From positions 1,621-65,620 of the forward strand of contig JAGVFW010000002.1 of the NCBI GenBank assembly GCA_020057405.1: 64,000 bases of DNA. Direction: 5' to 3'. The stretch is from an archaeon (GTDB taxonomy: Archaea; Micrarchaeota; Micrarchaeia; Norongarragalinales; UBA97). The translations under genes and the position numbers were made by a program. Of the stretch, positions 1-64,000 are shown one piece after another. How positions within the stretch are numbered: the first letter of the stretch is position 1; every line of letters begins with the position of its first letter. The notes beneath the pieces are model-generated. The model had not been told where the DNA came from. It did not search any database and saw only the letters and a list, made by a program, of their open reading frames with translations.

Positions 1-141
1 GCATTCGAGCAGGTGATTTCAACCAACGCCTCGATGCGAAAGAAACACAATCCCTATGGCAACGGCGATTCAGCAAAGCGCACACTAGTCGCGATTGAGA
101 AGTTCAAGGGCAAGCTCATCCAGTGGAAGCACCAAGAATAA
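1..141 (+). CDS. C-terminal fragment of a CDS truncated by the window start. The tail '...NPYGNGDSAKR...' resembles the C-terminus of UDP-GlcNAc 2-epimerase (WecB family).
   Basis: Frame 1 is open from base 1 to the TAA at 139-141. The NPYGDG-like motif is typical of non-hydrolysing UDP-GlcNAc 2-epimerase C-termini. Assignment from motif memory only. Confidence 0.4.
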   Translation, partial: AFEQVISTNASMRKKHNPYGNGDSAKRTLVAIEKFKGKLIQWKHQE

Positions 142-163
142 ACAATTCCGGCGGTAGACCAAA

Positions 164-964
164 ATGAAGCCATTACTCGGCGTTTTCGGCGGCAGCGGAT
201 TCTATTCCCTCGCCGGCGCCTCTCTGAAAAAGAAGTTCCGTACGCAATGGGGCGAGCCATCGGCGCCAGTGCAGTTTGCCAAAATCAACGGCGTGCCCCT
301 CGCTTTCCTCCCGCGCCACGGGGAAAAGCACTCCATCCCTCCGCACAAGATAAACTATCGCGCCAACGTCACCGCCCTCAAGCAGGCCGGCGCCACCCAG
401 ATTTTCGGTCCTTTTGCATGCGGCAGCCTGCAGCCTGGCGTGCGGCCAGGCGATTTCGTTGTCGCCGACCAGTTTGTCGACCGCACGGCCGGCCGCGCCG
501 ACACTTTCTTTGAAGGCCCCGATGTCGTGCACATCGGCGGTGCCGAGCCTTACTGCCCGCGCCTGCGCGCCACCTGCCTAACCGCCGCCAAGGAGGCCGG
601 CTTGCGAGTGCACGAGAAAGGAACTGCAGTTGTAGTCAACGGCCCGCGCTTTAGCACCAAAGCCGAGAGCAAGTGGTTCTCAAGGCAGGGCTGGGAAGTG
701 ATTACGATGACGCAGTATCCCGAAGTCGTCCTTGCCCGCGAGGCGGGGCTCTGCTACGCCGGCGTTGGCTTAGTCACCGACTACGACGCGGGCCTCGAGG
801 GCCATCCCGACGTGCCTGCAGTCACCGCGCGCGACGTGGTCAAGGTCTTCAAGGAGAACAACGCCAAGCTTGCAAAATTGCTTGAAAGCTTAGTCAAGCA
901 GCCGGCGCTCCAAAATCGCGGATGCAATTGCGCGAAAGCAGTTGAGGAAGGACGGATTCACTAA
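164..964 (+). CDS. mtnP: 5'-methylthioadenosine phosphorylase (MTAP/PNP family)
   Basis: 266 aa. N-terminus 'LGVFGGSGFY' and overall PNP/MTAP-family composition. ATG at 164, TAA at 962-964. Confidence 0.8.
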   Translation: MKPLLGVFGGSGFYSLAGASLKKKFRTQWGEPSAPVQFAKINGVPLAFLPRHGEKHSIPPHKINYRANVTALKQAGATQIFGPFACGSLQPGVRPGDFVVADQFVDRTAGRADTFFEGPDVVHIGGAEPYCPRLRATCLTAAKEAGLRVHEKGTAVVVNGPRFSTKAESKWFSRQGWEVITMTQYPEVVLAREAGLCYAGVGLVTDYDAGLEGHPDVPAVTARDVVKVFKENNAKLAKLLESLVKQPALQNRGCNCAKAVEEGRIH

Positions 965-979
965 GAGTTGACAGAAAGA

Positions 980-1510
980 ATGGAAGAAGAACTCAAGCGG
1001 CTCATCCGCAACATTCCTGATTTCCCAAAGCAGGGCGTCCAGTTTAAGGACATAACCCCGCTCTTGCAGAATGGCCCGGCGTTTAAGCGCGCGATTGACG
1101 CGATGGCAGCTCACTATTCCTCAAGCGGGGCGAACGTCATCGTGAGCATCGAGGCGCGCGGCTTCATCATAGGGGCGGCGCTTGCCTACTCGATGGGCAA
1201 GAGCTTCGTGCCCCTGCGCAAGCCAGGAAAGCTGCCGTTTACGAGCGTCCGCGCAGAACTTGAAAAGGAGTACGGCAAAGACGCCATTGAGATGCACATC
1301 GACGCGCTAAAAGCCGGCGACAAAGTACTCATCATTGACGACGTGCTTGCAACCGGCGGAACGCTCAACGCCGCAATCAAGCTTGTCGAGACTGCCGGTG
1401 CGTCAGTCGAAGGAATCGGCGTGCTAACCGAACTGTCATTCCTGCACGGCCGCGCCAACATCAAGGGCAAGCAAGGCGATTACAAAATCTTTTCGCTCCT
1501 CAAGTACTAG
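980..1510 (+). CDS. apt: adenine phosphoribosyltransferase
   Basis: 'IRNIPDFPKQGVQFKDITPLL' and the PRPP-binding 'VLIIDDVLATGGT' are APRT signatures. The track ORF begins at TTG 968; the first ATG (MEEELK) is at 980. Confidence 0.85.
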   Translation: MEEELKRLIRNIPDFPKQGVQFKDITPLLQNGPAFKRAIDAMAAHYSSSGANVIVSIEARGFIIGAALAYSMGKSFVPLRKPGKLPFTSVRAELEKEYGKDAIEMHIDALKAGDKVLIIDDVLATGGTLNAAIKLVETAGASVEGIGVLTELSFLHGRANIKGKQGDYKIFSLLKY

Positions 1511-1521
1511 TGTGATGGAAA

Positions 1522-2850
1522 ATGCGTTTTGACGGAAAACTCCTCCTCGCCCTGCTGCCTTTCCTGGCATTATGCGCCTACTCACTGACATTCAACGGCC
1601 ACGTGATGGACGAGTACACTTACATTCTCATGGCCCGCTCGTACGCGGCCAACGACTTTTTCAACGCTCCCGACCAAAGCAGGTTCCCGGCATTCCCATT
1701 TGCCTTGTCCCTAGTCTACCGAGTTTGGGACGGCGGGCTCCTCGCGGGCAGGCTCTTGGGTATTCTCTTTGGCCTGGCGGCGCTCGTGCTCGTCTATTCG
1801 ATGGGCAAGAAATTTTTCGGCGAGGAAGCGGGCTTTTGGGCAACCGCCCTGCTCGGCGCAAGTCCGGTCTTCGCGTTCTTTTCAGACAAAGTGCTTAGCG
1901 AGCCCATGTTTATCGCCTTGCTCGTCGCCTGCGCGTGGCTTGTCGTGAAGGCAGGTGAGGACCGCAAGTGGTTAATCGCCATTGGCGCAAGCGTTTCACT
2001 TTTGGTGCTAACGCGCTTTTTCGGCCTCTACCTCGCCCCAATCGCCCTCCTCTACTGGTGGCGGCGCGGGCAACTTCAAATCCTAGCCTCAACGGAATTT
2101 GCCATCGGCATTCTTGCCTTCCTCGCCGTCTCTGCACCGTGGCTGGCGTTTAGCACGGCAATCACGGGTAATCCGATTGGCCTTCTGCGCGAGTTCTTCT
2201 CAAGCAACGTGATTTTTGAGCAGGGCGGATTTGCCCTCGCCGACCGCATCCCGAGTTACTTGCTGCTAGCACCATTCATTGCCGGCGCAGCAATTGCCCT
2301 CATACTACTTTACCCCAAGCGCGTCTTTGCCGAAGTCTCAAGCGGCCCGGGCTTCATCGCACTGGCATCCGCAGTTGTCATTGCCGCGTCCCTTGAAGTC
2401 CACGGCTTTTTGCAGTTCCGCCTCCTGCGCTATCTCGTGCCGGCAGCACCCTTCGTCGCCTTGATTGCGGGCGCCGGGGCAGTTGCACTTGCGAAGAAAG
2501 GCAAGCCGCTTATCGGCAAGGCTGTCTCCTGGCGCTGGCTGCCGATTGCGCTTTTGGCCGCCAACTTCATTGCAGCCCTCATGGTGATGCACATATTTGG
2601 CGGCCTTGACAAGTACTCGGGTTACCACGAAGTCGGCGTCTTCGCCGCGGCAAACTGCCAAAGCCACTATTCTAACATCGAGCGCGTGCTCCAAGTGTAT
2701 TCCGGCAAGGCCCAAGTACCAATCGGGCAGGCCGACTGCGCGGTTGAAAGCAAGTTTAACCCGAACGTCGTTGGCGCAAACTTTTCCGCCGGCAGGGAAC
2801 TAATTTACAGCAACAAGGGAATGAGCGTCTGGAGGCTCAAGCATGCCTAG
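1522..2850 (+). CDS. polytopic GT-C glycosyltransferase, PMT/ArnT-like (GT39/GT83-type), probably Dol-P-sugar dependent
   Basis: 442 aa with more than 10 predicted TM segments. A conserved DE motif follows TM1 ('GHVMDEYTYILMARSY'), as in ArnT 'DETRYAEIARE' and Pmt 'DEVHF'. Its 3' end overlaps the downstream GT2 gene by 8 nt. Confidence 0.55.
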   Translation: MRFDGKLLLALLPFLALCAYSLTFNGHVMDEYTYILMARSYAANDFFNAPDQSRFPAFPFALSLVYRVWDGGLLAGRLLGILFGLAALVLVYSMGKKFFGEEAGFWATALLGASPVFAFFSDKVLSEPMFIALLVACAWLVVKAGEDRKWLIAIGASVSLLVLTRFFGLYLAPIALLYWWRRGQLQILASTEFAIGILAFLAVSAPWLAFSTAITGNPIGLLREFFSSNVIFEQGGFALADRIPSYLLLAPFIAGAAIALILLYPKRVFAEVSSGPGFIALASAVVIAASLEVHGFLQFRLLRYLVPAAPFVALIAGAGAVALAKKGKPLIGKAVSWRWLPIALLAANFIAALMVMHIFGGLDKYSGYHEVGVFAAANCQSHYSNIERVLQVYSGKAQVPIGQADCAVESKFNPNVVGANFSAGRELIYSNKGMSVWRLKHA

Positions 2851-3508
2851 GGAACTTACTGTCATCCTGCCTACCTTGAATGAGGAGGAGGGCGTTGAGA
2901 TTGTGATGAAGGCGCTAGCCAAGGCTGGGGCCACCCGCGTGCTGGTCCTTGACGGCGGGAGCACAGACAGGACTGTGGAGATTGCAAAGAAGCTTGGTGC
3001 GACAGTGATGGTGCAGGAGGGCCGCGGAAAGGGAATGGCTTTCCAGACTTTCCTCAAAAAATACCCCATCAAGGACGACGCGGCCTACGTAATGCTTGAC
3101 GCCGACGCAAGCTACGCCGGAAGCGAAATAATGAAAATCGCGGCGGCGCTAAAAGACGCCGACGTCGTCACCGGCTCGCGCCCTCCCCTCATCTTCGGCT
3201 TCCGAAGTTTCGTGCACTACATTGGCGGCTTCCTAATCTCCGTTTTTGCTTCAGTGCTCTTCCTGCGGTGGAATCCAGACATCACTAGCGGTTACTGGGG
3301 ATTCCGCGGTCTCGCGCTCAAAAAGCTCGACATCACTTCGCACGGCTTTGAACTCGAGGCCAACCTGTTTGCGCAGTCAGCCAAGAAGGGACTTAAAGCA
3401 GTTTGTGTTCCAATTACTTACGGCAAGCGCGTGGGCACGGCAAAACTGTCGTTTCTCGACGCGTTAAAAATCGTGCCGAAATTGCTAAGCGAAAGGTTGA
3501 GCGGGTAA
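2843..3508 (+). CDS. GT2 glycosyltransferase, dolichyl-phosphate hexose synthase-like (DPM1/AglD-type)
   Basis: 'LTVILPTLNEEEGV' and 'LVLDGGSTDRTVEIAKKLGA' form a GT2 DxD-type N-terminus. Translationally overlapped with the upstream GT-C gene. Confidence 0.75.
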   Translation: MPRELTVILPTLNEEEGVEIVMKALAKAGATRVLVLDGGSTDRTVEIAKKLGATVMVQEGRGKGMAFQTFLKKYPIKDDAAYVMLDADASYAGSEIMKIAAALKDADVVTGSRPPLIFGFRSFVHYIGGFLISVFASVLFLRWNPDITSGYWGFRGLALKKLDITSHGFELEANLFAQSAKKGLKAVCVPITYGKRVGTAKLSFLDALKIVPKLLSERLSG

Positions 3509-3510
3509 AG

Positions 3511-4827
3511 ATGAAGGTTTCAGTTGTCGGTTCCGGTTACGTCGGCCTAGTCACGGGCGCAGGCCTAGCCTCTCGCGGCCACGACGTGACTTGCATCGAC
3601 ATTGACGCAGAAAAAGTAAGGCGCATCAACGCAGGCGAGCCGCCTTTCCACGAGGACGGCCTGGCAGAGCTGCTCTCACGCGTCCTCAAGGCCGGCAAGT
3701 TTTCTGCAACAACTGGCTACGAGTCGGTTCGCGACGCCGACGCAGTGCTCATTTGCGTCGGCACCCCGTCGCGTGCAGACGGCGGCATTGACCTTGCGTA
3801 CGTCCGCGCGTCAGCAGAGTCTATTGGCAAAGAGCTTGCTGGCTCAAGCAAGTTCACCGTCGTTACCGTCAAGAGCACGGTCGTTCCCGGCACCACCCGC
3901 TCGCTCGTGCCGCTCCTTGAAAAAAACTCCGGCAAGAAAGTCGGCGCGGGCTTTGGCATTTCAATGGTTCCCGAATTCCTTCGCGAGGGAAGCGCGCTTG
4001 AGGACTTCGAGGCGCCCGATAGAGTCGTCATCGGCGCCGACGGCGAGAAATCATTTGAGGCAATGCGCAAGCTCCACGCTGGCTTTACCTGCCCGTTCCT
4101 TGAGACGACCGTCGAGACTGCCGAGATGGTCAAGTACGCCAGCAACGGCTTTCTAGCGACAAAGATTGGTTTTGTAAACGAGTTGTCCGCAATGTGCGAG
4201 CACATGGGCATCGACATCGACTCTGTCGCAAAAGGCATGGGCCTTGACAAGCGCATTTCCCCTCAATTCCTGCGCGCCGGCCCAGGCTGGGGCGGCTCGT
4301 GCTTCGGCAAGGACGTCCGCGCCATCGTCGCGGCCCAAAAGGACGCCGGTCTCTCGCCGCGCATCCTAGAAGCAGTGCTTGATGCCAACGATGCGCAGAA
4401 AAAGCGCGTCGTCGACCTCGCGCAGCAGGCAACTGGCGGCCTCTCAGGCAAGCTCGTGTGCGTCCTCGGCCTCGCATTCAAGGCAGGGACAGATGACATT
4501 CGCGAATCCCCTGCAATCACAATCGTCGGCGAGCTTCTTGCTCGTGGGGCGCGCGTCGTCGCCTACGACCCGGCCGCAACTGCAAACTTTAAGCGCCTCT
4601 ACGGCCAAATCGGTTACGCGAACTCAGTTGAGGAAGCACTCACGGGCGCGGATGCCTGCATCATCGTCACCGAATGGCCGGAGTTCAAGATTTCCGCCGC
4701 AGAATACAAGGCACTTATGGCAAAGCCGGTTGTCATCGACGGCAGGCGGCTGCTTGACCGCAAGTCGGCACACGCAGCAGGCCTCACTTACGTTGCAGTT
4801 GGCGTTGGAAACGGGGGTGCAGGCTGA
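3511..4827 (+). CDS. ugd: UDP-glucose 6-dehydrogenase family (nucleotide-sugar dehydrogenase)
   Basis: 'MKVSVVGSGYVGLVTGAGLA' Rossmann N-terminus, 'CVGTP' and 'GWGGSCFGKD' match the catalytic-Cys region of the UDPGDH family. The track ORF begins at 3403, but the canonical N-terminal Met is at 3511, immediately after the upstream stop. Confidence 0.8.
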   Translation: MKVSVVGSGYVGLVTGAGLASRGHDVTCIDIDAEKVRRINAGEPPFHEDGLAELLSRVLKAGKFSATTGYESVRDADAVLICVGTPSRADGGIDLAYVRASAESIGKELAGSSKFTVVTVKSTVVPGTTRSLVPLLEKNSGKKVGAGFGISMVPEFLREGSALEDFEAPDRVVIGADGEKSFEAMRKLHAGFTCPFLETTVETAEMVKYASNGFLATKIGFVNELSAMCEHMGIDIDSVAKGMGLDKRISPQFLRAGPGWGGSCFGKDVRAIVAAQKDAGLSPRILEAVLDANDAQKKRVVDLAQQATGGLSGKLVCVLGLAFKAGTDDIRESPAITIVGELLARGARVVAYDPAATANFKRLYGQIGYANSVEEALTGADACIIVTEWPEFKISAAEYKALMAKPVVIDGRRLLDRKSAHAAGLTYVAVGVGNGGAG

Positions 4828-5696
4828 TGGCAACTAAAATCCGAAAGGCAGTCATCCCTGCAGCCGGCCTTGGCACGCGCTTTTTGCCGGCGACAAAGGC
4901 GCAGCCAAAGGAAATGCTCCCCCTAGTCGACAAGCCCGTCATCCAGTACGTCGTTGAGGAAGCAATCGCAAGCGGCATCACCGACATTCTTATCGTCATC
5001 GGCAAAGGCAAGCACGCAATTGGTAATCACTTTGACCGCTCTAACGACTTGGAAGCCGCCCTGCGCGCCAGGGGCAACGACAAGCTTGCCGACGAGCTAA
5101 AGCGCATCAGCGAAATGGCGAAAATCACTTACGTTTTACAGCCCGAGCCCATCGGCCTCGGCCACGCAGTGTCTTTGGCTGAGAAGTTCGTTGGTGGCGA
5201 GCCGTTCGCAGTCCTCCTTGGCGACACAATCTTCGACTCAAAAGTTCCCTGCACCAAGCAGTTGATGACCGTCTTTGACCGCAAGGGCGGTTCAGTCATC
5301 GCAGCGCACGAAGTTTCCCCCGCCGACGTCAGCCGTTGGGGCATTGTCAAGGGCAAGCCCGCAGGTGCAGGCGTCATTGCTGTTCAAGACCTTGTCGAGA
5401 AGCCTGCCGTTGGCAGCGCGCCCTCCAATTTGGCCATCGCCGCGCGCTATGTCCTGACTCCCGGCGTTTTTGACTGCCTGAGAAAGACAAAGCCGGGCAA
5501 GAACGGCGAAGTGCAGCTCACTGACGCACTAAAGTTGCTCGCTGCAAAGGAACCTGTTTTCGCTTCTGTTGTCGAGGGCAAGTGGTACGACATTGGCACC
5601 AAACTCGATTACGCCGTAACTTTCGTTGAGTTCGGCCTCAAGCACCCGCAAGTCGGGGCGGAATTCAGGAAAAAACTGGAGAAACTGGTGAAGTAA
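4827..5696 (+). CDS. galU: UTP-glucose-1-phosphate uridylyltransferase
   Basis: 'KAVIPAAGLGTRFLPATKAQPKEMLPLVDKPVIQYVVEEA' is the classic GalU N-terminus. The start overlaps the ugd stop (TGATG). Confidence 0.85.
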   Translation: MATKIRKAVIPAAGLGTRFLPATKAQPKEMLPLVDKPVIQYVVEEAIASGITDILIVIGKGKHAIGNHFDRSNDLEAALRARGNDKLADELKRISEMAKITYVLQPEPIGLGHAVSLAEKFVGGEPFAVLLGDTIFDSKVPCTKQLMTVFDRKGGSVIAAHEVSPADVSRWGIVKGKPAGAGVIAVQDLVEKPAVGSAPSNLAIAARYVLTPGVFDCLRKTKPGKNGEVQLTDALKLLAAKEPVFASVVEGKWYDIGTKLDYAVTFVEFGLKHPQVGAEFRKKLEKLVK

Positions 5697-5697
5697 A

Positions 5698-6633
5698 ATG
5701 AAAACAGTAATTACTGGCGGAGCCGGCTTTATCGGAAGCCACCTTACCGACGCCCTCCTCAAGCGCGGGAATGCCGTGACCGTCGTCGACAACCTTAGCT
5801 CGGGCAAAAAAGAATTTCTCGCCCCGCACGCAAAGAATAAGCGATTCCGTTTCGTTAAGCGGGACTTGCGCGAGGCAAGCACGCTCAAGGGCGTCTTTGA
5901 CGATGCGGATACGGTCTACCACTTGGCCGCAGCAGTCGAGGTCCGCCGCTCTGCCCAAAAGCCCGAAGAAATGTACGAAAACAACATCCTGGCGACCTAC
6001 AACGTCCTCAACGCCCTCCGCAAGAGCAGCGCGAAGAAATTCGTGCTCTCCTCCTCAGTCACCGTCTTTGGCGAGGTAAAGAAAATCCCGACGCCGGAGG
6101 ACTACGGTCCCCTTCGGCCAATCTCGTTTTACGGTGCGAGCAAGCTTGCCGACGAGGCGATGGCATCGGCGTGCGCTGGCCTCTATGGCTTTGACGCAGT
6201 CACCTACCGCTTCGCCAACATCATCGGTCCGCGCGGCACGCATGGGGTCATCCGCGACTTCATCATGAAGCTGCGCGCCAACCCGAAAGTCATGGAAATC
6301 CTCGGGGACGGCAAGCAGAACAAGAGTTACCTGCATGTTGACGACTGCGTGGCGGCGCTACTGCTTGCAGGCAAGGCTGCAAAGCCTTACGACGTCCTCC
6401 ATGTCGGCAGCGACGACTCGACGACCGTGAAGCAAATCGCCGACATCGTCGCCGACGAGATGGGGTTAAAGAACGTCAAATACGCTTACACTGGCGGCCA
6501 CCGCGGCTGGCCTGGTGACATCATCCGCTCGCAGCTTGACGCATCACGGCTAAAGAAACTGGGCTGGAAGGCGCGCCACAACTCAAGCCAGGCGGTCAGG
6601 ATGACCGTGCGCGAGCTGCTAAAGGAAATCTAA
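5698..6633 (+). CDS. NAD-dependent nucleotide-sugar epimerase/dehydratase (extended SDR)
   Basis: 'MKTVITGGAGFIGSHL' glycine-rich motif plus a YxxxK catalytic region. Position after ugd-galU suggests a UDP-GlcA/UDP-Glc 4-epimerase or decarboxylase. Confidence 0.75.
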   Translation: MKTVITGGAGFIGSHLTDALLKRGNAVTVVDNLSSGKKEFLAPHAKNKRFRFVKRDLREASTLKGVFDDADTVYHLAAAVEVRRSAQKPEEMYENNILATYNVLNALRKSSAKKFVLSSSVTVFGEVKKIPTPEDYGPLRPISFYGASKLADEAMASACAGLYGFDAVTYRFANIIGPRGTHGVIRDFIMKLRANPKVMEILGDGKQNKSYLHVDDCVAALLLAGKAAKPYDVLHVGSDDSTTVKQIADIVADEMGLKNVKYAYTGGHRGWPGDIIRSQLDASRLKKLGWKARHNSSQAVRMTVRELLKEI

Positions 6634-6655
6634 AAAGAGCTTAGGGGCATTTGCC

Positions 6656-7873
6656 CTAGTTTTTCTTCAAAAACTCGCCGAACTTCTGCGCAACGTACTC
6701 CATGTCGCTAGCGCCGAGCTTCTGGTGCGTGCCCATGTAGAAGCCGCTGGAGTTCACCCACTTTGCAACCGGGAAGCTGTCCTCGAATTTCTCGCCAAAG
6801 AGTTTTTTGTAAATCGGTTGGTTGAGAAGCGGAACCATAGTGCGCGTCTCAATGCCGTTTTCCTCCAAAAAGTGCGTGAGGTCGTCACGGCTAAAGCCCG
6901 CATCAGGCCGCACGACGACGGGGTACATCATGAAAACGTGGTCGCGATCGCTTGGCACCGACGGGAGCTGAATTCGGTTAGCGTAGGGCGCGAGCAACTT
7001 CGAGAGAACTGCCGCATTCGCCTGCCTTGCGCTGATGATTTCCTGCCATCTTTCAAACTGCGCGCAGCCGATTGCGGCCTCAAGTTCAGTTACCCTGGCG
7101 CTGTAGCCAAGCCGGACGAAGCTAAAGCGCCTATCCATCACCATGCGCCTTTCCTCGGCAGTCGCCTTGTTGCTGTCTTCCATCTTGACGTAGATGGAGT
7201 CGCGGCCGTGGTTCATGAGGCTGCGCATGATGACTGCAAGATTGTCGTTGCTTGTCATCGACAAGCCGCCGACGCCGGTAACCAGCAGGTGGGCCACGTA
7301 AGTCGAGAAGCATCCGACGTCGCCGAAGCTGCCGACGGCCTTGCCCTTGTAGCGCGCGAACATCGTCTCGCAAGTGTCCTCGACTACCCGCAGCTTGTGC
7401 TTCTTTGCAATCGCCATTATTGGGTCCATGTCGCACGGCATGCCGAAGAGATGAACCGGCATTATCGCCCGCGTTCGGGGCGTGATTGCAGCCTCAATGA
7501 GCTTGGGGTCGAGGTTGTAAGTGTCTTTTTCAACGTCAACGAAGACGGGCGTAAGGTTGCTCTGCAGCACGACGTTTGAAGTCGCAACGAAAGTGAGCGC
7601 GGGAACGATTACTTCGTCGCCGTCCTTCCAGCCGTCGACTTCCTTTAGCGCGATGATTGCCAGGCGAAGGGCGTCCGTGCCGCTATTCGACATTATCGCG
7701 TGTCTGCTGTCGTGCGCCTCCGCCATTTCCTTCTCGAAACGCTGGGTGAAGGGGCCGTAGGAAAGCCGGCTGTTGTCTAGTGCCTGGTTGACGTACTTCT
7801 TCGCGTTGCCGTAGTTAGCGTCAAAGCAACCCACTTCGACCTTGAACTGCTTGATTTCGGTAGTCTGCGTCAT
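6656..7873 (-). CDS. DegT/DnrJ/EryC1/StrS-family PLP-dependent sugar aminotransferase
   Basis: The 'YGNAKKYVNQALDNSRLSYGPFTQRFEKEMAEAHDSRHAIMSNSGTDALRLA' pattern is typical of sugar aminotransferases. The start is taken at ATG 7873, which forms an ATGA overlap with the upstream gene's stop. The track ORF extends to 7903. Confidence 0.8.
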   Translation of the reverse strand: MTQTTEIKQFKVEVGCFDANYGNAKKYVNQALDNSRLSYGPFTQRFEKEMAEAHDSRHAIMSNSGTDALRLAIIALKEVDGWKDGDEVIVPALTFVATSNVVLQSNLTPVFVDVEKDTYNLDPKLIEAAITPRTRAIMPVHLFGMPCDMDPIMAIAKKHKLRVVEDTCETMFARYKGKAVGSFGDVGCFSTYVAHLLVTGVGGLSMTSNDNLAVIMRSLMNHGRDSIYVKMEDSNKATAEERRMVMDRRFSFVRLGYSARVTELEAAIGCAQFERWQEIISARQANAAVLSKLLAPYANRIQLPSVPSDRDHVFMMYPVVVRPDAGFSRDDLTHFLEENGIETRTMVPLLNQPIYKKLFGEKFEDSFPVAKWVNSSGFYMGTHQKLGASDMEYVAQKFGEFLKKN

Positions 7874-8847
7874 TTGCGCTCTCCCCCGTTCTTCAAGTAC
7901 CATTCAACCGTCTTGCCCAGGCCTTCCTTGAGGCCGACCTTGGGCGCAAAACCAATTTTGTCTTTGGCCTTCTCGATGCTCGCGCTTCTTCGCGGCTGGC
8001 CTTGCGGCTTGCTTGAATCAAAGACTAACTTTGCCGACGAGTGGCCAGCGGCGGCAAGCACTTCGCCGACCAGCTCCCGGATTGTCGTCTCCGTGCCGTT
8101 GCCAAGGTTGAGCGCGTCGCACTTGGCGTAATTTTCGCACGCAAGCATCATGCCTGCGGCAACGTCGGTGACGTAAATGAAGGCACGCGTCGCGTTCCCC
8201 GTGCCCCAAACGACAAACGGGTCCTGCTTCTCGACGGCGCGCCTGATGAGAGCCGGGATGACGTGCGACTCGGCGGGGTTGAAGTTGTCCCGCGGGCCGT
8301 ATGAGTTGAATGGCCGGACAATTGCAATGCGCATGCCGTACTGCTTGGCATAAGCGCCGCACTCAATTTCCCCAAGCCTCTTGCTCCAGCCGTATGGCGC
8401 GTTGCTTGGCTCGGGAAAGCCGTTGAAGAACTCCTCCTCGCGAAGGGGCACTTTAGCCTCAAGCGGGTATCCGCAGGCGGAACTCGTGAAAAGCAGCCGC
8501 TCAACCGACTCGGTCTTGGCAGCACCTTCAAGCACGCTAGCGTTGATGCGCACGTTTTCCGAAATCATCGTCGCCGGGTTGGCGGCGTTGAACCCGACGC
8601 CCCGCACAAGGCCCGCCAAGTGCATGACGACTTCAGCGTCCTTGAATGCGGACTGCGTGAATGCCGTGTCGCGCAGGTCGCCCTGAACGAACTTGAGCTT
8701 GTCCTTGACTGAAGCAAGGTTGCGCAGCGGGTCGCGGCCGACTATAGTTAAGCGCGCGCCCTGCGCCAAGAGCATTTCAGCCAGGTGGCTGCCGATGAAG
8801 CCGTCCCCGCCGGTAATTGCTACGTTTTTGTCTTTCCAAAATGCCAT
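7870..8847 (-). CDS. NAD-dependent nucleotide-sugar epimerase/dehydratase (extended SDR)
   Basis: 'VAITGGDGFIGSHLAEML' motif. Co-oriented and translationally coupled with the DegT aminotransferase, which fits a 4-keto sugar generated and then aminated. Confidence 0.75.
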   Translation of the reverse strand: MAFWKDKNVAITGGDGFIGSHLAEMLLAQGARLTIVGRDPLRNLASVKDKLKFVQGDLRDTAFTQSAFKDAEVVMHLAGLVRGVGFNAANPATMISENVRINASVLEGAAKTESVERLLFTSSACGYPLEAKVPLREEEFFNGFPEPSNAPYGWSKRLGEIECGAYAKQYGMRIAIVRPFNSYGPRDNFNPAESHVIPALIRRAVEKQDPFVVWGTGNATRAFIYVTDVAAGMMLACENYAKCDALNLGNGTETTIRELVGEVLAAAGHSSAKLVFDSSKPQGQPRRSASIEKAKDKIGFAPKVGLKEGLGKTVEWYLKNGGERK

Positions 8848-8866
8848 CTGTCATCCGCCACTCTTT

Positions 8867-9595
8867 CTACGGTTTCTTTTCAACAAATTTTAGCTGCAGA
8901 AGCCTCTTAAAGAATTTGAGCGCTTCCTTGCCAAGCCGCGTTTTAGTCGCGCCAGACTTGCGCTCGAGGAACTTTACCGGGATTTGCGCCACGCGCGCGC
9001 CCCTGGCCGCAGCCTCGACGACGACTTCAAGCATGAACGCGTTCCCCGTGCTCTTGCACTGCTCCGGGGCCCAGAACTTCTTCTTGAAGAGGCGGAAATT
9101 TAGCGAAAAGTCGTTTACCGGAATGCCGGTTATCGCGCGGGTGAATGCATTGCCCGCCTTGCTTACGGGGATGCGCACGAAGTTGTACCACTCTTCCTTC
9201 GCCTCGTAGTATCCTTCCTTGCAGTGGCGGCAGCCGACGACGAAGTCAAAGCCCTCGGCAATCTTCTCAAGTCCGTTCGTGATGTAGGCCGGCGCGACAG
9301 AGTTATCGGCGTCAGTCGAGACGATTACCTCGCCCCTTGCCGCAGTGTAGCCCAACGACAAGGCGTAGCCGATGCCGTTTCGTTTCAAGTTGTTGATGAG
9401 GTGGACTTCCGGCCACTTTGCGGACAGCTTCCTGACGACATCGCCCGTCTTGTCCGGGGAATTGTCGTCAACGACGATTATCTCAAAGGCCTGCTTTTCC
9501 CGCATCATCTCCTCGCGGATGGCAGTTATGGATGGTTCGATGTTGTCGTGCTCGTTATACGACGGGATGACGATTGAAACGTAGGGTTCTTTCAT
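8867..9595 (-). CDS. GT2 dolichyl-phosphate mannose/hexose synthase-like
   Basis: 'MKEPYVSIVIPSYNEHDNI' and 'IIVVDDNSPDKTGDVV' are DPM1-like. The start is taken at ATG 9595 (ATGA overlap with the upstream membrane-protein stop). The track ORF 9751 start would sit inside the upstream gene. Confidence 0.8.
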   Translation of the reverse strand: MKEPYVSIVIPSYNEHDNIEPSITAIREEMMREKQAFEIIVVDDNSPDKTGDVVRKLSAKWPEVHLINNLKRNGIGYALSLGYTAARGEVIVSTDADNSVAPAYITNGLEKIAEGFDFVVGCRHCKEGYYEAKEEWYNFVRIPVSKAGNAFTRAITGIPVNDFSLNFRLFKKKFWAPEQCKSTGNAFMLEVVVEAAARGARVAQIPVKFLERKSGATKTRLGKEALKFFKRLLQLKFVEKKP

Positions 9596-11391
9596 TTCTT
9601 GAGCACCACTAGCAACGCCAGCAAACCAATTAGCACGGAAAAGCTTATGAGTGCGAAAAACCCGCCCTTTGGCCCAACCGCCGCGTCGGGGACAAGCAGC
9701 CGCACCTTCATCTCGTGCGTTCCAGCTTCGACAAACTCGCAGCCGCGGCACTCAAGCGACGGGTAATAGCCCTCAAATATCGTGGCAATCGTTCCCGCCG
9801 TGCCATGAAGCGCAATTGAATTGCCGCTAACGTCATATGTTGCGCCCTGCACGAACGAGTAATTGCCTGGCTTTTCCCACACCACTGCCTCGTTGGTCAG
9901 CATTGCAGGAGAGGCGCCGTACGCGGCGTAGTTGCCGCCAACGCAGTCGACAATCCACCGCACCTGGTAGCTCGAGTCGGTCAAAAGCGGCTCGTCCTTG
10001 GCGGCAACGCCGCTGCTTTCAAACGCTCGGGCGGCCGGATCGAGGTTGGTGTAGAAGACCACGCCCTCGGCTGCAGGCTTGCCTGCCTGGATTGCCGAAT
10101 AGAAGTAAGGATAGGGGCACTTTGCGAAAAGCACTCGGCCAAAACCACTCTGGCCCGCAAGATATGCCGTCACCGCCTGCTTGGATGCCGCCTCGCCGGC
10201 GTAGTCAGTCGCCATGAGTGAAGCAAACGGCACGCTAATGACAATCAGCGCAATTGCAATCGCGTTATTTTTCGGCTCCCAGTTCCGCGCAAGCCAGCCG
10301 GCCGCGAAAAGCGCTGCGAACAAGACGTAAACAACGGGGTTGAGCGTTTGGAAGAACGGGATGAGGAAAGAGTTTGACAATCCCGCGGCAATGAGGACGC
10401 CGGTTGCAGCGAGTGCAAAGTCAACGCGGGGCTTGGCAGACTGGAAAATGCCTGCAAACTCCGCAACAAGCAAAAACGCCACGAACTCGCCAATCAGCAC
10501 GAACTGCTGGAGGTTCTGCCCCCAGTGCATGAGATAAAAAAGGCCTGCTGCGCCAACCGCGATTGCCAGCACTGCCGCCCGCCTGATGCCGGCGTTTGCG
10601 CGCAAAAAGTGGCGGAGCGCAAGCCACGCGATTGCGGTAGTGAAAAGCGGTCCGAGCCACGACAGGGCGACGACTGGCGTGTGCGGCTCGAACGAGAACG
10701 CGGGGCTGACGTACTTTCTAAATTCCAATAGCGACATTGCGAGGGGCGTGACGATGATTGCAAACACGAGCGCGCCCGCACCCGCGCCAAAGATTTCTGC
10801 CTTGCCCGCCTTTGACTTGCGCAAAAGCAGCCATGCAGCCGCGACGCCGGCAATGAGCGCAGTGTGCAGGCTCGCGAGGGCGGACAAGCCGAGCAGCGCG
10901 CCGGTTGCAACAGTCCCGCGCCAGTCGCCGAGGTTTTTCGCCCGCATTGCAGACTCGATGGCAAGCACTGCAAGCACGCCGCCTACTAGAGTCGGGAACC
11001 TGTCAACGCGAAGCCACGAGTAGAAGAACCCGTACGAGGCGATGAAGAGAAGGAGCATGAGCCCCTTGCGCTCGGCTTTGAGGCCCATCGCGTCAGCGAG
11101 TCGCCAGCAGGCGTAAGCGAGTCCGGCAACTGCGAGTGCGTCAACAAGCGCGTAAGCTGCAACCGGCCCGACGACTTGCCCGATGCCGTGCACTAGCCAA
11201 AAGCCTAGGATGTAGACGACGAGGATTGGCGAGCCGAGGTACCAGAGGCTAGTGTACTGGTCAAAGCCGTTTTGACTAGTAAGCATCACTGTTCCCAAGT
11301 GCGAGACGGTGTCAAGATTGTTTGGGAAGGATGAAAAGTAGATTGCCGCATAGGCCAAAAGCAGGACGGCAGCAGCGTGCAGGTAGCGCAT
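9592..11391 (-). CDS. large polytopic membrane protein with a C-terminal extracytoplasmic domain (about 220 aa) and a terminal TM anchor. Possibly a GT-C-like glycosyltransferase, polymerase or flippase-associated protein.
   Basis: About 13 hydrophobic segments within 450 aa, then a soluble domain and a final helix 'FFALISFSVLIGLLALLVVLKK'. The start is taken at 11391 (MRYLHAAAVLLL), directly after the upstream TAG. The longer track ORF to 11679 would overlap the upstream GT2 by 286 nt. Confidence 0.45.
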   Translation of the reverse strand: MRYLHAAAVLLLAYAAIYFSSFPNNLDTVSHLGTVMLTSQNGFDQYTSLWYLGSPILVVYILGFWLVHGIGQVVGPVAAYALVDALAVAGLAYACWRLADAMGLKAERKGLMLLLFIASYGFFYSWLRVDRFPTLVGGVLAVLAIESAMRAKNLGDWRGTVATGALLGLSALASLHTALIAGVAAAWLLLRKSKAGKAEIFGAGAGALVFAIIVTPLAMSLLEFRKYVSPAFSFEPHTPVVALSWLGPLFTTAIAWLALRHFLRANAGIRRAAVLAIAVGAAGLFYLMHWGQNLQQFVLIGEFVAFLLVAEFAGIFQSAKPRVDFALAATGVLIAAGLSNSFLIPFFQTLNPVVYVLFAALFAAGWLARNWEPKNNAIAIALIVISVPFASLMATDYAGEAASKQAVTAYLAGQSGFGRVLFAKCPYPYFYSAIQAGKPAAEGVVFYTNLDPAARAFESSGVAAKDEPLLTDSSYQVRWIVDCVGGNYAAYGASPAMLTNEAVVWEKPGNYSFVQGATYDVSGNSIALHGTAGTIATIFEGYYPSLECRGCEFVEAGTHEMKVRLLVPDAAVGPKGGFFALISFSVLIGLLALLVVLKK

Positions 11392-11393
11392 TG

Positions 11394-12392
11394 CTAAGCC
11401 CCTCCAGCTGCCTTCAGGGCCGACACTAGCTTGACTACATTCCTGACTACAAACAATTCCATGAACCCGAAAGAGTGCACGGGGTCGCCGGACTTTAGCG
11501 CGAGCCTGACTCCGTAGCCAAGCCACGGAATGAGGAGGAGCCCGAACGAAATCCCGATGACGGCGCCAAGGGTAACGCCAGTATATGCGCCCGTGAACTT
11601 GAGTGCCGACAGCCCGAGTGCGGCAAGCCCCGCCAGCAAAAGGACAAGGCAATATGTCGGTACAAGAAGCGGCCGCCATTCGCCGTAGCGCTTGAGCCTA
11701 AGGCCGATGCCCTTGCCGAACCACCGCGACTGGCGCATTGTCTCGCCAAAAGTTTCGGGGTCCTTGTGGTACTCGATTGCGGCGGGCTCGTAAACGGCTT
11801 TGAAGCCGGCAGCGTGGAAGCGCTGCGCCAGGTCGGTGTCCTCGAAGTAGAAAATCTTCTCGTTGAAGCCCTTTAGCTTGTCAATCGCTTTTCGCGAGTA
11901 AGTTCCAAGGCCAATCGGGCTTTGCGGGCCAATTGGCACCACTTGCGCCTGATTGGTGTCCCAAGTTACGCTTCGTTGTGCGGCAATGCAGCGCGCGATG
12001 AACGTGCGCGGCGGGTAGGCGAACACTTTATTGGCAATGCCGTCAAGTTCCGGGTTGGCAGCAAAGCGCTTTACCAGCGCCTCAAGGTATTTGCTGTCCG
12101 CAACCTGGTCGGCGTCGTGAAGCGTGATGAAATCGCCCTTGCTTCTCTCGATGCCGCGGTTTCTGGCAAAGGCTGCGCTGTGGCCGTTGGCGTAGCTCTT
12201 GAGCTTGATTCGCTTGTCTTTTTTCGCGTATTTTGCAACCAGTTCGGCAGTCCTGTCCGTGCTGCCATCGTCTGAGACGATTATTTCGAAGTTTTGGTAA
12301 GTCTGGCCCTGGATTGACTCAATGGCCTCGCCAACGTCCTTCTCCTCATTGTGGGCGGGGATAATGACGCTTGCGAGCGGATTTTTCTTCAT
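11394..12392 (-). CDS. GT2 glycosyltransferase with C-terminal TM helices (AglD/DPM-synthase-like architecture)
   Basis: 'ASVIIPAHNEEKDVGEAIESIQGQTYQNFEIIVSDDGSTDRT' GT2 domain, followed by 3-4 C-terminal TM segments. ATGA overlap with the upstream GT4. Confidence 0.8.
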   Translation of the reverse strand: MKKNPLASVIIPAHNEEKDVGEAIESIQGQTYQNFEIIVSDDGSTDRTAELVAKYAKKDKRIKLKSYANGHSAAFARNRGIERSKGDFITLHDADQVADSKYLEALVKRFAANPELDGIANKVFAYPPRTFIARCIAAQRSVTWDTNQAQVVPIGPQSPIGLGTYSRKAIDKLKGFNEKIFYFEDTDLAQRFHAAGFKAVYEPAAIEYHKDPETFGETMRQSRWFGKGIGLRLKRYGEWRPLLVPTYCLVLLLAGLAALGLSALKFTGAYTGVTLGAVIGISFGLLLIPWLGYGVRLALKSGDPVHSFGFMELFVVRNVVKLVSALKAAGGA

Positions 12393-13489
12393 TTCGGAGC
12401 CACCTCGCGATAGTGTGCAAGCGTGCGCTTCACCATGTGCTCTTTGGTGAAGCCCGAGAGGATGAGCTTTCGCGCGCTTCTGCCCATTGCCGAGCGCGCC
12501 CGCCTGTCGTTTGCCAGCTCAAGTACCGCCAACGCCATTGCCTTTGCGTCCCGCAGGGGCGTGATGCGGCCTTCGCGCTTGGAAATGATTTCCGCGTGCC
12601 CGCCACTGTCTGAGGCGATGACTGGCTTCTCGCACGACATTGCCTCAAGTAACGTCAGGCAGAATGGTTCGTAGACGCTTGAAAGCAAGTGAATGTCGCT
12701 GGCGTTGTAAAAACCGGCCAGGCTCTTTTCGATAGGCACTGGAAACACCCGCTCCACCGCTTCGGCAGTCATGCCGCGCTTCATTAGTCCGTGTTTGTCG
12801 AGAGGCGAGCGCAGTGCCAGTGCAATGCCCTTTCCGTGTTTGTCAGCAACAACTTGATTGAACGCAGAAATGAGGTAGTCGATTCCCTTGTTGAACTCCG
12901 CGTGGCCCACCCAAGTCAAAAGCATGGCGTTGGACGGGATTTTATGCCGCGCGCGAAACTCTTGCCCCGCCTTCGCGTCTGGCGAGAAGCGCTTTGAGTC
13001 AATGCCGTTGTAGACGGTCGTGACGTTGTCTTCCCGCGCGCCGTAGTACTTGACTAGCGCGTCCTTGACGTAATCGCTAACCGCCACGCACTTGTTTGCC
13101 CGCGCGCTTGCGCGCTCAAGCGACTTGTGTATGACGAAGTAGGGTTCCTGCTTGTGCCACGGCATTAGGCCTTCGGCGGGCTTTTGGCGATAGTAGTGCT
13201 CGCCGAGTGCCGCAACGCCGTGAAAAGTGCGGATGGCGCCAGCAGTGTTCCAGCTGATGTCGGTGTGAGCGTGGACAATGTCGTAAGCCTTGGCCTTCTT
13301 AGGCAGCTTTAGGCCATAAGTGAAGTCGGCCATTGCCATCGAGCGGCCGCTTGGGAAAAAGCCGTCGACTTGCAGTCCCGCGGCGCGCAGGCCAGTCATT
13401 AGGTTTAGCTCGACGTTGCCAACGCCGTTTGACTCTGCCGGCGGAACGGTGGATGCGAAGAGGACGCTAAGTGGCTGGTTAGTGGACAT
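12389..13489 (-). CDS. GT4 (group 1) glycosyltransferase
   Basis: 'EPFCLTLLEAMSCEKPVIASDSGGHAEII' is the GT-B E-x7-E motif region. First gene of a four-gene translationally coupled operon running 13489 to 8867. Confidence 0.85.
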   Translation of the reverse strand: MSTNQPLSVLFASTVPPAESNGVGNVELNLMTGLRAAGLQVDGFFPSGRSMAMADFTYGLKLPKKAKAYDIVHAHTDISWNTAGAIRTFHGVAALGEHYYRQKPAEGLMPWHKQEPYFVIHKSLERASARANKCVAVSDYVKDALVKYYGAREDNVTTVYNGIDSKRFSPDAKAGQEFRARHKIPSNAMLLTWVGHAEFNKGIDYLISAFNQVVADKHGKGIALALRSPLDKHGLMKRGMTAEAVERVFPVPIEKSLAGFYNASDIHLLSSVYEPFCLTLLEAMSCEKPVIASDSGGHAEIISKREGRITPLRDAKAMALAVLELANDRRARSAMGRSARKLILSGFTKEHMVKRTLAHYREVAPK

Positions 13490-13559
13490 TTTTTTCCCTT
13501 CTTTAAATAGACTTTTACTAGTAAATTACCCCTTCAAGGTTTTTATTTGCCTCGCTAGC

Positions 13560-16307
13560 CTAGGTGATGATGTCCTTTCGGGTGGTGTTGCCTGGTGAGT
13601 AGCCTATGGTTGTGGCCCATGAGGCGCTGTTGTTTGCGCGTAGTTCTAGCGTCTTGCTGTAGTCGGTGAAGTTTCCTTGTACGTCGAAGAGGCCGTATTG
13701 GCCTGTTGTGGTGACGTTGAACGTGCCTTTCATAACGCCTCCGATGTAGGCGGTTACGCTTGTGATTAAGTTCGCGTTGGCGCCAGTGAAGTAACCATAG
13801 ACCGTCATCGGTTGTGTGATTGTACCTGATTCCACGGAGTACCCTGGGCTGAAACTTACGGTGACGTTTTGCAGGAACGCCGTGTAGTTTTCGTTTACTG
13901 TACTGAATTTGGCTCGGTATTGGAGAAGTTTTCCGCTTACTACGGGTATGCTTAGGTTGCCTCCGTAGTATTCTTGGGAGAAGGTACTCCAGTTGCTTTC
14001 TAGTCCGCCGTTTCCAGCGGGGTTGCCAGAATTGTAGAGGGAGATTATTTCGGCTTCCGTGAGGGTTCGGTTCCATGCTTTAATGTCGTCAAGCGAGCCT
14101 TGGTAGTAGGATGAGGTTGTCCTGGCTTTTCCGAATGTTAGGGTGGTCGTGCCTTGCATTAGCCGGTACTGGTTGGTGCCGGAATTGAACGTCAGGCGAG
14201 TGCCGTTAATGTAGATTGCCCAGCCGCTTTGGTTTAGGAGTATTGTTACCATGCGCCACTTTCCGTCGTTGGGTAGGGCGCCTTCGTTAGTTACGGGGGT
14301 TACTCCCGTTGAGTTGACCAGGTAGTAGGTTAGCTGCAGGTGGCCTGTTCCGTTGACTGAGGCGGAGAATGCTTTGTTGCTGCTGTCGACATCTTGTCCT
14401 ACGAACATTGTTCTTGTGGTGTCTGAGCTTGATTGGCTTGGTTTCATCCACATGTTGATGGTGAGGTTGTCTGTGCTGACGTTGAAGAGTTGCTTTTCTG
14501 TGTCGATGAACGTTTGGCCGGCGGGGTAGAACGTGAGGCATTGTCCGATTACGCAGGTGCTAGTATTTAGGGTAAGGTTGCCGTAGAGTTTGCCGTTGGT
14601 CGTGTTTCCGGACAAATCGAGGGTCTTGTTGGTTACTGCTTCGTTGTCGCTTGAGTCGCCTAGGTCCCACCAGCCGGCTAGGGCGGTGTCGTTGAATAGG
14701 TAGGTCTTGGTTCTGAGTGCCAGGCTTACGTTGGTGAAGTTGTGGATGTATCCGCGGTTTCCTCGTCCGGTTGAGTCTTTTTCCCATTTGTAGACTTGGT
14801 TGACTTCGGAGTCAGTGAGGCTTCGGTTCCAAATGTGGAGTTCGTCTATGCTGCCGTTGAACGCGCGTGTGCAGGGAACGGCGTTTGAGTCGCAGCCGAC
14901 GTAGAGGTTGTTTACTGGTTTGCCGATTGTGATTGCCGCGACTGCGTTTACGGTTGAGTCGAGAGTTCCGTTGATGTAGTACCTGACTTTTCCGTCGGTT
15001 TTGCCGTAGGTCATTACGACGTGGACCCAGTTGCCGGTGTCGACGTTGGCGCTGGATGGTGGACAGGTTCCGCCGCTTACTCCGTCGTTTAGGTAGCAGG
15101 CTAGTTTGCCTGCTCCGTTGAAGCCCACGCCGAATAGCCATCCTGCGTAAGTTCCGTAGTCGTTGAATCGGCCTATTACTTCTGCTGGCGTTGAGACTGT
15201 TTTTATCCAAGCCATTACCGTGAAGTTGTTGAATCCTTCTGTGCTGTCTTTGTCGGTTACGTTTATGAAGTCTTTTTCTGAGCTGTTGTAGTTGTAGCAT
15301 CCGCCGATTATGCAGTCGTTGTTGTATGTGGGTTTGCCTGTGACGACTGATGAGAGGAAGCCGCTGTTGTTGAAGCGCGTTGAGTCGTGCGAGTCGTTCT
15401 CAAAGTGCATGCTCATGACGGCGTTGTCTATGGTGCTTAGTCCCATTGGCTCGTACCAGGCCCAGCTGACGGCGTCGATGTTGTCTGGCGTGTCGCGGTT
15501 TAGGACGAGTATTCTGCTGTAGTATGTTCCGTTGCCTGTAAAGGTTTGTTGGGTTGGGTAGTATGTGCCGTAGACGCTTTGGCTTTGAGCAGTTTGAGTA
15601 TTGTTGAACGCTCCGCTGGTGAATGTGTTGGCGCCAAAGTGGTCGACTGTGGGGTCTAGGAATAGCTGGTATCCCGGCTCTAGATGCGTGCCAGCATTAA
15701 AGTTAGTTAAGACGATACGGTAGGTGTTTCCTTCTTGTTCTTCTCTTGCCGTAAGTTGGTATCTGTTGGCCGCGTTTAGTATGTCGGAGAAGCTCCAGAC
15801 GTCGTAGTCGGAGTAGGTGCTAGTGTGTCCTGCTTCGTTTATTCCTTTGTAGTCTATTGGGAAGGTTACTGAGCCTGTGCCTGTTCGCATGAGTGGTTGT
15901 GTTGAGGTAATCTCGATTGTCAGGTTTGAGATGGACGTGAGGGTGTACGTTCCGGGGTTGAGTGTGGCTGTGAAGTTGAATTTGTAGGCTTGGGTGTCGG
16001 GCGAGTCGCCGCTTATTGAGCGGGTTTGGCCGTTTTCGGCTAGGATGTCGCGGGTGATTTGGCTTTTTGGTTTGTAGTAAGCGTCGCCTTGGAGGTATTG
16101 GGGTGGGATTGGTTGGCCGTTTATCTTTATGGCGACGGTTGCAGTGTACTCTGGTGAGGTGAATTGCACGCCTATTGGGGTTGTTTGGATTGTTGAGCCG
16201 CGGAAGCCGCGGGCTATGGCGTCGGCGTGTGCTATGGGGGTTATGAGGAAAAGTCCTACTAGGGCGACGGCCAGTAGGCGTAGCCATCTGGCGTGGTTTT
16301 CGTTCAT
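13560..16307 (-). CDS. secreted surface protein with two LamG/concanavalin-A-like lectin domains, extremely rich in N-X-S/T sequons (predicted N-glycoprotein)
   Basis: Signal peptide 'WLRLLAVALVGLFLITPIAHADA'. 'IDELHIWNRSLTDSEVNQVY' and 'LDDIKAWNRTLTEAEIISLY' are LamG_3-type signatures. About 35 sequons in roughly 915 aa. The start is taken at ATG 16307, preceded by a GGGAGAG Shine-Dalgarno-like element. The track ORF reaches 16442. Confidence 0.75.
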   Translation of the reverse strand: MNENHARWLRLLAVALVGLFLITPIAHADAIARGFRGSTIQTTPIGVQFTSPEYTATVAIKINGQPIPPQYLQGDAYYKPKSQITRDILAENGQTRSISGDSPDTQAYKFNFTATLNPGTYTLTSISNLTIEITSTQPLMRTGTGSVTFPIDYKGINEAGHTSTYSDYDVWSFSDILNAANRYQLTAREEQEGNTYRIVLTNFNAGTHLEPGYQLFLDPTVDHFGANTFTSGAFNNTQTAQSQSVYGTYYPTQQTFTGNGTYYSRILVLNRDTPDNIDAVSWAWYEPMGLSTIDNAVMSMHFENDSHDSTRFNNSGFLSSVVTGKPTYNNDCIIGGCYNYNSSEKDFINVTDKDSTEGFNNFTVMAWIKTVSTPAEVIGRFNDYGTYAGWLFGVGFNGAGKLACYLNDGVSGGTCPPSSANVDTGNWVHVVMTYGKTDGKVRYYINGTLDSTVNAVAAITIGKPVNNLYVGCDSNAVPCTRAFNGSIDELHIWNRSLTDSEVNQVYKWEKDSTGRGNRGYIHNFTNVSLALRTKTYLFNDTALAGWWDLGDSSDNEAVTNKTLDLSGNTTNGKLYGNLTLNTSTCVIGQCLTFYPAGQTFIDTEKQLFNVSTDNLTINMWMKPSQSSSDTTRTMFVGQDVDSSNKAFSASVNGTGHLQLTYYLVNSTGVTPVTNEGALPNDGKWRMVTILLNQSGWAIYINGTRLTFNSGTNQYRLMQGTTTLTFGKARTTSSYYQGSLDDIKAWNRTLTEAEIISLYNSGNPAGNGGLESNWSTFSQEYYGGNLSIPVVSGKLLQYRAKFSTVNENYTAFLQNVTVSFSPGYSVESGTITQPMTVYGYFTGANANLITSVTAYIGGVMKGTFNVTTTGQYGLFDVQGNFTDYSKTLELRANNSASWATTIGYSPGNTTRKDIIT

Positions 16308-16318
16308 TTTTCTCTCCC

Positions 16319-19300
16319 TCATTCGCTTAATCTCAACTCGCTTGTGACCGTGCTGTTTACGTAAATCCAGTAGCCGATTCCGGCTTCCATTCTCTTTAGG
16401 GTATTGAATGTCGAGTCCAAAGTCGGGTCGTAGGTTAGCCACTTTCCTGACGATTGGTTGTAGGCTTGTACTTTGGTGAAGTTGCTGGAGAGGTTTGCTA
16501 GCGCGTCGCTTGTGGCTCTGCCTTCGTATGGGTAGGCGAACATGTTCCAGCCGTGCGGGAATTGTAGTGTGGTGCTTGTTGGTCTAAAGCCGTTGTCTGT
16601 CATGAATGTGGCGTTTACGTTCATGAGTATCCAGTACCCTTCGCCGATGGAGAATTTGGATAAGGTTTGGAAGGATGAGCTGACGCTCGTGTCGTAGGTG
16701 AGCCATTTTCCTTGGGTTGCGTTGTAGGTTTGTATTTTAGTGTAATTTTCGTTTATTGGTGAGAGTACGCCTGTGATGTTTGCGTTTGTTGGCAGTACCA
16801 TGAATGAGGCGAGGTTCCAGCCTTTGGTGAGGTTGAGTCTCCAGACGTAGAGGTAGCCGGTCGAGTAGTTTTTGCTCGTGAGGTATGAGTTGTTGGCGCT
16901 GCACCAGATGTAGTACTTGCCTACTGGCCAGCTTCTGATGTCGCAGTTTCCTGCTCCGTCGTTTGGCGTGTCGCTAAAACAGGTTTGATTCTTGTTGAAG
17001 CTAGAGTTAGTAGAGTCGCCATAGCAACTGATGCTCAGCGTTAAGTTAGTTGGATCAGAGGCGCCATAGTAGATGTCAGTTGGCGCTCCCGTCACATAGG
17101 GCACTGAAGGTTCACTCAGCGTAATCGTAGGTGCACCGTACTGGTCGCTGAGGTTGATGCTCGTAGCCGTTAATCTGCCGTTGCTGGGATTGATGTAGGT
17201 CGTATATGTTTTCGTGCCGTTTGTTGTAGCGTTAAGTATCCACGTAGCTGACCTTATGTTAAAACCACCTCCGTACTTTATGTCGCCAAGATTGATGCTT
17301 GTGTTTCCAGGCCCGTAAGTTACGGTAACAGCGTCTTGCCGCGTAACTCGCATTCCTAAAACGCTCACTCCAGCTGGAGGGACGAAATCCATGAAAACGC
17401 TTGACGACATGTACTGCTGGGTGTTTGCAGAGGTTGTTATTTCAAATGGCTTTCCTACGGTTATAACCGAAACATTAGCCGTTGAGTGGAGAACAACTTC
17501 CGGTCTCAATTCGCCTCGGATAATCATATAGCCAATAACGAGGTTTCCCATAGTATCTGGAGTAGTACTAAAAGTGCAGGCCTTCAACTCTGTTGTGCCA
17601 CTAGGCGGGTTATCAATCGCCACGTACTGCTTATTATCAAAAGACTGAACTGAATCGTTCGTACCGGTTTGGCATAATCCCCCTGTCGCTCCAGGATCAA
17701 CGTATAGGCCAATATCGTTCCATACTGCCTTTGAATTCCCTACGTCGGCTGCTTTTTCACTCCAGGCTAGTACTACAACTAAGCGTTTGACGCCGCTAGG
17801 GAGGGTTAGGTTATACCTGAAAGCGCCACTGCCTCCGGAGACATTGCCAAAAAGAAGACCAGATTGCCATCCTGTCGGATCATTCGCTTGAAAGTGTGCA
17901 AGAACCGAGTCGACCTTCCCTGCACCAAAGGTGTTCATGAAATCCCGTCCAACGGTTTGGCTTAGATCGATCTTAGTTGAATTTAGGGGTATGGCACTCA
18001 TCATCAACAAAGCTTTAACCGCGGAAGCGTTGCCTTTCAACCAAGGATAATGATCCATCAAAGTCGCCACGACGCCGGCCACTGCGGGTGCAGCAAAACT
18101 AGTTCCCGAATCGGTTGTATAGCCCCCTGTCGTTGAATTTGCGGCAGTAATCAAGTAGCCGGGTGCGCTTATGTCTGGTTTAGTGCGATTATCTGGTGTA
18201 AATCCTCGGCTTGATTCATTATCGATGGTATCCCCCGAATTATTTCCGTTATCAAGAATGCTTCCGACAGTTATGGCGTTTTTAGCGCAGTTAGGTGCAT
18301 AGTTAATCGTTTGGAACGCAGGCCCATTATTAGCTGCTGAAATTACGTAAGTTTGGTTCTGAAAATAAGTTGCGTTATCTAAAGCCCTACTTACTGGATC
18401 CGTGCCGCAAACACCGCTAAGTAACCCGGCGGTATCGCTTATCGATACTAGGGTCGGATAAGGTGTGGTGTTTGAAATCCAACCTATATAGTAGGCTAAG
18501 CTGTGGTTGTCAGATTGATAAAGTGCGAAGGTAAGGTTACTAATTCCTGGCGCTATTCCTAAGTATTTTTGATTGCTAAGATTTCCTCTGCCAAGGAGGA
18601 TGCTTGCGACAAATGTCCCGTGGCTCTGATTTGATTGCACATAAGCCGCAGAGGCACATACTCCATTTGGACAAAGTGAGTTAGTATAGTTAGGTAAGTC
18701 TGGAAACGTGTTGTTATAGTCTAGATCTATTATGCCAACTGAAACGTTCCTTCCGTCATAGCGGAGGGGATTACCATCGAGATTAATGTTTCCTCTAAAA
18801 TAATCAGCACTAACTGCAGAGCTAGCCAGATTCATCGTTGGTTGACCGTGTTCTAAATCGAGTTCGACGTATACTACTTCGTTTCTATTGGCCATATTAC
18901 TTATTGATGCGAGTGGAATTTCGGCATGGTAGGCACTAATTATTGGAAGGTACGTTAGGGAATTGACTTCGATGGATTTTAGGTAGTTTTCTAAGTCTGA
19001 TTCAGCACCCCTGAATGGAGTAATGTATACTTTGACTTTCTCCGAAAGATCTGCTTTTGTTTTAATCATCTCGTAAAGTCCCGGAGTCATTTTTTGATTT
19101 TGTCGATTAACTCCGACCCACCTTACGAACGGAAGAGTTTGTAATCTGCTTAGGTCACTTAGTGGAATTTTTGCAAGTATCGAGTGATATGTGTGGTAGC
19201 CAAGAAAGACGGTGCCTTCTTGTTCGATAATTTTAAGCTTTTCTTTATCGATGCTATCGTTCACCATAATGAAGCCATAGAAATAGGGTTTTCCCGTTAC

Positions 19301-19561
19301 GTCGATCACAGATGAAATTTCAGAATCAAGTTTGACGGAAGGGTCCGGCGTATATTGTACGTTATCGAATACTAGAGAATACGGTTCAGTTCTTCTGTTT
19401 ACGTTATTTGCTGTGATTTCTTCTTGCGTTAATGGTTCTGCTTTTAAGTAGCCTAGAGCAATATCTTGGACGGCAGGTTCAAGATTATTTGAAAATTTGC
19501 TAAGGGCATTAACTGACGTAAATAAAATAAGTGCAATGGCCAAGATGGCAAACTTCCTCAT
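16319..19561 (-). CDS. secreted subtilisin-like serine protease (peptidase S8) with a long C-terminal multi-domain extension
   Basis: Signal 'MRKFAILAIALILFTSVNALS'. Catalytic triad motifs present: 'VGIIDLD' (Asp), 'HGTFVASI' (His), 'GTSFAAPAVAGVVATL' (Ser). Many N-X-S/T sequons. Low-GC gene. Confidence 0.85.
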   Translation of the reverse strand: MRKFAILAIALILFTSVNALSKFSNNLEPAVQDIALGYLKAEPLTQEEITANNVNRRTEPYSLVFDNVQYTPDPSVKLDSEISSVIDVTGKPYFYGFIMVNDSIDKEKLKIIEQEGTVFLGYHTYHSILAKIPLSDLSRLQTLPFVRWVGVNRQNQKMTPGLYEMIKTKADLSEKVKVYITPFRGAESDLENYLKSIEVNSLTYLPIISAYHAEIPLASISNMANRNEVVYVELDLEHGQPTMNLASSAVSADYFRGNINLDGNPLRYDGRNVSVGIIDLDYNNTFPDLPNYTNSLCPNGVCASAAYVQSNQSHGTFVASILLGRGNLSNQKYLGIAPGISNLTFALYQSDNHSLAYYIGWISNTTPYPTLVSISDTAGLLSGVCGTDPVSRALDNATYFQNQTYVISAANNGPAFQTINYAPNCAKNAITVGSILDNGNNSGDTIDNESSRGFTPDNRTKPDISAPGYLITAANSTTGGYTTDSGTSFAAPAVAGVVATLMDHYPWLKGNASAVKALLMMSAIPLNSTKIDLSQTVGRDFMNTFGAGKVDSVLAHFQANDPTGWQSGLLFGNVSGGSGAFRYNLTLPSGVKRLVVVLAWSEKAADVGNSKAVWNDIGLYVDPGATGGLCQTGTNDSVQSFDNKQYVAIDNPPSGTTELKACTFSTTPDTMGNLVIGYMIIRGELRPEVVLHSTANVSVITVGKPFEITTSANTQQYMSSSVFMDFVPPAGVSVLGMRVTRQDAVTVTYGPGNTSINLGDIKYGGGFNIRSATWILNATTNGTKTYTTYINPSNGRLTATSINLSDQYGAPTITLSEPSVPYVTGAPTDIYYGASDPTNLTLSISCYGDSTNSSFNKNQTCFSDTPNDGAGNCDIRSWPVGKYYIWCSANNSYLTSKNYSTGYLYVWRLNLTKGWNLASFMVLPTNANITGVLSPINENYTKIQTYNATQGKWLTYDTSVSSSFQTLSKFSIGEGYWILMNVNATFMTDNGFRPTSTTLQFPHGWNMFAYPYEGRATSDALANLSSNFTKVQAYNQSSGKWLTYDPTLDSTFNTLKRMEAGIGYWIYVNSTVTSELRLSE

Positions 19562-19659
19562 CTACTGCATATCCGTAGCGGTGTGGAGTTTAAATTACTT
19601 TGGTAGGGTTTGCATCAACTAGCAGTTTATTGCGAACATTAGTGGGAGTTGAGTGGCTT

Positions 19660-21114
19660 TTAGTGTACTGGCGTAAAGTAAAAAATTTGAAATTCTTTTT
19701 TACCATTTTTATCTATTAAGTTAATGGAGCATGTCTGATTAGAATTCGGATTTAAATTTCGTGGGGCAAATTTGCTCTGAAATTCAAACTGGTTTTCCTC
19801 TGTAAAGTTGTAGTTAAAAATAGGGGGATATTCATCGAGTGGAAAGCTGTAACCATTGTTTCCAGAATTATCGGTGCAATTTCCTGAAATCCATTCTTCG
19901 TCATTAGTGCTAGTATTGCTAATGATGTATAGATCTATAGGGTGCGGCGGAACATCAACGCAGCTATGGACTCCAGTTAGATTATAGTCAAATTTCAATG
20001 CTGGCGTGCCATTGTCGAGAAATAAATCTGAGAAACCACAATTTTTTAATCCGTATTCGGGATATGTGCTAATTGATATGCAGTAATTCTGAATAATTTT
20101 TGCGACTCCGCTTTCATTTACTTGGGTGCATCTTTGTTGTAGGGTTTGTTGTCTCCAGTCTGGTTCGGGTTTGTTCCAGTTGTTGGGCTCAGTTTCGTGA
20201 TAGGTGAAGTTAAGTGCTAGTTTTGTTTCACTATTTTCGTTCACTTCGAGGGCGCAAGCGTATTGGGTCGTGTTCCATTCTTGGTTTCCTTGGGTTGGGC
20301 GTAAGAGCCAGTATGTGAATGAGCGTGAGGCGTCAAGGGGGCAGTTGTCTTTTTCGAAGTGGGCGTAGGTCGTCGTTGTTTCTGGCGAGGTGCATTTGAC
20401 GGTTATGTTGGCGTTTGCTTGGTGGTCGGAGTAGATTTTGAAGCTTTGCCAGTGAGAGTTGGCAATTAGTCGGGCGTTTTCGAATGGTGCAGTGAACTGG
20501 GTTCGGCATATGTTTCCGATGCAATTCCACGGCCAGATTGAACTCCGGTCGTTTAAGTCAATCTGACTCCAGTTGATATTAATCGCAAAGTTTGTCTGCG
20601 GGTCAGAAGTTAAGTGTGAATAGCTAGAATCTAAGTCGCGTAGGTAGAGGCAGTAGCCGTTCTGAAAGAAGGCCAGTCCAGTTTCGTTTGCTAGGCCGTG
20701 GCATTGCGTTTCCGTTAAGTCGGCAATCTCGCTTCGGTCAACTAGATAGAAGTTTACTCCGTTGGGGTTGCTGTCGGGGCCAACTGTGAGGCCACAGTTA
20801 GTGGGATTGCGTTCAGGGCCTTGCTGCTCGCTTGTACCGTAACCGAGGCCTATATCGTTAGGTCCTCCGTTGCCACCCGAACCTGGGGTTGGAGTTGGCG
20901 TGACTTCTGGCGTTGGAGATGGTGTAGGTGACGGCGTGGCTGTAGGTTCGGGTGTGGGAGTTGGCGTGAGTGTGGTGTTTGATGAGCTGCCGTCAGTGTC
21001 GTTAAAGCCGCCGCCAAAGGTGTGTATGGTTTTGGAAACTTCTTCTATGCAGCCAGCAAAAATTAGTGCAAAAGATAGCGCAACTGCGCAAAATGCCAAA
21101 ACACTCAGTTTCAT
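19660..21114 (-). CDS. secreted Cys-rich protein with an N-terminal lipobox-like signal and a Pro/Thr-rich linker
   Basis: 'MKLSVLAFCAVALSFALIFAGCIEE' looks like a signal peptide with an [LI]-[AF]-A-G-C lipobox. It is followed by 'TPTPTPEPTATPSPTPSPTPEVTPTPTPGSGGNGG'. About 20 Cys in the C-terminal domain. Very low GC. Confidence 0.6.
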   Translation of the reverse strand: MKLSVLAFCAVALSFALIFAGCIEEVSKTIHTFGGGFNDTDGSSSNTTLTPTPTPEPTATPSPTPSPTPEVTPTPTPGSGGNGGPNDIGLGYGTSEQQGPERNPTNCGLTVGPDSNPNGVNFYLVDRSEIADLTETQCHGLANETGLAFFQNGYCLYLRDLDSSYSHLTSDPQTNFAININWSQIDLNDRSSIWPWNCIGNICRTQFTAPFENARLIANSHWQSFKIYSDHQANANITVKCTSPETTTTYAHFEKDNCPLDASRSFTYWLLRPTQGNQEWNTTQYACALEVNENSETKLALNFTYHETEPNNWNKPEPDWRQQTLQQRCTQVNESGVAKIIQNYCISISTYPEYGLKNCGFSDLFLDNGTPALKFDYNLTGVHSCVDVPPHPIDLYIISNTSTNDEEWISGNCTDNSGNNGYSFPLDEYPPIFNYNFTEENQFEFQSKFAPRNLNPNSNQTCSINLIDKNGKKEFQIFYFTPVH

Positions 21115-21178
21115 CCCAATTTACGTAAAGCTTAGTGTTGGGCGGAATTTAAGGACTTCGGAAAGACCAGCCCCGAGG

Positions 21179-22099
21179 CTAACCCTTAAGCACCTCGAAC
21201 TTGCTTTCGTAGTCGGATTCCTTTAGTTGCTTGAAGCGCGCGATGCCCTCCTTGAGCGTGGGGATCTTGCGGCCGAGCGTTTTCTCAAGCTTGCTTGAGT
21301 TTAGCGACACGTCGCGCGGGCGGTTTGCCGCAAGCATGCCGTCCTTTAGCTCAACTGGCTCGATTAGCGCCTTGTCAAAGCCGAAAGTCTCTGCCATTTG
21401 GGTTGCGAACTGCACGCGGTTGACGCGGTCGGGCGCCCCGCAGTGGAAAATTCCGGTCGCGTCGCTGACCACGAGCTCGCTAATCACCGCCGCCAAATCG
21501 TTTGCAAGCATCGGCGTGTTGAACTGGTTTGAAAACGCCTTGAATGGCGTTCCAGCGGAGAAGCTTTCGTAGAACATCATCGCGTAGTTTTTCTTGCCCC
21601 GCACGTTAAGGCCGTACATCGTCGTCCGCACTGCGGCGAAGTTGCCTCCTGCAGCGACGACGGCATTCTCGCCGTTGAACTTTGAAACAGAATAGTAGTT
21701 GGCCGGGTTCGTCTCGTCTGTCTCGACGTACATTCCTCCCGGTTTCTTGCCGTCGAAGACAAAGTCGGTCGAGACGTGAACGAGGCGAATGTCTTTTGCC
21801 TTGCAGTAGGCGGCGGCATTGGCGGGTGCAGTTGCGTTTAGCGCGTCCGCTTCGGCGTGGTGGTCTTCGCAGTAGTCGACGTTTGTAAGGGCCGCAGTGT
21901 GGATGATTGCGTCTGGTTTAGCGCTGTCGAATGCGGCCTTTAGGGCGGCAGGGTTGCAAATGTCGGCCTTGAGGCTACTGCAGTTGCCGTACTTGACGAC
22001 GCTTGCGTCGCTAAGTAAGTAAAGCTCATGGCTTTGCGAAAGTTTGTGGGCGAGTGCTGTGCCAAGCAGGCCAGTTCCGCCCGTTACTACAATGCGCAT
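21179..22099 (-). CDS. rmlD: dTDP-4-dehydrorhamnose reductase-like (RmlD family SDR)
   Basis: 'MRIVVTGGTGLLGTAL' and RmlD-like length/architecture (about 306 aa). The start is taken at 22099, after a G-rich SD-like stretch. The track ORF starts at 22138. Confidence 0.6.
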   Translation of the reverse strand: MRIVVTGGTGLLGTALAHKLSQSHELYLLSDASVVKYGNCSSLKADICNPAALKAAFDSAKPDAIIHTAALTNVDYCEDHHAEADALNATAPANAAAYCKAKDIRLVHVSTDFVFDGKKPGGMYVETDETNPANYYSVSKFNGENAVVAAGGNFAAVRTTMYGLNVRGKKNYAMMFYESFSAGTPFKAFSNQFNTPMLANDLAAVISELVVSDATGIFHCGAPDRVNRVQFATQMAETFGFDKALIEPVELKDGMLAANRPRDVSLNSSKLEKTLGRKIPTLKEGIARFKQLKESDYESKFEVLKG

Positions 22100-22116
22100 G
22101 CTTTTCTTGCCCCCCG

Positions 22117-23142
22117 TTAAATCAGCTTGTCTTTCCAAGTGAGGGGGATTTTGTCGCTGTGCAGCTCGAAGTCGTCGAGGTAAACCGGCTTTTGGGCGCC
22201 CATTGAGCGCGCCCAGGCTATCATCTTCTCGATTCCGTCTTCAAGGTGCACGGTTGTGTTGTAGCCAAGCATCTTGCGCGCCTTGTCAACGGTGCAGTAC
22301 GCTTCCTTGACTTCCTTTGGCCTTGGCGGCAGGTGCTTTGGAGTGTATTTCTTGTCCCAGTCCTTCGTGCCGAAGTACTTCTCGAGCACGATTTCCCCAA
22401 GGTGGTTGATCGTGACTTCCTCGACTGGCCCGATGTTGAAGATTTCGCCGTTGACCTTGTCGTCAAACCCGGCTTTGGTAATGTAAGGTGTGAAGTCGTC
22501 GATGTAGGAGAACGCGCGCGTTTGCTCGCCGTCGCCGTAAACGTAGAAGTTCTTGTTGTTCATCAGGCAGTTGATGAAGATGCTCATGACATTGCGGTAG
22601 GGGTCAGACAGGTTCTGTCGCGGGCCGTAGACGTTGTGAGGCCGGATAATCGTGTAGTCGAAGTTGTGCACTTCGCTCAAGATTTCCGTCGAGCGCTCCA
22701 TCGCGGTCTTGGCAAGGCCATAGATATCCTCGGGCTTGCGGTCAAGGTCCTCCGAGAAGGGTGGCGTCTGCGCGCCGTAGACGCTCATGCTGCTAGTCAG
22801 CACGACTTTCTTTAGCGCTCCGCTTCGGATTGCGGGGACTAGCGTGTTGAGGTACGCCATGTAATTGCGTTCGGTGCACTGCACAGGCGTGAATTGGCTT
22901 CTCCCTTCGGTCGCGTCGGCGGCCAGATGGTAAATGAGCTCTGGCTTGATTTCAGAAACGTACTTGTTCGTCGCCTCGCGGTCGCGCAGGTCGAGTTGCT
23001 TGAACTTGCAGGCAGGGTTGACGTTTCGCATAAAGCCGCCGCTAAGATCGTCGACGCTGTGCACTTCGTGGCCCTTGGCAACGAGGGCATCTGCTAGGTG
23101 AGAACCCATGAAACCGGCTGCGCCGGTGACTAGTATACGCAT
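22117..23142 (-). CDS. NAD-dependent nucleotide-sugar epimerase/dehydratase (extended SDR)
   Basis: 'MRILVTGAAGFMGSHLADALVAKGHEV' Rossmann motif with a YxxxK catalytic motif. Confidence 0.8.
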   Translation of the reverse strand: MRILVTGAAGFMGSHLADALVAKGHEVHSVDDLSGGFMRNVNPACKFKQLDLRDREATNKYVSEIKPELIYHLAADATEGRSQFTPVQCTERNYMAYLNTLVPAIRSGALKKVVLTSSMSVYGAQTPPFSEDLDRKPEDIYGLAKTAMERSTEILSEVHNFDYTIIRPHNVYGPRQNLSDPYRNVMSIFINCLMNNKNFYVYGDGEQTRAFSYIDDFTPYITKAGFDDKVNGEIFNIGPVEEVTINHLGEIVLEKYFGTKDWDKKYTPKHLPPRPKEVKEAYCTVDKARKMLGYNTTVHLEDGIEKMIAWARSMGAQKPVYLDDFELHSDKIPLTWKDKLI

Positions 23143-23168
23143 AGCACTTCCCCAAGTAAAGTTTGTCT

Positions 23169-24143
23169 TTAAGCTTTAATAAACTCGTTGTAAAGCCCCT
23201 CGTAATTCTCCCGCGAGGACTGCTTTAGCGCCATAGTTTGGGGCAAATGGACGATATTCCAAAGCAGGCTGTACGCCGCAAGCACGAGTAAAAATGGCCG
23301 GCGCACAAAACCCGCGAGCGCGTTTTTGAACACCTGCACTTGGTAGCGCGCGGCTTCGGCGAGAGTGAAGTGCTTGAGCATGAAGCGCAGGCCATTGCGG
23401 CTGCCGTGAAGCCTGATTTGCCAGTAGAACTTTGAGAAAATTCCTGCGCGCTTGTTCTTTGACGGGTCGGTCGTTCCCGACACTTCGTGCTCGACAATGG
23501 CGTCGGGCACGTAGACTGTCTTGAAGCCCGCTTTCTTGGCGCGCAGGCAGTAGTCGGGCCCTTCCATCAGGATGAACCACGCGGGGTCAAGCAGCCCGGT
23601 TCTTTCAAGCGCAGTGCGCTTTAGCGCAAAGGCGGGTTCGTAAATGTAGTCAAGCACCATCGGCTTGTTCCACTGCCCTTTGTCAACCTCATCCTGGCCG
23701 AAGTGCTTTGAGCCAAGCGGATTGTCTTTCGAGAACATTCCCCCGCCAGCCGCCTGAAGCTTGCGCGTGCCAATGTAGCGGATTTTGCAGCCGAAAACCC
23801 CGGCCTTCGGGTCCGCCTCGCCTGCCTTGATAATGGCAGAAAAGAAGTTCTTGTCAAGCAAAATGTCGGTGTTGAGGACAAAGACGTAATCGGCCCCGTG
23901 GGCAAGTGCGTAAGCGATGCCGGCGTTGTTGCCTCCCGCCCAGCCAAGGTTGTGCGGCAGTTGGATGAGCTTGACTTTCGGGTAGTGCTTTCGCAAAAAC
24001 GCAGTGCTGCCGTCGGAGCTTCCGCTGTCGACCACAATCGCCTGCACTTTCCCGCCAGCCGCCTTGCCAAACGCAGGCATGCAATATTGCAGGTAGCGCA
24101 GGCCGTTGTAGTTGAGGAACACTGCAGCCGCTTTCTTTGCCAT
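23169..24143 (-). CDS. GT2 glycosyltransferase
   Basis: 'AAAVFLNYNGLRYLQYCMPAF...AIVVDSGSSDGS' GT2 domain. ATG at 24143; the track ORF uses GTG 24152. Confidence 0.8.
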   Translation of the reverse strand: MAKKAAAVFLNYNGLRYLQYCMPAFGKAAGGKVQAIVVDSGSSDGSTAFLRKHYPKVKLIQLPHNLGWAGGNNAGIAYALAHGADYVFVLNTDILLDKNFFSAIIKAGEADPKAGVFGCKIRYIGTRKLQAAGGGMFSKDNPLGSKHFGQDEVDKGQWNKPMVLDYIYEPAFALKRTALERTGLLDPAWFILMEGPDYCLRAKKAGFKTVYVPDAIVEHEVSGTTDPSKNKRAGIFSKFYWQIRLHGSRNGLRFMLKHFTLAEAARYQVQVFKNALAGFVRRPFLLVLAAYSLLWNIVHLPQTMALKQSSRENYEGLYNEFIKA

Positions 24144-24152
24144 TCTAAACAC

Positions 24153-24236
24153 TCTATAATCCAGTCAAGAATATATATTCAAAAGCTGTAATTGTTTTGC
24201 AAGGCAAAACCGGTCTTGCAACTTAATGGTGGAATT
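24153..24236. promoter_or_regulatory. AT-rich divergent intergenic region with TATA-like elements serving GT2 (23169-24143, -) and GT2 (24237-24983, +)
   Basis: 'ctctataatcc' and 'gaatatatattc' sit in an otherwise 60% GC context. Archaeal TATA-box-like. Confidence 0.4.
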
Positions 24237-24983
24237 ATGTACGGCAAGCACAAAGTCATCGTAGTCATGCCCGGCCACAACGTCGAGCGCACGCTCAAGC
24301 GCACTTACGACGAGGTCATGGCGCAAAAAATCGTCGACAAAGTAATTCTAGTCGATGACGGCAGCACGGATAGGACTGCAGCCATCGGCAAGACGCTCAA
24401 GTCCGTGCAAGTCATTTCACACCCGAAGAACCGCGGCTACGGTGCTGCCCAAAAGACGGGCTACAACGCGGCCCTGAAGGCTGGTGGCGACATTGTCATC
24501 ATGGTCCACCCCGACTACCAGTACACGCCTAAACTCATTCCGCCACTGACGGCACTTTTGGCGACAGGACTCTACGATTGCGCCCTTGGCTCGCGCATCA
24601 TCGGCGGCCACCCCCTAAGCGGCGGAATGCCGCCCTGGCGCTACGTCTCAAACCGCCTCCTAACATTTTTTGAAAACGTCATGATGGGTTCGAAACTCTC
24701 GGAATTCCATTCAGGCTACCGGGCCTTCACGCGCAAACTACTGCAAACGGTTCCCTACAATCGGTGCTCGGATGACTTTGTTTTTGACAACCAGATGCTT
24801 GCGCAAATTCTCTGGTCGGGCCTCAACATTGGGGAAGTCACTTGCCCGACTCTCTATTTCGAGGAAGCTTCCTCAATGAGCATCAAGAAAAGCGTAAAGT
24901 ACGGCGTGGGCTGCGTTGAGACCGCGCTTACCTACCGGCTTGCCAAGCTGGGCCTCGCCGGCTCGTCCCTCTACAGCCGCTAA
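24237..24983 (+). CDS. GT2 dolichyl-phosphate hexose synthase-like
   Basis: 'HKVIVVMPGHNVERTL...VILVDDGSTDRTAAIG' is DPM1/Alg5-like. The start is taken at ATG 24237; the track ORF begins at 24192. Immediately upstream of a GT-C membrane protein. Confidence 0.75.
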   Translation: MYGKHKVIVVMPGHNVERTLKRTYDEVMAQKIVDKVILVDDGSTDRTAAIGKTLKSVQVISHPKNRGYGAAQKTGYNAALKAGGDIVIMVHPDYQYTPKLIPPLTALLATGLYDCALGSRIIGGHPLSGGMPPWRYVSNRLLTFFENVMMGSKLSEFHSGYRAFTRKLLQTVPYNRCSDDFVFDNQMLAQILWSGLNIGEVTCPTLYFEEASSMSIKKSVKYGVGCVETALTYRLAKLGLAGSSLYSR

Positions 24984-25022
24984 AGTCGCCTGCTTAAATT
25001 CCAGCGCCGGCAAAACAACTTA

Positions 25023-26465
25023 ATGGACAAGAAGTTCGCCGCGTTCTTCGTCGCGGCAGTGCTCGTTTACGCTTCAGTTGCCATTTTCTACCCGCTAGTC
25101 GGCGACGAGCAGATTCACGGCTACTTCGCGCGCTGGACTGCCGAGCATATGCAGTTGCCCATCAGCCAGAAAGTAAACGGCCTGCTTTGGTACCACTACC
25201 CGCCCGCCTATGCAGTCGTGGCAGGCTTCTTCGTCAAGCTCTTCTCCGGCTTAATCGGCGCGATTCTTTCCGCCCGCATCTACGCCTTCATCGCATCGCT
25301 TGCAACATTCGTCCTCGTCTACAAGTTCGTCACCAAGCGGCTGCCGCAGGCTGATACGACTATTCTTCTTGCCTACCTAGTCGCCTCGCCGTTTCTCTCA
25401 AGCAACGCCGGCATTGCCACAATCACTCCGCTAGGCCTGCTAACTAGTTTTGCGACAATCTACTTGCTCTACGAGTTCTTCGACAAGCCGACGACTCGCA
25501 GCGCGCTTTTGCTTGCTGGCGCACTCGCCGCGGCACTCCTCACACACTACTACCTCCTGACGCTGCCTCTTGCAATCCTCGCCGCCGCCTATTTCAACCG
25601 CGAGCGCGTCAACTGGCGGTTCCTCATCGGCGCCCTCGCCCTCGGCTGCGCGGTAGGTGGTTCGTTCTACGCCTACAACCTCATCACCTACGGCCAGTTC
25701 GGCGGCCCTAGCTCGTCAACAATCGGCCAGCTCGTCTCGCCCTTTGACCCAGGCTGCGTCTACATCGACGGTTGGCTAAGCGGGCTTAACGGATTTGTGC
25801 ACTTTGACGACTCTTTTGCCCGCATTGACGGCCGCCTCAAGTTTCTGCCAATCTCGACAAAGTGGCTCTGGAGCGCCGGAATCGCCTTCCTCTACCTGCT
25901 CATCGCAGCCGGCGCGGTTGCAAGCGCAAAGAAAGACCGCGGCCTAATCGCAATTGCATTCATTTCCCTGCCCACCCTCGTTCTCGGCAACTGCTTCATC
26001 CGCTATTCGGGCGTCCTGCCGTTGCTCTTCGGTGTGTTCCTCACCATCGGCGTAAACGCAGTCGGCCCGAAGCTGGAAAAGCCAGTCAAGGTAGTCGTGC
26101 TCCTCCTCCTTGCAGTACTGCTAGTGCAGACGTTCCTCACCATGCAGGGCGTACGGGAAAGCAAGGTTCCAATTTACGATTTCATCAAGGCAGTGCCCGA
26201 CCGCGTTGACGCGAAAGACTTGTGTTTCTTCTCGCACCCTGGCGAGCCGATTTCAGTTCTTGCGACGCTGCTTACCAACCAGGAAATCCAGCCCTGCCAC
26301 GACGGCGGCTATACTACAAACGTCCTCGTGCTCAAGGACCTGCGCACCTTTGAACGCGACTACACGCCTGAAGACCTGGCAAAACTCAACAACGATTACG
26401 TGCTAGTCGATTCGCAAAAGGGCGGGGACAACGAAATCGCCCTCTACAAGCTCAAAACCGGCTAG
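25023..26465 (+). CDS. polytopic GT-C glycosyltransferase, PMT/ArnT-like
   Basis: 480 aa, about 12 TM segments. DE motif after TM1: 'FYPLVGDEQIHGYFARW'. Confidence 0.55.
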   Translation: MDKKFAAFFVAAVLVYASVAIFYPLVGDEQIHGYFARWTAEHMQLPISQKVNGLLWYHYPPAYAVVAGFFVKLFSGLIGAILSARIYAFIASLATFVLVYKFVTKRLPQADTTILLAYLVASPFLSSNAGIATITPLGLLTSFATIYLLYEFFDKPTTRSALLLAGALAAALLTHYYLLTLPLAILAAAYFNRERVNWRFLIGALALGCAVGGSFYAYNLITYGQFGGPSSSTIGQLVSPFDPGCVYIDGWLSGLNGFVHFDDSFARIDGRLKFLPISTKWLWSAGIAFLYLLIAAGAVASAKKDRGLIAIAFISLPTLVLGNCFIRYSGVLPLLFGVFLTIGVNAVGPKLEKPVKVVVLLLLAVLLVQTFLTMQGVRESKVPIYDFIKAVPDRVDAKDLCFFSHPGEPISVLATLLTNQEIQPCHDGGYTTNVLVLKDLRTFERDYTPEDLAKLNNDYVLVDSQKGGDNEIALYKLKTG

Positions 26466-26515
26466 CCCGTCAGCCTGACGCAATTTATTACCCTGAAAGC
26501 AGTAAGGTTTTCACA

Positions 26516-27436
26516 ATGGCAAAGAAAGCGCCCCTCGTAGTCGCAGTCGTCCTCACCTGGAATGACTCCCAGGCTGCCCTAAAGTGCGTGCGGTCTGTGC
26601 TCGCAAGCGACTACGCCAACCTGCAGGTGGTGCTTTTAGACAACGCAAGCAACGACGGCACCCCCGCAGCTGCAGGAACGGCTTTCGGCGCAAACAAGCG
26701 CTTTTCGCTCATCGTGAATGACTCAAACCGCGGATACGTCGCCAACAACGTCGGCATCAAGGAAGGCCTCAAGCGCGGCGCCGACTTCGTCCTCATACTC
26801 AACAACGACACTGTAGTTGAGAAGAACGCCGTCTCGCGGATGGTTGCAACAGCCGTAGACTACCCAAACGCCGCGGCAATCGCCCCCTTACTTGTGCTTG
26901 GCAACGACCCGACGCGCGTCTGGAGCGCCGGCACTGGATTCAACAGCATCATCTTCAAGCCGGTCCTGTGGGGCCGCGGCAAGCCCGTCTCGTGTTTCAC
27001 CGAACCAAGGGAAGTGCCGCTCGCCGTTGGCGCAGCTCTACTCGTGCGCACCCAAGCCATCCGCAAAGTCGGCCTGCTTGACGAGAAGTACTTCATCTAC
27101 AATGAAGAGACGAAATGGGAGATTCTGATGAAGCGCGCTGGCTATACTTTTGTCCTTGAGCCTGCCGCACGCGTCGTCCACTCAGTTGGCGAGGCCTTCG
27201 GCGGCGGCGAGACGCCAGTTGCAACTTACTACCTCGTGCGAAACCGGGGTTACCTAATTGCCGACTTGTGCCCACTTTACCTAAAGCCCATCGCCTACGC
27301 CTCTCTTTTAGCTGAGACTGTGCTGCGGGCAGTCCGTGGCATCGTTTCCGGCAAGCACGGTCACGCAAGCGCGGCGCTAACGGGTTTGGGACACTTTCTT
27401 ACCGGCGTGACGGGCAGAAAGCCCGGAATGAAGTAA
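26516..27436 (+). CDS. GT2 glycosyltransferase
   Basis: 'LVVAVVLTWNDSQAALKCVRSVLASDYANLQVVLLDNASNDGT' GT2 domain. Confidence 0.85.
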   Translation: MAKKAPLVVAVVLTWNDSQAALKCVRSVLASDYANLQVVLLDNASNDGTPAAAGTAFGANKRFSLIVNDSNRGYVANNVGIKEGLKRGADFVLILNNDTVVEKNAVSRMVATAVDYPNAAAIAPLLVLGNDPTRVWSAGTGFNSIIFKPVLWGRGKPVSCFTEPREVPLAVGAALLVRTQAIRKVGLLDEKYFIYNEETKWEILMKRAGYTFVLEPAARVVHSVGEAFGGGETPVATYYLVRNRGYLIADLCPLYLKPIAYASLLAETVLRAVRGIVSGKHGHASAALTGLGHFLTGVTGRKPGMK

Positions 27437-27456
27437 CGCTTGCAGCAATCGCGGCC

Positions 27457-29025
27457 TTATTTTCTCTTTAGTATCGTGTAATTGCCGAACTGCGTTACCG
27501 GCGCGAAGTCCTTGCCGATGTAGTTGTACAAGTCGCCCTCAAATTCCGTCACGTAGCACCTGTCGACCTTGCTCATCGGCGAGGTGATGGCAAACTGCGC
27601 GTTGCTTGTGCGAATGTCGTTGATTATCTCCGCCTGCACTGCCGGTGCGCTTGTGATGCCCGGGTAAAGCTGGATGTACGACGATGCCGGGTCGTGGCCG
27701 GTAACCAAATAGAACGAGGCGGCCCCGCTTGCGACGTAAATCTCCTCACCCGGCGCAGCATTTGCACTAATGTATTCGGTAGCCTGCTTGAAATCGTCAA
27801 TCTGGCCCTTTGGAATAGTCATGCCAGCGAACTTTTCAGTCGGCCCAAGGTAGTCGCGGTAAGTGAATGCGACAAGGCTTGCCCCGAGCAAGGCGAAAAA
27901 CGCAAGGTACGCAAACGCCGCGAGGGCAAGCGCCTTTTTGCCACCAGTCGCCTTGGCAAAGCCACCCGCGAGCTTGTAGAGCAGGTAAGCGGCAATGATG
28001 TATGCAAGAAGCATGCTGAAAATCAGGTGGTTGCGGTCTGTGCGGGGATAGACGACCATGTGGAACTGGAAGAGCGCGACTAAAGTTGCAAGCAGCAGCG
28101 TCTTGCCCTCGACTTTGGAGAGCAGCGTGCGGTTGCGGTAAAGGTAGTAGAGCGCAGCGAAGTAGACGAGCAGGACCGCATAGTAGACTGAGTTGATTGC
28201 CGAGCGGTAAACGGATTCAATCGCGAGGCTGGGCGGGATGAGTGAGGCGACTGTCGGGAACGGCAGGCCCCAGCACTGGTGGCTGCCCTGCGTTGCCGAG
28301 CGCACCACCATCATGTCGTACATTCCGGTAAACGAGTTTGTTGCTGTAAAATACCCGACCGTGAGGAGCGGAATGACTGCAGCGGCGGCGAAGAAGAGCT
28401 TGCGGTCCCACAACTGGCCGACAACCGCCTTGACTTTCGGCCAGTTCTTGGCAAGTGCAGTGATTGCAAAATAGACGGTAATTCCCGCAAGCGTGTATGC
28501 GCCGACGTTCTGCTTGAAAAACGCGCTCGCTCCAACAGCGAAGCCGGCCAAAAGCAAGTGGCGCAGCTTGCCTGACTCCTCATTTCGGATTATGAAGTAA
28601 ACCGCGAGGACTTGGAAGAATACTGCCGGCCAGGTGGGCGTCGTGTAGTGCTGGAAGGGAATGCCCCAGATGAGCAAAAGAACCGGGGGCAAAAGCGCGT
28701 AAGGATGCGGCACCAAACGCCGTGCAATGAGGTAGAGGAGCGCGCCTGCGGAGGCGGCAAAGAGCGCCATGATGATGCGGGCGAAAAGAATCTCGTTTGG
28801 CGCAAAGAGGACGTGGACAAGGGCGCCGATTAGAAAGACGCCGGGCGTATAGATGTTCCGCACTTGAGTGTAGAGCACTTCGCCCTGCGAAATCAGCTTT
28901 CCGCTAAGGAGCGCCTGGCCCTCGTCGGTGCCGTCAAACATCTTGTCGACGAAGAACGCTGAGAACGCCAGGGACGCGACTAGCACTAGGAGAGCGACGA
29001 CGACAGGTCTGGAGCCAAGGTCCAT
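27457..29025 (-). CDS. polytopic GT-C glycosyltransferase, PMT/ArnT-like
   Basis: 522 aa, multi-TM. DE motif in the first loop: 'FVDKMFDGTDEGQALLSGKL'. Confidence 0.55.
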   Translation of the reverse strand: MDLGSRPVVVALLVLVASLAFSAFFVDKMFDGTDEGQALLSGKLISQGEVLYTQVRNIYTPGVFLIGALVHVLFAPNEILFARIIMALFAASAGALLYLIARRLVPHPYALLPPVLLLIWGIPFQHYTTPTWPAVFFQVLAVYFIIRNEESGKLRHLLLAGFAVGASAFFKQNVGAYTLAGITVYFAITALAKNWPKVKAVVGQLWDRKLFFAAAAVIPLLTVGYFTATNSFTGMYDMMVVRSATQGSHQCWGLPFPTVASLIPPSLAIESVYRSAINSVYYAVLLVYFAALYYLYRNRTLLSKVEGKTLLLATLVALFQFHMVVYPRTDRNHLIFSMLLAYIIAAYLLYKLAGGFAKATGGKKALALAAFAYLAFFALLGASLVAFTYRDYLGPTEKFAGMTIPKGQIDDFKQATEYISANAAPGEEIYVASGAASFYLVTGHDPASSYIQLYPGITSAPAVQAEIINDIRTSNAQFAITSPMSKVDRCYVTEFEGDLYNYIGKDFAPVTQFGNYTILKRK

Positions 29026-29138
29026 GCTTCATTATGTGGTAGGCAGAACCGATTTAAAATCCCGCAGAGCGGCCCATCTCAAGAAGCTTATATTTGCGGC
29101 GCACCATAATACCTTTCAAACACGATTTTTGGTGTGTG

Positions 29139-30383
29139 ATGCCGGTTATGTACCACAAACGAGAAGACTGCAGGGGCTGCCACAGCACCGGCGTAACTCC
29201 CTTTTTGGATTTGGGAGCCATGCCGTTAGCCGGAGGTTTCCTCACATCCGACCAAGTCGCTGGCGAACGCAAATATCCGCTTGTGCTCTACTACTGCAAA
29301 ACCTGTTCGCTCGTGCAGGTCCTTGACGTCGTCGACGCAGACACGCTCTTCAAGAATTACTTCTACCTCTCGTCAGTCACAAAGACGCTCTCAAGCCACT
29401 TTGCGCAATACGCTGGCGACGTGCACGAACGCTTCCTGACGGAGAAAAACGCCCTTGCAGTTGAGTTCGGCTGCAATGACGGCGTCCTCCTCATGCCTCT
29501 CAAGGAGCTAGGCGTTCGCACAGTCGGTGTCGAGCCGTCCAAAAACGTTTCTGAAATCGCGCGGGCAAAAGGCCTTGACATAATCAACGACTACTTCACC
29601 CCGAAAGTCGCAGGCGAAATTGCCCAAAAGCACGGCCACGCGGACGCAATCCTCGCCAACAACGTTTTTGCCCACATCGACGACCTTGACGCAGTCCTGA
29701 TGGGCGTGACTGACCTGCTAAAGCCCGACGGAGTGTTCGTCTTCGAGGTCCACTACCTGCCAAACCTGCTTGACGGCCTGCAGTACGACTTCTTTTACCA
29801 CGAGCACCTCTGCTACTACTCGCTTCACTCCCTCTCAGTCCTCCTCGGCCGATTCGGCTTGGCCATCTTCGACGCTACGCCAATGGCAATCCACTCGGGT
29901 TCAATCCGCGTGATGGCCTGCCGCAAGGAAAGCGCCAGGCCTGACGAGCCTGCGGTCAAGCAGCTCATGGCTCTTGAGGAATCAAAGGGTCTGGACAAAC
30001 TCGAGACTTACACTGAATTCGCCGACCGCGTCGCCGCGCATCGGACCGAGTTGCGCACGCTTTTGCAAAGTTTCAAGTCAAAAGGCAAGCGCATTGCCGG
30101 CTACGGCGCCTCCGGCCGCGCCAACACGCTCCTAAACTACTGCCAGATAGGCACCGAGACAATCGACTACATCGTCGACGACTCGCCATTGCGCCAGGGC
30201 CACCTCACGCCGGGCACGCACATTCCAGTCAAGCCGGCCTCCGAACTCTCGTCCAACCCTCCGGACGCAATCCTCGTCCTCGCCTGGAGCTACCTTGCAG
30301 AAATCATGGCCCGCCAAAAGGATTTCGCAAAGGCGGGTGGGACTTTCCTCGTGCCGTTTCCAGAACCGGGTGTAGTGAAATGA
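29139..30383 (+). CDS. NDP-hexose C-methyltransferase-like: N-terminal putative Zn-binding domain, class I SAM methyltransferase domain, and C-terminal C-methyltransferase domain (TylCIII/Coq-type)
   Basis: 'CRGCHSTGVTPFLDLGAMPLAGGFL' N-terminal Cys cluster, 'AVEFGCNDGVLL' SAM motif I, and a C-terminal domain of about 100 aa. Paralog of the protein encoded at 37843-39063. The start is taken at ATG 29139. Confidence 0.7.
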   Translation: MPVMYHKREDCRGCHSTGVTPFLDLGAMPLAGGFLTSDQVAGERKYPLVLYYCKTCSLVQVLDVVDADTLFKNYFYLSSVTKTLSSHFAQYAGDVHERFLTEKNALAVEFGCNDGVLLMPLKELGVRTVGVEPSKNVSEIARAKGLDIINDYFTPKVAGEIAQKHGHADAILANNVFAHIDDLDAVLMGVTDLLKPDGVFVFEVHYLPNLLDGLQYDFFYHEHLCYYSLHSLSVLLGRFGLAIFDATPMAIHSGSIRVMACRKESARPDEPAVKQLMALEESKGLDKLETYTEFADRVAAHRTELRTLLQSFKSKGKRIAGYGASGRANTLLNYCQIGTETIDYIVDDSPLRQGHLTPGTHIPVKPASELSSNPPDAILVLAWSYLAEIMARQKDFAKAGGTFLVPFPEPGVVK

Positions 30384-31456
30384 AAGTAGTCGAAATCATC
30401 CAAGGCTATTCCCACGGCGACGGCATCAACAAGGCCGCCGTTTCGATAGCTACTGCCCTCTCACACATCAAGGGCGTAGAAGTCACCCTCATCCACGAGC
30501 GCGGAGTGCCTCCAATGCGCACTGCGGTGCGCGAGACGTTCGTCGGCTCAATCCGCCGGGCAGCGAAAGAGGCGGACATTGTGCATTCCCACATCGGCAC
30601 GGGCGTCTTCAAAGCAAGTGCGGCGAAGCTAGTCAACCCTCGTATCAAGCACGTAACGACTTACAGCGTGATTGCGCCAAAAGAAATCTATGCCAAGTAT
30701 CACTTCACGCTCCTTTTCCACAAGCTCGTCTACGCGCATGGCATTGACGCTGTTGTCGGCATCAGCAAGTACGCCTGCGACGACTTCCACAAGCGCTTCG
30801 GCGGCCACGCGCAGCTCATTTACGACGGCGTTGACCTAAAAGAATTCAAGCCCGACGCGAAGGCCGGCGCAGCTTTCCGGCGCGTCCACGGCATTGGCGC
30901 AGAGAAGACCGTAATCGGATTTGTCTCGCGCTTTGACGCCCACAAAAACCACGCTGCAATCATCCGCGCCCTGCCGAAGCTGCCAAAGGACACTGTCGCG
31001 CTCTTGGGCGGCGTTGGGGGAGGCAAGTTTGACACAATGGCGGAGTGCAAGCAGCTTGCGCACTCGCTTGGCGTTTCCGACCGTGTTGTTTTTGCCGGCT
31101 TCATCCAAGAAAAGGACATGAACGCACTCTACAATTCCATGGACATTCACGCCTTCCCGTCGCTTTGGGAGGGCTTTGGGCTAAGCGTGCTTGAGGCAAG
31201 CGCGGTTGGCAAGCCAACCGTCGGGTTTCCAGTCTATTCAATCAAGGAACTCGTTGGAAGGGTGCCAAACAACGGCATTCTTGCCAAAGACCAGCACGCT
31301 TTCACCTCTGCCCTATCCCGGCTTTCAAGCGACAGCAAGCTTCGGCGAAAGTTCGGCGCAGGAGCGAAGGAATTTGCAAAAGACTTCGCCTGGGAGAAAG
31401 TCGCCATCCGCTACAAGCACCTTTTCGACGGCCTGATGGAGGAACGCGGGCGATGA
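30380..31456 (+). CDS. GT4 glycosyltransferase
   Basis: 'EGFGLSVLEASAVGKPTVGF' GT-B motif. ATGA overlap with the upstream gene. Confidence 0.85.
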   Translation: MKVVEIIQGYSHGDGINKAAVSIATALSHIKGVEVTLIHERGVPPMRTAVRETFVGSIRRAAKEADIVHSHIGTGVFKASAAKLVNPRIKHVTTYSVIAPKEIYAKYHFTLLFHKLVYAHGIDAVVGISKYACDDFHKRFGGHAQLIYDGVDLKEFKPDAKAGAAFRRVHGIGAEKTVIGFVSRFDAHKNHAAIIRALPKLPKDTVALLGGVGGGKFDTMAECKQLAHSLGVSDRVVFAGFIQEKDMNALYNSMDIHAFPSLWEGFGLSVLEASAVGKPTVGFPVYSIKELVGRVPNNGILAKDQHAFTSALSRLSSDSKLRRKFGAGAKEFAKDFAWEKVAIRYKHLFDGLMEERGR

Positions 31457-32538
31457 ACAAACCGGAGGGCGGCAAATTGCGCGTCAACTACGTTCTCGGC
31501 TCGCCAGTGCCGCCAAAGTCTGGCTACGGCAAGTACGCCCTAACAGTGCTTGACGAGCTGACGCACCTCAAAGGCCTTGGCGTCCGCGACATCCGCGCGC
31601 ATTTCCCCCTAAACTTTCCATTCCGAAACATGCTTCTTGACTTTTCAACAACTCCAGTAAAGACGCTTCTGCATTCGCGGGGTGCGATTACCCACGCAAG
31701 CTCCCAAGGCTTGGCTTTCCTAGGCTTGCTTGGAGTGCGGCCGTTTGTCGTCACTGCCTACGACGCCATTCCCTTCGCGCTAAAGGAGGAACGAAAGTCT
31801 CCGGCCAAGTCAGGTCTTCTTGCCATGATGAGGCAGGGCCTGCGTGGCGCCGACGCGATAATCACGATTTCACACTTCAGCAAGCGCGAGCTCGCAAAGC
31901 ACGCCGGTCTTGACGAACGCCGCATCCACATAGCTTACCCCGGCGTTGACCACGCAGTTTTCAAGCCACTGGCGACGGCAAAGCCCGACCTGCGCAAGGT
32001 GCTTTACGTCGGTTCCGAGCAGCCGCGAAAGAATGTTGGCGTCCTTTTGGAGGCGTTTGCAAAAGCACGCAAGAAACTGCCGGGGCTAAAGCTGCTAAAA
32101 GTCGGTTCCCCCCAGTGGCGTGGCGGCCGCGAGGCGTTTTTGGCCAAGGCGCGTGCGCTTGGCGTTGCGGATGCAATCACTTTTGTCGAAGGCCCAACCG
32201 AAGCGGAGCTTGCAGCAATCTACCGCTCTTGTGGCGTGCTCGTTTTCCCGTCGACTTACGAGGGTTTCGGCCTTCCTCCACTTGAGGCAATGGCCTGCGG
32301 CCTGCCCGTCGTGTGCAGCAATGCCGCGTCGTTGCCTGAAGTCGTCGGAAGCGCGGCAATCTCACTAAAGCCCAACGATGTCGACGGCTTTGCCAAAGGC
32401 ATTGTCAGCGTCCTCTCTAAACCCGCAGTCCGCAAGCGGCTAAAGGCCAAGGGCTTCGCGCAGGCGAAGAAGTTTTCGTGGCGCAAAGCTGCGCTTGACA
32501 CTCTTAAAGTCTACGAGTCGCTTGCGCCGAAAAACTAG
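31453..32538 (+). CDS. GT4 glycosyltransferase
   Basis: 'EGFGLPPLEAMACGLPVVCSNAASLPEVVG'. ATGA overlap with the upstream GT4. Confidence 0.85.
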   Translation: MNKPEGGKLRVNYVLGSPVPPKSGYGKYALTVLDELTHLKGLGVRDIRAHFPLNFPFRNMLLDFSTTPVKTLLHSRGAITHASSQGLAFLGLLGVRPFVVTAYDAIPFALKEERKSPAKSGLLAMMRQGLRGADAIITISHFSKRELAKHAGLDERRIHIAYPGVDHAVFKPLATAKPDLRKVLYVGSEQPRKNVGVLLEAFAKARKKLPGLKLLKVGSPQWRGGREAFLAKARALGVADAITFVEGPTEAELAAIYRSCGVLVFPSTYEGFGLPPLEAMACGLPVVCSNAASLPEVVGSAAISLKPNDVDGFAKGIVSVLSKPAVRKRLKAKGFAQAKKFSWRKAALDTLKVYESLAPKN

Positions 32539-33518
32539 ACCCATTTCGTGGCCTTAAGCAGGGCCAAAAGTTCACTATCGCTTAGCATGTGCGTGTTGTT
32601 TGAAGCGTATTCACGGATTTCATTTGCATTTCCCTTGTAGGCACTGCCTTCCTTGTGCGGGGGGATGACGAACTCTTCCTTTTGCTCAACAGCGCGGTAC
32701 ATTTCCTCCTCGCTGACAAGCACTTCGTGAATCTTCTCGCCCGGCCTGATGCCCACCATCTTGGTCGGATAGCCGGCCTTCCCGGTAACAGCCTTGCCCA
32801 TCACTTCAGCAAGTTGCGTGATGCGGCAGGCGCTCATCTTCTTGACGAAAATCTCGCCGCCCTTGCCCTCTTCCATTGCCTTGAAGACAAGCTTGATGGC
32901 GTCAGGGAGCGGCAGGAGAAAGCGCGTCATGCGAGCGTCGGTGATGGGCAGGGGCTTTTTCTCGTCGAGTAACTTCTTGAAGAACGGAATCACGCTTCCG
33001 CGGCTGCCTACGACGTTGCCGTAGCGCACGCACATGAACCGCGTCTTCCAGTGCGGAGAGTTCATGCTGATGAACACTTTTTCCTGCATGGCCTTTGACA
33101 TTCCCATGGCATTGACTGGCTTGACTGCCTTGTCTGTGCTCACGCCCACCACGCGGTCGACGCCAGCCGCGATTGCCGCCTTTGCAACATTATGCGCGCC
33201 CAAGATGTTAGTCTTGACTGCCTCAAGCGGGTGGCTCTCGCAGCTTGGAACGTGCTTTAGTGCAGCAGCGTGGAAGACGACGTCAACGCCTGCCATCGCC
33301 TCGCTAACGCGTTCGAAGTCGCGCACGTCGCCGATGACATACTCTAGTCCAGCGTTGCCGTCAAACTCCTGCGCCATGCGGTATTGCTTGTCCTCGTCGC
33401 GGCTAAAGATGACGATTGACTCCGGGGAAAAGGGCGCGAGCTGGCCCACAATCTGGTGGCCGAAGCTGCCGGTGCCCCCTGTGACCATGATGCGCTTTCC
33501 CTTGAGAAAAGATGCCAT
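32535..33518 (-). CDS. UDP-N-acetylglucosamine 4,6-dehydratase-like (CapD/PseB/FlaA1 family, Polysacc_synt_2)
   Basis: 'IMVTGGTGSFGHQIVGQL' and 'IFSRDEDKQYRMAQEF' are hallmarks of PseB/CapD short dehydratases. Confidence 0.8.
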   Translation of the reverse strand: MASFLKGKRIMVTGGTGSFGHQIVGQLAPFSPESIVIFSRDEDKQYRMAQEFDGNAGLEYVIGDVRDFERVSEAMAGVDVVFHAAALKHVPSCESHPLEAVKTNILGAHNVAKAAIAAGVDRVVGVSTDKAVKPVNAMGMSKAMQEKVFISMNSPHWKTRFMCVRYGNVVGSRGSVIPFFKKLLDEKKPLPITDARMTRFLLPLPDAIKLVFKAMEEGKGGEIFVKKMSACRITQLAEVMGKAVTGKAGYPTKMVGIRPGEKIHEVLVSEEEMYRAVEQKEEFVIPPHKEGSAYKGNANEIREYASNNTHMLSDSELLALLKATKWV

Positions 33519-33525
33519 AACAAAT

Positions 33526-34527
33526 TCAACTCCGTTTCTGCTTAAAGAGTTTGCCCTTGATGGTGCGCACGCCGTAAGCGGGCAAAAGCCACTTCTCCAG
33601 TTCGGCTACGGGAACTTTTCGCCCCGCCCCCAGTTTCCGCCGCCGTGAAATTATCCACGGCAGCATCAAAAACGCGTCAATCCTTGCCTTCACGCGCGCA
33701 ACGTTGGCGGTAGCAAGCCACCAAACGCTCATTGGGATTTCGAAAATGATGTAGTAAGCCAACATTGGCACAAGCAACTTGAGCGGAAACTCCGAGAGTG
33801 CAAAGAGCAGGCGGTTTCTGTGGCCCAAGTAAGTCGCGCGATAGCTAGTCTTGCCGTAAGACACTGAACCCGCGTGAAACGCCCGCACTTGGGGCACGAG
33901 CATGCACTTCCAACCGGCCGCGCGCGCACGCCAGGCGAGGTCGATGTCTTCCAAGTAAGCGCCGAACGCTTCCTCAAAATAGCCAATCTCGTCAAGCATC
34001 TGGCGTCGATAGAGCGTCGCCCCGCCGTAGCCGCCGAAAATTTCTACCGGCTTCTTGCCAAACTGTCCGCGGTTCTCCTCGCCACCGCCGACGTTAGCGC
34101 CGTAGCCGCTGCGGTCAACTGAAACGCCGGCTGCGTCAATTACGCTGGGTTCGCTTGAGCGGACAAGGAGGGGCACGGCCATTCCGACGCGGCTGTCCTT
34201 CTCGGCAGCCGCAACCATTTCAGAAATGACTTTGGGTTCAAGCGCCACGTCGTTAGTGACTGAAATGACGTACTTGCCTTTCGCCGCCCGCAGCCCGATG
34301 TTCATGCCGGCTGCAAAGCCTAAGTTAGTGGGATTGCGGATGACTTTCGTTTGCGGAAAGTTTTTCTTGACGTACGCGAGACTGTCGTCGGTGCTCGCGT
34401 TGTCGACAAGGAGGACTTGGAGCGGCCTGTAAGTCTGCTTGCCAAGGGCCGGCAGGCTTTTTTCAAGAAGTTTTCTGCCGTTCCAATTGAGTACAACGGC
34501 AGTTACTTCGGGGTGCTTGGGTTTCAT
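33526..34527 (-). CDS. GT2 glycosyltransferase
   Basis: 'VTAVVLNWNGRKLLEKSLPALGKQTYRPLQVLLVDNASTDDS'. Confidence 0.85.
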   Translation of the reverse strand: MKPKHPEVTAVVLNWNGRKLLEKSLPALGKQTYRPLQVLLVDNASTDDSLAYVKKNFPQTKVIRNPTNLGFAAGMNIGLRAAKGKYVISVTNDVALEPKVISEMVAAAEKDSRVGMAVPLLVRSSEPSVIDAAGVSVDRSGYGANVGGGEENRGQFGKKPVEIFGGYGGATLYRRQMLDEIGYFEEAFGAYLEDIDLAWRARAAGWKCMLVPQVRAFHAGSVSYGKTSYRATYLGHRNRLLFALSEFPLKLLVPMLAYYIIFEIPMSVWWLATANVARVKARIDAFLMLPWIISRRRKLGAGRKVPVAELEKWLLPAYGVRTIKGKLFKQKRS

Positions 34528-34556
34528 TTCCTTTCACCACACCGGGCTCCGCGGGC

Positions 34557-35690
34557 TCACTGGCCTATCGAGGGTGTTGAATCAGAAATAGTATCGGATG
34601 CAGAAGCCGGTTGGGCTTGCGCCATCGGTTGAATTGCGTTTTGTGCTGCCGGCGGGTCGATTGCCTCGACCTTCAAGATAATTCCGCCCTTCTTTGCCGG
34701 GTCGTGGGGAACGTAAACCGCGCTTGCGTCGGTGTTCCACCTGCGGTAGACGTAGCAGCGCTTGCAGAAGGAGTCGTCCTTGAAGTCTTTTTCGCGGAAT
34801 GGCTCGAGGTTCTTCCACACTTGCTTGGCGTCGCTCTCAAGGAGGTTGCCGTAGAACTTGTTGGGGTGGTGGCAGCACGGGGCCGCGTCGCCAGTCCAGT
34901 TGACGAAGAGGATGCCGGTGTTCATGTAGGGGCAGATGTCGCGCTGCTTTGAGAGCCAGTTGCGCCAGCTGTGCTTTCGGCTGTAGAAGACCGTCTCGAC
35001 GGGCACGCCGTACTTGGCTTCAAATGCCGGGAGCGCGTCGAGGAACGTTTGCGTCTCTTCGGGCGACAGGCTCGGCACTTTATGGCCGTGCAAGTCGTAG
35101 ATGGGTTCGAGGTTGATGCCGTTGATGCCCGCTTGCTTTGCAATCTTTAGTATGCCCTCGAATTGCTTGAAGTTAAGCGATGAGAGGACGACGCTGAAAA
35201 ACACTTTCTTGTCAGCCTTTGCGGCGCATATGCGCAGCACGCCCTCAAGGAGGGGGCCGAAGTGGGAGTTGCGCCGGATTGCCTCGAATTCCTCACTAGC
35301 GGGAAAGTCGAATGAGATGACAATGTTATGCACCTTGCTCGCCATTATCCTGCCAATCGTCTTTTCGTCAAGGAACGTGCCATTTGTAGTGAATGTGACT
35401 TCGAGGCCCATGTCTGCGGCGTAGTTGGCCATGTCAAAGAGCTGCGGGTGAAGCGTCGGCTCGCCCCAGCCGGTCAAGTTGATTGCCTTTAGCTTGTTGA
35501 ACTTGCTTAGAATGGTCTTGAAGTCATCTAGGGGCATGCGGCCGAGGCCCTTTGAGAAGCTCTTTCGCGGGCACATGACGCAGTCGAGGTTGCAAATGTT
35601 GGTCGGCTCAAGGTGGAGGATGATGGGCTCCTCTAGGGGCTCGTAAAGCGCGTACTTCGCCTGTTCCACTGGATTGAGTTGATAGGCCAT
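34557..35690 (-). CDS. radical SAM enzyme with a C-terminal SPASM/twitch Cys-rich domain
   Basis: 'LEPTNICNLDCVMCPRKSF' contains CxxxCxxC. C-terminal auxiliary-cluster cysteines lie in '...DAAPCCHHPNKFYGNLL...SFCKRCYVY'. Embedded among glycosyltransferase genes. Confidence 0.8.
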   Translation of the reverse strand: MAYQLNPVEQAKYALYEPLEEPIILHLEPTNICNLDCVMCPRKSFSKGLGRMPLDDFKTILSKFNKLKAINLTGWGEPTLHPQLFDMANYAADMGLEVTFTTNGTFLDEKTIGRIMASKVHNIVISFDFPASEEFEAIRRNSHFGPLLEGVLRICAAKADKKVFFSVVLSSLNFKQFEGILKIAKQAGINGINLEPIYDLHGHKVPSLSPEETQTFLDALPAFEAKYGVPVETVFYSRKHSWRNWLSKQRDICPYMNTGILFVNWTGDAAPCCHHPNKFYGNLLESDAKQVWKNLEPFREKDFKDDSFCKRCYVYRRWNTDASAVYVPHDPAKKGGIILKVEAIDPPAAQNAIQPMAQAQPASASDTISDSTPSIGQ

Positions 35691-35749
35691 TGCAAGAAGT
35701 ATTTGCGTTAATGGTCTTTTTTAAGCCCTGCATTTCGGCACTGCTGCTT

Positions 35750-36262
35750 TTAATCAAGGAAAGGAATCCGCACGGACTTTAGGCGCGGCAAGAGCCGCAA
35801 AGCGAGCCGGAATCCATAGGCGAAAATGAAGAGGAGCACTAAGTCGTTTAGGAAATCAAGGTAGATGTCAATCGAAGAGTGCATTACTCCCGTGAACCAG
35901 TAGCCGACGTTGTGCAGGACAACTGCGGCAAGAAAGAGCGGCATCAGCTGCTCGAGGTCAAGTTTTGTCGCGTCGCGGACGAAAAGAAACAGGCACAGCG
36001 TGATGAGGCCGTGCGCGAGGCCGTGAAAGACGATATCAAAAGCCGCATACGGTGAGATTGATGCGATTGCGAGCACGCGGCTAACGCCGTCAGCTGCAAA
36101 CACCGCGTTGAAGAACTTCATGTAGCCTTCAGTCGCGCCAACGCCAATCAACACATAGAAAATCGCGACTTTCGCCCAAATCGCAAGCTGGATGACGAGG
36201 TAGAAGCGCGTTAGGCGGTTAAACTGCTCGCCGCTCATGCCGAAGTCTTTAGCTGAAAACAA
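35750..36262 (-). CDS. small 4-TM membrane protein, possibly a GtrA-like lipid-linked sugar translocation factor
   Basis: 170 aa with four hydrophobic helices. The position beside GT2/RfbF genes is reminiscent of GtrA-family proteins. Weak inference. Confidence 0.35.
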   Translation of the reverse strand: MFSAKDFGMSGEQFNRLTRFYLVIQLAIWAKVAIFYVLIGVGATEGYMKFFNAVFAADGVSRVLAIASISPYAAFDIVFHGLAHGLITLCLFLFVRDATKLDLEQLMPLFLAAVVLHNVGYWFTGVMHSSIDIYLDFLNDLVLLFIFAYGFRLALRLLPRLKSVRIPFLD

Positions 36263-36294
36263 GTCAATTCACCTAAAACAAATTTGACTGGGCG

Positions 36295-37062
36295 CTACCA
36301 CTTGACCCAGGGCGCATGCCCGCTTGCAAACTCGGTGTTTAGCAGGTCTAGCTCGCGCACGGTGTCGACGCAGCGCCAGTAGCCCGAGTGGGGAAATGCC
36401 ATGAGCTGGCCGTCGCGCGCAATCTTTTCAAGCGGCTCGCGCTCTAGGATAGTCGCATCGCCGCCGATGTAGCGAAGGACGGATTTCTTCATCGCAAAGT
36501 AACCGCCATTGATTTTGCCCTCGCCTTCAACTGGCTTTTCTGAAAACGACTTGACGCGGCTACCCTCAAGCTTGAGGCTGCCGAACTTTGAGGGCGGGTT
36601 CACAGCAGTGACCGTCGCAATCTTGCCGTGCTGCTTGTGGAACTTTAGGAGTGCGCCAAGGTCAACGTCAGCCACGCCGTCTCCGTAAGTGAGGAAAAAG
36701 TCTTCCTGCAAGTAAGGCGCCGCGCGCTTGAGCCGTCCGCCGGTCATGGTGTTTAAGCCCGTGTCGACGAGCTTGACGTTCCAGTCGTCAACGGCCTTGC
36801 CCGCAAGCAGTTCGACCTTGTTTTTCTTGACGTCGACTTCGATGTCGTTGTTGATGTAAGCGTAGTTGAGGAAGTATTCCTTGATTGACTCGCCCTTGTA
36901 GCCAAGGAGGATGAGGAAATCACGCACGCCGTAGTGGCTGAACGTCTTCATGATGTGCCACAGGATGGGCTTGCCGCCGACCTCGACCATGGGCTTTGGC
37001 TTGATGATGGTCTCTTCCTTGAGACGAGTTCCAAGACCGCCGGCCAGAATTACCGCTTGCAT
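36295..37062 (-). CDS. rfbF: glucose-1-phosphate cytidylyltransferase
   Basis: 'MQAVILAGGLGTRLKEETIIKPKPMVEVGGKPILWHIMKTFSHYGVRDFLILLGYKGESIKEYF' is the diagnostic RfbF/DdhA signature. Confidence 0.85.
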   Translation of the reverse strand: MQAVILAGGLGTRLKEETIIKPKPMVEVGGKPILWHIMKTFSHYGVRDFLILLGYKGESIKEYFLNYAYINNDIEVDVKKNKVELLAGKAVDDWNVKLVDTGLNTMTGGRLKRAAPYLQEDFFLTYGDGVADVDLGALLKFHKQHGKIATVTAVNPPSKFGSLKLEGSRVKSFSEKPVEGEGKINGGYFAMKKSVLRYIGGDATILEREPLEKIARDGQLMAFPHSGYWRCVDTVRELDLLNTEFASGHAPWVKW

Positions 37063-37149
37063 GATATGATATAGTCGGCCGAAATTAATAAACCGGCAGG
37101 AAAGCCCAGTGGCTCCTTGGTTGCATGGCTGGGATTAAGGTCTGCTGGC

Positions 37150-37488
37150 TCAAGGCGTGATTTTGAGCACTGCGCCTACTTGCTGCTTGAGTTGCGGCAA
37201 GTCCTTCTCTACGGTAGCCCAGACGCTTTCGATGTCCACGCCGAGATAGTTGTGGATGAGCTTGTCGCGCATGCCCGCAATGTCCTTCCAAGGCACTTGC
37301 GCGTGCTTTTTCTTGAGTTCGGGTGAGACTTGCTTGCAGGCCTCGCCAATGATTTCGATTTGCCTGATGACCGCGTCCTGGATGAGCGAATTTCCCTTGA
37401 ATTCTTTTTCGGAAATGTCGGCCGTATAGTCTTCAATCTTGCCTATGGAGTCAAGGATGTGCTTCAGGTATACCGAATTGGCTTTCAA
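37150..37488 (-). CDS. hepT: HepT-like toxin (DUF86 nucleotidyltransferase substrate-binding protein)
   Basis: 'RDKLIHNY' matches the Rx4HxY HepT catalytic motif. 112 aa, 4-nt overlap with the upstream MNT gene. Confidence 0.85.
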   Translation of the reverse strand: MKANSVYLKHILDSIGKIEDYTADISEKEFKGNSLIQDAVIRQIEIIGEACKQVSPELKKKHAQVPWKDIAGMRDKLIHNYLGVDIESVWATVEKDLPQLKQQVGAVLKITP

Positions 37489-37775
37489 GCGTAGAGCACC
37501 TTGACTTCATCAGTAATTCTCTTTGCAATGTAGGGGCTGATGGACTTGTCTGTCAGAAGGTCTATTTTCTTGCCAGTTTTCTGAGCCAAGTCGTTCTCTA
37601 TGCGCACGAGCTCAAGCAGGCTTTTGGGTGCATCAAATTTGACGATGAGGTCAATGTCGCTATCCTTCCTTTCATCACCGCGCGCATGCGAGCCGAACAA
37701 CGAAATTTTTCGCGCGCCGTAACTAGATAGCACGGACACTATTTGCTTTGTCAGCAATTTTTTCATTTGCGTCAA
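37485..37775 (-). CDS. mnt: MNT-type minimal nucleotidyltransferase antitoxin
   Basis: 'LFGSHARGDERKDSDIDL' matches the GSx9-10DxD nucleotidyltransferase motif. 96 aa, upstream of and overlapping hepT. Confidence 0.85.
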   Translation of the reverse strand: MTQMKKLLTKQIVSVLSSYGARKISLFGSHARGDERKDSDIDLIVKFDAPKSLLELVRIENDLAQKTGKKIDLLTDKSISPYIAKRITDEVKVLYA

Positions 37776-37842
37776 CCTTTAGTATAACTTAGCGGCTGAG
37801 GCTATTAAAACCAGCTTTTCCCGTAGCCAAAAGCAAAGCGCT

Positions 37843-39063
37843 TCAGGCGACAATGCGTGGTTCGGGAACCGGAATGATGAACTTCCCGCCCCCAGCGCGG
37901 TAGGTGGAGAGCTGAGTCATAATCTCGTCAGCCAAGTTCCAGGCCAAAATGAGCACGTAGTCCGGCTTTCGCGCCATAATCTCTTCAGGAGGCACGACAG
38001 GCACGTGGTTGCCTGGCGCGTAGAGCCCCTGCTTTAGCGGGCTCTTGTCGGCAATGAAGTCAATAGTCTCCTTTCCGAGGCCGCAGTAGTTTAGAAGCGT
38101 GTTCCCCTTGGCAGCAGCGCCATAAGCCGCAACAGTCTTTCCCTGCGACTTGATTTCCCGCATGAGGCCAACGAGGCCATCCTTCAGGCTGTGAACCTTG
38201 GCGGCAAAAGCGTTCATCGCCGAAATGTCTGCAAGTCCGCTTGCGCGTTCCATCTCAAGAAGCGCGTCGACCGACTGTCCCTGCCGCGCCCCACCTGCAG
38301 TCTTCTTGACAAAAAGCAAAAGCGAGCCGCCGTGCATTGTCGTGCGGCGTGCCTCGACAATCACCATGCCGTGCATGTCAAAGAGCCGCACGAGTGGCGC
38401 GACGGCAAAGTAGGACAAGTGCTCGTGGTAAGTCGTGTCAAATTCCAGCTTGCCAACCATGTCGGCAAGGTAGGGAAACTCCAAAACGAGTGTGCCGTCG
38501 TCCGCAAGGAGGGCGCCGACGCCGTTAAGCAGGCCGTGCAGGTCGGGCACGTGGGCAAAGACATTGGTGCCAATGATTGCCGCCGCCCGGCCGCGCTCGA
38601 CCGCAATCGCTTTGGCGCTCTCCTCGTTGAAGAACTCGCAAATCGTCTCAACGCCGTTCTCGACCGCAATCTTCGCGACATTCTCGGCTGGCTCAACGCC
38701 AAGCGCTTTGATGCCGGTGCCAGCGAAGTTCTTCAAAAGCGTGCCGTCGTTGCTTGCAAACTCGACTACGAGGCTGCCCTTGGGTACCATTTCGACAATT
38801 TCGGCGGCAAGCTGTACGAAGTGAGCAGAGAGAGTTTTTGAAGTTGACGAAACGTAGAGGTAATTTCTAAACATCTTCTCAGGCGGTACGACGTAGCCGA
38901 GCTGCACGAGGCCGCAGACGGGGCACAGGCACAAGTCAAGGGGGAACTCCTCTTCCTTTCCCGTTAGCTGGCTTTCGCTAAGAAAAGAGTTTGCAAGCGG
39001 GGTCGGGCCGAGCTCGAGGAATTTCTCAACCTTGTCGCTTGAGCAAATGCGGCACGTAACCAT
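37843..39063 (-). CDS. NDP-hexose C-methyltransferase-like (paralog of the protein encoded at 29139-30383)
   Basis: 'CRICSSDKVEKFLELGPTPLANSFL...CPVCGLVQLGYVVPPEKMFRNYLYVSSTSKTLSAHF' is collinear with 'CRGCHSTGVTPFLDLGAMPLAGGFL...CKTCSLVQVLDVVDADTLFKNYFYLSSVTKTLSSHF'. The start is taken at ATG 39063, preceded by AAGGA. Confidence 0.7.
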   Translation of the reverse strand: MVTCRICSSDKVEKFLELGPTPLANSFLSESQLTGKEEEFPLDLCLCPVCGLVQLGYVVPPEKMFRNYLYVSSTSKTLSAHFVQLAAEIVEMVPKGSLVVEFASNDGTLLKNFAGTGIKALGVEPAENVAKIAVENGVETICEFFNEESAKAIAVERGRAAAIIGTNVFAHVPDLHGLLNGVGALLADDGTLVLEFPYLADMVGKLEFDTTYHEHLSYFAVAPLVRLFDMHGMVIVEARRTTMHGGSLLLFVKKTAGGARQGQSVDALLEMERASGLADISAMNAFAAKVHSLKDGLVGLMREIKSQGKTVAAYGAAAKGNTLLNYCGLGKETIDFIADKSPLKQGLYAPGNHVPVVPPEEIMARKPDYVLILAWNLADEIMTQLSTYRAGGGKFIIPVPEPRIVA

Positions 39064-39070
39064 CCTTAAC

Positions 39071-40414
39071 TCAGCCCCTGCCAATTGGGAAAACTTGCGC
39101 CTTGCTATAATCCGCACCGTCAAGCAAGCGCCTGCAGTCGACGATGACCGGCGTTTTCATTAGCTTGATGAACTCATCCTGCGGGAGCTTGAACTCCGGC
39201 CACGCGGTCAAAATCATTGCAACGTCAGCGCCAGTTAGGGCCGCCTGCGGCGTCGCTGCAAACGAGAGGTTCGTTTGCGCGCCCAGTTCCCGCGCGCCAT
39301 TTGCCTGCGCTTGCGGGTCGGCTGCAACTACGGTTGCCTCTTTGGCAAGTAGCATTGGAATGATGTAGAGCGACGCCGACTCGCGCACGTCATCAGTAAA
39401 CGGCTTGAATGCCAGGCCGAGGACAGCAACTTTCTTTCCGGCCAGGGACCCGCCGCACGCTTTTTGCGCAAGTGCCACGGCCGCCTTTCGCGCCCGCGCG
39501 TTTTCCTCAAGAACCGCCTCAAGCAATGGCGCGCCAAAGCCGGCTTCCTTTGCGTAAGCCGCAAGTGCCGCAACGTCTTTGGGGAAGCACGAGCCGCCAA
39601 AACCGGCGCCTGTTCGCAAGTAAGAGGTCCAGCCTAGGGTGGGCTTGCCGTCGCTTGTGATGCGCCTGTCAAATTCGACTGACTTTAGGACTTCGATGGC
39701 ATCCACGCCCGGATGCTTCTCCGCAACGCGAGCAATCTCGTTGCTGTAGGAAATGAGCGTCGCAAACAAGCTGTTGGCGGCGTACTTGATGAGTTCCGCA
39801 GTTTCAAGCCCGTAGTGAAGCATTGGTGCTTTGAGGGGCGCGTAGATTTCTTCCGCAGTCTTGCCGCTCTTGGCGTCCAACTCGCCGATGACCACGCGGT
39901 CGGCGTTGGCAAAGTCCTCGACGGCATTTCCCTCGCGCAGGAATTCGGGCGTCATGCACAGGCCGAAGTCCTTTCCGGCCTTTTTGCCGCTAGCTTTTTC
40001 GATTGCCGGCAAGACAAGCTTGCGGGTAGTGCCGGGCAGCACCGTGCTTCGGATGATTACTAGCTTGTAGCCGGTCGTCTTTGCGATTGCCGCGCCGATT
40101 TGGCCCGAGACCGCCTCGATTTGGCTCAAGTCAATGCTGCCGTCTTGCCGCGAGGGAGTGCCGACGCACACGAGCACTGCATCGGCTGGCTCGCAGGCTG
40201 CCTTCAGGTCGGTTGTTGCAGTGAGTTTGTCTGACTTGACTGCCGCCATGAGCACTTCGGCCAGCCCCGGTTCGCTGATGTGGGGCTTGCCTTCGGCAGT
40301 CATCTTGACAACTGCTTCCCGTGAGTCGACACAAACGACTTCGTGGCCAAGTTTTGCCAAGCACGCGCCAGTGACAGTGCCGACATAACCCGTGCCGATG
40401 ACTGCAATCTTCAT
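39071..40414 (-). CDS. nucleotide-sugar dehydrogenase (UDP-glucose/GDP-mannose dehydrogenase family; possibly UDP-ManNAc/UDP-GlcNAc 6-dehydrogenase)
   Basis: 'MKIAVIGTGYVGTVTGACLAKLGHEV', 'CVGTP' and 'GFGGSCFPKD' catalytic-Cys region. The start is taken at 40414. Confidence 0.8.
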   Translation of the reverse strand: MKIAVIGTGYVGTVTGACLAKLGHEVVCVDSREAVVKMTAEGKPHISEPGLAEVLMAAVKSDKLTATTDLKAACEPADAVLVCVGTPSRQDGSIDLSQIEAVSGQIGAAIAKTTGYKLVIIRSTVLPGTTRKLVLPAIEKASGKKAGKDFGLCMTPEFLREGNAVEDFANADRVVIGELDAKSGKTAEEIYAPLKAPMLHYGLETAELIKYAANSLFATLISYSNEIARVAEKHPGVDAIEVLKSVEFDRRITSDGKPTLGWTSYLRTGAGFGGSCFPKDVAALAAYAKEAGFGAPLLEAVLEENARARKAAVALAQKACGGSLAGKKVAVLGLAFKPFTDDVRESASLYIIPMLLAKEATVVAADPQAQANGARELGAQTNLSFAATPQAALTGADVAMILTAWPEFKLPQDEFIKLMKTPVIVDCRRLLDGADYSKAQVFPIGRG

Positions 40415-40419
40415 TTTCT

Positions 40420-41469
40420 TCACTTCCACTCCGTCTTTGCCCACTCGAGCATGCGGGCAAGGCCGGCTTTCAGTACAATCTTTGGTTCGTAGCCGAGTTT
40501 GCGGACTTTTGCCAAGTTTGGCGCGCGGCGCTTGGGGTTGTCGGCCAAGTAATCCGCTTCAGCACTCTTCTTGAACTCAACAGGCAGGCCGCCGGAAACT
40601 TCGGAAACTGCTTTTGCAAACTCAGCCATCGAAATTTCCTGCATGTCGTTGCCGACGTTGAACGGCTCTCCGCTGTGATCGCTTAGAAACACTCGCAAAA
40701 AGCCATCAATGGCGTCCGCAATGTAGCAGAAGCTTCGCGTGTCGGTGCCAGTGCTAAGGAGCACGAGCGGCTTTCCGTCAACCGCGTTGGCGATTAAGTC
40801 GGGCACCACCCTGCCGTCGTCCTTTCGCATGCCAGGGCCGTAGACGTTGAAGGGCCGCACAATTTTGCTCGGCACGCCGTACTGTTGGTTGAAGTAAACG
40901 CATAGCGTCTCGCCGTAGCGCTTTGACTCGTCGTAGCACGCGCGGGGCCCAGTGCAGGAGACAAAGCCGCGGTAGTCTTCTGCCGTCGGGATGTTTGCCG
41001 CGTCGGGGTCGCCGTAAATCTCGCTTGAGCTGAAGTAAAGCAGGCTCTTGACGCCGTGTTCGCGTGAGTACTCAAGCAAATGCCGTGTTCCAACGACGTT
41101 GACGTCCATAGTGTCAATCGGGTACTTGCGGTAGGTAATCGGGCTTGCGATGCCGGCAGCGTGGATGATGTAATCCGCATTTACGCCGGCAGGCAGGGGC
41201 TTTCGCACGTCGTGGCTAAGGAAAGTGAAGAAGGGCTTTCCCTTTAAGTGGTCAAGGCGGTTTGGAATGCCCCCTGCCATGTTGTCTAGTGCGACGATGT
41301 TGACTGCTACGCCAGCGTCATTTAGGGCGGCGAGCGTGTCAACCATGTAGGAGCCGAGCATGCCAACTGCACCAGTGACTAGGACGGTCTTGCCGTCTAG
41401 CTTGCGTGCCATGGGCAGGATGCTCTTTGCGATTGCTGCGCAGTCTTCGACAACGATTCGGGAAACCAT
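40420..41469 (-). CDS. NAD-dependent nucleotide-sugar epimerase/dehydratase (extended SDR)
   Basis: 'KTVLVTGAVGMLGSYMV' plus a YxxxK motif. The alternative start MARKLDGK at 41412 is more canonical. Confidence 0.8.
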   Translation of the reverse strand: MVSRIVVEDCAAIAKSILPMARKLDGKTVLVTGAVGMLGSYMVDTLAALNDAGVAVNIVALDNMAGGIPNRLDHLKGKPFFTFLSHDVRKPLPAGVNADYIIHAAGIASPITYRKYPIDTMDVNVVGTRHLLEYSREHGVKSLLYFSSSEIYGDPDAANIPTAEDYRGFVSCTGPRACYDESKRYGETLCVYFNQQYGVPSKIVRPFNVYGPGMRKDDGRVVPDLIANAVDGKPLVLLSTGTDTRSFCYIADAIDGFLRVFLSDHSGEPFNVGNDMQEISMAEFAKAVSEVSGGLPVEFKKSAEADYLADNPKRRAPNLAKVRKLGYEPKIVLKAGLARMLEWAKTEWK

Positions 41470-41556
41470 TGGCCTATCCCCTCACAAATTCAAAAGTGCC
41501 CTACAAACAGGTTAGTCGAATACTGTATTTTAAAGGTGCAGGGAGTGAGAAACTTT

Positions 41557-42255
41557 ATGGTAACCCTTAGCATCGTCACGTCAGTCTACAACGAGGAGGA
41601 CATCGTAGAGAAGTTCCTCGGCCGACTGCTTGCAGTGCGCATTCCCGACGCGGGGGTAGAGTTCGTCGTTGTCGACAACGGCAGCACCGACGGCACGCAC
41701 GCCATCCTCGAGCGGCTGGCGAAAAAACACGGCTTCAACCTCATCACCAATCCCTCGCCCTCAAAGGGCTTGACGCACGGAGTGATTACCGGCATCCGCG
41801 CGGCAAAAGGCGATTACGTCTGCATCATTAGAAGCGACTTTCAGGAAGACCCTGACGACATCCCGCCAGTTTTCGCAAAAATGCGTGCCGAGGGCCTTGG
41901 CCACATCATCGGCTGGCGAAAAGACAGGCACGACCCGTTCCCGCGCCTTGTCACGGCATTTCTCTACGTCAACCTCGTGCGCCTGCTGCACGGTTTCAAG
42001 CTGCCCGACATCAACGGCGCGCCCCGCATTTTCAAGGCAGAGTATTTCAAGAACTACGAGTTTCAGTCCCGCGGCATCATCATCGACGTCGAGACGCTCT
42101 GGCGCGTTCGCAAGAAGGGTGGCAAGCTCGGCTTCGCAGTCGTAAGGCATTACCCGCGCACAACGGGCAACAGTTTTGTCAAGCCCGGCACGGTTCTCGA
42201 GATTTTCGCAGACTTGATGGACTTCACCCTCAAGGCTTGGTTTTCAAAAGACTAA
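41557..42255 (+). CDS. GT2 dolichyl-phosphate hexose synthase-like
   Basis: 'LSIVTSVYNEEDIVEKFL...EFVVVDNGSTDGTHAILERL'. ATG 41557 lies about 25 nt downstream of the 'gtattttaaagg' TATA element. Confidence 0.8.
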   Translation: MVTLSIVTSVYNEEDIVEKFLGRLLAVRIPDAGVEFVVVDNGSTDGTHAILERLAKKHGFNLITNPSPSKGLTHGVITGIRAAKGDYVCIIRSDFQEDPDDIPPVFAKMRAEGLGHIIGWRKDRHDPFPRLVTAFLYVNLVRLLHGFKLPDINGAPRIFKAEYFKNYEFQSRGIIIDVETLWRVRKKGGKLGFAVVRHYPRTTGNSFVKPGTVLEIFADLMDFTLKAWFSKD

Positions 42256-42282
42256 ATTAGCGGCAAAAGAAATTCGATTTGC

Positions 42283-43191
42283 TTAAACTTTCTTTGCGAC
42301 TAGCAGGTACGTCCCGCCCTTGCCTACCAGACTTTCGGCAACCGCGGGGATTGTGAAAATCACCCGGCCAAGCGCCTTTAGCGCAGGATTGCCCTCGCCA
42401 GACATTCCAGAACGCAAGTGCAGCAAGTTTAGCACGCTCATGCCGATGCCCCACGCGTTGTAGTCATTCATGAATTGGTCGATTGACGTGGTTCGGAAGC
42501 CCTGCTCGCCCAAGCGCTTTGACAATTCCATTGGCGGCACGAGAATCAAGTGGCGTGGCGCGTCAAGGTGCGCCCAGAACCGCTTGAAGAGCCGGCCCTG
42601 GAGGCTCTCGGGGTTTGGCACTGCGATGAACAAGAGTCCGCCGGGCTTTAGGAGAGAGTGGGCTTTTGACGTTGCCGCAAAGGCGTTTGGAAGATGCTCT
42701 AGCGAGTGCCAGAAAGTTATTGCGTCAAAGAATTCGCGATTGAAGTGCGACTTGAGGAAATCGCCTTGCTCGACTTCGCCGAACTCCCTGCACTTTTTCG
42801 CACCATCTGGCGAAAATTCGTTGCCAAACGGCTCCATGCCGGCATTCTTGCACTCGGCCATGAAACCCCCCTGGCCGCTGCCGACGTCGAGGATTTTCTT
42901 GCCCTTGACGTCATTTCCAAGCGCCTTTAGGACTTTGCTGATTTTCTCGCGTTCAAGCGCCATTACCTCGGCCTCACCGACGCCCTTCCTGAAGAAGCGG
43001 TACTGCGAGTAGCGGGTGGGGTAGTGCTTTGAGATGTCCGCCGGCACTTTCTCAATGTAGACCGTGCCGCAGGCGACGCACTTGCGGTAGCTGAACTCCT
43101 CTTTGGAGGCCGCCTGGTTGTAGTCAATCGAGGTTGCCCACCTGCTGCTTCGCTTTGAGCCGCACGCAGGGCAGGAAAAATCGCTTGCCAT
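42283..43191 (-). CDS. class I SAM-dependent methyltransferase with an N-terminal zinc-ribbon
   Basis: 'CPACGS...CVACG' 4-Cys ribbon, then 'ILDVGSGQGGFMAECKNAGM' SAM motif I. The start is taken at ATG 43191. Confidence 0.75.
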   Translation of the reverse strand: MASDFSCPACGSKRSSRWATSIDYNQAASKEEFSYRKCVACGTVYIEKVPADISKHYPTRYSQYRFFRKGVGEAEVMALEREKISKVLKALGNDVKGKKILDVGSGQGGFMAECKNAGMEPFGNEFSPDGAKKCREFGEVEQGDFLKSHFNREFFDAITFWHSLEHLPNAFAATSKAHSLLKPGGLLFIAVPNPESLQGRLFKRFWAHLDAPRHLILVPPMELSKRLGEQGFRTTSIDQFMNDYNAWGIGMSVLNLLHLRSGMSGEGNPALKALGRVIFTIPAVAESLVGKGGTYLLVAKKV

Positions 43192-43243
43192 GACTAGAAC
43201 TGTCCCTCCACACTTTAAATAGTTAGCAGGGAAAACACTGTTT
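43192..43243. promoter_or_regulatory. divergent promoter region with an archaeal TATA box 'CTTTAAATAG'
   Basis: TATA-like 'cactttaaatagtta' lies about 25-30 nt from both flanking start codons (43191 on - and 43244 on +). The same 10-mer occurs upstream of the GT4 operon at 13504-13513. Confidence 0.5.
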
Positions 43244-44401
43244 ATGGGCAAGTTACGAATCGCACTCTACCAGCCGTGGGTCTACCAGAAGGGCGGCATG
43301 GAGCGCGTCATCCTCGAAATGACTTCGCCCAAGAGCCGCCACGACTGGACGATATTCACCAACCACTACGACCCAAAAGGCACTTTCGAGGAATTCAAGA
43401 ACCGCAAAGTCGTCGAGCTCAAGCGCGTCTCCGTTCGCCGGACTCCACTAGACCTGCTCAAAGTCACGGCCATAATCGCAGCCCAGAAGCTGCCGCTTGA
43501 CGGTTTTGATGTTCTCGTCGTCTCAACCGCGGGCTTTGGCGAGTTCATCACCCTTCGCAACCACTCCCTGCCAATCGCCTGCTTTTGCCACACGCCCCTG
43601 CGCGTGATTCACGACCCGGCGGCGCACCACGACCTGCTAAAGCACAAGATGCACACGCTGCCAGCCTACCTTGCCTTCGAGGCAGCCTACCGGGCGCTTG
43701 AAAAGCGCGCGTGGAAGCACTTTTCAAAAGTCGCGTGCAATAGCCTCGAGACCCGCCGCCGCATACTTAGGGCCGGGCTTGCATATGAAAAAGACATCAT
43801 CATCGCCCACCCGGGCGTCCACGTTTCTGGCTTCAAGCCGTCAAAGGAGTTCGGCAAGTATTTCTTCCTGCCAGGCCGTATCTCAAAACTCAAGAACAAC
43901 CTGCTTGCCATCGAGGCGTTCAAACAATTCCGAGTCAAGGCACCCCGGGCGGCCAAGGGATTAAAGCTAGTTATCGCCGGTGGCGTTGGCGAAAAGGACT
44001 TGCCGTACCTCAAGGAACTCAAAGCCGCCGCAGGCAACGACAAATCCATTATCTTCCGCACCGACGTTTCCGACAAGGAGCTCTTCAGCCTCTACGGCGG
44101 CAGCTTCGCAGTCCTCTTCACGGCCTTAAACGAGGATTGGGGCATCGTGCCCCTTGAGGCAATGGCGTTTGGCAAGCCCGTAATCGCAGTCAACGAGGGC
44201 GGGCCGCGCGAGAGCGTGATTGACGGCAAGACTGGCTTTCTTGTTCCCGGCACGTCGGCGGCATTCGCAGGCGCAATGGCCGACTTGGCCAAAAACCCGA
44301 GCAAGGCAAGGAAGATGGGCGCAAACGGCAGGCAACACGTCGGAAAGTTTGACTGGAGCTATTTTGTTTCCGCAATCGACTCGATGGTAGAAGGGGCCTG
44401 A
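43244..44401 (+). CDS. GT4 glycosyltransferase
   Basis: 'NEDWGIVPLEAMAFGKPVIAVNEGGPRESVIDGKTGFL'. Confidence 0.85.
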   Translation: MGKLRIALYQPWVYQKGGMERVILEMTSPKSRHDWTIFTNHYDPKGTFEEFKNRKVVELKRVSVRRTPLDLLKVTAIIAAQKLPLDGFDVLVVSTAGFGEFITLRNHSLPIACFCHTPLRVIHDPAAHHDLLKHKMHTLPAYLAFEAAYRALEKRAWKHFSKVACNSLETRRRILRAGLAYEKDIIIAHPGVHVSGFKPSKEFGKYFFLPGRISKLKNNLLAIEAFKQFRVKAPRAAKGLKLVIAGGVGEKDLPYLKELKAAAGNDKSIIFRTDVSDKELFSLYGGSFAVLFTALNEDWGIVPLEAMAFGKPVIAVNEGGPRESVIDGKTGFLVPGTSAAFAGAMADLAKNPSKARKMGANGRQHVGKFDWSYFVSAIDSMVEGA

Positions 44402-44444
44402 AAGCGCGGTATATAAGTTTTTTGAGCCAAAAGTTGTTTATCAA

Positions 44445-45458
44445 ATGATGAAAGCTAACGAAGCGTATTGGAAGGACAAGCGCGTGCTCATCACCGGCAT
44501 TACCGGAATGGCCGGCTCGTGGCTAGCAGAAGCGCTCCTGCCACTCGGCGCTAAAGTTTACGGCACCGTCAGGCGCCATGCAGTTCCAAACTTCGACAAC
44601 CTCGACGCGGTAATCGACAAGGTCAACCTCGTCGGTGCGGACCTAAGTGACATGCGCAGCCTCTACGACGCGCTCAAGAAGAGCGAGGCCGAAGTTGTCT
44701 TCCACCTAGCGGCCCAGAGCTTCGTGCCGCAGAGCTTCCGCGCTCCAATTGACACTTACCAGACTAACGTAATCGGCACGGTAAACGTGCTTGAGGCAGT
44801 CCGCCTTTACGATGGCATCGAAAAGATGCAGTTTGCCGGCTCAAGCGAGGAATACGGCCTTGTGCTGCCCGACGAAGTGCCCATCCGCGAGACCAACCCG
44901 CTTCGCCCGCTCTCGCCCTACGCCGTCACCAAAGTTGCCGGCGACTTTGCCTGCTACAACCACTTCAAGTCCTACGGCGTGCCCGTAGTCCGCACGCGCG
45001 GCTTCAACCACACCGGTCCCAGACGCGGCCAGTCTTTCGTCACCGCAACCGTCGCAAGGCAGGCAGCTGAAATGAAGCTCGGCAAGCGCGACGCTTTCGA
45101 GCTTGGCAACATGGACGCCCAGCGCGACTTTAGCGACGTGCGCGACATCGTCCTAGGGTACATGCTGGCGATTGAGAAGGCCGAGAAGGGCGAAGTGTAC
45201 AATTTGTGCAGCGGCAAGTCCTACAGCATCAAGCAATTAGTCGAACTCGCCTGCAAGCTCACCGGCGTTGCCAACAAAGTCCGCCAGGACCCGACCAAGA
45301 TGCGCCCCAGCGACGTTCCAGTCCTCCAAGGCGACTGCACCAAGGCGCAAAAGGCCTTCGGCTACTCTCCAACTATTCCCTTCGAAAAGACCTTCGCCGA
45401 CCTCCTAGAGTGGCAAACGAAGAACGTCGCTTCAGGAAAGTCAATGCTGGTCGTTTAG
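44445..45458 (+). CDS. gmd: GDP-mannose 4,6-dehydratase-like (extended SDR)
   Basis: 'RVLITGITGMAGSWLAEALL' resembles the Gmd 'ITGITGQDGSYLAEFLL' motif. TATA 'ggtatataag' about 30 nt upstream. Confidence 0.65.
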   Translation: MMKANEAYWKDKRVLITGITGMAGSWLAEALLPLGAKVYGTVRRHAVPNFDNLDAVIDKVNLVGADLSDMRSLYDALKKSEAEVVFHLAAQSFVPQSFRAPIDTYQTNVIGTVNVLEAVRLYDGIEKMQFAGSSEEYGLVLPDEVPIRETNPLRPLSPYAVTKVAGDFACYNHFKSYGVPVVRTRGFNHTGPRRGQSFVTATVARQAAEMKLGKRDAFELGNMDAQRDFSDVRDIVLGYMLAIEKAEKGEVYNLCSGKSYSIKQLVELACKLTGVANKVRQDPTKMRPSDVPVLQGDCTKAQKAFGYSPTIPFEKTFADLLEWQTKNVASGKSMLVV

Positions 45459-45515
45459 AAGAAACTAGCGTCCAATCTAGAAAGATACGCGAACTTTAGA
45501 CTTCCCTAACTTGAG

Positions 45516-45965
45516 TTATGCTATTCCAAACCCAAAAAATGTTTTTAGGAAGTCGAGTATTGAATCTAACGTGCTGCGTTGTCTTTGTTGTTCCTTTTTT
45601 ATTTCTTCAACTTCTTGGCGCAGTTGTTTTGTTTCTGATTTTGGAATAGGCTCGTAGGTAACCGTGGGAGTTGGCGTATTAGAGACTGATGGCGCGGGTT
45701 CCATTGTTGGCCTTGATGTAGGTGAAGGAACCGGCGTACTAGTGGCTGATGGTTTCGGTGTTGGCGAAGCTGGCTGTAAAGTTGATTTTCCATTCAGACA
45801 ATATTCGTTATCTGGGCACTGGGAACAATAGCCCCAATCTCCACACGTATAACTTCCACTGTCAGAAATGCAGCTGTGCCACCTATGGCAGCCATTCTGG
45901 TGTGCTAAAGAAAAGGTTACGAAAATCAAGAGTAGCGCTAAAATTACTTTTCTTAGGATAGTCAT
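45516..45965 (-). CDS. small secreted Cys-rich protein with a PT-rich linker and a charged C-terminal helix
   Basis: Signal 'MTILRKVILALLLIFVTFSLA', then 8 Cys in 40 aa, 'PTPKPSATSTPVPSPTSRPT...', and 'LRQEVEEIKKEQQRQR'. Locally low GC. Confidence 0.5.
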   Translation of the reverse strand: MTILRKVILALLLIFVTFSLAHQNGCHRWHSCISDSGSYTCGDWGYCSQCPDNEYCLNGKSTLQPASPTPKPSATSTPVPSPTSRPTMEPAPSVSNTPTPTVTYEPIPKSETKQLRQEVEEIKKEQQRQRSTLDSILDFLKTFFGFGIA

Positions 45966-46676
45966 TTAGTGCCCTTCACTTTCAGCCACTAGCGTGGTTG
46001 CGCGCAAAAGGCTGGGGAAAGTTCCCGCGTCGGTCCAGTAGCCTTTGAGTTGGGCGTGGGCGAGCTTGCCTTGCTTGATGTAGTGGTTGTTGACATCCGT
46101 AATCTCGAGCTCGCCGCGGGCGCTGGGCTTGAGCGTCTTGACGATTTGAAAGACCGTCTTGTCGTAAACGTAGATGCCCGTGACGGCGAAGTTGCTCGCC
46201 GGTGACTTCGGCTTTTCGTCAATGCGGGTTATCTTCCCGCCCTCAATTACGGGCACGCCGAAGCGATGTGGGTCCGGAACTTCCTTGATGAAGACAAGCG
46301 CGCCGCCCTTGAAGGCCTTGATTGCCGGGCCGATGTCGTCCTGCACGATGTTGTCGCCTAGGATGACGACGCAATTGTCATCGCCGACGAAGTCAGCGCC
46401 AAGGCCGAGCGCCTGCGCGATGCCGCCCGCTTCGTCCTGCACGCGGTAGGTAAAGTGCATGCCGAATTCCTTGCCACTGCCTAGAAGCTTGAGAAAGTCG
46501 CCAGCGCTCTCTGCGCCAGTGACGATGAGCACGTTAGTCACGCCTGCCTTTTTCAGCGTCTGGATGGGGTAGTAAATCATGGGCTTGTCGTGGACTGGCA
46601 GCAAGTGCTTGTTGGTGACTCTAGTGATTGGAGCTAGGCGCGAGCCAGTACCGCCAGCAAGAATGATTCCCTTCAT
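45966..46676 (-). CDS. rmlA: glucose-1-phosphate thymidylyltransferase (short form)
   Basis: 'MKGIILAGGTGSRLAPITRVTNKHLLPVHDKPMIYYPIQTL' is the RmlA signature. Confidence 0.85.
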   Translation of the reverse strand: MKGIILAGGTGSRLAPITRVTNKHLLPVHDKPMIYYPIQTLKKAGVTNVLIVTGAESAGDFLKLLGSGKEFGMHFTYRVQDEAGGIAQALGLGADFVGDDNCVVILGDNIVQDDIGPAIKAFKGGALVFIKEVPDPHRFGVPVIEGGKITRIDEKPKSPASNFAVTGIYVYDKTVFQIVKTLKPSARGELEITDVNNHYIKQGKLAHAQLKGYWTDAGTFPSLLRATTLVAESEGH

Positions 46677-46751
46677 TTATTGGTCTAATATCAAGTAGGT
46701 AATGCGAAGGTATTAACGCTTTGGGAAGCATACTTTTTTCGGTGAAAAGTG

Positions 46752-47222
46752 ATGTTTAACGGCGTCGAAGTCAAGGAACTCAAGCCTCTTACAGACAACC
46801 GCGGATTCCTAATGGAAATACTGCGCGGAAGCGACAAAATAAAGGAAGGCGGCTCGGCAGCCTTCGGCCAGTACTACCTGATGACCGTCAATCCCGGCGT
46901 AATCAAGGGCAAGCACTTCCACAAGCTCCAAATCGACCACATGACCGCAATCAAGGGTCACGCAGTGCTGCATTTGGAGGACGGCCGCGAGGGAAGCCCG
47001 ACGAAGGGGCAAAAAGAGAAGATTGTGTTCGGCGAGGGCGCATGGAAGCTCGTTAAAATTCCGCCGGGGGTCTGGCACAGCGTGGAAAACACTGGCACTG
47101 ACGTTGTCTACATCATCAACTACGTCACCCGCGAGTACGACCACAAGGACCCCGACGAGTACCGCGCGGAGTTCGACATTGACGACCGGACGACGCTCTG
47201 GAAGCCGTCGGTCACGGGTTGA
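46752..47222 (+). CDS. rmlC: dTDP-4-dehydrorhamnose 3,5-epimerase-like cupin
   Basis: 'LKPLTDNRGFLMEIL' and the His/Lys/Tyr spacing fit the RmlC family. ATG at 46752; the track uses GTG 46749. Confidence 0.7.
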   Translation: MFNGVEVKELKPLTDNRGFLMEILRGSDKIKEGGSAAFGQYYLMTVNPGVIKGKHFHKLQIDHMTAIKGHAVLHLEDGREGSPTKGQKEKIVFGEGAWKLVKIPPGVWHSVENTGTDVVYIINYVTREYDHKDPDEYRAEFDIDDRTTLWKPSVTG

Positions 47223-47231
47223 GCTGCTAAA

Positions 47232-48197
47232 ATGAAAATTCTAGTCACCGGCGGTGCCGGCTTCATTGGCTGCAATTTCGTGCGTCAAGTGCTTGCGCAA
47301 GGCAAAGTCGAGCGCATAGTCAACCTCGACGCGCTGACTTACGCCGGCTCATTGAGCAACCTTGAGAGCCTGCCGAATTCCGAGCGCCACGTTTTCGTCA
47401 GGGGCGACATTTGCGACGAGAAGCTCGTTGAGATGTTGTTTGCCGAGCACGGCTTTGACGCGGTAATCAATTTTGCAGCAGAGAGCCACGTCGACAGGTC
47501 GATTAGCTCGTCAGCGCCTTTTGTCCACACTAATGTCGAGGGCACGCGCGTGCTTCTTGACGCGGCGTTGTACCACGGCGTCAAGCGTTTCGTGCAAATC
47601 TCGACTGACGAAGTCTACGGCAGCAGAAAAGAGGGGTCTTTTGGAGAGGAATCGCGGCTTGAGCCGCGAAGCCCGTATTCGGCAACCAAGGCGGCCGCCG
47701 ATTTGCTCGCGCTTTCCTATTATTCCACCCACGGGCTTGACGTTGTCATCACGCGGAGCACGAACAACTACGGCCCCTACCAGCATCCCGAAAAATTCAT
47801 TCCGCTTTTCATCACAAACGCCCTGCAGGGGCATGACTGCCCGCTTTATGGCAATGGCGAGAACGTGCGCGATTGGCTGTTTGTTGGCGACAATTGCAGT
47901 GGCATCTGGACGGTTTTTGAGAAAGGCGTTGCCGGCAGTGTTTACAACATTGGCGGGGGCAACGAGCGCAAGAACGCCGACGTGGCGCGCTTGGTTGTGA
48001 CGCTTGCAGGCGGCAGCGAGTCGCTCATCAAGAGCGTAGCCGACCGCAAGGGCCACGACTTCCGATACAGTGTCGACTGCGGCAAGGCTCGCGCGCTTGG
48101 GTGGTCGGCGAAGACGAAGTTCGATGAAGGCTTGGTGGCGACTGTAAAGTGGTACCGGCAGAACGAGGGCTGGTGGAGAAGCCGGCTTTCTCATTAG
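47232..48197 (+). CDS. rmlB: dTDP-glucose 4,6-dehydratase
   Basis: 'MKILVTGGAGFIGCNFVRQVL', 'NLDALTYAGSLSNL' and YxxxK are classic RmlB signatures. Confidence 0.9.
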   Translation: MKILVTGGAGFIGCNFVRQVLAQGKVERIVNLDALTYAGSLSNLESLPNSERHVFVRGDICDEKLVEMLFAEHGFDAVINFAAESHVDRSISSSAPFVHTNVEGTRVLLDAALYHGVKRFVQISTDEVYGSRKEGSFGEESRLEPRSPYSATKAAADLLALSYYSTHGLDVVITRSTNNYGPYQHPEKFIPLFITNALQGHDCPLYGNGENVRDWLFVGDNCSGIWTVFEKGVAGSVYNIGGGNERKNADVARLVVTLAGGSESLIKSVADRKGHDFRYSVDCGKARALGWSAKTKFDEGLVATVKWYRQNEGWWRSRLSH

Positions 48198-48260
48198 CTC
48201 TAACTCTTGCATTTATATTCTTTTGAGAACAACTTCCTACCGTCTTAGATTATTGGTGGT

Positions 48261-51200
48261 GTGGGTTTAGTGGTCGATACTTTAGTTCTTGCTATCTCGG
48301 TCATTCTCTTCGCAATTCCGGGCATTTTCCTCTCGGCAGCGCTATTTCGGCGAACGTCGCTTGACTGGCTTGAGAAGGGGTTACTTGGTGTAGTCTTAAG
48401 CTGCGTGGCAATGCCCGTGCTTGCCATCCTCGAGCTCGTCTTTTTCGCAATCAAGTTCAACGGCATGCTGCTTTTCGCCAACTTCCTTCTCCTGGTACTC
48501 GTCGCCATCGTCGCCTACGCTTACCAGGGAATGCCAAAGCTAGAGTTTCACCGCCCGCGCATACCATTCCTTGACGGAAAGTTTGAGTGGGAAAAGGACA
48601 AGAATCTAGTCTTCGGCGCGGTTCTGTTAATCCTGCTGCTCATTACCTTCTGGGTCAGGTTCGCACCCGCCTGGGCGGATAACTTTTTTGAGTTCGACCC
48701 TATTTTCTACAGCCACGTTACGGAAATACTGGCGAAGAACGGCGTCATCCCTGCCGAGTCAAGCGAAGTTTACTACCCGCTGACGAAAGACCTGCGTGTT
48801 TACCCTATTGTGCCCTACTTGGGGGCGCATATTTACGCGATTTACCACGCGATTGTCGGCGGCCCGTTCATCAAGTCAGACTTTCACTTAGTCATCGAGA
48901 TTTACCCGCCCCTTATGGCAATACTCACTTCATTTGCAGTCTACCTGCTCTTCCGCCGGCAGGCGAATGACTGGATTGGCCTGATAGCGGCTGGCACGCT
49001 GGCGACAATGCCGCAGCTAGTCAGCAAGTTCGGTGCAGGTGTCAACGAACTGCAGCCGTGGGGCCTCTTCAGCGCCGTTTTCGTCATCGCAGCCACCTTC
49101 CTTGCAATGTCGCAAAAGAGCTACCGCTTCGCAGTCTTGGCCGGCATCGGACTCTTCGGAGCCATGCTTGGCACGGCGCAGGGCCTCTGGCCTGCAGCAG
49201 CAATCGCCTCTTTCTTCCTGCTTCACGCGCTCGTTTCCTACCTTCGCGAGGAGTTAGATTTCCGTGCGGTCGCCATTTACGCCATCATCGCCCTTCCGGG
49301 AGTCCTCGGCGCGCTCTTGTTTAACTTCTACCGCTCGGGCCTGACGCTCGGAATTGGCAACCTGATGTCGAATGCAGGTGCGTTGTTCAAACTCGGCACA
49401 CTCCAGTACCTGCTTATCGCCGCAGTTGCAGTCGCCGTGTTCCTGCTTGCAGTTCAGCAGTTCGTCCTGCCCAGGCTAAGGCAGGTCACGCCTCACCCGA
49501 AGCCCGTCAGCGTTGCTGCAATGCTGATTGCGCTGGCAATAGTCTTCATCGCAGTCCCGGCTGTTCCCGGCATGCTCGGCGATTTTCTCAACAGTTCCGC
49601 CGGCTTTGCCCGACAGGGGAGTGCCCTGGGCATGACGATTGCAGAGGAAAACGCGACCACGCCCGGCCTGTACTTCGGCGCGTTTGGCAACATCAATCCC
49701 GATGTCCTCCTTCCTGCCGCCGCGCTTCTAATCTCCCTCTTCGCGTTCATCAAGCTCTTGATTGCCGGTAGACGGATTGCGGCTGGCGCTGTTGTATTGG
49801 GTGTGCTGCTTATCACGGCGTTCAACTCGTTTACCGACTCGATGCTTTTGTGGGTTGCCAACAACCTGTTGAGCGGCTATTCGCTTTTCACGCAGTTTGT
49901 CACCGGCAACGACTTGTTCGTCTACATGCTTGTTTCCATCATCTCGCTATTGCTTGCCATGCTCCTCGTCAGGGAAGACCCGATTCCGTCGGAGCTTCTC
50001 TACCTCGTCATCGCAATTTTCCCCGTCGCCTACATCGGCTTAAACAAGCTCAAGTTCATGCCGCACCTGGCACTTGCCCTGGCAATCGCGTTCCCGTTCG
50101 CCCTCTCTATGGGCCTCAAAATCATCCAGACGCTCTCGACCGAGCTTAAGGGCGAGAGTGGCCGCAAGATTGCTGTGAAGGCCGGCCTTGCCCTCATCGT
50201 CATCATCGGCGGTCTAGTGCTTTACGCGCAGTCAAACACGCTTGACAACTCAATGGCAGGCCTGCAGTACACCCGCATCTCGAGCGACTGGCTGTCAAGC
50301 TACGAGTGGATGCGCACGGCACCCTCGTTTGACAAGTCATTCTGCACCAACACTTACGGTTACGACTGCCGCGTGCTCTCATGGTGGGATTACGGCCACT
50401 GGACTACGTTCTTCGGCGAGCAAAAGAGCGTGCTTGACCCCGGCAACCGCTATCCTGACTTCAACCAAGGCACGGCAAGGGCTTTTGTCCAAGGCAACAT
50501 CACTGACCTGCTTTACACCGTTCGCTACCACCAGGCGACGCACATTCTTGCCGACGCGCAGCTAGTGCAGAAGTGGGGCGCACTCGTGTTCCTAAGCGGC
50601 ACGTGCGCGCACTCGCAGTACGCAACCTGTCCAGAGAAGCCCGAGATTGACTACAAGAACGGCGCCGGCAGAAGCACTTACGAGGCCGAGCACTACTTCG
50701 AGTTCCTCACGAGTTCCGGCACCTGCCCAGCGCAGTTGACCGGCGTGGCGTTACCCGCATTCAAGAGCAGCCTGACGAACGCCGTCTACTGCTTTACCGA
50801 CACGGAGTACCTGCTTTTGACTTCGCAGGGCATCGACCCGAACTTCAAGCGCAAGTACAAGATAATCGGCCGCGACACTGTCGACGCCGCGCGCCTAGAG
50901 AAGGACACGGCTTACCTCTTCGGCTACACGCAAGGCCAGTTCATCAACGTGAACCCCGACCTCACCTACGTCGGCCTGAACAACACGGTCATCGACTCGG
51001 CCTTCACGCGCCTCTTCTTCTTCGAGTACATGCCTGGAATGCAGCTTGACCACCGCTCGCCAAGCGGCGAAGTAAAGATATTCCGCATCCTACCGGAGTT
51101 CATCAGCGGCTCTACAATCGCAAGCAGCAGCAACTTAGCGTCGACGCCAAGCCCGACTCCGATACCCTCGGCAACTCCCGAGCCAACGCCGAGTGCAAAC

Positions 51201-51320
51201 GAGACTGGAACTAACCTGACCTCATCAAGCCCCACTCCTTCGGCTAGCTCGTCAGTAACGCCGAGCCCAACGCCGGCGCCTTCAACAAGCCCGACGCCCG
51301 TTCCCTCGCCCACGCCATAG
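48261..51320 (+). CDS. aglB: archaeal oligosaccharyltransferase AglB (STT3 homologue) with a C-terminal Pro/Thr/Ser-rich tail
   Basis: About 13 N-terminal TM segments. The diagnostic 'WWDYGHW' (in 'CRVLSWWDYGHWTTFFGE') sits in the C-terminal soluble domain. The final about 65 aa are 'PSPTPIPSATPEPTPS...SPTPVPSPTP'. Confidence 0.9.
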   Translation: MGLVVDTLVLAISVILFAIPGIFLSAALFRRTSLDWLEKGLLGVVLSCVAMPVLAILELVFFAIKFNGMLLFANFLLLVLVAIVAYAYQGMPKLEFHRPRIPFLDGKFEWEKDKNLVFGAVLLILLLITFWVRFAPAWADNFFEFDPIFYSHVTEILAKNGVIPAESSEVYYPLTKDLRVYPIVPYLGAHIYAIYHAIVGGPFIKSDFHLVIEIYPPLMAILTSFAVYLLFRRQANDWIGLIAAGTLATMPQLVSKFGAGVNELQPWGLFSAVFVIAATFLAMSQKSYRFAVLAGIGLFGAMLGTAQGLWPAAAIASFFLLHALVSYLREELDFRAVAIYAIIALPGVLGALLFNFYRSGLTLGIGNLMSNAGALFKLGTLQYLLIAAVAVAVFLLAVQQFVLPRLRQVTPHPKPVSVAAMLIALAIVFIAVPAVPGMLGDFLNSSAGFARQGSALGMTIAEENATTPGLYFGAFGNINPDVLLPAAALLISLFAFIKLLIAGRRIAAGAVVLGVLLITAFNSFTDSMLLWVANNLLSGYSLFTQFVTGNDLFVYMLVSIISLLLAMLLVREDPIPSELLYLVIAIFPVAYIGLNKLKFMPHLALALAIAFPFALSMGLKIIQTLSTELKGESGRKIAVKAGLALIVIIGGLVLYAQSNTLDNSMAGLQYTRISSDWLSSYEWMRTAPSFDKSFCTNTYGYDCRVLSWWDYGHWTTFFGEQKSVLDPGNRYPDFNQGTARAFVQGNITDLLYTVRYHQATHILADAQLVQKWGALVFLSGTCAHSQYATCPEKPEIDYKNGAGRSTYEAEHYFEFLTSSGTCPAQLTGVALPAFKSSLTNAVYCFTDTEYLLLTSQGIDPNFKRKYKIIGRDTVDAARLEKDTAYLFGYTQGQFINVNPDLTYVGLNNTVIDSAFTRLFFFEYMPGMQLDHRSPSGEVKIFRILPEFISGSTIASSSNLASTPSPTPIPSATPEPTPSANETGTNLTSSSPTPSASSSVTPSPTPAPSTSPTPVPSPTP

Positions 51321-51367
51321 GCTAAGCGCGGAACGTAATCTTAGCGAATCCAGCCCGCGGGCCCCGT

Positions 51368-51398
51368 AGTTGCCTTATAGTGTTTTCCCTAGGCAACT
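51368..51398. terminator. hairpin between the convergent aglB and aglH-like genes (candidate bidirectional terminator)
   Basis: Perfect 8-bp inverted repeat 'agttgcct'(51368-75) / 'aggcaact'(51391-98) with a 15-nt T-rich loop 'tatagtgttttccct'. The 3' half overlaps the GPT stop codon. Confidence 0.3.
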
Positions 51399-52435
51399 GC
51401 GCTCTTTACTAGGATGAGTGAAGCCACGACTATTACGGCTTCAGCGAGAATGAGCGTCGCAACCGCGTTTCGCTCAGTCGGCCTCACGCCAAGCTTCGGT
51501 AGGCCCTTTAGCACGACGTGCGTGAGCGAGTAAATCTTTTCGTAAGGCGCCTTTAGCGTGCCGTCGGGCTGCAGCACTCCATATGAGCGGGCAGTAAAGC
51601 CGCTGCGCAGCTTCAAAAACGCCTCGACAATCCAAGGCAGGAAGATGTAGAAGCCGATTTTCTCGACGTTGCCGACGATTACCGCGCTTGCGTACATCGC
51701 ACCGGCAAAGTAGGTGAGGCTGTCGCCCGGCAGCATTCGCGCCGGCACCATGTTGAACGAGTAAAACGCGAGCAGAGCGCCTGCGCCGAGAAAGGCGATT
51801 GCAGCGCCCTCAATCGAGCCGTTTAGGTAACTCCAGATGCCGACGCCGACTGAGGCAACCGCCATCATGCCTGACTCTAGGCCGTTCATGCCGGCAAGCA
51901 TGTTGGCGGCATTGCTCACGACGACCACGCCGATTGGCACGAGAATGAGCGGGTAGAGGATGCCTAAGCTGACGGGGCCGACGAGGGGCACGTTCATTGT
52001 CTCGACCCCCGCGCTGACTGCGACGAGCGGTATGGCCGCGACGAGGGTAAGGAGCGGCTTTTGCCATTGCGCCAGGCCCACGCGGTATTCCTTGCTGCCG
52101 TACTTGTTCGCAACCATCTGGCGGCGCACGTACAAGTCGTCAAAAAAGCCGACGAGGGCAATCGCGAGGGTGCTTAGCGATGCCGCCAGCAGTTCAATCA
52201 TGCTTAGGGGGTACTTGAAGAAGAAAGTGTTGAGCGCAAGTAGCGCCATCATGCCGAAGAAGAAACCAAATGCAACCGCAATCCCGCCGCTTGTTGCGAC
52301 TTTGCGCTTGTCCGCCTTCTGCTGGTCAATGCCAACTATGCCGATGTTCCAAAGAAAGTGCAGGAAGTAGGGTGTGATGTAGAGGGTTACCACTGCGGTC
52401 AGAAGCACGCCTATCGAGAGCAGCAGTAGAGTCAT
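51389..52435 (-). CDS. aglH: UDP-GlcNAc:dolichyl-phosphate GlcNAc-1-phosphate transferase (AglH/GPT; MraY/WecA superfamily)
   Basis: About 10-TM protein. 'FFDDLYVRR' (DDxxY) and 'SNAANMLAGMNGLESG' correspond to MraY/WecA/GPT motifs. The start is taken at ATG 52435 (MTLLLL); the longer track ORF would run through the divergent promoter and into nucS. Confidence 0.7.
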   Translation of the reverse strand: MTLLLLSIGVLLTAVVTLYITPYFLHFLWNIGIVGIDQQKADKRKVATSGGIAVAFGFFFGMMALLALNTFFFKYPLSMIELLAASLSTLAIALVGFFDDLYVRRQMVANKYGSKEYRVGLAQWQKPLLTLVAAIPLVAVSAGVETMNVPLVGPVSLGILYPLILVPIGVVVVSNAANMLAGMNGLESGMMAVASVGVGIWSYLNGSIEGAAIAFLGAGALLAFYSFNMVPARMLPGDSLTYFAGAMYASAVIVGNVEKIGFYIFLPWIVEAFLKLRSGFTARSYGVLQPDGTLKAPYEKIYSLTHVVLKGLPKLGVRPTERNAVATLILAEAVIVVASLILVKSAVA

Positions 52436-52487
52436 CGAAATGATTTGCGCGGGCAAATTATATAGATTGCTGCCCCAAGCCATATTC
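52436..52487. promoter_or_regulatory. bidirectional archaeal promoter with a central TATA box 'AAATTATATAGA' for aglH-like (-) and nucS (+); both transcripts predicted leaderless
   Basis: 52-nt gap. The TATA-like 'caaattatatagattg' is centred about 26-27 nt from each start codon (52435 and 52488). Confidence 0.5.
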
Positions 52488-53288
52488 ATGGTTCCTTTGG
52501 GGGAAGCTGCAAAAGCAATCCAAACCGGCATGGCCAGGCGCGAGCTCGTCCTCGTCGTCGGCCGCTGCAAAGTAAGCTACGAGGGCCGGGCCGCAAGCAA
52601 GCTCTCCGAGGGCGACAGGCTCCTAATCATCAAGCACGACGGCACTTTCCTCGTCCACCAGAGCGCCAAGATGTCGGCAATAAACTACCAGGGCCCGGGT
52701 GCATTCGTCAGCTGTGAACTGGCTCTCGACCCCAACGACCGAAAGAAGCGCGAGCCGGTCGCAATCGTCCTCTCGGCAAAGCGAAAGCTGGCCAACGGCG
52801 CAGTTGAGCAAATCGTCGTCAGGTTTACCGAAATTCTTTACGCCGGCGCCTACGGGCTAAAAGACGATTCCCACCTCAAGCTCTTCGGCACTGAAAAAGA
52901 GTTGGCTGACCTCCTCATGTCGGACCTGCACCTGATAGAGCCCGGCATGGTGCCCCTCAAGCAGGAAAGCGACGTGCGAAAAGGCACCATCGACATCCTC
53001 GCCCGCGATGCGGCGGGAAATACGGTGGTTATTGAGGTCAAGCGCCGCATTGCCGGGCTAGAGGCAGTCACGCAGCTCGAACGGTACGTAAAGGAGCTTT
53101 CCCAGCGCCGCGGCTCTAAAATCCGCGGCATCTTGTGCGCACCCGACGTAACCGCAAGCGCCCTCAAAATGCTTGAGGAGTCAGGCGGCCTTGAGTTTGC
53201 CAAGCTCGACTACGAAATTGCCAACCCGAGTGCGAAAATCCGCGGCCTGCAGAAAAAGCAGAAGATAATCACCGAGTACTTCGGGTGA
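52488..53288 (+). CDS. nucS: endonuclease NucS (mismatch/branched-DNA nuclease, RecB-fold)
   Basis: N-terminal 'LVLVVGRCKVSYEGRAASKLSEGDRLLIIKHDG' matches NucS 'ARCKVHYDGRA..GDRVIIIKPDG'. C-terminal 'IDILARDAAGNTVVIEVKRR' is a RecB-like D...EVK nuclease motif. The start is taken at ATG 52488. Confidence 0.85.
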   Translation: MVPLGEAAKAIQTGMARRELVLVVGRCKVSYEGRAASKLSEGDRLLIIKHDGTFLVHQSAKMSAINYQGPGAFVSCELALDPNDRKKREPVAIVLSAKRKLANGAVEQIVVRFTEILYAGAYGLKDDSHLKLFGTEKELADLLMSDLHLIEPGMVPLKQESDVRKGTIDILARDAAGNTVVIEVKRRIAGLEAVTQLERYVKELSQRRGSKIRGILCAPDVTASALKMLEESGGLEFAKLDYEIANPSAKIRGLQKKQKIITEYFG

Positions 53289-53292
53289 CTAA

Positions 53293-53676
53293 ATGCCAGC
53301 GCAAAAACAAGAAAAACCTGCACGGCTGCTCGCGTGCGTTCCCGGCGGTCACACGAGCGCCCCGCAGCTGACGCCCGAGGACGTTGCAATGCTTCTCCGT
53401 TCGCAAGACAAGCCGATGCTGCTTGACGTGCGCGAGCGTGACGAGTTTGCCGACGGCAAGATTGCCGGCAGCTTCAACATTCCCATCGGCACTATCTTGG
53501 CCGGCGTCCTTGACCGGCAATTGCCGCGCGAGAAGCTCATCATCACCATTTGTGAGCACGGGGTTCGCGCGAATCGGGCGGCAAGCGAGCTTTCATCCCG
53601 TGGTTTTGTCGTCGCCGTCTTGGCGGGCGGCATGGAAGCGTGGCGCAGACACGCTAGGGACAAACGCCACGGTTAG
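53293..53676 (+). CDS. rhodanese-domain sulfurtransferase
   Basis: 'LLDVRERDEFADGKIAGSFNIP' rhodanese fold with the active-site loop 'CEHGVRA' (Cx2Gx1R). Confidence 0.75.
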   Translation: MPAQKQEKPARLLACVPGGHTSAPQLTPEDVAMLLRSQDKPMLLDVRERDEFADGKIAGSFNIPIGTILAGVLDRQLPREKLIITICEHGVRANRAASELSSRGFVVAVLAGGMEAWRRHARDKRHG

Positions 53677-53709
53677 CTTTTATAAGTGCAGCGTGCGTAA
53701 ACCCATATT

Positions 53710-54669
53710 ATGGCCCCCTCAAAGTCTCGCCTCGCCCTACGCAAGGCGCCGTTTATCGGCAAGGCGGGAGGTTCGCTTTTCTCAAAGCCGGCTTCGGTGA
53801 AAGAAAAGCCAGAAGAGGAAGAGCCAGTAGTCGAGGCCGTAGCCGAGCCAAAGCCCGCGCCAAAGGCGTCCAAAAAAGACGACGCCGATCTTGACGCAAA
53901 GCTGCGTGAAGTTAAGAGCAACCTTGCGGCGATTACCGCCAAGACGCGCAAGGGCGCCGACATAAGCGATGTCCCGCGCATCCCAACCGGCGTTCCGGGG
54001 CTCGACGAGCTCATTCCCGGCGGCATCCCGAAGGGCAGCGTCATTCTCGTCGTCGGGGGACCCGGCAGCGGCAAGAGCATTTTCTCGCTCCAGTTTCTCC
54101 TAAACGGCGCGCTAAAGTACGGAGAGCCAGGCGCCTACATTTCGATGGAAGAATCGGAAGAGAGCATCAAGCGCACGGGCGAGATGTTCGGCTGGGACGT
54201 CGATGATTTGGAGAAAAAAGGGCTTTTCCACGTGGTGTGGCGCGACCCTTATGATGTGAAGAGCTTCGCAAAAGTCATGGGCGGCCAGCTCTACTACCTC
54301 ATCAAAGACGCCGGCATCAAGCGCATCGCCTTTGACAGCATCACCTACTTTACGCTCACAGAAGAGAACCGCTTCAAGCTAAGAAAGGAAATCGCGGAAC
54401 TTAGCACGCGGCTAAAGGCGGTCGGCGTGACTAGCCTCTTCATCTCCGAAGTACCGCAGGCGGAAATGCGAAAAGGACGCTACGGCATGGAGGAATTCGT
54501 CGCCGACGGCATCATCCTGCTAAACAATTTCATGGTGCGCGATACCCACGTGCGTGCGGTCGAAGTGCTCAAAATGAGGCACACGCACCACGACACGCTG
54601 CTCCATCCCTTCGCGATTACGAAGAAGGGCCTTGAAATCTATCCTCATGAGCTCGTCTTTAAGGACTAG
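53710..54669 (+). CDS. KaiC-like/RecA-superfamily ATPase (single-domain archaeal KaiC homologue) with a disordered Lys/Glu/Ala-rich N-terminal extension
   Basis: 'GVPGLDELIPGGIPKGSVILVVGGPGSGKSIFSLQFL' (Walker A) and '...GIKRIAFDSITYF...' fit KaiC architecture. The N-terminal about 95 aa are low-complexity. Confidence 0.85.
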   Translation: MAPSKSRLALRKAPFIGKAGGSLFSKPASVKEKPEEEEPVVEAVAEPKPAPKASKKDDADLDAKLREVKSNLAAITAKTRKGADISDVPRIPTGVPGLDELIPGGIPKGSVILVVGGPGSGKSIFSLQFLLNGALKYGEPGAYISMEESEESIKRTGEMFGWDVDDLEKKGLFHVVWRDPYDVKSFAKVMGGQLYYLIKDAGIKRIAFDSITYFTLTEENRFKLRKEIAELSTRLKAVGVTSLFISEVPQAEMRKGRYGMEEFVADGIILLNNFMVRDTHVRAVEVLKMRHTHHDTLLHPFAITKKGLEIYPHELVFKD

Positions 54670-54688
54670 TGCCTGCGGGGAGGCCGGG

Positions 54689-55513
54689 CTATTGGGCGTC
54701 CGAAGCGGGCCCGCCGGCTTCGCCTGTGCTTCCCTCTTTTGCAACCGGCGAGTCAAACGAGTGGCGCTTGACGAACTTCTTGATGTGCTTCCACGAAATT
54801 GCCTTGTCAATCTCGACAATGGCAACAAACGCGAGCAAGCCGATTACGCCAAGCAGCTGCACCATCGAGTCAGGAATTAGGCCGAGGCGCAAAAGAATGT
54901 CAAGCTGGCTTAGGAGCAGCACCGAGAGCATCAAGAGCGCGTGGGCGGGAAGGTACGCTTTTAGGTTCGGCTCATTAAATGACGCGCCAAGCCTCATGCC
55001 TGCGTAGTAGTAAAGCACCGCCCCAGTTGCCGTTGCGAGGGCAACCGCCACCGCCACCGGATAGGCCTGGGCGGGTGCCAGTGACGGCATTGAAAGGGCA
55101 AGCATCGTCGCGGCCAGCATGAAGAAGAATAGCACGAGCTCTGTAGCGACGGGCTTCTTGACTGAAAACGAGTAGGCGTGGCTCAAATCGAACAGGGGCT
55201 TTATCGAGAGGAACGCCGCGACGATGAAGAAGGAGAAGACGAAGCTGCGCAAAAGCGCGTACTCGCCTGCAGGAATGGCCAGGAGGAACGCCGCGATTGG
55301 CAGCTCGTAGAATGCCGTGACGGACAAAAGCGCAAGCGAGTGCCACATGAGGTGGCGTTTTACGAGCGGCTCTTTGACGCTTTTGACCAAGTCATGGCGC
55401 TGGCGGATGCTGCCGTAAAGCGAATAGATGACGAGGACTGCCGTCAGAAGGTAGATTGCAGCAACGTCCGCGGCCACTCCCCAAATCACCCGTACTCTAT
55501 TGTCTTGTCGCAA
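54689..55513 (-). CDS. 7-TM integral membrane protein of unknown function
   Basis: 274 aa with about 7 hydrophobic helices and a hydrophilic C-terminus 'KRHSFDSPVAKEGSTGEAGGPASDAQ'. Its first 28 nt overlap the upstream degenerate RecA-like gene. Confidence 0.5.
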   Translation of the reverse strand: MRQDNRVRVIWGVAADVAAIYLLTAVLVIYSLYGSIRQRHDLVKSVKEPLVKRHLMWHSLALLSVTAFYELPIAAFLLAIPAGEYALLRSFVFSFFIVAAFLSIKPLFDLSHAYSFSVKKPVATELVLFFFMLAATMLALSMPSLAPAQAYPVAVAVALATATGAVLYYYAGMRLGASFNEPNLKAYLPAHALLMLSVLLLSQLDILLRLGLIPDSMVQLLGVIGLLAFVAIVEIDKAISWKHIKKFVKRHSFDSPVAKEGSTGEAGGPASDAQ

Positions 55514-56028
55514 ACGCCTTCAAGGAGCGACAGGAGTTCCTTTGACAGCTCGCCGGTTGAGATTAGCACGCAGCTGGCGTTTTTCAGCCGAATCTTGTTC
55601 GTGGTAAAGTGCGCGAACTTCTCAATCGTGGCAAGCGGGTTGTAGACCAAAAGCGTGTTCATAGAGTCAAACACGACCGCCCTCTTTCCCTTTAGTTCGT
55701 CGAGCAACTCGTTGATTGCCAGGCTCAGGCCCGTCAGGTTTTGCGGCGCGACAGAAATTAGCTTGTCCTTGCGCTCGGTTTCCCCGCTTACGGCAGCGGT
55801 GGCGCAGTCGATGAAGTAAATGCCCTTTGAGTCGACTTCGGACTCCTTTAGCCGCGCAATAATTGCAGGGGCGGGCTTGTTGACTGAAACATAGATGATG
55901 TTGGCGTCCTCGCGCAAGAGCCGCCGGATGATGTCAACCGTGGCACCAGCGTAGTCACTGGGCTCGACGAGGAGCAAGTAAATCACTGAATCGCGCTTGA
56001 GGTTTAACTCGTCGCGCGCCGATGCCAT
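55486..56028 (-). CDS. RecA/KaiC-fold protein lacking a canonical P-loop (degenerate KaiC-like, probable regulatory partner)
   Basis: 'SVIYLLLVEPSDYAGATVDIIRRLL...IIYVSVNKPAPAIIARLKESEVDSKGIYFIDCAT' has KaiC-like beta-alpha topology but no GxxxxGK[ST]. Confidence 0.45.
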   Translation of the reverse strand: MASARDELNLKRDSVIYLLLVEPSDYAGATVDIIRRLLREDANIIYVSVNKPAPAIIARLKESEVDSKGIYFIDCATAAVSGETERKDKLISVAPQNLTGLSLAINELLDELKGKRAVVFDSMNTLLVYNPLATIEKFAHFTTNKIRLKNASCVLISTGELSKELLSLLEGVCDKTIEYG

Positions 56029-56091
56029 CCAATCATCCCCGCTTTACGAACTCCGTTGAAGTTAAAAAAACGCTGTGTTGCCCCCGCCGGC

Positions 56092-56583
56092 TCACGCCTC
56101 GACGTAGACGATGCCGTTCCCTGCAATCCCGACGCCATCGTGGTACTCAAACTTGCCGGCCGTGTTAAACGCGCGGCTCCATGACTGGCCCCCTCCAAGA
56201 TTGTGCGAATCGAATTCCTCGCTGCTGCCGGCATCGCTCTTGATGTCGTGCAGCCGGCCGTCCTGGTTTTGCCAAGTCACTTTAGTGCCCGCCTTGACCC
56301 AGATGGCCCGCGGATTGAAGCCCGCATTCACAATCAACACGGTGTCGGTGCCGATGACTCCCGGAATCTCGTGCGGCGCTGGTGTAGGAAGCGGAGTCAA
56401 AACCGGCGTTGGGGTGGGTACGGGCGTGGCCGTGGGCTCAGGGGTCGGTGGCATTGGCGTGCGGTAAGCTTTTTTGCCAAAAAGCGTGCCCTGAACGTCG
56501 TTGGCCAGATTGTCCACCGTGTACGAAACGCATCCGGCCATGATTATCGCGACAAGCGCCAGTGCAATAAGTGGCTTGTTCAT
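56092..56583 (-). CDS. secreted lipobox protein with a PT linker and a cupredoxin-like domain lacking the type-1 copper ligands
   Basis: 'MNKPLIALALVAIIMAGCVSY' lipobox-like signal, then 'PTPEPTATPVPTPTPVLTPLPTPAP'. The C-terminal 'FNPRAIWVKAGTKVTWQNQDGRLHDI...GKFEYHDGVGIAGNGIVYVEA' parallels amicyanin/halocyanin topology, but the Cys ligand position is Asp. Confidence 0.5.
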   Translation of the reverse strand: MNKPLIALALVAIIMAGCVSYTVDNLANDVQGTLFGKKAYRTPMPPTPEPTATPVPTPTPVLTPLPTPAPHEIPGVIGTDTVLIVNAGFNPRAIWVKAGTKVTWQNQDGRLHDIKSDAGSSEEFDSHNLGGGQSWSRAFNTAGKFEYHDGVGIAGNGIVYVEA

Positions 56584-57314
56584 GCTGAGGGCGTGGCCAG
56601 CGGCAGGCGCCTGTCAACGCGCACGAACCCGGGCGCCTTTAGCCGAGAGAGAACCGCGTTAAACGCCACGTAGGACACGGCAATGCCCGCGGCAAAGAGC
56701 AGCCGCTCGTAAGCAACGACAGGCACGAGGCCAGCCCAAAACGCTGGCGTCGTGGGCAGGCTGTAAATCCACACGACCCCACCAACCGCGTGGGCAGTCA
56801 TTGTCGCACCCAGGCTGCGGGCAAACAAGTTGTTCGCAAAGAAAAGCGCGACAACAACCGGAATGCCCCAAAACATTAGCGGATAGTACCAAACCTGCCC
56901 GCCAACAGGATGCAGCAGGAATAGCGCAATTGCGGCAAGCGGCACTACTGCAGTCAATTTGCTCTTGCGCGGAGTGCTGAAATACCATGCCGCAAACGCA
57001 AGCGGGAGGAGCCGGGCAAGGTTAAGGAGCGTAAAGGCCTTTCCAGTCAGCAGCATGTCGGCCACTTGGGCGGCGATTACCACTCCTGCGCCGACCATGC
57101 CGCCGAGGAACGCACCTGCGACTGGAGCAAAGAACTGAAAGCCGGTGAAAAACTGGTTTGGTGCGCCTAAGAGCTGTGAGAAGTTCGCGTGCATGGCAAG
57201 CAGGCCTGCGGCGGCAAAAAGAACCAGGAATGCAATGCTCTTCGAGTCCTTTAGGTAATCCATTTTTCCCACTCTCCCCCACTTAAGCAAACTATGAATA
57301 AGGCTTTTCATCAA
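56580..57314 (-). CDS. polytopic membrane protein (ECF-transporter S-component-like, uncertain)
   Basis: Six or more hydrophobic helices, small size, no soluble domains. The family assignment is a guess. Confidence 0.4.
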   Translation of the reverse strand: MMKSLIHSLLKWGRVGKMDYLKDSKSIAFLVLFAAAGLLAMHANFSQLLGAPNQFFTGFQFFAPVAGAFLGGMVGAGVVIAAQVADMLLTGKAFTLLNLARLLPLAFAAWYFSTPRKSKLTAVVPLAAIALFLLHPVGGQVWYYPLMFWGIPVVVALFFANNLFARSLGATMTAHAVGGVVWIYSLPTTPAFWAGLVPVVAYERLLFAAGIAVSYVAFNAVLSRLKAPGFVRVDRRLPLATPSA

Positions 57315-57369
57315 ATGAGTTATTTAAACGTGACAGGTTGCGGGTGGTGATGGCGTGCGATTTAACGGG

Positions 57370-58089
57370 ATGCAAGTTCTGGTAACCGGCGGTGCAAGCG
57401 GCATAGGTGCCGCCATTTGCCGCGCTTTTGCGCAAGAAGGCGCCCTAGTTTTCGTCCACTACAACAAGTCGTCCGAAAAAGCCAAGGTTCTGGCCGACGA
57501 GCTTGGCGGAATCGCAGTTTGCGCCGACCTGACGAAAGCCGCCGACGTCGCGCGCCTCAAAAAACGGGTTCTCTTGCGAACAACGAACAAGCTTGACGTG
57601 CTCGTAAACAACGCCGGCGACATCGACTGGGTACGCTCGTACTCCGAGGTGACTGAGGCAATGTGGGACCGCGTCGTCGACTCAAACCTGAAGAGCGTCT
57701 TTTTAGCAACAAAAGCTTTTGCCCCCGCGCTTTTACTTTCGCGGGGCGCCGTTGTCAACCTCGCCTCAACCGCCTTCTTTGAAGGCAAATTCCCGGCAGT
57801 CCACTACAACGCCTCGAAAGCCGGCGTCGTGGCTCTCACAAAGTCTTTCGCGCGCCAGCTTGGCCCGAGCGTGCGGGTAAACGCGGTTGCACCTGGCTTC
57901 ATCCCCACCAACTTCCAAAAGCACTACCCGCCCGCGCAGCAAAAGAAGCTACTTGATGGCATTTCTCTCTCTCGGTTCGGTCGGCCGCAGGAAGTCGCCG
58001 ACGCAGTCACCTTCCTCTCATCCCCGGAGGCGTCATACATTACCGGCCAGACCCTCGTTGTAGACGGAGGCCGCGTGATGATTCCATGA
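57370..58089 (+). CDS. short-chain dehydrogenase/reductase (FabG-like)
   Basis: '[16 protein letters not shown]', 'NNAG' and 'YNASKAGV' classical SDR motifs. ATG at 57370; the track ORF begins at 57355. Confidence 0.85.
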
Positions 58090-58255
58090 AAAAAGCAACG
58101 CCAAAATCGTCAAGTCAATCTTCGGGAGTTGCCGAACCTTTGGAAAAGTGCGGCCGTTTTTAGATAACTTTTTAATTGAGCTACTGCCTTTACGATGCGT
58201 GAATCCAGAAGGGCTACTCTCCTTTCCAGACGAAGTGCCGTCATTCAAGACCAAG

Positions 58256-59722
58256 ATGACTGAGCCCATACGTGCCGCGGGGTTAAGCGCTGCCGAGCGG
58301 CTCAAGCTTCTCAAGTCCGCAAACTACAACGTCTTTAGCCTCTCTTCAGCGGACGTCTCAATCGACTTTCTTACCGACTCGGGCACTGGGGCAATGAGCC
58401 AGGAGCAGTGGAGTGCCATGATGCTTGGCGACGAGTCGTACGCAGGTGCGACAAGCTTCGCGAAATTCGAGGCGGCCTTTCGGCGCATCACCGGCCTCGA
58501 GTTTGTGTTGCCCGCGCACCAGGGCCGGGCTGCAGAACGCACTCTCTTTGAGGGACTCGCTTCCCTTGGCGTGCTGACGCCGGACTCGATAATCGCGTCG
58601 AACGCGCTTTTTGACACTACGATGGGCTGGGGCACGCACTTTGCGCGCTGCGTCAACCTTTACTGCGACGCGTTCGACGCGGGCCACGCTTTTGAAGCGG
58701 ACTTCAAGGGCAACCTCGGCCTCAACAGGCTAAAGGCGCTTGTGGGGGAGAACCCCGGCAAGGTGAAAGTCGTCATGCTAACGATTACGAACAACACCGG
58801 GGGCGGCCAGCCGGCAAGCATGCAAAACATCCGCGAGCTCTCGGGCTACTGCCGGCAAAACGGCATCCTGTTCTTCTTCGACGCCGCCCGCTTTGCCGAA
58901 AACGCGTTTTTCATCAAGGACCGCGAGCCCGGGTACGCTGAGAAGCCGATAAAGGAAATAGTGCTTGAAATGTTCTCTTACGTGGATGGTGCCACTTTTA
59001 GTGCAAAGAAGGACGCCCGCGCCAACATCGGCGGTGCAGTGCTTTTCTCCAGCCGACACGAGGGCCTCTTTTTCGCCTGCCGCCCGTCAGTCATACGCAA
59101 CGAGGGCCTCTTCACTTACGGCGGCATGGCTGGCCGGGACATGGAAGCGATAGCGCAGGGAATTGACGAGACGACCGAATACCCTTACCTGAAAAACCGC
59201 ATCGGACAAGTGCAGCTCCTCCACGCGCTTTTGGAAAAGCAGGGAATACCTGTGCTCAAGCCCTCCGGGGGCCACGCGGTCTACATCGACGCCCGCGAGT
59301 ACTTAAAAGCCGTTCCCGAGGCAGAGTACCGGGCCGACACCCTCGCGCTCTTCCTCTACGCAGTCGGCGGCGTGCGCGCGGTTGCAATAGGGAACATGAT
59401 GTATGCCGAAAAGGACGGTGCGGGCCGGATTACCAAGCCCGCGTCAAGCGAATTTCTGCGCATGGCCGTGCCGCGAAACGTCTATTCACTCGAGCACGTG
59501 CTCTACGTCGCAGGGGTTTTCAAAAAAGTCCACGCCGCTCGCGAGGGCCTTTCGTACGGCATCGAAGTTGTTGGCACGTTTAGAAACGACCATTTCGACC
59601 ACTTTGACTGCAAGTCCAAGCTCGTTGACGAAGGAAATTTCGCCGCCGCAGTTGCCCACGCCGTGGCGGCAAAGCCGGCGCTTGATGCAGCCGAGCGCGT
59701 GCGCCTCGAAGTTCCCAAGTGA
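58256..59722 (+). CDS. tnaA: tryptophanase / tyrosine phenol-lyase family (beta-eliminating lyase, PLP-dependent)
   Basis: '[32 protein letters not shown]' and '[11 protein letters not shown]' align with the tryptophanase '[29 protein letters not shown]...IPTHQGRGAE'. The start is taken at ATG 58256 ([10 protein letters not shown]). Confidence 0.8.
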   Translation: [488 protein letters not shown]

Positions 59723-59734
59723 CGGCGAACGTTA

Positions 59735-60409
59735 CTATTTTTTGAGCAGTATCGAATGGTTCGGGTCGGTTAGCAGGTTCGAGTGGAAGCGCAAGCCCTT
59801 TACTCGCCGGTGCTTCAATCCCGGGTCAACGAGCTTGTGGTGCTTCGCGTCATTGAGCGCGTCGTGCAAAAACTCTATCGCCCCGTCACCGGCCATCCAG
59901 TTTTCCTTGTCGAAATCGCGCAAGTCAATTGGGTCAGAATATTCCTTTAGCGTGCGCTCGCCCGCGTAGTTGTAGAAATGCTCAAAGTAGCTCATCACAA
60001 GCTCCCGCAAACTTGCGTAAACGGGTTCCCGGCACCCAAGCCAGACGAATTTCGACTTCGCAATGCTTCCCCACAAGCCCGTCTTTGTTTGGAACACGCA
60101 AATGGCGTGGTCCTCGTCCCTCACGCTACGCAAATCAACCAAGAGCGGCGCGAGGCCGTTAAACCGCAGCGCGCAGGCGCCGAAGACGGCGCCCTCAAGG
60201 CAGTTGGCCTTGCCGAGCTCAAGCACTTGCCTTGGAGAATAGCCCGTCTCCACCCCGTCAAGGTTGTAGCCGAGCCCGTCAACAAAGTCCTGGATTTTCG
60301 CCGGCGTCGACAGGGCTGCGAGCGTGCGTCTTTGCCTCGGGCTAAAGCCATCGTAATCTCCTGCCGCCCCGCCGCGCGCTTGCCGGCGCCGCTTATTTGC
60401 TGTTGCCAA
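59735..60409 (-). CDS. transglutaminase-like / Cys-His-Asp hydrolase-fold protein (uncertain)
   Basis: 'GKANCLEGAVFGACALRFNGLAPLLV', 'DEDHAICVF' and a downstream Asp resemble the transglutaminase-like core, with the order C, then H, then D. Confidence 0.4.
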   Translation of the reverse strand: MATANKRRRQARGGAAGDYDGFSPRQRRTLAALSTPAKIQDFVDGLGYNLDGVETGYSPRQVLELGKANCLEGAVFGACALRFNGLAPLLVDLRSVRDEDHAICVFQTKTGLWGSIAKSKFVWLGCREPVYASLRELVMSYFEHFYNYAGERTLKEYSDPIDLRDFDKENWMAGDGAIEFLHDALNDAKHHKLVDPGLKHRRVKGLRFHSNLLTDPNHSILLKK

Positions 60410-61145
60410 CCAGCATCACTTCGCCGCGGGTGTCAAAATAAACTACGGTGCGGCAGTTCTTGCCCGGCACGCCCGAGTTGCAAACAAAGTTGGCGACCGT
60501 AACCGGCGTGCCCTTGAAAACCTCGGAGTAAACCGAGTAGTCGGTGTAGCTACGGCTTGAGCCCGCAATAAACGACTTGATGCTGGCGTCAAGCTGTGTC
60601 TTGTTTACTTTTGGCTCTGAAACGCAGGAATCCTTGGCGTAATTGCAGAAGTTGCCCTTGGTGCAGCCGCAGTCGGTGCAGCAATTGCCCCCCGACTCGA
60701 GAGACGTGCAAATCGCGTCGCCGCACTGCTCGACCGCATCACAGGTTCCTTGCGCGGTGCAGTATTTGTCCCCGGCACAGCCGCAGTCGGCAGCGCAGTT
60801 CCCGCAGGCCTCATCGGCATTGCATGTGCCGTCGCCGCATGAAGAAAGCTCAACGCGGGGCGCCAGAAACGCACCCGACGCGGAGGCGCCGCCGGTGCCC
60901 GCATCTGCTGTTGGCTTGGCGGTTGCGGCAGGCGAGCCTGCAGGGCCGCCGCCGCTTGCGCCAATTTCCTTCCAACCGCTATTTTGCTCGCCCGGGAGCG
61001 GGGCGACAGTCGGGTGTGGAGTCAAAACTGGTTTGAGTGCAACCGGCTTTGTAACGCCAAGGCCCGCCGTCCCTCCAAGTGATGCGACGACGACTACGAT
61101 AAGCACCATTGCCGCAACTGCAATCAGTGCATTAGTGGCAACCAT
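60393..61145 (-). CDS. membrane-anchored secreted protein with two tandem Cys-rich 'CGDGxC...NCxxDCGC' modules
   Basis: N-terminal TM 'IAVAAMVLIVVVVASLGG', a Gly/Ala/Pro-rich linker, then 'CGDGTCNADEACGNCAADCGCAGDKYC' and 'CGDAICTSLESGGNCCTDCGCTKGNFC'. Confidence 0.55.
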   Translation of the reverse strand: MVATNALIAVAAMVLIVVVVASLGGTAGLGVTKPVALKPVLTPHPTVAPLPGEQNSGWKEIGASGGGPAGSPAATAKPTADAGTGGASASGAFLAPRVELSSCGDGTCNADEACGNCAADCGCAGDKYCTAQGTCDAVEQCGDAICTSLESGGNCCTDCGCTKGNFCNYAKDSCVSEPKVNKTQLDASIKSFIAGSSRSYTDYSVYSEVFKGTPVTVANFVCNSGVPGKNCRTVVYFDTRGEVMLVGNSK

Positions 61146-61150
61146 GTTCG

Positions 61151-62500
61151 CTAGTTTCCCCTCAATCTTGCAACAGCTGCAGCGTCGGTAAGACCAATAG
61201 TCGGGTCCCCGAAGAATTCAATTTCAGACGCCAGTTGGCGCGAGAGCGTGCTTTCCTCTGGCCGCAAAACGGAATTGCCGACGTGGACGGAACCAGCCGG
61301 GTTAGCGTAAAGGGCGGTTGTCTGTGCTGCCATCTGCACTGACTCGCTTGTGCTCTTGCCCGCAGCCGAGAAAACCATTGCCGCGCCAACGCCGCTAAAG
61401 CCCGCCGACTCGACCGTGTCGCCAGTGCCTTGCTTCCACCAGTCAAACCCAAGCCCGCTTGGGGCAACGACCGCCAGGGCGCCGTTCTCTAGAGCTATCG
61501 TCGCTGGGAAAGCCGCGTCTGCGTAAAGAATTGTGTTCTTGAAATTCCCGTTCGCAATTGAATCCGGTGCGGAAACCAAAAACATTCTTGAACCGGCCGT
61601 AAGCTTTGAAGCAAACGCGTTGAAGGACTCGGCTGGCGGTGAGCTTAAGCAAAAGGTCGACGGGCACTTGGAGCCCGAAAGCCCGGCGAGCGCATTAGCG
61701 GTTGCCTTGCAGGCCGCGTCGCCGCCGCAGAATTCAACTACAACCGGCTTAGCGTTTGACATTGGCGCCTTTCTGGCCTCAGCAGCGCGCGCCAAGTAGC
61801 TAACCGAGCCGTCAACCGACAGCGGCAGCTTTGAAAAGACAACGCGCGGGTTTGAAACCTGCGCCAACTTTTCCGGCCCTGCAGGGAATTCGCCGACCAA
61901 AAGAACCATCGCGGGTGCGGAGACCGCCACGACGCGCTTTAGCGCACCAGCCGTGTCGCCAGCGGCAAAGGACATTGCCTCCTGACTGCGGGCGCTTGAG
62001 AGGGACGCCCACCTTGCGGTAATCCCGTCTGCAGCAAGGGCGTCAAAATAACTTCTTAGGGCGTCCCTAAACGCGCCCTGTTCCGAGGCAGCTTTTTCAA
62101 ACGCCGGGTCGGCGGCAACGACGAGCACGTCGGTCCTGCAGCTTGCAACAAGGCGTTCCTGGATTTCGTAGTCTTTTGAAGACGCTGCCGTCCACGAGTA
62201 CTTGAGGCGGCCGTCCCCGCAAACGCCGCAAAGCGGGTCAAAGGACACCACCAACTGGCTGTCGCGTGAAAGCCCGCCAAAGCAGGCGCCAATGCCGTGC
62301 CTGCCTTCAATCGCCGCGTCACCCAAAAGCACGGTGCCGGCCTGTTCCGGCGTGAGTCCGGCGGGGGCAATGCCGTCAACCGCTTGACGTACGTGCATTG
62401 AGTCAAAAGTGAGGGTGCGGGGAGTGGGTGCCTCAACTGCGGTTGAAAACGCAAGCGTGGCCAGCAGCATTATTGCCAAAATGGGCGTGAGCCTATTCAC
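61151..62500 (-). CDS. secreted Ala-rich protein of unknown function
   Basis: Signal 'MNRLTPILAIMLLATLAFSTAVEA'. 449 aa, Ala/Gly/Ser-rich, with scattered Cys including 'CGVCGDG'. A TATA box lies about 27 nt upstream of the ATG. Confidence 0.5.
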   Translation of the reverse strand: MNRLTPILAIMLLATLAFSTAVEAPTPRTLTFDSMHVRQAVDGIAPAGLTPEQAGTVLLGDAAIEGRHGIGACFGGLSRDSQLVVSFDPLCGVCGDGRLKYSWTAASSKDYEIQERLVASCRTDVLVVAADPAFEKAASEQGAFRDALRSYFDALAADGITARWASLSSARSQEAMSFAAGDTAGALKRVVAVSAPAMVLLVGEFPAGPEKLAQVSNPRVVFSKLPLSVDGSVSYLARAAEARKAPMSNAKPVVVEFCGGDAACKATANALAGLSGSKCPSTFCLSSPPAESFNAFASKLTAGSRMFLVSAPDSIANGNFKNTILYADAAFPATIALENGALAVVAPSGLGFDWWKQGTGDTVESAGFSGVGAAMVFSAAGKSTSESVQMAAQTTALYANPAGSVHVGNSVLRPEESTLSRQLASEIEFFGDPTIGLTDAAAVARLRGN

Positions 62501-62739
62501 GAAAAGCTTTTCAGGCTGACACTATAAAAATAGTGCGGGTGGTTTGGGCGAGCTTCAAATTCAGGCAAGTGCGGGTAACCGGTTACATTACCGACCCATC
62601 CTCGGATTCGGCAAAGCGGGTGCAGAGTGCAAGGCGCAAATCCGCGGTGGCTATAGCCCTATTCGCCCCCTCTCCCGGGGCAAGGCACTATGAGGTATTA
62701 GTTGCGAAAGATTTTGATCCTTCCGCCCGTTCGCAGGAA

Positions 62740-62949
62740 ATGCGGGCTCTGGAGGAATTCAAACAACGGCTTTTGCCACGTTCGGTGGTTTTGCTTAGGA
62801 AGGAAAAACGCGAATTCAAGCTAGTGCCCAGCCACCCGGCCGTGCACAATCCGGGCGAGTTTACGCAAACGCACTGGGCCGAACTAGGGAAAGAGCTAAA
62901 CGCAAGCGTCATCTATCATGGCCGACGGAAGGTCTTTGAGGAAAAATAA
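62740..62949 (+). CDS. small basic protein (69 aa), translationally coupled to msrB (TAATG overlap)
   Basis: First in-frame ATG of the 62533 ORF downstream of the TATA/palindrome leader. Its stop TAA overlaps the msrB ATG. No recognisable domain. Confidence 0.3.
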
Positions 62950-63404
62950 TGGTGCCAAAAGACGGCAAGTGGCGAAAGACGCTCACCCCCGCGCAGTACC
63001 GCGTGCTTGTCGAGAAGGGAACCGAAGCGCCGTTCTCAGGCAAGCTTTTGCACAACGAAGCAAGGGGCGACTACGCGTGCGCCGCTTGCGGCACCAAGCT
63101 GTTTGCTTCTGACGCGAAATTCGATAGTGGCACCGGCTGGCCGAGTTTTGAGGCGCCAGCCAACCGAGAGAACGTCGAACTCAAGGCGGACTCAAGCCAC
63201 GGCATGGCCCGCACCGAAGTCGCCTGTAAGAAGTGCGGCGGCCACTTGGGCCACGTTTTTGACGACGGGCCGACCGGCACGGGCAAGCGCTACTGCATCA
63301 ACTCGTGCGCCCTTGACTTTAAGGCCTCCAAGCCTGCTGCCAAAAGCCCTCAACACGCGCAAAAAGCAAACCGGCGAAATAAGCGCCCTTTTAGTGGCAA
63401 TTAA
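62949..63404 (+). CDS. msrB: peptide-methionine (R)-S-oxide reductase MsrB (zinc-containing)
   Basis: 'CAACGTKLF', 'GTGWPSF', '[16 protein letters not shown]' and 'RYCINS' are MsrB signatures with two CxxC zinc motifs. Confidence 0.9.
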
Positions 63405-63432
63405 AATCCTAGCACACGCATCATACTGTCTT

Positions 63433-64000
63433 ATGGTAGTCTGTTTTATCGCAGCCGGCGTGCTTGGAGTCCTGGCCCTCTTTAGCGCCCGCTATCGGCC
63501 GATGGCGAAAGAAGCGTTCGGCTGCGTCTTAAGGAAGGCAACGCTAAGGCCGTGCGAAAGCGATTTTGAGGAGAGAATCAAGTCGCGGATTGTCGCCAAG
63601 CTGCTCGTGCACTCGCCCCCGGCGGCCAAGTTTGTCAACCGCAACGCCGAAGCGCTCGCGTGGCTCATGATTTTAATCACTTTAGTAAGCACGGCGTTTT
63701 TCGTCCAGGGCCTCTACAACTACATTCAGTTCGGCAACTGCAACGGCCCGCTTTCAAACGAGTTCTGCATCTTCGACCCGCTTGGCACCGGCCGCCACCA
63801 GATTAACTCGATAATCGCCCCCGGCATTGGGCCGACAATCGGCAACGGCAGCGTGAGGCTAGTTGAGTTCGGCTGCTTTAGCTGTCCCTACACCAAGCAA
63901 GCGGAATCAACTCTAAAGTCGCTTGTTGCGAACGGGAACATCACCCTTGAATTCCGCTTCTTCCCGCTTCCCTCGCACGACAAGTCGCGGTTAGCTGCCG
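63433..64000 (+). CDS. membrane-anchored thioredoxin-fold (DsbA-like) thiol-disulfide oxidoreductase, 3'-truncated by the window end
   Basis: Manual translation gives two TM helices ('MVVCFIAAGVLGVLALF', 'ALAWLMILITLVSTAFFV') followed by 'VRLVEFGCFSCPYTKQ' (CxxC thioredoxin motif). The frame stays open to the window end. Confidence 0.5.
   Translation, partial: MVVCFIAAGVLGVLALFSARYRPMAKEAFGCVLRKATLRPCESDFEERIKSRIVAKLLVHSPPAAKFVNRNAEALAWLMILITLVSTAFFVQGLYNYIQFGNCNGPLSNEFCIFDPLGTGRHQINSIIAPGIGPTIGNGSVRLVEFGCFSCPYTKQAESTLKSLVANGNITLEFRFFPLPSHDKSRLAA

Follow-up and report, generated by a model that had tools for sequence, protein, structure and literature searches.

What might an archaeon do with a membrane glycosyltransferase whose gene overlaps that of a putative lipid-sugar synthase? 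The question is raised by two open reading frames, hereafter pair 1, in a 64,000-nucleotide stretch of DNA (the window) from a member of the Micrarchaeota, a DPANN archaeon, where they lie in a surface-glycosylation island:

1522..2850, + strand: GT-C1, a 442-aa ArnT/PMT_2-like glycosyltransferase of the GT-C_A type, matching PMT_2 and, in a profile search, ArnT
2831..2835, + strand: GGAGG, a Shine-Dalgarno-like element within the end of GT-C1, 8 nt 5' of the GT2-1 ATG
2843..3508, + strand: GT2-1, a 221-aa GT-A enzyme like polyprenyl-phosphate monosaccharide synthases, with DAD at residues 86-88

How bacteria and eukaryotes glycosylate outside the cytoplasm from lipid-phosphate monosaccharides is well understood, while the documented archaeal cases are a few haloarchaeal enzymes (AglD/AglS, Agl22/Agl23). 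That pair 1 belongs to this already known type of system, in which a dolichyl-phosphate (Dol-P) monosaccharide is made inside the cell and used outside it, is well supported by the sequences: GT2-1 probably charges a lipid carrier with one sugar inside, and the ArnT-like GT-C1 probably passes the lipid-borne sugar on outside. A sequence-only reading of this DNA had proposed the same logic, and it is the best reading because the GT-C_A fold, the alignment of a DE motif with D55/E56 of ArnT, the synthase-like GT2 and the conserved pairing all argue for it.

A compact ArnT-like glycosyltransferase

GT-C1 has roughly 10-11 transmembrane (TM) helices and a C-terminal extracytoplasmic alpha/beta domain of approximately 80 aa. 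Its polytopic core, the two juxtamembrane helices in its first extracytoplasmic loop and a fold like that of solved GT-C enzymes place it in GT-C_A, as do, by alignment, acidic residues at the start of the first of these helices (JM1): the catalytic-type pair D30-E31 stands straight after TM1, where helix 29-42 begins. In GT-C_A enzymes the conserved catalytic base is an aspartate at the JM1 apex (PMC12041525). Across 48 GT-C1 homologues D30, E31, Y34 and R303 are invariant, against an average column identity of about 28%, and by that measure the invariance of D30/E31 is far beyond chance; R54, R165 and Y304 are, like R303, conserved. A DE directly after TM1 had been reported for three GT-Cs of the window, and we find it in all three.

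The closest relative of known structure is ArnT, which is both the sole sequence-level match of GT-C1 in the PDB and its top Foldseek match, at an identity of 14-15%. The profile match (E=1.8e-9) sets D30/E31 on D55/E56, R165 on K203 and Y304 on Y345, in what is a profile-sequence alignment rather than a superposition of coordinates; the 3-residue offset of the ArnT chain numbering was checked via D158 and K203. D55/E56 in 5ezm_A and D77/E78 in Pmt1 form the active site (PMC7801869), and D55, K85 and K203 are essential in ArnT (PMC7801869, PMC8698208). Likeness of fold does not tell enzymes that act on glycans (ALG12) from those that act on lipids (ArnT) or on protein (Pmt4, STT3). ALG12 and ArnT are closer to GT-C1 than any Pmt in structure and sequence, with Pmt structures matching at superfamily level only.

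Family models draw the same outline. Pfam PMT_2 (PF13231) matches GT-C1 with 52.3 bits and two further GT-Cs of the window, GT-C2 and GT-C3, with 36.4 and 38.6 bits, all above the gathering score of 26.1. None of the three matches PF02366 (PMT), one of the models against which a check had been proposed, nor PF16192 (PMT_4TMC) or MIR at E<=0.01 in Pfam, and GT-C1 was not accepted as a Pmt (GT39) on that ground. Nor was it accepted as ArnT proper (GT83), given remote homology alone, no ArnA-/ArnD-type neighbours and NCBIfam ArnT/ArnA/ArnB equivalogs unpassed. None of the NCBIfam haloarchaeal Agl models is passed, and none matches the GT-Cs at membership level: the Agl23 model TIGR03663 gives GT-C1 17.3 bits over residues 74-160 only (the PMT_2 core), against a cut-off of 126.25, so that membership was rejected, and it finds no match in GT-C2 or GT-C3. 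A faint precomputed trace of PF03901 appears in two GT-C1 homologues only, and the JGI label for the GT-C1 protein is '4-amino-4-deoxy-L-arabinose transferase-like'.

A minimal synthase-like GT2, its coupling and its surroundings

Residues 4-202 of GT2-1 align with residues 24-231 of the P. furiosus Dol-P-mannose synthase (DPMS; 5mlz, E=1.3e-8), covering the whole catalytic domain and sharing the motifs DAD (86-88), GSR, SG[FY] and P-x-T-x-G-x-R. The GT-A/DXD character and full-length similarity place GT2-1 among polyprenyl/dolichyl-phosphate monosaccharide synthases, which agrees with its earlier description as Dol-P-hexose-synthase-like. Its best NCBIfam matches, like those of GT2-2 (below), are the AglJ, Dol-P-hexose transferase and PpgS models, with AglJ (TIGR04182) at 128 bits over positions 2-211 of 293 and DPhHxTase_Halo at 69 bits, and it falls below every equivalog cut-off (128 vs 325 for AglJ, 69 vs 375 for DPhHxTase, and 30 vs 370). 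There is a single hydrophobic stretch, at residues 122-142, and the 221-residue chain has no TM segment at its C-terminal end, whereas AglJ, GtrB, ArnC, PfDPMS and type-III DPMS have such helices. GT2-1 is therefore like the TM-less catalytic-subunit type, mycobacterial Ppm1 and human DPM1 being presumable parallels among catalytic-only synthases; with all cut-offs missed and no C-terminal TM, it was not accepted as an equivalog of a characterised, membrane-anchored synthase.

The junction reads ...CTC AAG C[ATG CC TAG], with the GT2-1 ATG at 2843 and the GT-C1 TAG at 2848-2850, which bears out the 8-nt overlap and the coordinates first given for pair 1. By this overlap GT2-1 is, as read from the DNA, translationally coupled to GT-C1. 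The GT2 orthologue lies directly 3' of the GT-C1 orthologue in 8 of 12 informative related loci, at GT-C identities as low as about 27-30%, and the two genes overlap by 4 nt in two related loci; the remaining four of the 12 have a GT-C1 orthologue with no adjoining GT2. Judged from these loci, the pairing is kept in evolution, and the overlap and kept order suggest stoichiometric co-production of the two proteins. Every relative that carries a name is Candidatus Micrarchaeota.

Downstream of GT2-1, co-oriented with pair 1 and tightly packed, come three genes that likely supply nucleotide sugar, and further along the window lie two central genes of N-glycosylation:

3511-4827, + strand: UDP-glucose 6-dehydrogenase, AglM-like (AglM model 487 bits; NDP-sugar dehydrogenase TIGR03026 457 bits, passed)
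4827-5696, + strand: GalU (TIGR01099 341.6 bits, passing 326.8)
5698-6633, + strand: SDR sugar epimerase/dehydratase (GalE-like, 161 bits)
48261..51320, + strand: AglB oligosaccharyltransferase, WWDYG motif (STT3 PF02516 38.5 bits; archaeo_STT3 92 bits)
51389..52570, - strand: polyprenyl-phosphate HexNAc-1-P transferase-like protein of the AglH/MraY type, GT4 family PF00953 (Glycos_transf_4 105 bits)

By its family the GT4 protein likely starts the N-glycan. In one related locus, too, AglB lies close to the pair. Surface proteins beside pair 1 carry 14-39 N-X-S/T sequons each. A DegT-type aminotransferase of the window belongs to another operon and is nearest to RfbH and PseC.

A proposed lipid-sugar relay and its possible acceptor

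We propose that GT-C1 and GT2-1 form a two-step lipid-sugar relay for extracellular glycosylation, a reading that we consider quite probable whatever the acceptor. By homology, GT2-1 would sit peripherally on the cytoplasmic face, take a single sugar off its nucleotide donor and load it onto dolichyl phosphate. GalU, UDP-glucose dehydrogenase and the epimerase share one gene string with pair 1, which makes UDP-glucose or a UDP-glucuronate-derived sugar the probable donor. The Dol-P-sugar would then be flipped over the membrane, where R165, Y304, R54 and R303 of GT-C1 would hold its phosphate, D30, at the tip of JM1, could serve as base or acceptor-positioning residue, and the sugar would be transferred with inversion to an extracytoplasmic acceptor. 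Perhaps GT-C1 also anchors the TM-less GT2-1 at the membrane. Sugar, carrier and acceptor alike are predictions from sequence and setting. The acceptor is the weakest step: it is most likely a glycan, either the protein N-glycan (as for AglD/AglS) or a flipped lipid-linked oligosaccharide (as for ALG3/9/12), because the island is centred on AglB, the neighbours are AglM/AglF-like and the surface proteins are rich in sequons. This context favours the finishing of an N-glycan or lipid-linked glycan, and we put the relay with a glycan acceptor at somewhat better than even.

No GtrA-, Wzx- or AglR-type flippase is encoded in the window, whose multi-TM products are the GT-Cs, the orphan membrane protein MEM4 (below), AglB, the GT4 protein and three small proteins without a Pfam family; none of these adjoins pair 1. 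A three-component organisation was set aside for pair 1, as no GtrA/GtcA (PF04138) or Wzx/AglR-type translocase is encoded alongside.

Could the acceptor instead be protein? In this alternative GT-C1, GT-C2 or GT-C3 would be an O-glycosyltransferase passing Dol-P-hexose to Ser/Thr in the disordered, Pro/Thr-rich linkers that secreted and membrane proteins carry, on the models of actinobacterial Ppm1/Pmt and streptococcal GtrB/PgtC2. The TM-less GT2-1, like Ppm1 and DPM1, would suit it, and the linkers that the earlier reading described are indeed present: four proteins of the window have long Pro/Thr/Ser-rich ones, including AglB with its 69-aa C-terminal tail (residues 951-1019). In bacteria, GT2 and GT-C pairs do modify disordered regions rich in Ser/Thr (PMC12041528), some PMT_2-type enzymes, the TMTCs among them, are protein O-mannosyltransferases (PMC7801869), and an archaeal O-glycosyltransferase remains as elusive in the open literature searched as had been stated (PMC8241124, PMC11607397). 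However, the PMT (GT39) and MIR families go unmatched, ALG12 and ArnT outrank any Pmt, the streptococcal enzyme comes from another GT-C family (YfhO), and the AglM/AglF-like genes, AglB island and sequon-rich proteins suit N-glycan work at least equally. O-glycosylation of the four linkers is thus possible, although as an account of these enzymes we think it unlikely. Its boldest form, drawn by analogy with the Ppm1/Pmt and GtrB/PgtC2 parallels, would make a Micrarchaeota PMT_2 GT-C the long-sought archaeal protein O-glycosyltransferase, with GT-C1 and its TM-less Dol-P-hexose synthase the most tractable case, Ser/Thr of the linkers (AglB tail included) hexosylated, and GT-C1 anchoring its own synthase; this we regard as more unlikely still. 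If the acceptor were Ser/Thr in these linkers, the archaeal O-glycosyltransferase gap would be filled.

Two other alternatives are less persuasive. GT2-1 could be an AglJ-type initiator placing on Dol-P the first sugar of the AglB-transferred glycan, with GT-C1 independent or an Agl23-like factor for translocating Dol-P-hexose or lipid-linked glycan. AglJ is the top NCBIfam match and begins the Dol-P-linked pentasaccharide of Haloferax volcanii (PMC3871713), Agl23 has in vitro flipping activity towards lipid-linked glycans (PMC11182771), GT-C1 has its weak core match to TIGR03663, and the window yielded no dedicated flippase. Yet the shortfalls in score (128 vs 325 and 17 vs 126 bits) speak for membership in neither family, the invariant DE on ArnT D55/E56 argues for a transferase, tight and kept GT-C/GT2 coupling is typical of a donor synthase with its transferase, and an AglJ-type start is unneeded because the AglH-like initiator adjoins AglB; we hold this very improbable. 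We think equally little of GT-C1 as a functional ArnT analogue that would add a Dol-P-linked and possibly uronic-acid-derived sugar not to a glycoprotein but to a membrane lipid, lipoglycan or exopolysaccharide. The Arn pathway is fed by Ugd and a UDP-glucose dehydrogenase lies 3' of pair 1, the PDB, Foldseek and JGI assignments all name ArnT, and, as reported for Haloarcula AepG, a DPM-like GT2 can work in exopolysaccharide synthesis (PMC9943897). Against this stand an island built around AglB, the lack of ArnA/ArnD-type genes beside pair 1 (the DegT-type aminotransferase being that of another operon) and of Wzx/Wzy/ABC polymerase or export genes in the window. Archaea, moreover, have no lipid A.

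Measured against known systems, the proposed relay has several partial likenesses. ArnC/ArnT (an undecaprenyl-phosphate-L-Ara4N synthase and a GT83 GT-C; 5EZM/5F15) shares the combination of GT2 lipid-phosphate-sugar synthase and GT-C_A transferase, the aligned DE, K203 (here R165) and Y345 (here Y304), and a UDP-glucose dehydrogenase in the gene string. In contrast, GT-C1 is shorter (442 aa vs about 550) with a far smaller extracytoplasmic domain, GT2-1 lacks the C-terminal TM helices of ArnC, the gene order is GT-C then GT2, and no ArnA, ArnB, ArnD set lies alongside; as the host is an archaeon, dolichol is the presumed carrier and no lipid A acceptor is expected. The archaeal AglD/AglR/AglS system of Haloferax volcanii (Dol-P-mannose synthase, flippase-associated protein, Dol-P-Man:N-glycan mannosyltransferase) makes a Dol-P-monosaccharide inside and adds the last N-glycan sugar outside (PMC3871713), the logic proposed here, and likewise belongs to, or is close to, an agl cluster that includes AglF/AglM-type genes; however, aglD is apart from aglS (PMC3871713) whereas the genes of pair 1 overlap, and no AglR-type flippase was found with them. 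In the bacterial GtrA/GtrB/GtrC, CsbB/GtcA/YfhO, PgfS/PgfM and GtrB/PgtC2 systems a cytoplasmic GT2 also makes a polyprenyl-P-monosaccharide, from often adjacent genes, and the GT-C decorates glycans or Ser/Thr-rich protein regions outside (PMC11127046, PMC12041528, PMC8035078). Unlike these, pair 1 is archaeal with no GtrA/GtcA-like small flippase gene found, GT-C1 is of the PMT_2/ArnT type rather than GtrC/YfhO, and GT2-1 has no counterpart to the two TM helices at the C-terminal end of GtrB. Actinobacterial Ppm1/Pmt and eukaryotic Dpm1/PMT (GT39) share a Dol-P- or polyprenyl-P-mannose synthase that can be catalytic-only, a DE-motif GT-C and targets of the Pro/Thr/Ser-rich kind found in the window, but differ in having PF02366, PMT_4TMC and, in eukaryotic members, MIR domains, none of which GT-C1 matches. 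The eukaryotic lumenal mannosyltransferases ALG3/ALG9/ALG12 are compact GT-Cs of similar size without a large soluble domain and use a Dol-P-monosaccharide, yet identity is 10% with no sequence-level match to GT-C1, and they act on Dol-PP-oligosaccharide in the ER.

What pair 1 adds is threefold: a small, Micrarchaeota-restricted subfamily of compact ArnT-like GT-Cs for which there is a high-confidence model; a catalytic motif that is conserved; and a donor synthase that is likewise conserved, unusually minimal and translationally coupled. It is therefore a clean pair with which to ask which additions DPANN archaea make once AglB has acted. As it stands the result is mostly confirmation that a tiny-genome symbiont spends heavily on surface glycan diversification, with three PMT_2 GT-Cs, four DPM-like GT2s and AglB.

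Further GT-C and GT2 genes of the window

The sequence-only reading had counted three or four such pairs. Its coordinates and factual statements all check out, and the remaining candidates are:

24237..24983, + strand: GT2-2, DPM/AglJ/PpgS-like (Pfam GT2 88.8 bits, AglJ 53, PpgS 52)
25023..26465, + strand: GT-C2, 480-aa PMT_2 GT-C, D28-E29 after TM1 (PMT_2 36.4 bits)
26516..27436, + strand: GT2-3, soluble rhamnosyltransferase-type GT2 (best match TIGR01556)
27457..29025, - strand: GT-C3, 522-aa PMT_2 GT-C, D33-E34 after TM1 (PMT_2 38.6 bits)
8867..9595, - strand: GT2-4, ArnC/AglJ/DPM-like (Pfam GT2 100.5 bits, ArnC 62, DPhHxTase 52, AglJ 52)
9592..11391, - strand: MEM4, orphan polytopic membrane protein of 599 aa that carries a beta-rich ectodomain at its C-terminal end, plus a TM anchor
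41536..42255, + strand: GT2-5, small DPM-like GT2 (Pfam GT2 85 bits)

Strictly, and by family assignment, a PMT_2 GT-C is joined to a DPM-like GT2 in two pairs only, pairs 1 and 2. Pair 2 is adjacent here, with GT2-2 ending 39 nt upstream of GT-C2, although this is not conserved: the two GT-C2 orthologues have housekeeping genes around them and no adjoining GT2. The third pair falls away, because GT2-3 is both convergent and rhamnosyltransferase-type, hence a neighbour of GT-C3 rather than its partner; it was rejected as a Dol-P-sugar synthase on its best match, and has paralogues at 23169-24152 and 33526-34527 (BLASTP E=1e-15 to 2e-24). No BLASTP-level similarity links GT-C1, GT-C2 and GT-C3. 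In hhalign comparisons with the GT-C1 family, GT-C3 reaches a probability of 90% with its DE on D30/E31; GT-C2 reaches 94.8% over the core only, its DE (invariant in its 3 known sequences) at the equivalent position but beyond the local alignment.

Of the possible fourth pair, the coupling stands (GT2-4, downstream, overlaps MEM4 by 4 nt, ATGA, and is translationally coupled) but MEM4 shows no detectable similarity to GT-Cs: it has no PMT_2 match, indeed no Pfam or NCBIfam match even at E<=10, and an hhalign probability of 1% against the GT-C1 family. MEM4 has one homologue in 5.8 billion proteins and an AF2 model with pLDDT 39, and its synteny is kept in two related loci. The paralogous pairs had been called unusual, which overstates the case because GT2/GT-C pairs are a familiar arrangement (ArnC/ArnT, GtrB/GtrC, PgfS/PgfM, AglD/AglS). 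The list of DPM-like GT2s had also missed GT2-5, which has full-length BLASTP similarity to GT2-4 (4e-11) and GT2-2 (3e-9).

The coupled genes and the glycosyltransferase fold

A reading of the sequence by eye had seen here a GT-C glycosyltransferase with an Asp-Glu (DE) motif, coupled to a GT2 resembling dolichyl-phosphate-sugar synthases, and in this core it was right. The two ORFs of pair 1, GT-C1 and its partner GT2, lie where it had placed them (1522-3508) and share the 8 nt it had described: the GT2 starts with an ATG at 2843, within the final codons of GT-C1, whose TAG stands at 2848-2850, and a GGAGG precedes that ATG by 8 nt, both as read from the sequence. The gene string then runs on unbroken, with 2 nt between the GT2 stop and the start of a UDP-glucose 6-dehydrogenase at 3511.

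Pair 1 and the genes downstream
1522..2850, +, GT-C1 ORF, 442 aa
2843..3508, +, partner GT2 ORF, 221 aa
3511-4827, +, UDP-glucose 6-dehydrogenase (NCBIfam AglM model, 487 bits)
4827-5696, +, GalU (NCBIfam, 341.6 bits, exceeding the cut-off of 326.8)
5698-6633, +, SDR epimerase (NCBIfam, GalE-like, 161 bits)

A second UDP-glucose/NDP-sugar 6-dehydrogenase paralogue is found elsewhere in the island (39071-40444, -), with the same GxGYVG N-terminus as the 3511-4827 (+) product.

Two Pfam families had been named as checks on the three GT-C candidates of the window, with differing outcomes. All three exceed the PMT_2 gathering score of 26.1 bits (52.3 for GT-C1, 36.4 for GT-C2 and 38.6 for GT-C3), and none of the three matches the true Pmt family, PF02366. 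They share no BLASTP-level similarity and are thus not close paralogues but relatives at the profile level only, the GT-C2 family aligning with the GT-C1 family at an hhalign probability of 94.8%, and GT-C3 at 90%. GT-C1 itself is a member of a small, sharply bounded subfamily: four close sequences are found among 5.8 billion proteins, and 34 cluster representatives among 1.84 billion match at E<1e-30, against 18,540 general PMT_2-type matches at E<1e-3. Among species-representative genomes, queried with a 10-sequence GT-C1 alignment, six of the seven relatives come from Candidatus Micrarchaeota MAGs and the seventh from an unclassified archaeon, which makes a DPANN archaeon of this phylum the very probable source of the window; an exact-sequence database look-up of GT-C1 returned no record.

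Single-sequence phmmer searches of the PDB with GT-C1, GT-C2 and GT-C3 gave nothing meaningful, and it was only a four-sequence GT-C1 family profile that reached a single solved protein, the ArnT from Cupriavidus metallidurans (5EZM/5F15; E=1.8e-9, residues 28-357). In this profile alignment the DE of GT-C1 (D30/E31) stands opposite chain residues 58/59 which, given a numbering offset of three residues (D161 = D158, K206 = K203), correspond to ArnT D55/E56. R165, invariant in the 10 closest sequences, faces ArnT K203; Y304, present in at least 90% of 48 sequences, faces Y345; and the conserved R54-F55-P56 faces E84-K85-P86. Across the 48-sequence alignment, whose mean column identity is ~28%, the sole invariant positions are D30, E31, Y34 and R303. 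D55/E56 of 5ezm_A and D77/E78 of Pmt1 have been described as a common active-site motif (PMC7801869); ArnT is on record as requiring D55, K85 and K203, and the DE motif has been called a hallmark of GT-C enzymes (PMC8698208). In ALG6, ArnT, PglB and PimE, JM1 carries the catalytic aspartate at its apex (PMC12041525). An AlphaFold2 model of GT-C1 built on the 48 sequences (pLDDT 94.2, pTM 0.93) places the DE at the start of the helix after TM1 and adds a small C-terminal alpha/beta domain, and Foldseek ranks ArnT first for it (E 6e-9, TM 0.69), followed by STT3/PglB/AglB, ALG12, Pmt4 and AftB. GT-C1 therefore groups with glycosyltransferases, not with non-glycosyltransferase membrane families, and its DE falls on catalytic residues in an alignment that is profile-based, not a coordinate superposition; on both points by which it could have fallen, the earlier reading stands for GT-C1.

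Partner GT2 and conservation of the pair

The best NCBIfam models for the 221-aa GT2 are AglJ (128 bits) and a haloarchaeal Dol-P-hexose transferase (69 bits), both far under their equivalog cut-offs, and its best PDB match is the Dol-P-Man synthase of Pyrococcus furiosus (E=1.3e-8), which covers the whole catalytic domain and aligns its DAD, GSR, SG[FY] and PxTxGxR motifs. The protein stops at the end of this domain and carries no C-terminal membrane helices; its orthologues in related loci are of like length (219-224 aa). Since the catalytic domain is matched in full and the helices are missing, we predict a polyprenyl-phosphate sugar synthase of the catalytic-only type.

Gene order provides strong evidence that the two genes form a functional couple: in 8 of 12 informative loci (L001, L002, L003, L009, L010, L017, L018 and L022), at GT-C identities down to ~27-30%, the GT-C1 orthologue is directly followed by an orthologue of this GT2. 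The loci beyond these 12 stop within or just past the GT-C gene. The genes overlap by 4 nt in L009 and L010, and a methyltransferase sits between them in L002; in four loci with sufficient flanking DNA (L005-L008), the GT2 is absent beside the GT-C1 orthologue. In L001 the pair belongs to a glycosylation cluster with an AglB gene at its end. In this 32%-identity relative, the pair is also followed by a 693-aa membrane protein (9943-12024, -) with a weak match to PF10131, the PTPS_related membrane proteins (25.9 bits, cut-off 26.4).

Pair 1 is a new, lineage-restricted example of a well-known type of system, alongside ArnC/ArnT, GtrB/GtrC, PgfS/PgfM and AglD/AglS.

A proposed lipid-sugar relay and its possible acceptors

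The best-supported reading of pair 1 is a classical lipid-sugar relay, in which the GT2 would load one sugar onto dolichyl phosphate at the cytoplasmic face, the lipid-sugar would be flipped across the membrane, and GT-C1 would pass the sugar on outside the cell, D30 serving either in catalysis or in positioning the acceptor. A search of the window for flippase genes of the GtrA, Wzx or AglR type found none. With GalU, a UDP-glucose dehydrogenase and an epimerase encoded next in the string, the sugar may be glucose or derive from glucuronate.

To whom would GT-C1 pass it? ALG12, which acts on a glycan, ArnT, which acts on a lipid, and Pmt4 and AglB, which act on proteins, score nearly alike against GT-C1, so the acceptor is not readable from fold or sequence. 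Gene context leans towards the finishing of an N-glycan or lipid-linked oligosaccharide, because the window forms an island around AglB that holds an AglH-like GT4 together with many cytoplasmic glycosyltransferases and sugar-nucleotide enzymes, and encodes sequon-rich surface proteins. Three secreted or surface proteins follow one another at 13560-21114 (-): a LamG-domain protein of 960 aa, an S8 subtilase of 1080 aa and a PT-linker protein of 484 aa, with 35, 39 and 14 N-X-S/T sequons, respectively. A parallel is the agl cluster of Haloferax, in which AglF, AglM and AglS are grouped (PMC3871713).

Protein O-glycosylation, with the GT-C acting on Pro/Thr/Ser-rich linkers, would be a legitimate if less probable rival. 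Four window proteins carry long linkers of this kind, one of them formed by the last 69 residues of AglB, and bacterial GT2 and GT-C pairs glycosylate such regions (PMC12041528); the archaeal O-glycosyltransferase is still called elusive in the literature searched (PMC8241124; PMC11607397). The idea itself is not new, as archaeal PMT-domain proteins have already been proposed as candidates (PMC4973528). An Agl23-like, flippase-associated role is unlikely for GT-C1, whose match to Agl23 (PMC11182771) reaches 17 bits where the cut-off is 126, and whose invariant catalytic motif speaks against it.

Other candidate pairs and the wider island

The sequence-only reading had counted three or four pairs. 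Two hold on a strict count, pairs 1 and 2, and of these pair 1 alone is conserved in evolution. In pair 2, a DPM/PpgS-like GT2 (24237-24983) ends 39 nt 5' of the PMT_2 protein GT-C2 (start at 25023), a junction that had been quoted correctly. Both known GT-C2 orthologues (51-53% identity) have housekeeping genes as neighbours and no GT2 among them, so this adjacency is specific to the present genome. All three known GT-C2 sequences keep the DE, at an equivalent spacing to the PMT_2 core; the hhalign alignment with the GT-C1 family spans that core only and leaves the DE outside, and a three-sequence GT-C2 profile found no match in the PDB.

The third candidate fell away. hhalign aligns the DE of GT-C3 with D30/E31 of GT-C1; the neighbouring GT2 is of rhamnosyltransferase type, has two paralogues elsewhere in the window, is transcribed convergently and does not qualify as a candidate donor synthase. 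A metagenome scan returned no GT-C3 relatives.

For the possible fourth pair, the tight coupling stood. MEM4, a 599-aa membrane protein that may or may not be a divergent GT-C, overlaps an ArnC/DPM-like GT2 by an ATGA, and the coupling is kept in the one homologue (73% identity) that turned up in 5.8 billion proteins. No similarity of MEM4 to a known family or structure could be detected: there was no match in Pfam or NCBIfam even at E<=10, none in the PDB, and an hhalign probability of 1% against the GT-C1 family; an AF2 model from two sequences (pLDDT 39) was unusable. It is a polytopic orphan whose C-terminal part forms a beta-rich ectodomain closed by a terminal TM anchor. One more DPM-like GT2 (41536-42255) had been missed; with it, DPM-like GT2s number four, and facing them are three PMT_2 GT-Cs and MEM4.

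MEM4 belongs to a second tightly packed operon (6656-13489, minus strand), whose gene order is kept in L012/L013.

The second operon
12389-13489, -, GT4
11394-12392, -, GT2 with C-terminal TM helices
9592-11391, -, MEM4, orphan 599-aa membrane protein
8867-9595, -, ArnC/DPM-like GT2, ATGA overlap with MEM4
7870-8847, -, GDP-fucose-synthase-like SDR
6656-7903, -, DegT/RfbH-like aminotransferase

One possibility is that this operon runs the same relay with a deoxy- or amino-sugar and a novel transferase. The presence of Ugd, an SDR, a DegT aminotransferase and an ArnC-like GT2 inside 10 kb also prompted us to consider an Arn-like aminopentose pathway; we rejected membership because the aminotransferase is nearest RfbH and PseC and the SDRs nearest GalE and GDP-fucose synthase, because these genes share the operon of MEM4 on the opposite strand, and because nothing equivalent to ArnA or ArnD was seen.

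Several further features of the window deserve mention. The surface genes at 13560-21114 have a GC content of 0.45-0.52 against ~0.57, with strong GC/AT skew, and GC falls as low as 0.41 at 18-20 kb. The AglB tail (residues 951-1019, window 51111-51320) comprises 69 Pro/Thr/Ser-rich residues, and similar PT-rich linkers are encoded at 19660-21114, 45516-45965 and 56092-56583, one product being cupredoxin-like. Two paralogous ~430-aa proteins (29094-30383, +; 37843-39123, -) combine an N-terminal Cys-rich, zinc-ribbon-like region with a methyltransferase-like core; both look like the Methyltransf_13/14 protein that adjoins the pair in L001, and they probably methylate sugars at C or O. Also within the glycosylation island, ORF 34557-35690 (-) has a low-complexity C-terminal tail and a CxxxCxxC typical of radical-SAM enzymes, seen by motif alone, and adjoins a protein of 170 aa that has 3-4 TM helices and matches no Pfam family (35750-36262, -). 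Finally, 60393-62500 (-) encodes two secreted or anchored proteins, of which the 60393-61145 product bears Cys-rich repeats (CGxC/CxxC-like) after a Pro/Ala-rich linker.

Follow-up and report, generated by a model that had tools for sequence, protein, structure and literature searches.

Three genes on the minus strand occupy positions 13560–21178 of the window, by which we mean the whole 64,000-nt stretch of DNA that was analysed. They encode a 915-aa LamG protein with two LamG (concanavalin-A-like) domains (13560..16307; PF13385, E 1.2e-43, in two stretches), an S8 subtilase of 1080 aa (16319..19561; PF00082, E 1.3e-29) and a Cys-rich orphan protein of 484 aa defined by its ORF and translation (19660..21114). 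The first-pass annotation had named the same genes (LamG protein, S8 subtilase, Cys-rich lipobox protein), and ORFs, Pfam and translation recover them. All three products have signal-peptide-like N-termini on inspection. The S8 gene and the gene for the adhesin-like LamG protein probably form a two-gene unit, with a GGAG-like motif in the 11-nt gap between them, and the Cys-rich gene is a unit of its own. The island is set in a glycan-biosynthesis and N-glycosylation supercluster and its flanking genes are native: on the left a GT4-family glycosyltransferase (12389..13489, minus strand; PF00534/PF13439; codon usage z -0.2), and on the right an RmlD-like sugar reductase with native codon usage (21179..22099, minus strand; PF04321, E 3.5e-65).

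The S8 protein carries candidate catalytic residues D279/H314/S488, read from the sequence motifs GIID, HGT and GTSFAAP. Its closest solved structure is chain 3afg_A (“Subtilisin-like serine protease”) of PDB 3AFG, which we take to be Tk-SP of Thermococcus kodakarensis. The catalytic domain aligns with it at residues 266–539 (E 1.4e-21) and keeps the D/H/S motifs. Unlike Tk-SP, the island protein has some 260 additional N-terminal and 540 additional C-terminal residues without a match to known domains, two tandem repeats of about 85 aa at the C-terminus, and 39 N-X-S/T sequons. Its homologues are all distant (≤27% identity). The Cys-rich protein combines a lipobox-like LIFAGC motif, a Pro/Thr linker at residues about 49–77 and a body with 16 Cys. 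It has no match in Pfam, PDB or NCBIfam, a search of 5.8 billion clusters returned only the protein itself, and its AlphaFold model is unusable (pLDDT 37). Judged from these searches, an S8 protein without close relatives next to a Cys-rich orphan would be typical of accessory genes.

Sequons are about twofold more frequent than expected from composition in the LamG protein (34 vs 16; z 5) and the S8 protein (39 vs 16.5; z 6.5), and less strongly enriched in the Cys-rich protein (14 vs 8.5; z 2.2). The high density reported earlier, about 35 in the LamG protein, is thus close to our count and exceeds the composition expectation. The enrichment is found in both of the codon dialects described below and persists inside the most AT-rich part of the island (z 4.9 and 3.1). 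A plausible modifying enzyme is the AglB/STT3 oligosaccharyltransferase at 48261..51320 (plus strand; PF02516, E 1.3e-9; TIGR04154 archaeo_STT3, E 2e-26, under the cut-off), which has a WWDYG motif at residues 708–712 and a Pro/Thr-rich C-terminal tail. It had been described as adjacent to the island; it belongs to the same glycan cluster and lies 27 kb away. Because sequons are enriched, the N-termini are export-like and an AglB with the WWDYG motif is encoded on the same contig, it is reasonable to regard the island proteins as putative AglB substrates.

The island has a GC content of 47.8%, compared with 57.0% for the remainder of the window, and the lowest of the other 7.6-kb windows is at 55.1% (sd 0.9 points). 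The dip proposed in the first-pass annotation is therefore real, but its size was overstated. The flanks are at about 57% rather than 60%, and a GC of 40–45% throughout holds only for a 3-kb core (42%); the LamG gene is at 51.9–52.0% and the 3´ end of the S8 gene at 49.6%. The trough below 35% placed near 19.7 kb is present, since 200–300-nt windows at 19.59–19.9 kb have 31.5–34.7% GC and 200-nt windows near 19.7 kb reach 31–33%. The core, delimited by binary segmentation of in-frame GC3 and not assigned to a strand (17204..20154, 2.95 kb; 42.4% GC, GC3 0.39), is made up of S8 codons 1–786, the 98 nt between the two genes and the final 164 Cys-rich codons.

Two causes had been proposed, horizontal acquisition and amino-acid bias. 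We held the amino-acid sequence of each gene fixed, applied native codon usage and computed the expected GC and GC3. The expected GC is 54.4–54.8% for all three island genes, so amino-acid bias accounts for only about 3 GC points. Observed values are 52.0% for LamG (GC3 0.64 vs 0.72 expected; z -5.9), 45.4% for S8 (0.47 vs 0.72; z -19) and 45.6% for the Cys-rich gene (0.47 vs 0.72; z -12.6), whereas |z| does not exceed 3.1 in the same GC3 test for the other 48 genes of the window. It is very hard to credit, then, that there was no transfer and that the dip is a mere by-product of glycoprotein sequence rich in Asn, Thr, Ser, Tyr and Ile. The island proteins are indeed rich in Asn (8–10%), Thr (9–13%) and Ser, and a HEPN gene at 37150–37488 has a GC of 0.51 although its GC3, 0.69, is native, so that amino-acid content by itself can lower GC here. 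Tetranucleotide usage, which had been proposed as a check, also deviates in the island (r 0.35–0.42 vs 0.90 elsewhere), but the deviation is wholly recreated when the genes are re-synthesized with native codons and so speaks equally for this reading. Against it stand the gap between expected and observed GC and a GC3 and two-fold codon choice that are off by up to 19 standard deviations. As a sufficient cause, amino-acid bias is ruled out, covering about 3 of the 5.5–12 missing GC points. Of the two earlier explanations, transfer is therefore favoured, because GC3 with composition controlled does not match that of native genes, with a small contribution left to composition.

The foreign-looking codons are of two kinds. 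Class 1, comprising LamG and the last 294 S8 codons, uses C-ending NNY codons (80–94% vs 79% native) and A-ending NNR codons, and C is still the commonest base at its four-fold sites. In LamG, the G-ending fraction of Lys/Glu/Gln codons is 0.17 vs 0.67 native (p 9e-22) and the C-ending NNY fraction is 0.94. Class 2, the core, is A/T-ending throughout (NNY C-ending 0.37–0.46; NNR G-ending 0.19–0.23). Native genes end 33% of their Lys/Glu/Gln codons in A, whereas the share over the whole island and a small gene at 45.5 kb is 76–83% (p 1e-5 to 1e-21). ATA-Ile reaches 0.39 in LamG and the S8 3´ end vs 0.08 native, and AGA-Arg, at 0.05 in native genes, stands at 0.36 in the same part, 0.35 in the core and 0.33 in the 45.5-kb gene. 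The synonymous codons of all three island genes and the small gene are thus unlike those of the 48 other genes. Binary segmentation places GC3 change points at 21190, 20154 and 17203. The last two fall within the intact reading frames of the Cys-rich gene (codon 320) and the S8 gene (codon 786; LLR 26), and neither was reached in 1000 synonymous permutations; no internal change point was detected in LamG (p 0.65) or in the AglB control (p 0.06). Hence the earlier picture of a single cassette survives only in part: the island looks foreign, but it has two dialects with breakpoints inside two genes. Two further findings speak against a single cassette: LamG has relatives in the phylum of the host, and a tRNA gene, a flanking direct repeat, an integrase-sized ORF and an extra domain match, sought at the island and its edges as hallmarks of mobility, were not found.

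The small gene (45516..45965, minus strand) encodes a predicted exported protein of 149 aa and shares the low-GC signature, as had been noted (GC 43%; GC3 0.345 vs 0.71 expected; z -10); its codon usage is of the class 2 type. The protein has no sequons. A predicted model shows a signal or anchor helix, a Cys/His module, a Pro/Thr linker and a long C-terminal helix. The module (HQNGCHRWHSC..SD.G.Y.CGD.G.C..CPDN.YC) is conserved in a family of 695 representatives with invariant His, Cys and Trp columns, whose nearest named member is from a Micrarchaeota MAG. The closest homologous gene, on another archaeal contig, has a GC3 of 0.31 amid neighbours at 0.51–0.64, and a homologue appears native in a Micrarchaeota MAG of 38% GC. 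The GC range of Micrarchaeota is 26–60% (PMC12892359).

The lineage distribution proposed as a check gave a divided answer: LamG has relatives in the host phylum, the S8 protein only distant ones, and the Cys-rich protein none. The LamG homologues, at 36% and 33% identity, come from a Micrarchaeota MAG and from a putative mobile element; the second neighbours an integrase, and its contig is crowded with small ORFs. In the MAG of the closest relative (57.6% GC) the LamG homologue has native-type codons (GC3 0.80; NNR G-ending 0.66), so the dialect does not belong to the gene family as such. Synteny was compared with one relative, the closest available, at 45–75% amino-acid identity over the flanking genes. 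It retains GT2, the epimerase (75% amino-acid identity) and RmlD, the last syntenic gene, which is 49% identical to its counterpart on Micrarchaeota MAG contig L001. Past RmlD in the relative, the GC falls to about 0.50 and a fragment of an IS200-like transposase appears (E 8e-9); no homologue of the first island gene is present in the 810 nt between the junction and the contig end.

It is possible, although we think it rather unlikely, that only the core and the 45.5-kb gene are foreign and that LamG, the C-terminal part of S8 and the first 320 Cys-rich codons are native. The C/A-ending dialect would then reflect translational selection on very highly expressed, S-layer-like surface genes read by a reduced set of tRNAs: GNN anticodons would favour NNC codons, and UNN anticodons NNA codons. 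The C-ending preference of class 1, which equals or exceeds the native one, and the LamG homologues in the closest relative fit this reading, and a ribosomal protein S26e gene on archaeal contig L172 with A-rich four-fold sites and C-ending NNY codons is a hint in the same direction (n=132 codons). However, the LamG homologue of the sister MAG, at equal GC, has G-ending NNR codons and only 8% A at four-fold sites, and the preference of A over G is common to class 1 and the clearly AT-rich core. Moreover, class 1 contains ATA-Ile and AGA-Arg, which as a rule are rare codons and not optimal ones. Considerably less probable is an assembly artefact, in which the metagenome assembler fused reads of a lower-GC strain or species with those of another from the same sample at a variable surface locus common to both, leaving the S8 and Cys-rich genes in frame but chimeric. 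The contig that contains the window, 69,866 nt long, is metagenome-derived, and the breakpoints are intragenic yet frame-keeping, as in strain chimeras between homologous alleles. Nevertheless, both native flanks run on into a single glycan gene array read in one direction, repeats of a length that could mislead an assembler were found neither at 17.2 nor at 20.15 kb, and the 45.5-kb gene bears the same signature independently. Even with a chimeric assembly the island would remain, because the class 1 parts are also non-native.

Our best explanation, somewhat better than even in our judgement, is that the 7.6-kb stretch is a horizontally exchanged, recombination-patched, flexible cell-surface island of a tiny, symbiotic-type, Micrarchaeota-like (DPANN) archaeon. 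The DNA would have arrived from other N-glycosylating archaea rather than evolved in place. The latest source of the core and the small gene may have been a lineage with roughly 35–45% GC, for which another DPANN/Micrarchaeota is the most plausible candidate. The core probably came in when diverged alleles of one cassette recombined, and this would account for the in-frame position of both junctions. The products may leave the cell through Sec, receive N-glycans that the surrounding enzymes make and the AglB of the same contig attaches, and end up on the cell surface, where they would probably serve attachment or proteolysis at the interface with a host or partner. Turnover of such islands would alter the surface seen by viruses and partners. 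Several points count against transfer. The mobility hallmarks sought were not found. No donor was found; the S8 and Cys-rich proteins lack close homologues in the searches above, and a viral collection yielded no match. Highly expressed genes, ribosomal ones included, are absent from the window, which leaves no yardstick there for expression-linked codon bias. Finally, LamG is of a family that occurs in the host phylum, and its NNY codons are more C-ending than native ones, contrary to simple import from a low-GC donor.

By analogy, the island appears to be of the familiar, swappable cell-surface kind and not a new system. SPEARE proteins of Nanohaloarchaeota reportedly are single giant polypeptides that include a restriction-endonuclease domain. 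They likewise pair a serine protease with LamG-like adhesion on a DPANN surface in a presumed host-interface role, whereas here the protease and LamG are separate genes for proteins of about 1000 aa and no nuclease domain was found in them. In “Ca. Mancarchaeum acidiphilum” Mia14, of the same phylum-level lineage, a LamG-like jelly-roll expansion with a proposed role in host interaction has been reported, and LamG loci and glycosyltransferases are on predicted genomic islands in some cases (PMC5498576). Unlike the Mia14 loci, which are tied to type IV pili genes, the locus here shows no pilus genes, and LamG is instead paired with an S8 protease in a glycan cluster. Genomic island GI1 of Haloquadratum walsbyi is a flexible or “metagenomic” cell-wall island. 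It encodes surface glycoproteins as well as subtilisin-like serine proteases that carry Pro/Thr repeats, and its diversity has been attributed to homologous recombination and mobile elements (PMC4535781). Like ours, GI1 lies amid envelope or glycosylation genes, and many of its genes are orphans. Ours differs in its DPANN/Micrarchaeota-like host and its small size (7.6 kb, three genes), and its putative strain-to-strain variability is deduced from composition, from the breakpoints inside genes and from a single distant relative. GI1 has been read as surface variation under viral pressure, and the same may apply here.

The GC content is depressed in a single place. In a sliding 1-kb window it stays at 55–61% across most of the 64 kb; the exception is a broad trough at ~13.5–21 kb, whose minimum is 37.9% at 19.0–20.0 kb. 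By exact computation, 13560–21178 has 47.8% GC vs 57.0% elsewhere in the window, and the lowest other 7.6-kb window has 55.1% (sd 0.9 points); such a dip is genuine and lies far outside chance variation. The first-pass annotation was right about the dip itself, but its values of 60% for the flanks and 40–45% throughout the island are too extreme. The stretches below 35% that it placed near 19.7 kb are found at 19.59–19.9 kb, where 200–300-nt windows go down to 31.5–34.7%. Within the trough, the LamG gene has 51.9% GC, the final 885 nt of S8 have 49.6%, 17204–20154 has 42.4% and 20155–21114 has 50.5%. The initial observation was thus largely right, and the island is more finely mosaic than described.

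Two causes had been put forward for the dip, horizontal acquisition and a strong amino-acid bias pulling GC down. A native codon table was built from the 48 other genes of the window, and expected GC was obtained by writing each protein's own amino-acid sequence in native codons. A typical native gene has ~57.5% GC, and the Asn/Thr/Ser-rich composition of the island proteins lowers this by ~3 points (expected 54.7% for LamG, 54.8% for S8 and 54.4% for the Cys-rich protein). The observed values are 52.0%, 45.4% and 45.6%, respectively, with GC3 of 0.637 vs an expected 0.722 for LamG (z −5.9), 0.467 vs 0.719 for S8 (z −19) and 0.466 vs 0.717 for the Cys-rich gene (z −12.6). The small Cys-rich gene at 45516–45965 had been credited with the same signature and indeed carries it (GC 43.5% vs 57.0% expected; GC3 0.345 vs 0.707, z −10). 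In every other gene of the window |z| is ≤3.1. The choice among two-fold codons ending in a purine (NNR) is also atypical in the island and the small gene (p 1e-5 to 1e-21). Since GC3 is still off once composition is controlled, amino-acid bias is a minor contributor rather than the main cause, and horizontal acquisition is the favoured reading. Tetranucleotide usage, suggested as a further check, is uninformative on transfer. The base-composition-normalised signature of the island does deviate (r 0.35–0.42 vs a median of 0.90 elsewhere), but the same three proteins re-encoded with native codons reproduce the low correlation fully (r 0.36–0.43), and we rejected the deviation as evidence of transfer. 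This is a caution on method: tetranucleotide deviation is here wholly an amino-acid effect, and it is the two-fold codon choice that holds the real signal. A local dip to ~0.50 GC at 37–38 kb, in the middle of the glycan cluster, coincides with a toxin-antitoxin-like pair recognized by inspection on the (−) strand, HEPN (37150–37488, RDKLIHNY) and nucleotidyltransferase (37485–37775, GSHARGD); as GC3 is native there (0.69), this dip is an amino-acid effect.

Codon choice, taken amino acid by amino acid, divides the atypical DNA into two classes. Class 1 comprises LamG, codons 787–1080 of S8 and, more weakly, codons 1–320 of the Cys-rich gene. Its two-fold codons ending in a pyrimidine (NNY; Asn, Asp, Tyr, His, Phe and Cys) end in C at 0.80–0.94 vs 0.79 in native genes, Lys, Glu and Gln codons end in G at 0.17–0.24 vs 0.67, and four-fold sites have 30–36% A and 9–18% G (native 16% and 27%). 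In LamG and the 3´ end of S8, ATA-Ile is used at 0.39 (native 0.08) and AGA-Arg at 0.36 (native 0.05). Class 2 consists of 17204–20154 together with the small gene near 45.5 kb; here codons end in A or T throughout, and NNY codons end in C at 0.37–0.46. Binary segmentation of in-frame GC3 gave change points at 21190, 20154 and 17203; the deepest low-GC DNA is therefore a single contiguous 2.95-kb segment, which includes the promoter-side spacer of S8 and has both ends inside intact reading frames. When synonymous codons were shuffled among positions with the same amino acid, the break at S8 codon 786 (LLR 26) and that at codon 320 of the Cys-rich gene (LLR 9.6) were each reached in 0 of 1000 permutations; GC3 shows no significant break within LamG (p 0.65) or AglB (p 0.06). 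These two significant intragenic compositional breakpoints in intact ORFs are indirect evidence of recombination-driven mosaicism. That the mosaic is an assembly chimera of co-occurring strains appears unlikely. Neither import of low-GC DNA nor its amelioration predicts the C- and A-ending preference of class 1. Simple amelioration as the origin of class 1 was rejected, because the T-to-C change would be complete, and beyond native, while A-to-G had not begun.

The three island genes, all on the (−) strand, are embedded in a series of sugar-metabolism genes of the same orientation, and ~1.5–52.5 kb is one large cluster for glycan biosynthesis and N-glycosylation. It contains GT2, GT4 and PMT_2-type transferases, many nucleotide-sugar enzymes, a PF00953 initiating transferase and STT3/AglB (48261–51320, (+)). 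Glycosyltransferases and sugar-nucleotide enzymes occur on both sides of the island, which thus has the location and content of an envelope island. That the glycans carry unusually modified sugars is suggested by two sugar C-methyltransferases that are paralogues of each other (PF08421/PF08484; 29094–30383 and 37843–39123) and by a radical-SAM/SPASM enzyme (34557–35690). A 695-aa ORF without a family match (9592–11679) shares 286 nt with the GT2 gene (11394–12392), which has the same orientation; translation therefore probably begins at a codon farther inside the ORF. It probably encodes a membrane protein with several transmembrane passes that acts in the glycan pathway.

The RmlD-like gene flanking the island (21179–22099) is closest (49%) to that of a groundwater Candidatus Micrarchaeota MAG of 57% GC (contig L001), in which a neighbouring epimerase shares 75% identity across 342 residues and GT2 is also kept. 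On these grounds the host is a Micrarchaeota-like DPANN archaeon, and its GC is near the upper end of the 26–60% range reported for Micrarchaeota (PMC12892359). By the RmlD-like gene there are no close relatives in the genome or metagenome collections (best identity 49% and 36%, respectively). Exact look-ups of window proteins matched no record, and otherwise these proteins are known only as products of a 69,866-nt contig. L001 keeps GT2, epimerase and RmlD and carries an extra flippase gene absent from the window, and synteny is broken past RmlD. From there the contig continues for 810 nt to its end (4165–4974) with no island homologue, giving one short stray tblastx match (27 bits), which falls on unrelated DNA at ~1.9 kb of the window. 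This stretch has a GC of 0.49–0.51 and a fragment of an IS200-like Y1 transposase (PF01797, E 8e-9), which together with the missing island homologue suggests that the same junction is variable and lower in GC in both genomes. The stretch also matches, weakly and below threshold, the N-terminal end of a restriction-enzyme R subunit.

The LamG gene (13560–16307, (−), start ATG at 16305–16307) encodes 915 aa with two LamG/ConA-like domains (PF13385, E 1e-43), in two stretches at 344–502 and ~637–750. The score of 149 bits, far above the curated cut-off of 27.6, places the protein in the LamG/concanavalin-A-like superfamily, as first annotated. Homologues at 36% identity occur in two Micrarchaeota MAGs; one is the MAG of L001, in which the gene (L165) is followed by several HEPN/nucleotidyltransferase pairs. 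The class-1 dialect could be a codon set for high expression in a genome poor in tRNAs; ribosomal genes, by which expression-linked codon usage could be calibrated, are absent from the window. Against this explanation, the LamG homologue of the L001 MAG, which may be a paralogue, is written in native-type codons, with GC3 at 0.80, G-ending NNR at 0.66 and four-fold A at 0.08. A second homologue, sequon-dense and 33% identical over 86% of the length (L162 10001–13117), adjoins a tyrosine integrase (13956–14486) and a DnaA-like gene, and L162 is probably an integrative mobile element or an archaeal virus. It is a 24,376-nt ENA scaffold of 50% GC, with dozens of small unannotated ORFs and two large low-GC3 proteins (882 and 756 aa). 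The class-1 dialect was considered as a hallmark of this putative element and dropped, as just one L162 gene shares it.

The S8 gene (16319–19561, (−)) encodes a 1080-aa subtilase, and this annotation is confirmed by PF00082 (E 1e-29; 103.9 bits vs a cut-off of 21.8), by the Asp/His/Ser motifs GIID279, H314GT and GTS488FAAP of peptidase family S8, and by its best solved relatives in the PDB, chains 9ues_B and 3afg_A, both subtilisin-like serine proteases. Homology searches returned the protein itself, then a metagenomic protein of 27% identity with Big_3_5 and faint Dockerin matches, and weaker matches that include one on a bacterial contig. The C-terminus (16319–16870, residues ~905–1075), in the class-1 part, has two tandem ~85-aa repeats of the pattern GWN..F..P ... 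GKWLTYD ... F.TL ... G.GYWI, which match no Pfam family. Homology of the S8 C-terminal part to LamG was sought, as both are class 1, and none was found. The Cys-rich gene (19660–21114, (−)) encodes 484 aa with LIFAG-C22 after a hydrophobic N-terminus, a Pro/Thr linker and 16 Cys. It has no family match and is a true orphan, finding only itself among 5.8 billion clusters. LIFAG-C22 is a lipobox candidate with Phe at position −3, off the consensus [LVI][ASTVI][GAS]C, and the AlphaFold model is unusable (pLDDT 37). Sub-domain Pfam searches with those stretches of the three island proteins that lack annotation gave nothing above threshold.

The high sequon density reported for the island proteins is borne out. 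We counted N-X-S/T (X not Pro) against shuffles of each protein and found 34 vs 16 expected in LamG (z 5) and 39 vs 16.5 in S8 (z 6.5), about twice expectation, and 14 vs 8.5 in the Cys-rich protein (z 2.2). No other protein of the window is enriched, and the small protein has none. The class-2 patch is enriched when taken separately (S8 residues 1–786, z 4.9; Cys-rich residues 321–484, z 3.1). LamG homologues of Micrarchaeota are denser still (z 8), and the nearest S8 homologues, probably bacterial, show no enrichment. Judged from the sequences, the island proteins appear to have evolved under N-X-S/T glycosylation whatever the donor lineage, which argues for archaeal sources. By inspection their N-termini resemble Sec signal peptides, they have Pro/Thr linkers, and AglB has the motif WWDYG at residues 708–712. 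With enriched sequons, export-like N-termini and such an AglB, they are predicted to be AglB-dependent N-glycoproteins. AglB had been called adjacent; it belongs to the same cluster but lies 27 kb off, at 48261–51320. It ends in a ~60-residue Pro/Thr/Ser-rich tail (residues ~955–1019) similar to the linkers found in the small and the Cys-rich protein, but within a gene of native-type codon usage. Two secreted- or anchored-looking proteins at 60393–61145 and 61151–62500 (both (−)), without a family match and of native GC, carry 1 and 0 sequons, so heavy sequon loading is specific to the island and not general to exported proteins. One of the two has 7.2% Cys with CG..C repeats.

The JGI gene call at 45516–45965 (P0064) covers just the last 62 residues of the small protein. 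The 149-aa ORF is the real gene, because it is homologous to full-length members of its family (P0065–P0067, residues 5–146). This large family (695 representatives) has a signal peptide and an invariant Cys/His/Trp module, for which there is no Pfam model, and its members are often fused to staphylococcal-nuclease (SNase) domains. Variants with a C-terminal helix like that of the small protein include one from a Micrarchaeota MAG, and the structural model of the small protein shows nothing more than a helix at each end, the C-terminal one long, and an irregular Cys knot. Loci of the family include L172 2437–2844, L171 1441–1995 and L174 10001–10642. The first of these is the closest homologue, with a GC3 of 0.31 vs 0.51–0.64 in its neighbours on an archaeal contig with ribosomal protein S26e; another, in a 38%-GC Micrarchaeota MAG, looks native. 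A member on a bacterial contig sits beside an SNase gene, ~3 kb from a serine recombinase, with a GC3 of 0.60 vs 0.70–0.83. The family behaves like a travelling gene.

As for mobility, the window has no tRNA genes, no relevant Rfam families and no att-like direct or inverted repeats beyond short ones at chance level. In the island there is no ORF of integrase size, S8 and LamG are the only domains matched, and scans of viral contigs with all three island proteins found no relatives. The island shares atypical composition with classical integrative islands and shows none of the integration hallmarks looked for; replacement by recombination consequently fits better than site-specific integration.

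For the observed composition, breakpoints, sequon enrichment, domain content and synteny break, the best-supported explanation is a flexible island of surface-protein genes, foreign and drawn from several sources, inside the glycan cluster. The latest to arrive would be the 2.95-kb core and the small gene, coming from a low-GC N-glycosylating archaeon, and the simplest explanation of the in-frame junctions would be that divergent alleles of one cassette recombined. The proteins would be exported and glycosylated by AglB, and may serve attachment or proteolysis at the surface of a partner. One speculative possibility, which we regard as rather unlikely, is that the Cys-rich/S8/LamG cassette is a DPANN host-attachment module that is exchanged and patched intragenically, as surface or antigenic variation in episymbionts, with the core a fresh allele from a low-GC Micrarchaeota and the rest an older import or a high-expression codon set. 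If the best-supported explanation is right, the island would be a concrete, well-delimited example of an ultra-small, probably host-dependent archaeon renewing its surface, with genes for secreted, heavily N-glycosylated adhesins and proteases swapped and patched in-frame within its own glycan-building cluster. In practical terms, the island offers candidate Micrarchaeota host-interaction proteins for glycoproteomics or localization.

SPEARE-type surface proteins of DPANN archaea combine protease, adhesion and restriction-endonuclease domains in one giant polypeptide. The window differs in having separate genes of 1080 and 915 aa, in which no nuclease domain was found. In the micrarchaeon Mia14, LamG loci and glycosyltransferases are located on genomic islands (PMC5498576), a likeness to the present island with its LamG gene in a glycan cluster. 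The cell-wall island GI1 of Haloquadratum walsbyi carries surface glycoproteins and PT-repeat subtilisin-like proteases and is associated with recombination and mobile elements (PMC4535781); similarly, the island described here lies among envelope and glycosylation genes and encodes secreted-type surface proteins and a protease. Flexible cell-surface islands are thus already known, and this one adds to them, not as a new type of system but as a new example from a little-studied phylum.

Follow-up and report, generated by a model that had tools for sequence, protein, structure and literature searches.

Candidate lipobox lipoproteins on Pro/Thr-rich stalks in an AglB glycosylation island of a Micrarchaeota archaeon

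Gene 19660-21114, part of a 64 kb stretch of Micrarchaeota DNA that was analysed as a whole (the window), encodes a secreted protein whose signal peptide ends in a cysteine and is followed by a run rich in proline and threonine, which raises the question whether this architecture marks a lipid-anchored protein on a stalk, a substrate of a glycosylation system, or neither. An earlier note had ascribed a Cys-containing N-terminus and a Pro/Thr (PT) linker to three secreted proteins of the window, and had read their co-occurrence with several "PMT-like" GT-C enzymes as a sign of a dedicated linker-glycosylation system. Rechecking against the sequence showed that all open reading frames and coordinates in it are correct, and its reading of the host as a non-halophilic archaeon agrees with the Micrarchaeota/DPANN assignment. 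The reading that we favour, with a probability of about 0.6, is that 19660-21114 and a second protein, 56092-56583, are Sec-exported lipobox lipoproteins in which a PT stalk holds a domain off the membrane.

The protein encoded by 19660-21114 (minus strand; hereafter the target) is a predicted lipobox lipoprotein of 484 aa with 14 N-X-S/T sequons and 16 cysteines. Its signal peptide, MKLSVLAFCAVALSFALIFAGC (21049..21114), ends in the lipobox F-A-G-C, with the codon of Cys22 at 21049-21051. The Pro/Thr-rich linker, GSSSNTTLTPTPTPEPTATPSPTPSPTPEVTPTPTPGSGGNG (20866..20991), shows no tandem repeat at the DNA level; two N-X-T sequons follow the signal, NDT just upstream of this linker and NTT at its start. 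The remaining 401 aa (19663..20865) form a Cys-rich and sequon-rich extracellular ORFan domain, for which mainly beta strands were predicted in a low-confidence model (pLDDT 44) that was too poor for a fold search. The homology search used this C-terminal domain alone, a whole-protein query being swamped by PT-linker words, and yielded a single homologue among 1.84 billion representatives, P0004 on a contig of 42% GC (L081); JGI metagenome contigs and IMG/VR contained no relatives of the family. The homologue is ~27% identical to the target (tblastn). The open reading frame upstream of it, joined by a frameshift, reads …LVLAGCVEQ, and an S/T-rich linker with five sequons lies at the same position as the PT linker of the target.

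In composition the target differs from most of its surroundings: its GC3 is 0.47, whereas most of the window's other genes have ~0.70, and its codon usage is atypical. Sequons number 2.9-3.6 per 100 aa in the target and two of its neighbours, and no more than 1.3 in the rest of the window. These neighbours, both on the minus strand, are a secreted S8 subtilase (16319..19561; 1080 aa, signal peptidase I (SPI)-type signal, 39 sequons, GC3 0.47) and a LamG/concanavalin-like surface protein (13560..16442) with 35 sequons. The target, which is heavily N-glycosylatable, is part of a block of surface-protein genes, rich in sequons and foreign in composition, within the AglB glycosylation island.

The second lipobox protein (56092..56583, minus strand, 163 aa) carries the signal MNKPLIALALVAIIMAGC with the lipobox M-A-G-C; the codon of its Cys18 lies at 56530-56532, and a PT linker (56368-56469) follows. 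The C-terminal domain is cupredoxin-like: it matched PF00127 marginally (21.9 bits, with the cut-off at 21.2), gave weak matches to halocyanin (TIGR03102), amicyanin and plastocyanin models, those to TIGR03102 and amicyanin far below their cut-offs, and shared 33-41% identity with metagenomic cupredoxins in clear alignments. The classic example of an archaeal cupredoxin anchored by a lipobox is halocyanin, and 56092-56583 resembles halocyanins and the small blue copper proteins of TIGR03102 in its lipobox, low-complexity linker and cupredoxin-type domain. It differs in having other residues in place of the copper-binding Cys, His and Met: the motif Y[FHY]CEIHPTM of the homologues corresponds to YHDGVGIAG in the window protein, with Asp at the position of the copper Cys and Gly/Ile/Ala/Asn-type residues at those of His and Met. 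Lacking these ligands, it does not qualify as a type-1 copper protein, and its lipobox Cys is the sole Cys of the whole protein. Homologues were found on 16 high-GC loci (66-71%), which we judged to be bacterial, and all 16 read …LGL[AVM]AC, followed by an S/T/E/P linker and then the cupredoxin domain; the signal peptide of 56092-56583 is alignable with theirs. From these alignments, the origin of the cupredoxin-like protein looks bacterial.

The two signals are built alike. Both have a short basic n-region (MK…, MNK…) and a hydrophobic, uncharged h-region of 14-18 residues, and in both the Cys stands exactly at the end of the h-region, inside the range of residues 15-35 expected for a lipobox Cys. 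Compared with the strict consensus [LVI][ASTVI][GAS]C, lipobox positions -2, -1 and +1 are canonical; F or M stands at -3, and a PS51257-type rule allows both, but they lie outside the consensus. The lipobox Cys is kept in the L081 homologue (LVLAGC) as well as in the 16 bacterial-type relatives of 56092-56583. Of the three secreted proteins that had been grouped together, however, the small protein 45516-45965 (minus strand, 149 aa, GC3 0.35) shares only the PT linker (45657-45791). Its signal (…FSLA|HQ) is of the SPI type and precedes a domain with six cysteines; the C-terminal segment is charged and helix-like and ends in a short hydrophobic tail. The first Cys of the protein, which is also the first of the six in the Cys-rich domain, belongs to the stretch …FSLAHQNGC, where Q and N occupy -3 and -2, and since a good SPI site (S-L-A|H) precedes it, this protein has no lipobox. 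The shared architecture and the lipobox-type signal thus hold for two of the three proteins.

A census with a PROSITE-like (PS51257-type) rule and extra filters covered the window and 80 Micrarchaeota AglB loci, 1.31 Mb together. The filtered rule gave 20 matches, and only the target and 56092-56583 passed both this and the PT rule; they are also its only matches within the window. Lipobox proteins with low-complexity linkers occur at three other Micrarchaeota loci (L001, L027 and L065), and one without a linker at a fourth (L082). Among the non-polytopic exported proteins of the window, 2 of ~7 carry a lipobox, a share much like the 16-26% that has been reported for Micrarchaeota. In a six-frame scan, PT runs in likely coding genes were confined to four genes of the window, namely those of the three secreted proteins and AglB. 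PT-linker proteins other than AglB made up 3 of 57 window genes, as compared with ~3 of ~1,200 in the other loci, a gene number that is an estimate (Fisher p ~0.002). The window is a large general glycosylation island, and this accounts for the co-occurrence of PT proteins and GT-C enzymes in it. Scans of the window for tRNAs and Rfam families were both empty.

The PT runs that follow the lipobox Cys are 34-42 aa long in the target and in 56092-56583. An origin as slippage repeats was rejected, as there is no tandem repeat in the DNA, and so was one as artefacts of gene calling on the wrong strand, the opposite-strand reading frames being Gly/Val-rich mirror images. Codon usage of the runs differs from gene to gene; together with the missing tandem repeats, this indicates that the runs are independent of each other and that selection acts on them at the level of amino acids. 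What homologues keep is the Cys and the order of lipobox, low-complexity linker and domain, while sequence and composition of the linker vary. In bacterial secreted multidomain enzymes such as cellulases, Pro/Thr linkers serve as extended interdomain spacers, and the window's runs share with them the (PT)n-type composition, the presumed role of an extended spacer and the absence of sequence conservation. In the window, by contrast, the linker joins a predicted lipid-anchored N-terminus to one domain or, in AglB, forms a free C-terminal tail. Going by its composition, the PT run would act as an extended, protease-resistant stalk that keeps the domain away from the membrane, and general polyproline-II geometry puts the length of such a stalk at an estimated ~10 nm.

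To our knowledge, a lipid on the lipobox Cys has been demonstrated experimentally only in haloarchaea and in no DPANN archaeon. The view that the responsible enzymes are not known has become outdated for lipidation with the identification of AliA and AliB in 2025 (PMC12462473). These are the archaeal lipidation enzymes; AliA belongs to DUF63/arCOG02177 and is needed for lipidation in Haloferax, and lipoproteins are predicted to be prevalent in DPANN as well as in Euryarchaeota (PMC12462473). For several Micrarchaeota metagenome-assembled genomes (MAGs), the bioRxiv preprint supplement of the same study lists a single AliA and between 8 and 18 predicted Sec lipoproteins per genome, and one MAG with AliA and predicted lipoproteins is the genome of one of our comparison loci (L017). 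By analogy, after export the Cys of the window's two proteins would be thioether-linked to archaeol by AliA, and the signal peptide would then be cleaved off. Compared with the AliA/AliB lipoproteins of Haloferax volcanii (Hong et al. 2025, PMC12462473), the two proteins have the same signal plus lipobox with an invariant Cys. They differ in three respects: Haloferax lipoproteins are mostly Tat substrates, whereas those of the window lack a twin arginine and so look Sec-type; the window's lipoboxes have F or M at -3; and the window holds no AliA gene, its membrane proteins having yielded no match to DUF63/AliA. Two candidates for AliA were examined and rejected. The gene next to SpoIIM in locus L082 had no DUF63 match, and the 244-aa membrane protein 56580-57314, co-transcribed with the second lipoprotein, matched neither DUF63 nor any other family; its homologues in loci L002, L021 and L025 are not adjacent to lipoproteins.

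The Cys might instead be incidental, with ordinary SPI-cleaved signals that happen to end near A-G-C, or uncleaved N-terminal anchors, and no lipid. The residues at -3 stray from the strict bacterial consensus, A-G-C could equally be read as an SPI -3/-1 site, the window contains no AliA gene, the third PT protein is clearly SPI-type, and DPANN lipoproteins are known from prediction alone. Still, we consider this unlikely, given that the Cys ends the h-region exactly in both proteins, that it persists in the distant L081 homologue despite a different linker and in 16 of 16 bacterial-type homologues of 56092-56583, that it is the only Cys of 56092-56583 itself, and that Micrarchaeota MAGs with both AliA and predicted lipoproteins have been reported. 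A different account, possible but held only tentatively, is that the shared architecture is a by-product of horizontal acquisition, the surface genes having come from different donors with signal and linker already in place. The low GC3 of the target (0.47), the S8 protease (0.47) and the small PT protein (0.35) fits this account, as do the GC content of the contig with the target's sole relative, the alignment of the cupredoxin-like protein, signal included, with lipoproteins of high-GC, probably bacterial, soil contigs, and the different codons of the linkers. Against it, two of the runs are native in composition, the AglB tail and the linker in the cupredoxin-like gene, which has a normal GC3; moreover, acquisition is compatible with the lipoprotein reading and no true opponent of it, since a host can still process lipoproteins that it has acquired. 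In view of the foreign codon usage of the target, the protease and the small PT protein, and of the bacterial look of the cupredoxin-like protein, the lipoboxes could also be inherited relics which the host does not process.

The window also encodes the oligosaccharyltransferase AglB (48261..51320, plus strand), which matched the STT3 family PF02516 (E = 1.3e-9), contains WWDYGHW with the WWDYG core motif, and has 80 Micrarchaeota relatives. Its PT/S-rich C-terminal tail, which the earlier note had pointed out, proved real (51120-51317, plus strand; 66-69 aa, with the sequons NET and NLT) and is a trait of its clade. The most useful by-product of the comparison was that many Micrarchaeota AglB enzymes have a C-terminal tail rich in N-glycosylation sequons. 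Because sequons lie in or near the linker of the target, in the linker of the L081 homologue and in the AglB tails, N-glycosylation is a simpler reading than O-glycosylation, and AglB-dependent N-glycosylation would be the default reading if the linker region of the target or the AglB tail is glycosylated. A comparable arrangement exists in Haloferax volcanii, where AglD, AglR and AglS, the last a GT-C-type enzyme, are likewise encoded in an agl cluster near aglB. There, the GT2 enzyme AglD charges dolichol phosphate with a sugar, and once this sugar has been flipped, AglS transfers it outside the cell (PMC3871713); the target of AglS is the N-linked glycan and not Ser/Thr (PMC3871713).

The model of the earlier note, once elaborated, would have the Thr-rich linkers and the AglB tail O-glycosylated outside the cell by at least one of three PMT_2 GT-C enzymes, which would use dolichol-phosphate sugars made by adjacent GT2s, in parallel to mycobacterial Ppm1/Pmt. 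The three glycosyltransferases (1522..2850 and 25023..26465, plus strand; 27457..29025, minus strand) have 8-9 predicted transmembrane segments, a DE motif after TM1 (MDEY, GDEQ and TDEG) and a PMT_2 match. Two of them adjoin GT2 genes, an arrangement also seen in ArnC/ArnT or AglD/AglS systems: 1522-2850 opens a run up to 6633 that comprises a GT2 (2843-3508), a UDP-glucose dehydrogenase, a sugar-1-phosphate nucleotidyltransferase and an epimerase/dehydratase-family enzyme, and 25023-26465 is flanked by GT2s at 24192-24983 and 26516-27436. The PT linkers of the cupredoxin-like and the small protein contain no sequon, so any glycosylation there would be O-linked. Mycobacteria provide a precedent, as Pmt puts hexoses on N-terminal P/T/S-rich peptides of lipoproteins (PMC5673659). 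O-mannosylated lipoglycoproteins such as LppX, Mpt83 and SodC likewise have a lipobox Cys followed by a Pro/Thr/Ser/Ala-rich N-terminal segment, and the pairing of a GT2 polyprenol-phosphate-sugar synthase, Ppm1, with a GT-C transferase, Pmt, makes this system the closest mechanistic analogue of the O-glycosylation idea (PMC5673659). It is, however, bacterial, with a diacylglycerol anchor and a true GT39 Pmt, whereas the window has only generic PMT_2 enzymes and O-glycosylation there is hypothetical. PMT_2 (PF13231) is a catch-all GT-C family; none of the three enzymes matched the true PMT family or had a sequence match in the PDB, and they are not paralogues of each other. The low-confidence model of 25023-26465 (pLDDT 58) shows a generic GT-C fold that matches ALG12, STT3, ALG9, ArnT and Pmt4 about equally; the first four ranked above Pmt4, and Pmt1/2 came 43rd. 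Orthologues of this gene in relatives lie in conserved housekeeping synteny and not beside PT proteins, the L081 linker has S/T and N-sequons in place of PT, and the archaeal precedent, with AglD loading the Dol-P-sugar and AglS finishing an N-glycan (PMC3871713), points away from Ser/Thr. Within a glycosylation island of 64 kb, finding PT proteins and GT-C enzymes together is unspecific. Together, these data give no support to a dedicated linker-glycosylation system; the "PMT-like" label is an artefact of the family name and not evidence for O-mannosylation, and we regard the O-glycosylation model as quite unlikely.

A narrower version, in which one orphan GT2/GT-C cassette (for example 24192-26465) O-glycosylates both the lipoprotein stalks of Micrarchaeota and the AglB tail, appears very unlikely. 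If true, the cassette would be the first genetic candidate for an archaeal O-glycosylation pathway, akin to mycobacterial Ppm1/Pmt acting on lipoglycoproteins; and should O-glycosylation of the stalks be demonstrated, the GT2/GT-C cassettes of the window would be obvious candidates for this open archaeal problem. Lipid-anchored proteins on low-complexity stalks are a known design that has already been predicted for Micrarchaeota. In this setting, the target and 56092-56583 are concrete and clearly bounded cases of predicted lipoproteins from one DPANN archaeon, with a lipobox that is kept even though the domain of the target is an ORFan, and they agree with the finding, made in 2025, that neither archaeal lipoproteins nor AliA are confined to haloarchaea.

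All open reading frames cited in the earlier note were present in the window. The target gene at 19660-21114 (minus strand) encodes 484 aa and begins with MKLSVLAFCAVALSFALIFAGC, followed by about 20 residues with two N-X-T sequons, a 42-aa Pro/Thr-rich (PT) segment (20866-20991) and a C-terminal domain formed by the last 401 aa with 16 Cys; the whole protein carries 14 sequons and is a predicted heavily N-glycosylatable ORFan. The 163-aa product of 56092-56583 (minus strand; N-terminus MNKPLIALALVAIIMAGC) combines a PT run of 34 aa (56368-56469) with a cupredoxin-like domain at its C-terminus. A lipobox plus PT linker had been proposed for three secreted proteins, and this architecture held for these two. 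The third, a 149-aa protein at 45516-45965 (minus strand; N-terminus MTILRKVILALLLIFVTFSLAHQNGC…), has the PT linker (45657-45791) and no lipobox: Q-N-G precedes the Cys in question, the first of the six Cys of a Cys-rich module, and S-L-A|H forms a good signal-peptidase-I site. Its gene begins at the base right after the stop of the glucose-1-phosphate nucleotidyltransferase-like gene 45966-46676. In a six-frame scan of the window, only four PT runs fell in genes kept as likely coding, namely these three proteins and the AglB tail. None of them is a DNA tandem repeat and codon choice varies from gene to gene, indicating independent runs that are preserved at the level of amino acids. A Pro-rich segment (…KPVALKPVLTPHPTVAPLPGEQ) was also seen in 60393-61145 (minus strand; 250 aa, 18 Cys, hydrophobic N-terminal anchor), a putative further anchored protein on a Pro-rich spacer; it matches no family and has a single weak relative, in locus L022.

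A PROSITE-PS51257-like lipobox rule with extra filters, run on every stop-to-stop segment in the window and in 80 loci of relatives (1.31 Mb), returned 20 matches, mostly short spurious ORFs. Besides the two genes of the window, the credible matches were proteins in L001 (…LLLAGC, then an S/P/T/A-rich run), L027 and L065; an AXE1-type esterase in L082 (…LLVAGC; 8997-9908, minus strand) was found later. This esterase lacks a PT linker and lies directly upstream of an orthologue of the GT-C protein 25023-26465, a synteny shared by L083. Decisive evidence that the lipobox is meaningful comes from its conservation in the homologue of the target and in 16 relatives of 56092-56583. In a search of 1.84 billion representatives, the target's C-terminal domain had exactly one relative (P0004, E = 3e-23), located on the 1.9-kb contig L081. 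The ORF upstream of it, joined across a frameshift, reads MITGREALSKGLVLVSLLCLTLVLAGCVEQ… and continues after the lipobox with an S/T-rich linker and a domain homologous to that of the target; the gene caller had taken only the C-terminal part of this gene, which hid its lipobox. The two proteins (~27% identity by tblastn) have the lipobox in common and a linker conserved in position and length; its composition differs (PT in the target, ST/N in the homologue). This sole homologue spans 290-1868 of a Logan contig from run ERR11571142, with the frameshift break near …FQNGYCFF/VQDVN.

A metagenome scan recovered 19 relatives of 56092-56583, 16 of them on contigs of 66-71% GC, which we infer to be bacterial. 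All 16 show …KPLLxAALVALSLGL[AVM]AC, a ~50-aa S/T/E/P linker and a cupredoxin domain, and the signal peptide of the window protein can be aligned with theirs. Since the copper ligands Cys, His and Met are gone from its C-terminal part and its sole Cys is that of the lipobox, the window protein is a predicted copper-less cupredoxin-like lipoprotein. It is probably of bacterial ancestry and looks like the product of an inter-domain transfer, after which copper binding was lost. The Cys/His/Met copper site is intact in the lipoproteins of L084-L098 and L100, on high-GC, probably bacterial soil contigs. The start of 56092-56583 overlaps by 4 nt with 56580-57314 (minus strand), which suggests that the two are probably co-transcribed; the latter encodes a 244-aa membrane protein (~5 predicted TM segments) with no Pfam or NCBIfam match, and its homologues (40-42% identity) lie downstream of AglB in L002, L021 and L025, with no lipoprotein after them.

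Lipoproteins have been predicted over 524 archaeal genomes and are prevalent in DPANN and Euryarchaeota, and two lipidation components of Haloferax volcanii, AliA (arCOG02177, annotated DUF63) and AliB, were identified in 2025 (Hong et al., Nat Commun 2025; PMC12462473), so that the earlier statement that the enzymes are not known is outdated as to lipidation. Several Micrarchaeota MAGs, one of which is the source of L017, have 8-18 Sec-type lipoproteins (16-26% of secreted proteins) and one AliA each, with no AliB (bioRxiv preprint supplement, Hong et al.). Two of the window's ~7 non-polytopic exported proteins bear a lipobox; this similar fraction, together with the published Micrarchaeota predictions, makes the lipoprotein reading well grounded, not new. 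No DUF63 (AliA) protein is encoded within the 64-kb window. The best explanation, with a probability of roughly 0.6, is that both would be surface proteins on Pro/Thr stalks, exported via Sec and anchored by an AliA-type lipid modification.

The PT/S-rich tail noted for AglB (48261-51320) is real: it comprises 66-69 aa of P/S/T at the C-terminus (51120-51317) and is truly terminal, as the next gene lies 68 nt beyond AglB on the opposite strand. Of the best 80 AglB relatives on one-genome-per-species GTDB contigs (22-56% identity), almost every one carried the label Candidatus Micrarchaeota or Micrarchaeia, which places the window in a DPANN archaeon; its own genome is not among the species representatives. 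Low-complexity, P/S/T/A-rich C-terminal tails of 26-83 aa occur in 19 of ~45 complete Micrarchaeota AglBs (the window, L001-L006, L009, L013, L015, L017, L021, L024, L025, L032-L035 and L046), and several finish in runs such as NATNATNQTNAS. These tails contain 7.3 sequons per 100 aa; in the window AglB outside its tail, the figure is 0.42. With so many sequons, an AglB of this kind looks as if it brings along a substrate tail of its own; we know of no description of such a sequon-rich tail in an AglB. Low-complexity linkers also hold sequons (the target's linker region starts with two, and the linker of the L081 homologue has five), so that, where there are sequons, N-glycosylation by AglB is the simpler assumption. 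The PT linkers of 56092-56583 and 45516-45965 are sequon-free and could be O-glycosylated or unmodified.

A dedicated system, in which PMT-like GT-C enzymes O-glycosylate the PT linkers, had been proposed in the earlier note. Its best analogue is mycobacterial Ppm1/Pmt, which adds hexoses onto Pro/Thr/Ser-rich N-termini of lipoproteins (PMC5673659). The window itself forms a large glycosylation island, encoding NDP-sugar enzymes, AglB, a GPT-type Glycos_transf_4 protein, three PMT_2 GT-C proteins (1522-2850 and 25023-26465, plus strand; 27457-29025, minus strand) and numerous GT2 enzymes. GT2 genes stand beside GT-C genes in two cassettes, 24192-27436 (order GT2, GT-C, GT2) and 1522-6633 (plus strand), suggesting that sugars are probably passed from dolichol phosphate to some extracellular acceptor. 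The five genes of the latter (GT-C, GT2, UDP-glucose dehydrogenase, sugar-1-phosphate nucleotidyltransferase and an NAD-dependent epimerase/dehydratase-family enzyme) resemble the Arn pathway and suggest that a dolichol-phosphate carrier may deliver a uronic-acid- or pentose-type sugar for extracellular transfer. The comparable Haloferax branch (AglD/AglR/AglS), however, finishes an N-glycan (PMC3871713). The only family match of the three GT-Cs is the catch-all PF13231; they have no relevant PDB sequence relatives, and none is a paralogue of another. Only two homologues of GT-C 25023-26465 occur among 5.8 billion clusters, the AlphaFold model of this enzyme (pLDDT 58) matches ALG12, STT3, ALG9, ArnT and Pmt4 about equally, and its orthologues in relatives occupy conserved housekeeping synteny, away from PT proteins and glycosylation genes. 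Evidence for a dedicated system is thus weak, and we consider O-glycosylation of the linkers by these enzymes improbable. The idea bears on an open archaeal question, as the archaeal O-glycosylation pathway was called unidentified in 2021 (PMC8241124) and we found no later identification in the literature. The island also contains 9592-11679 (minus strand; 695 aa, ~12 predicted TM segments; start uncertain because its 5' end overlaps the next gene) and 35750-36262 (minus strand; 170 aa, ~3 predicted TM segments), which had no Pfam match even at E = 1 and are possible flippase, polymerase or GtrA-like components.

GC3 is 0.47 in the target and the adjacent S8 subtilase (16319-19561) and 0.35 in the small PT protein, compared to ~0.70 in most other window genes, and the target's sole relative sits on a contig of 42% GC. 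Over 16319-21114 and 45516-45965, local GC drops to 0.36 and these three secreted-protein genes show foreign codon usage. This composition suggests that the genes were horizontally acquired. Sequons are dense (2.9-3.6 per 100 aa) in a block of three surface proteins, namely the target, the subtilase and a LamG-type protein. We interpret this block as a variable surface-protein cassette inside the glycosylation island, gained in part by horizontal transfer. If so, the recurring order of signal, low-complexity stalk and domain would represent a general design of anchored surface proteins drawn from several sources rather than a dedicated system of this genome.
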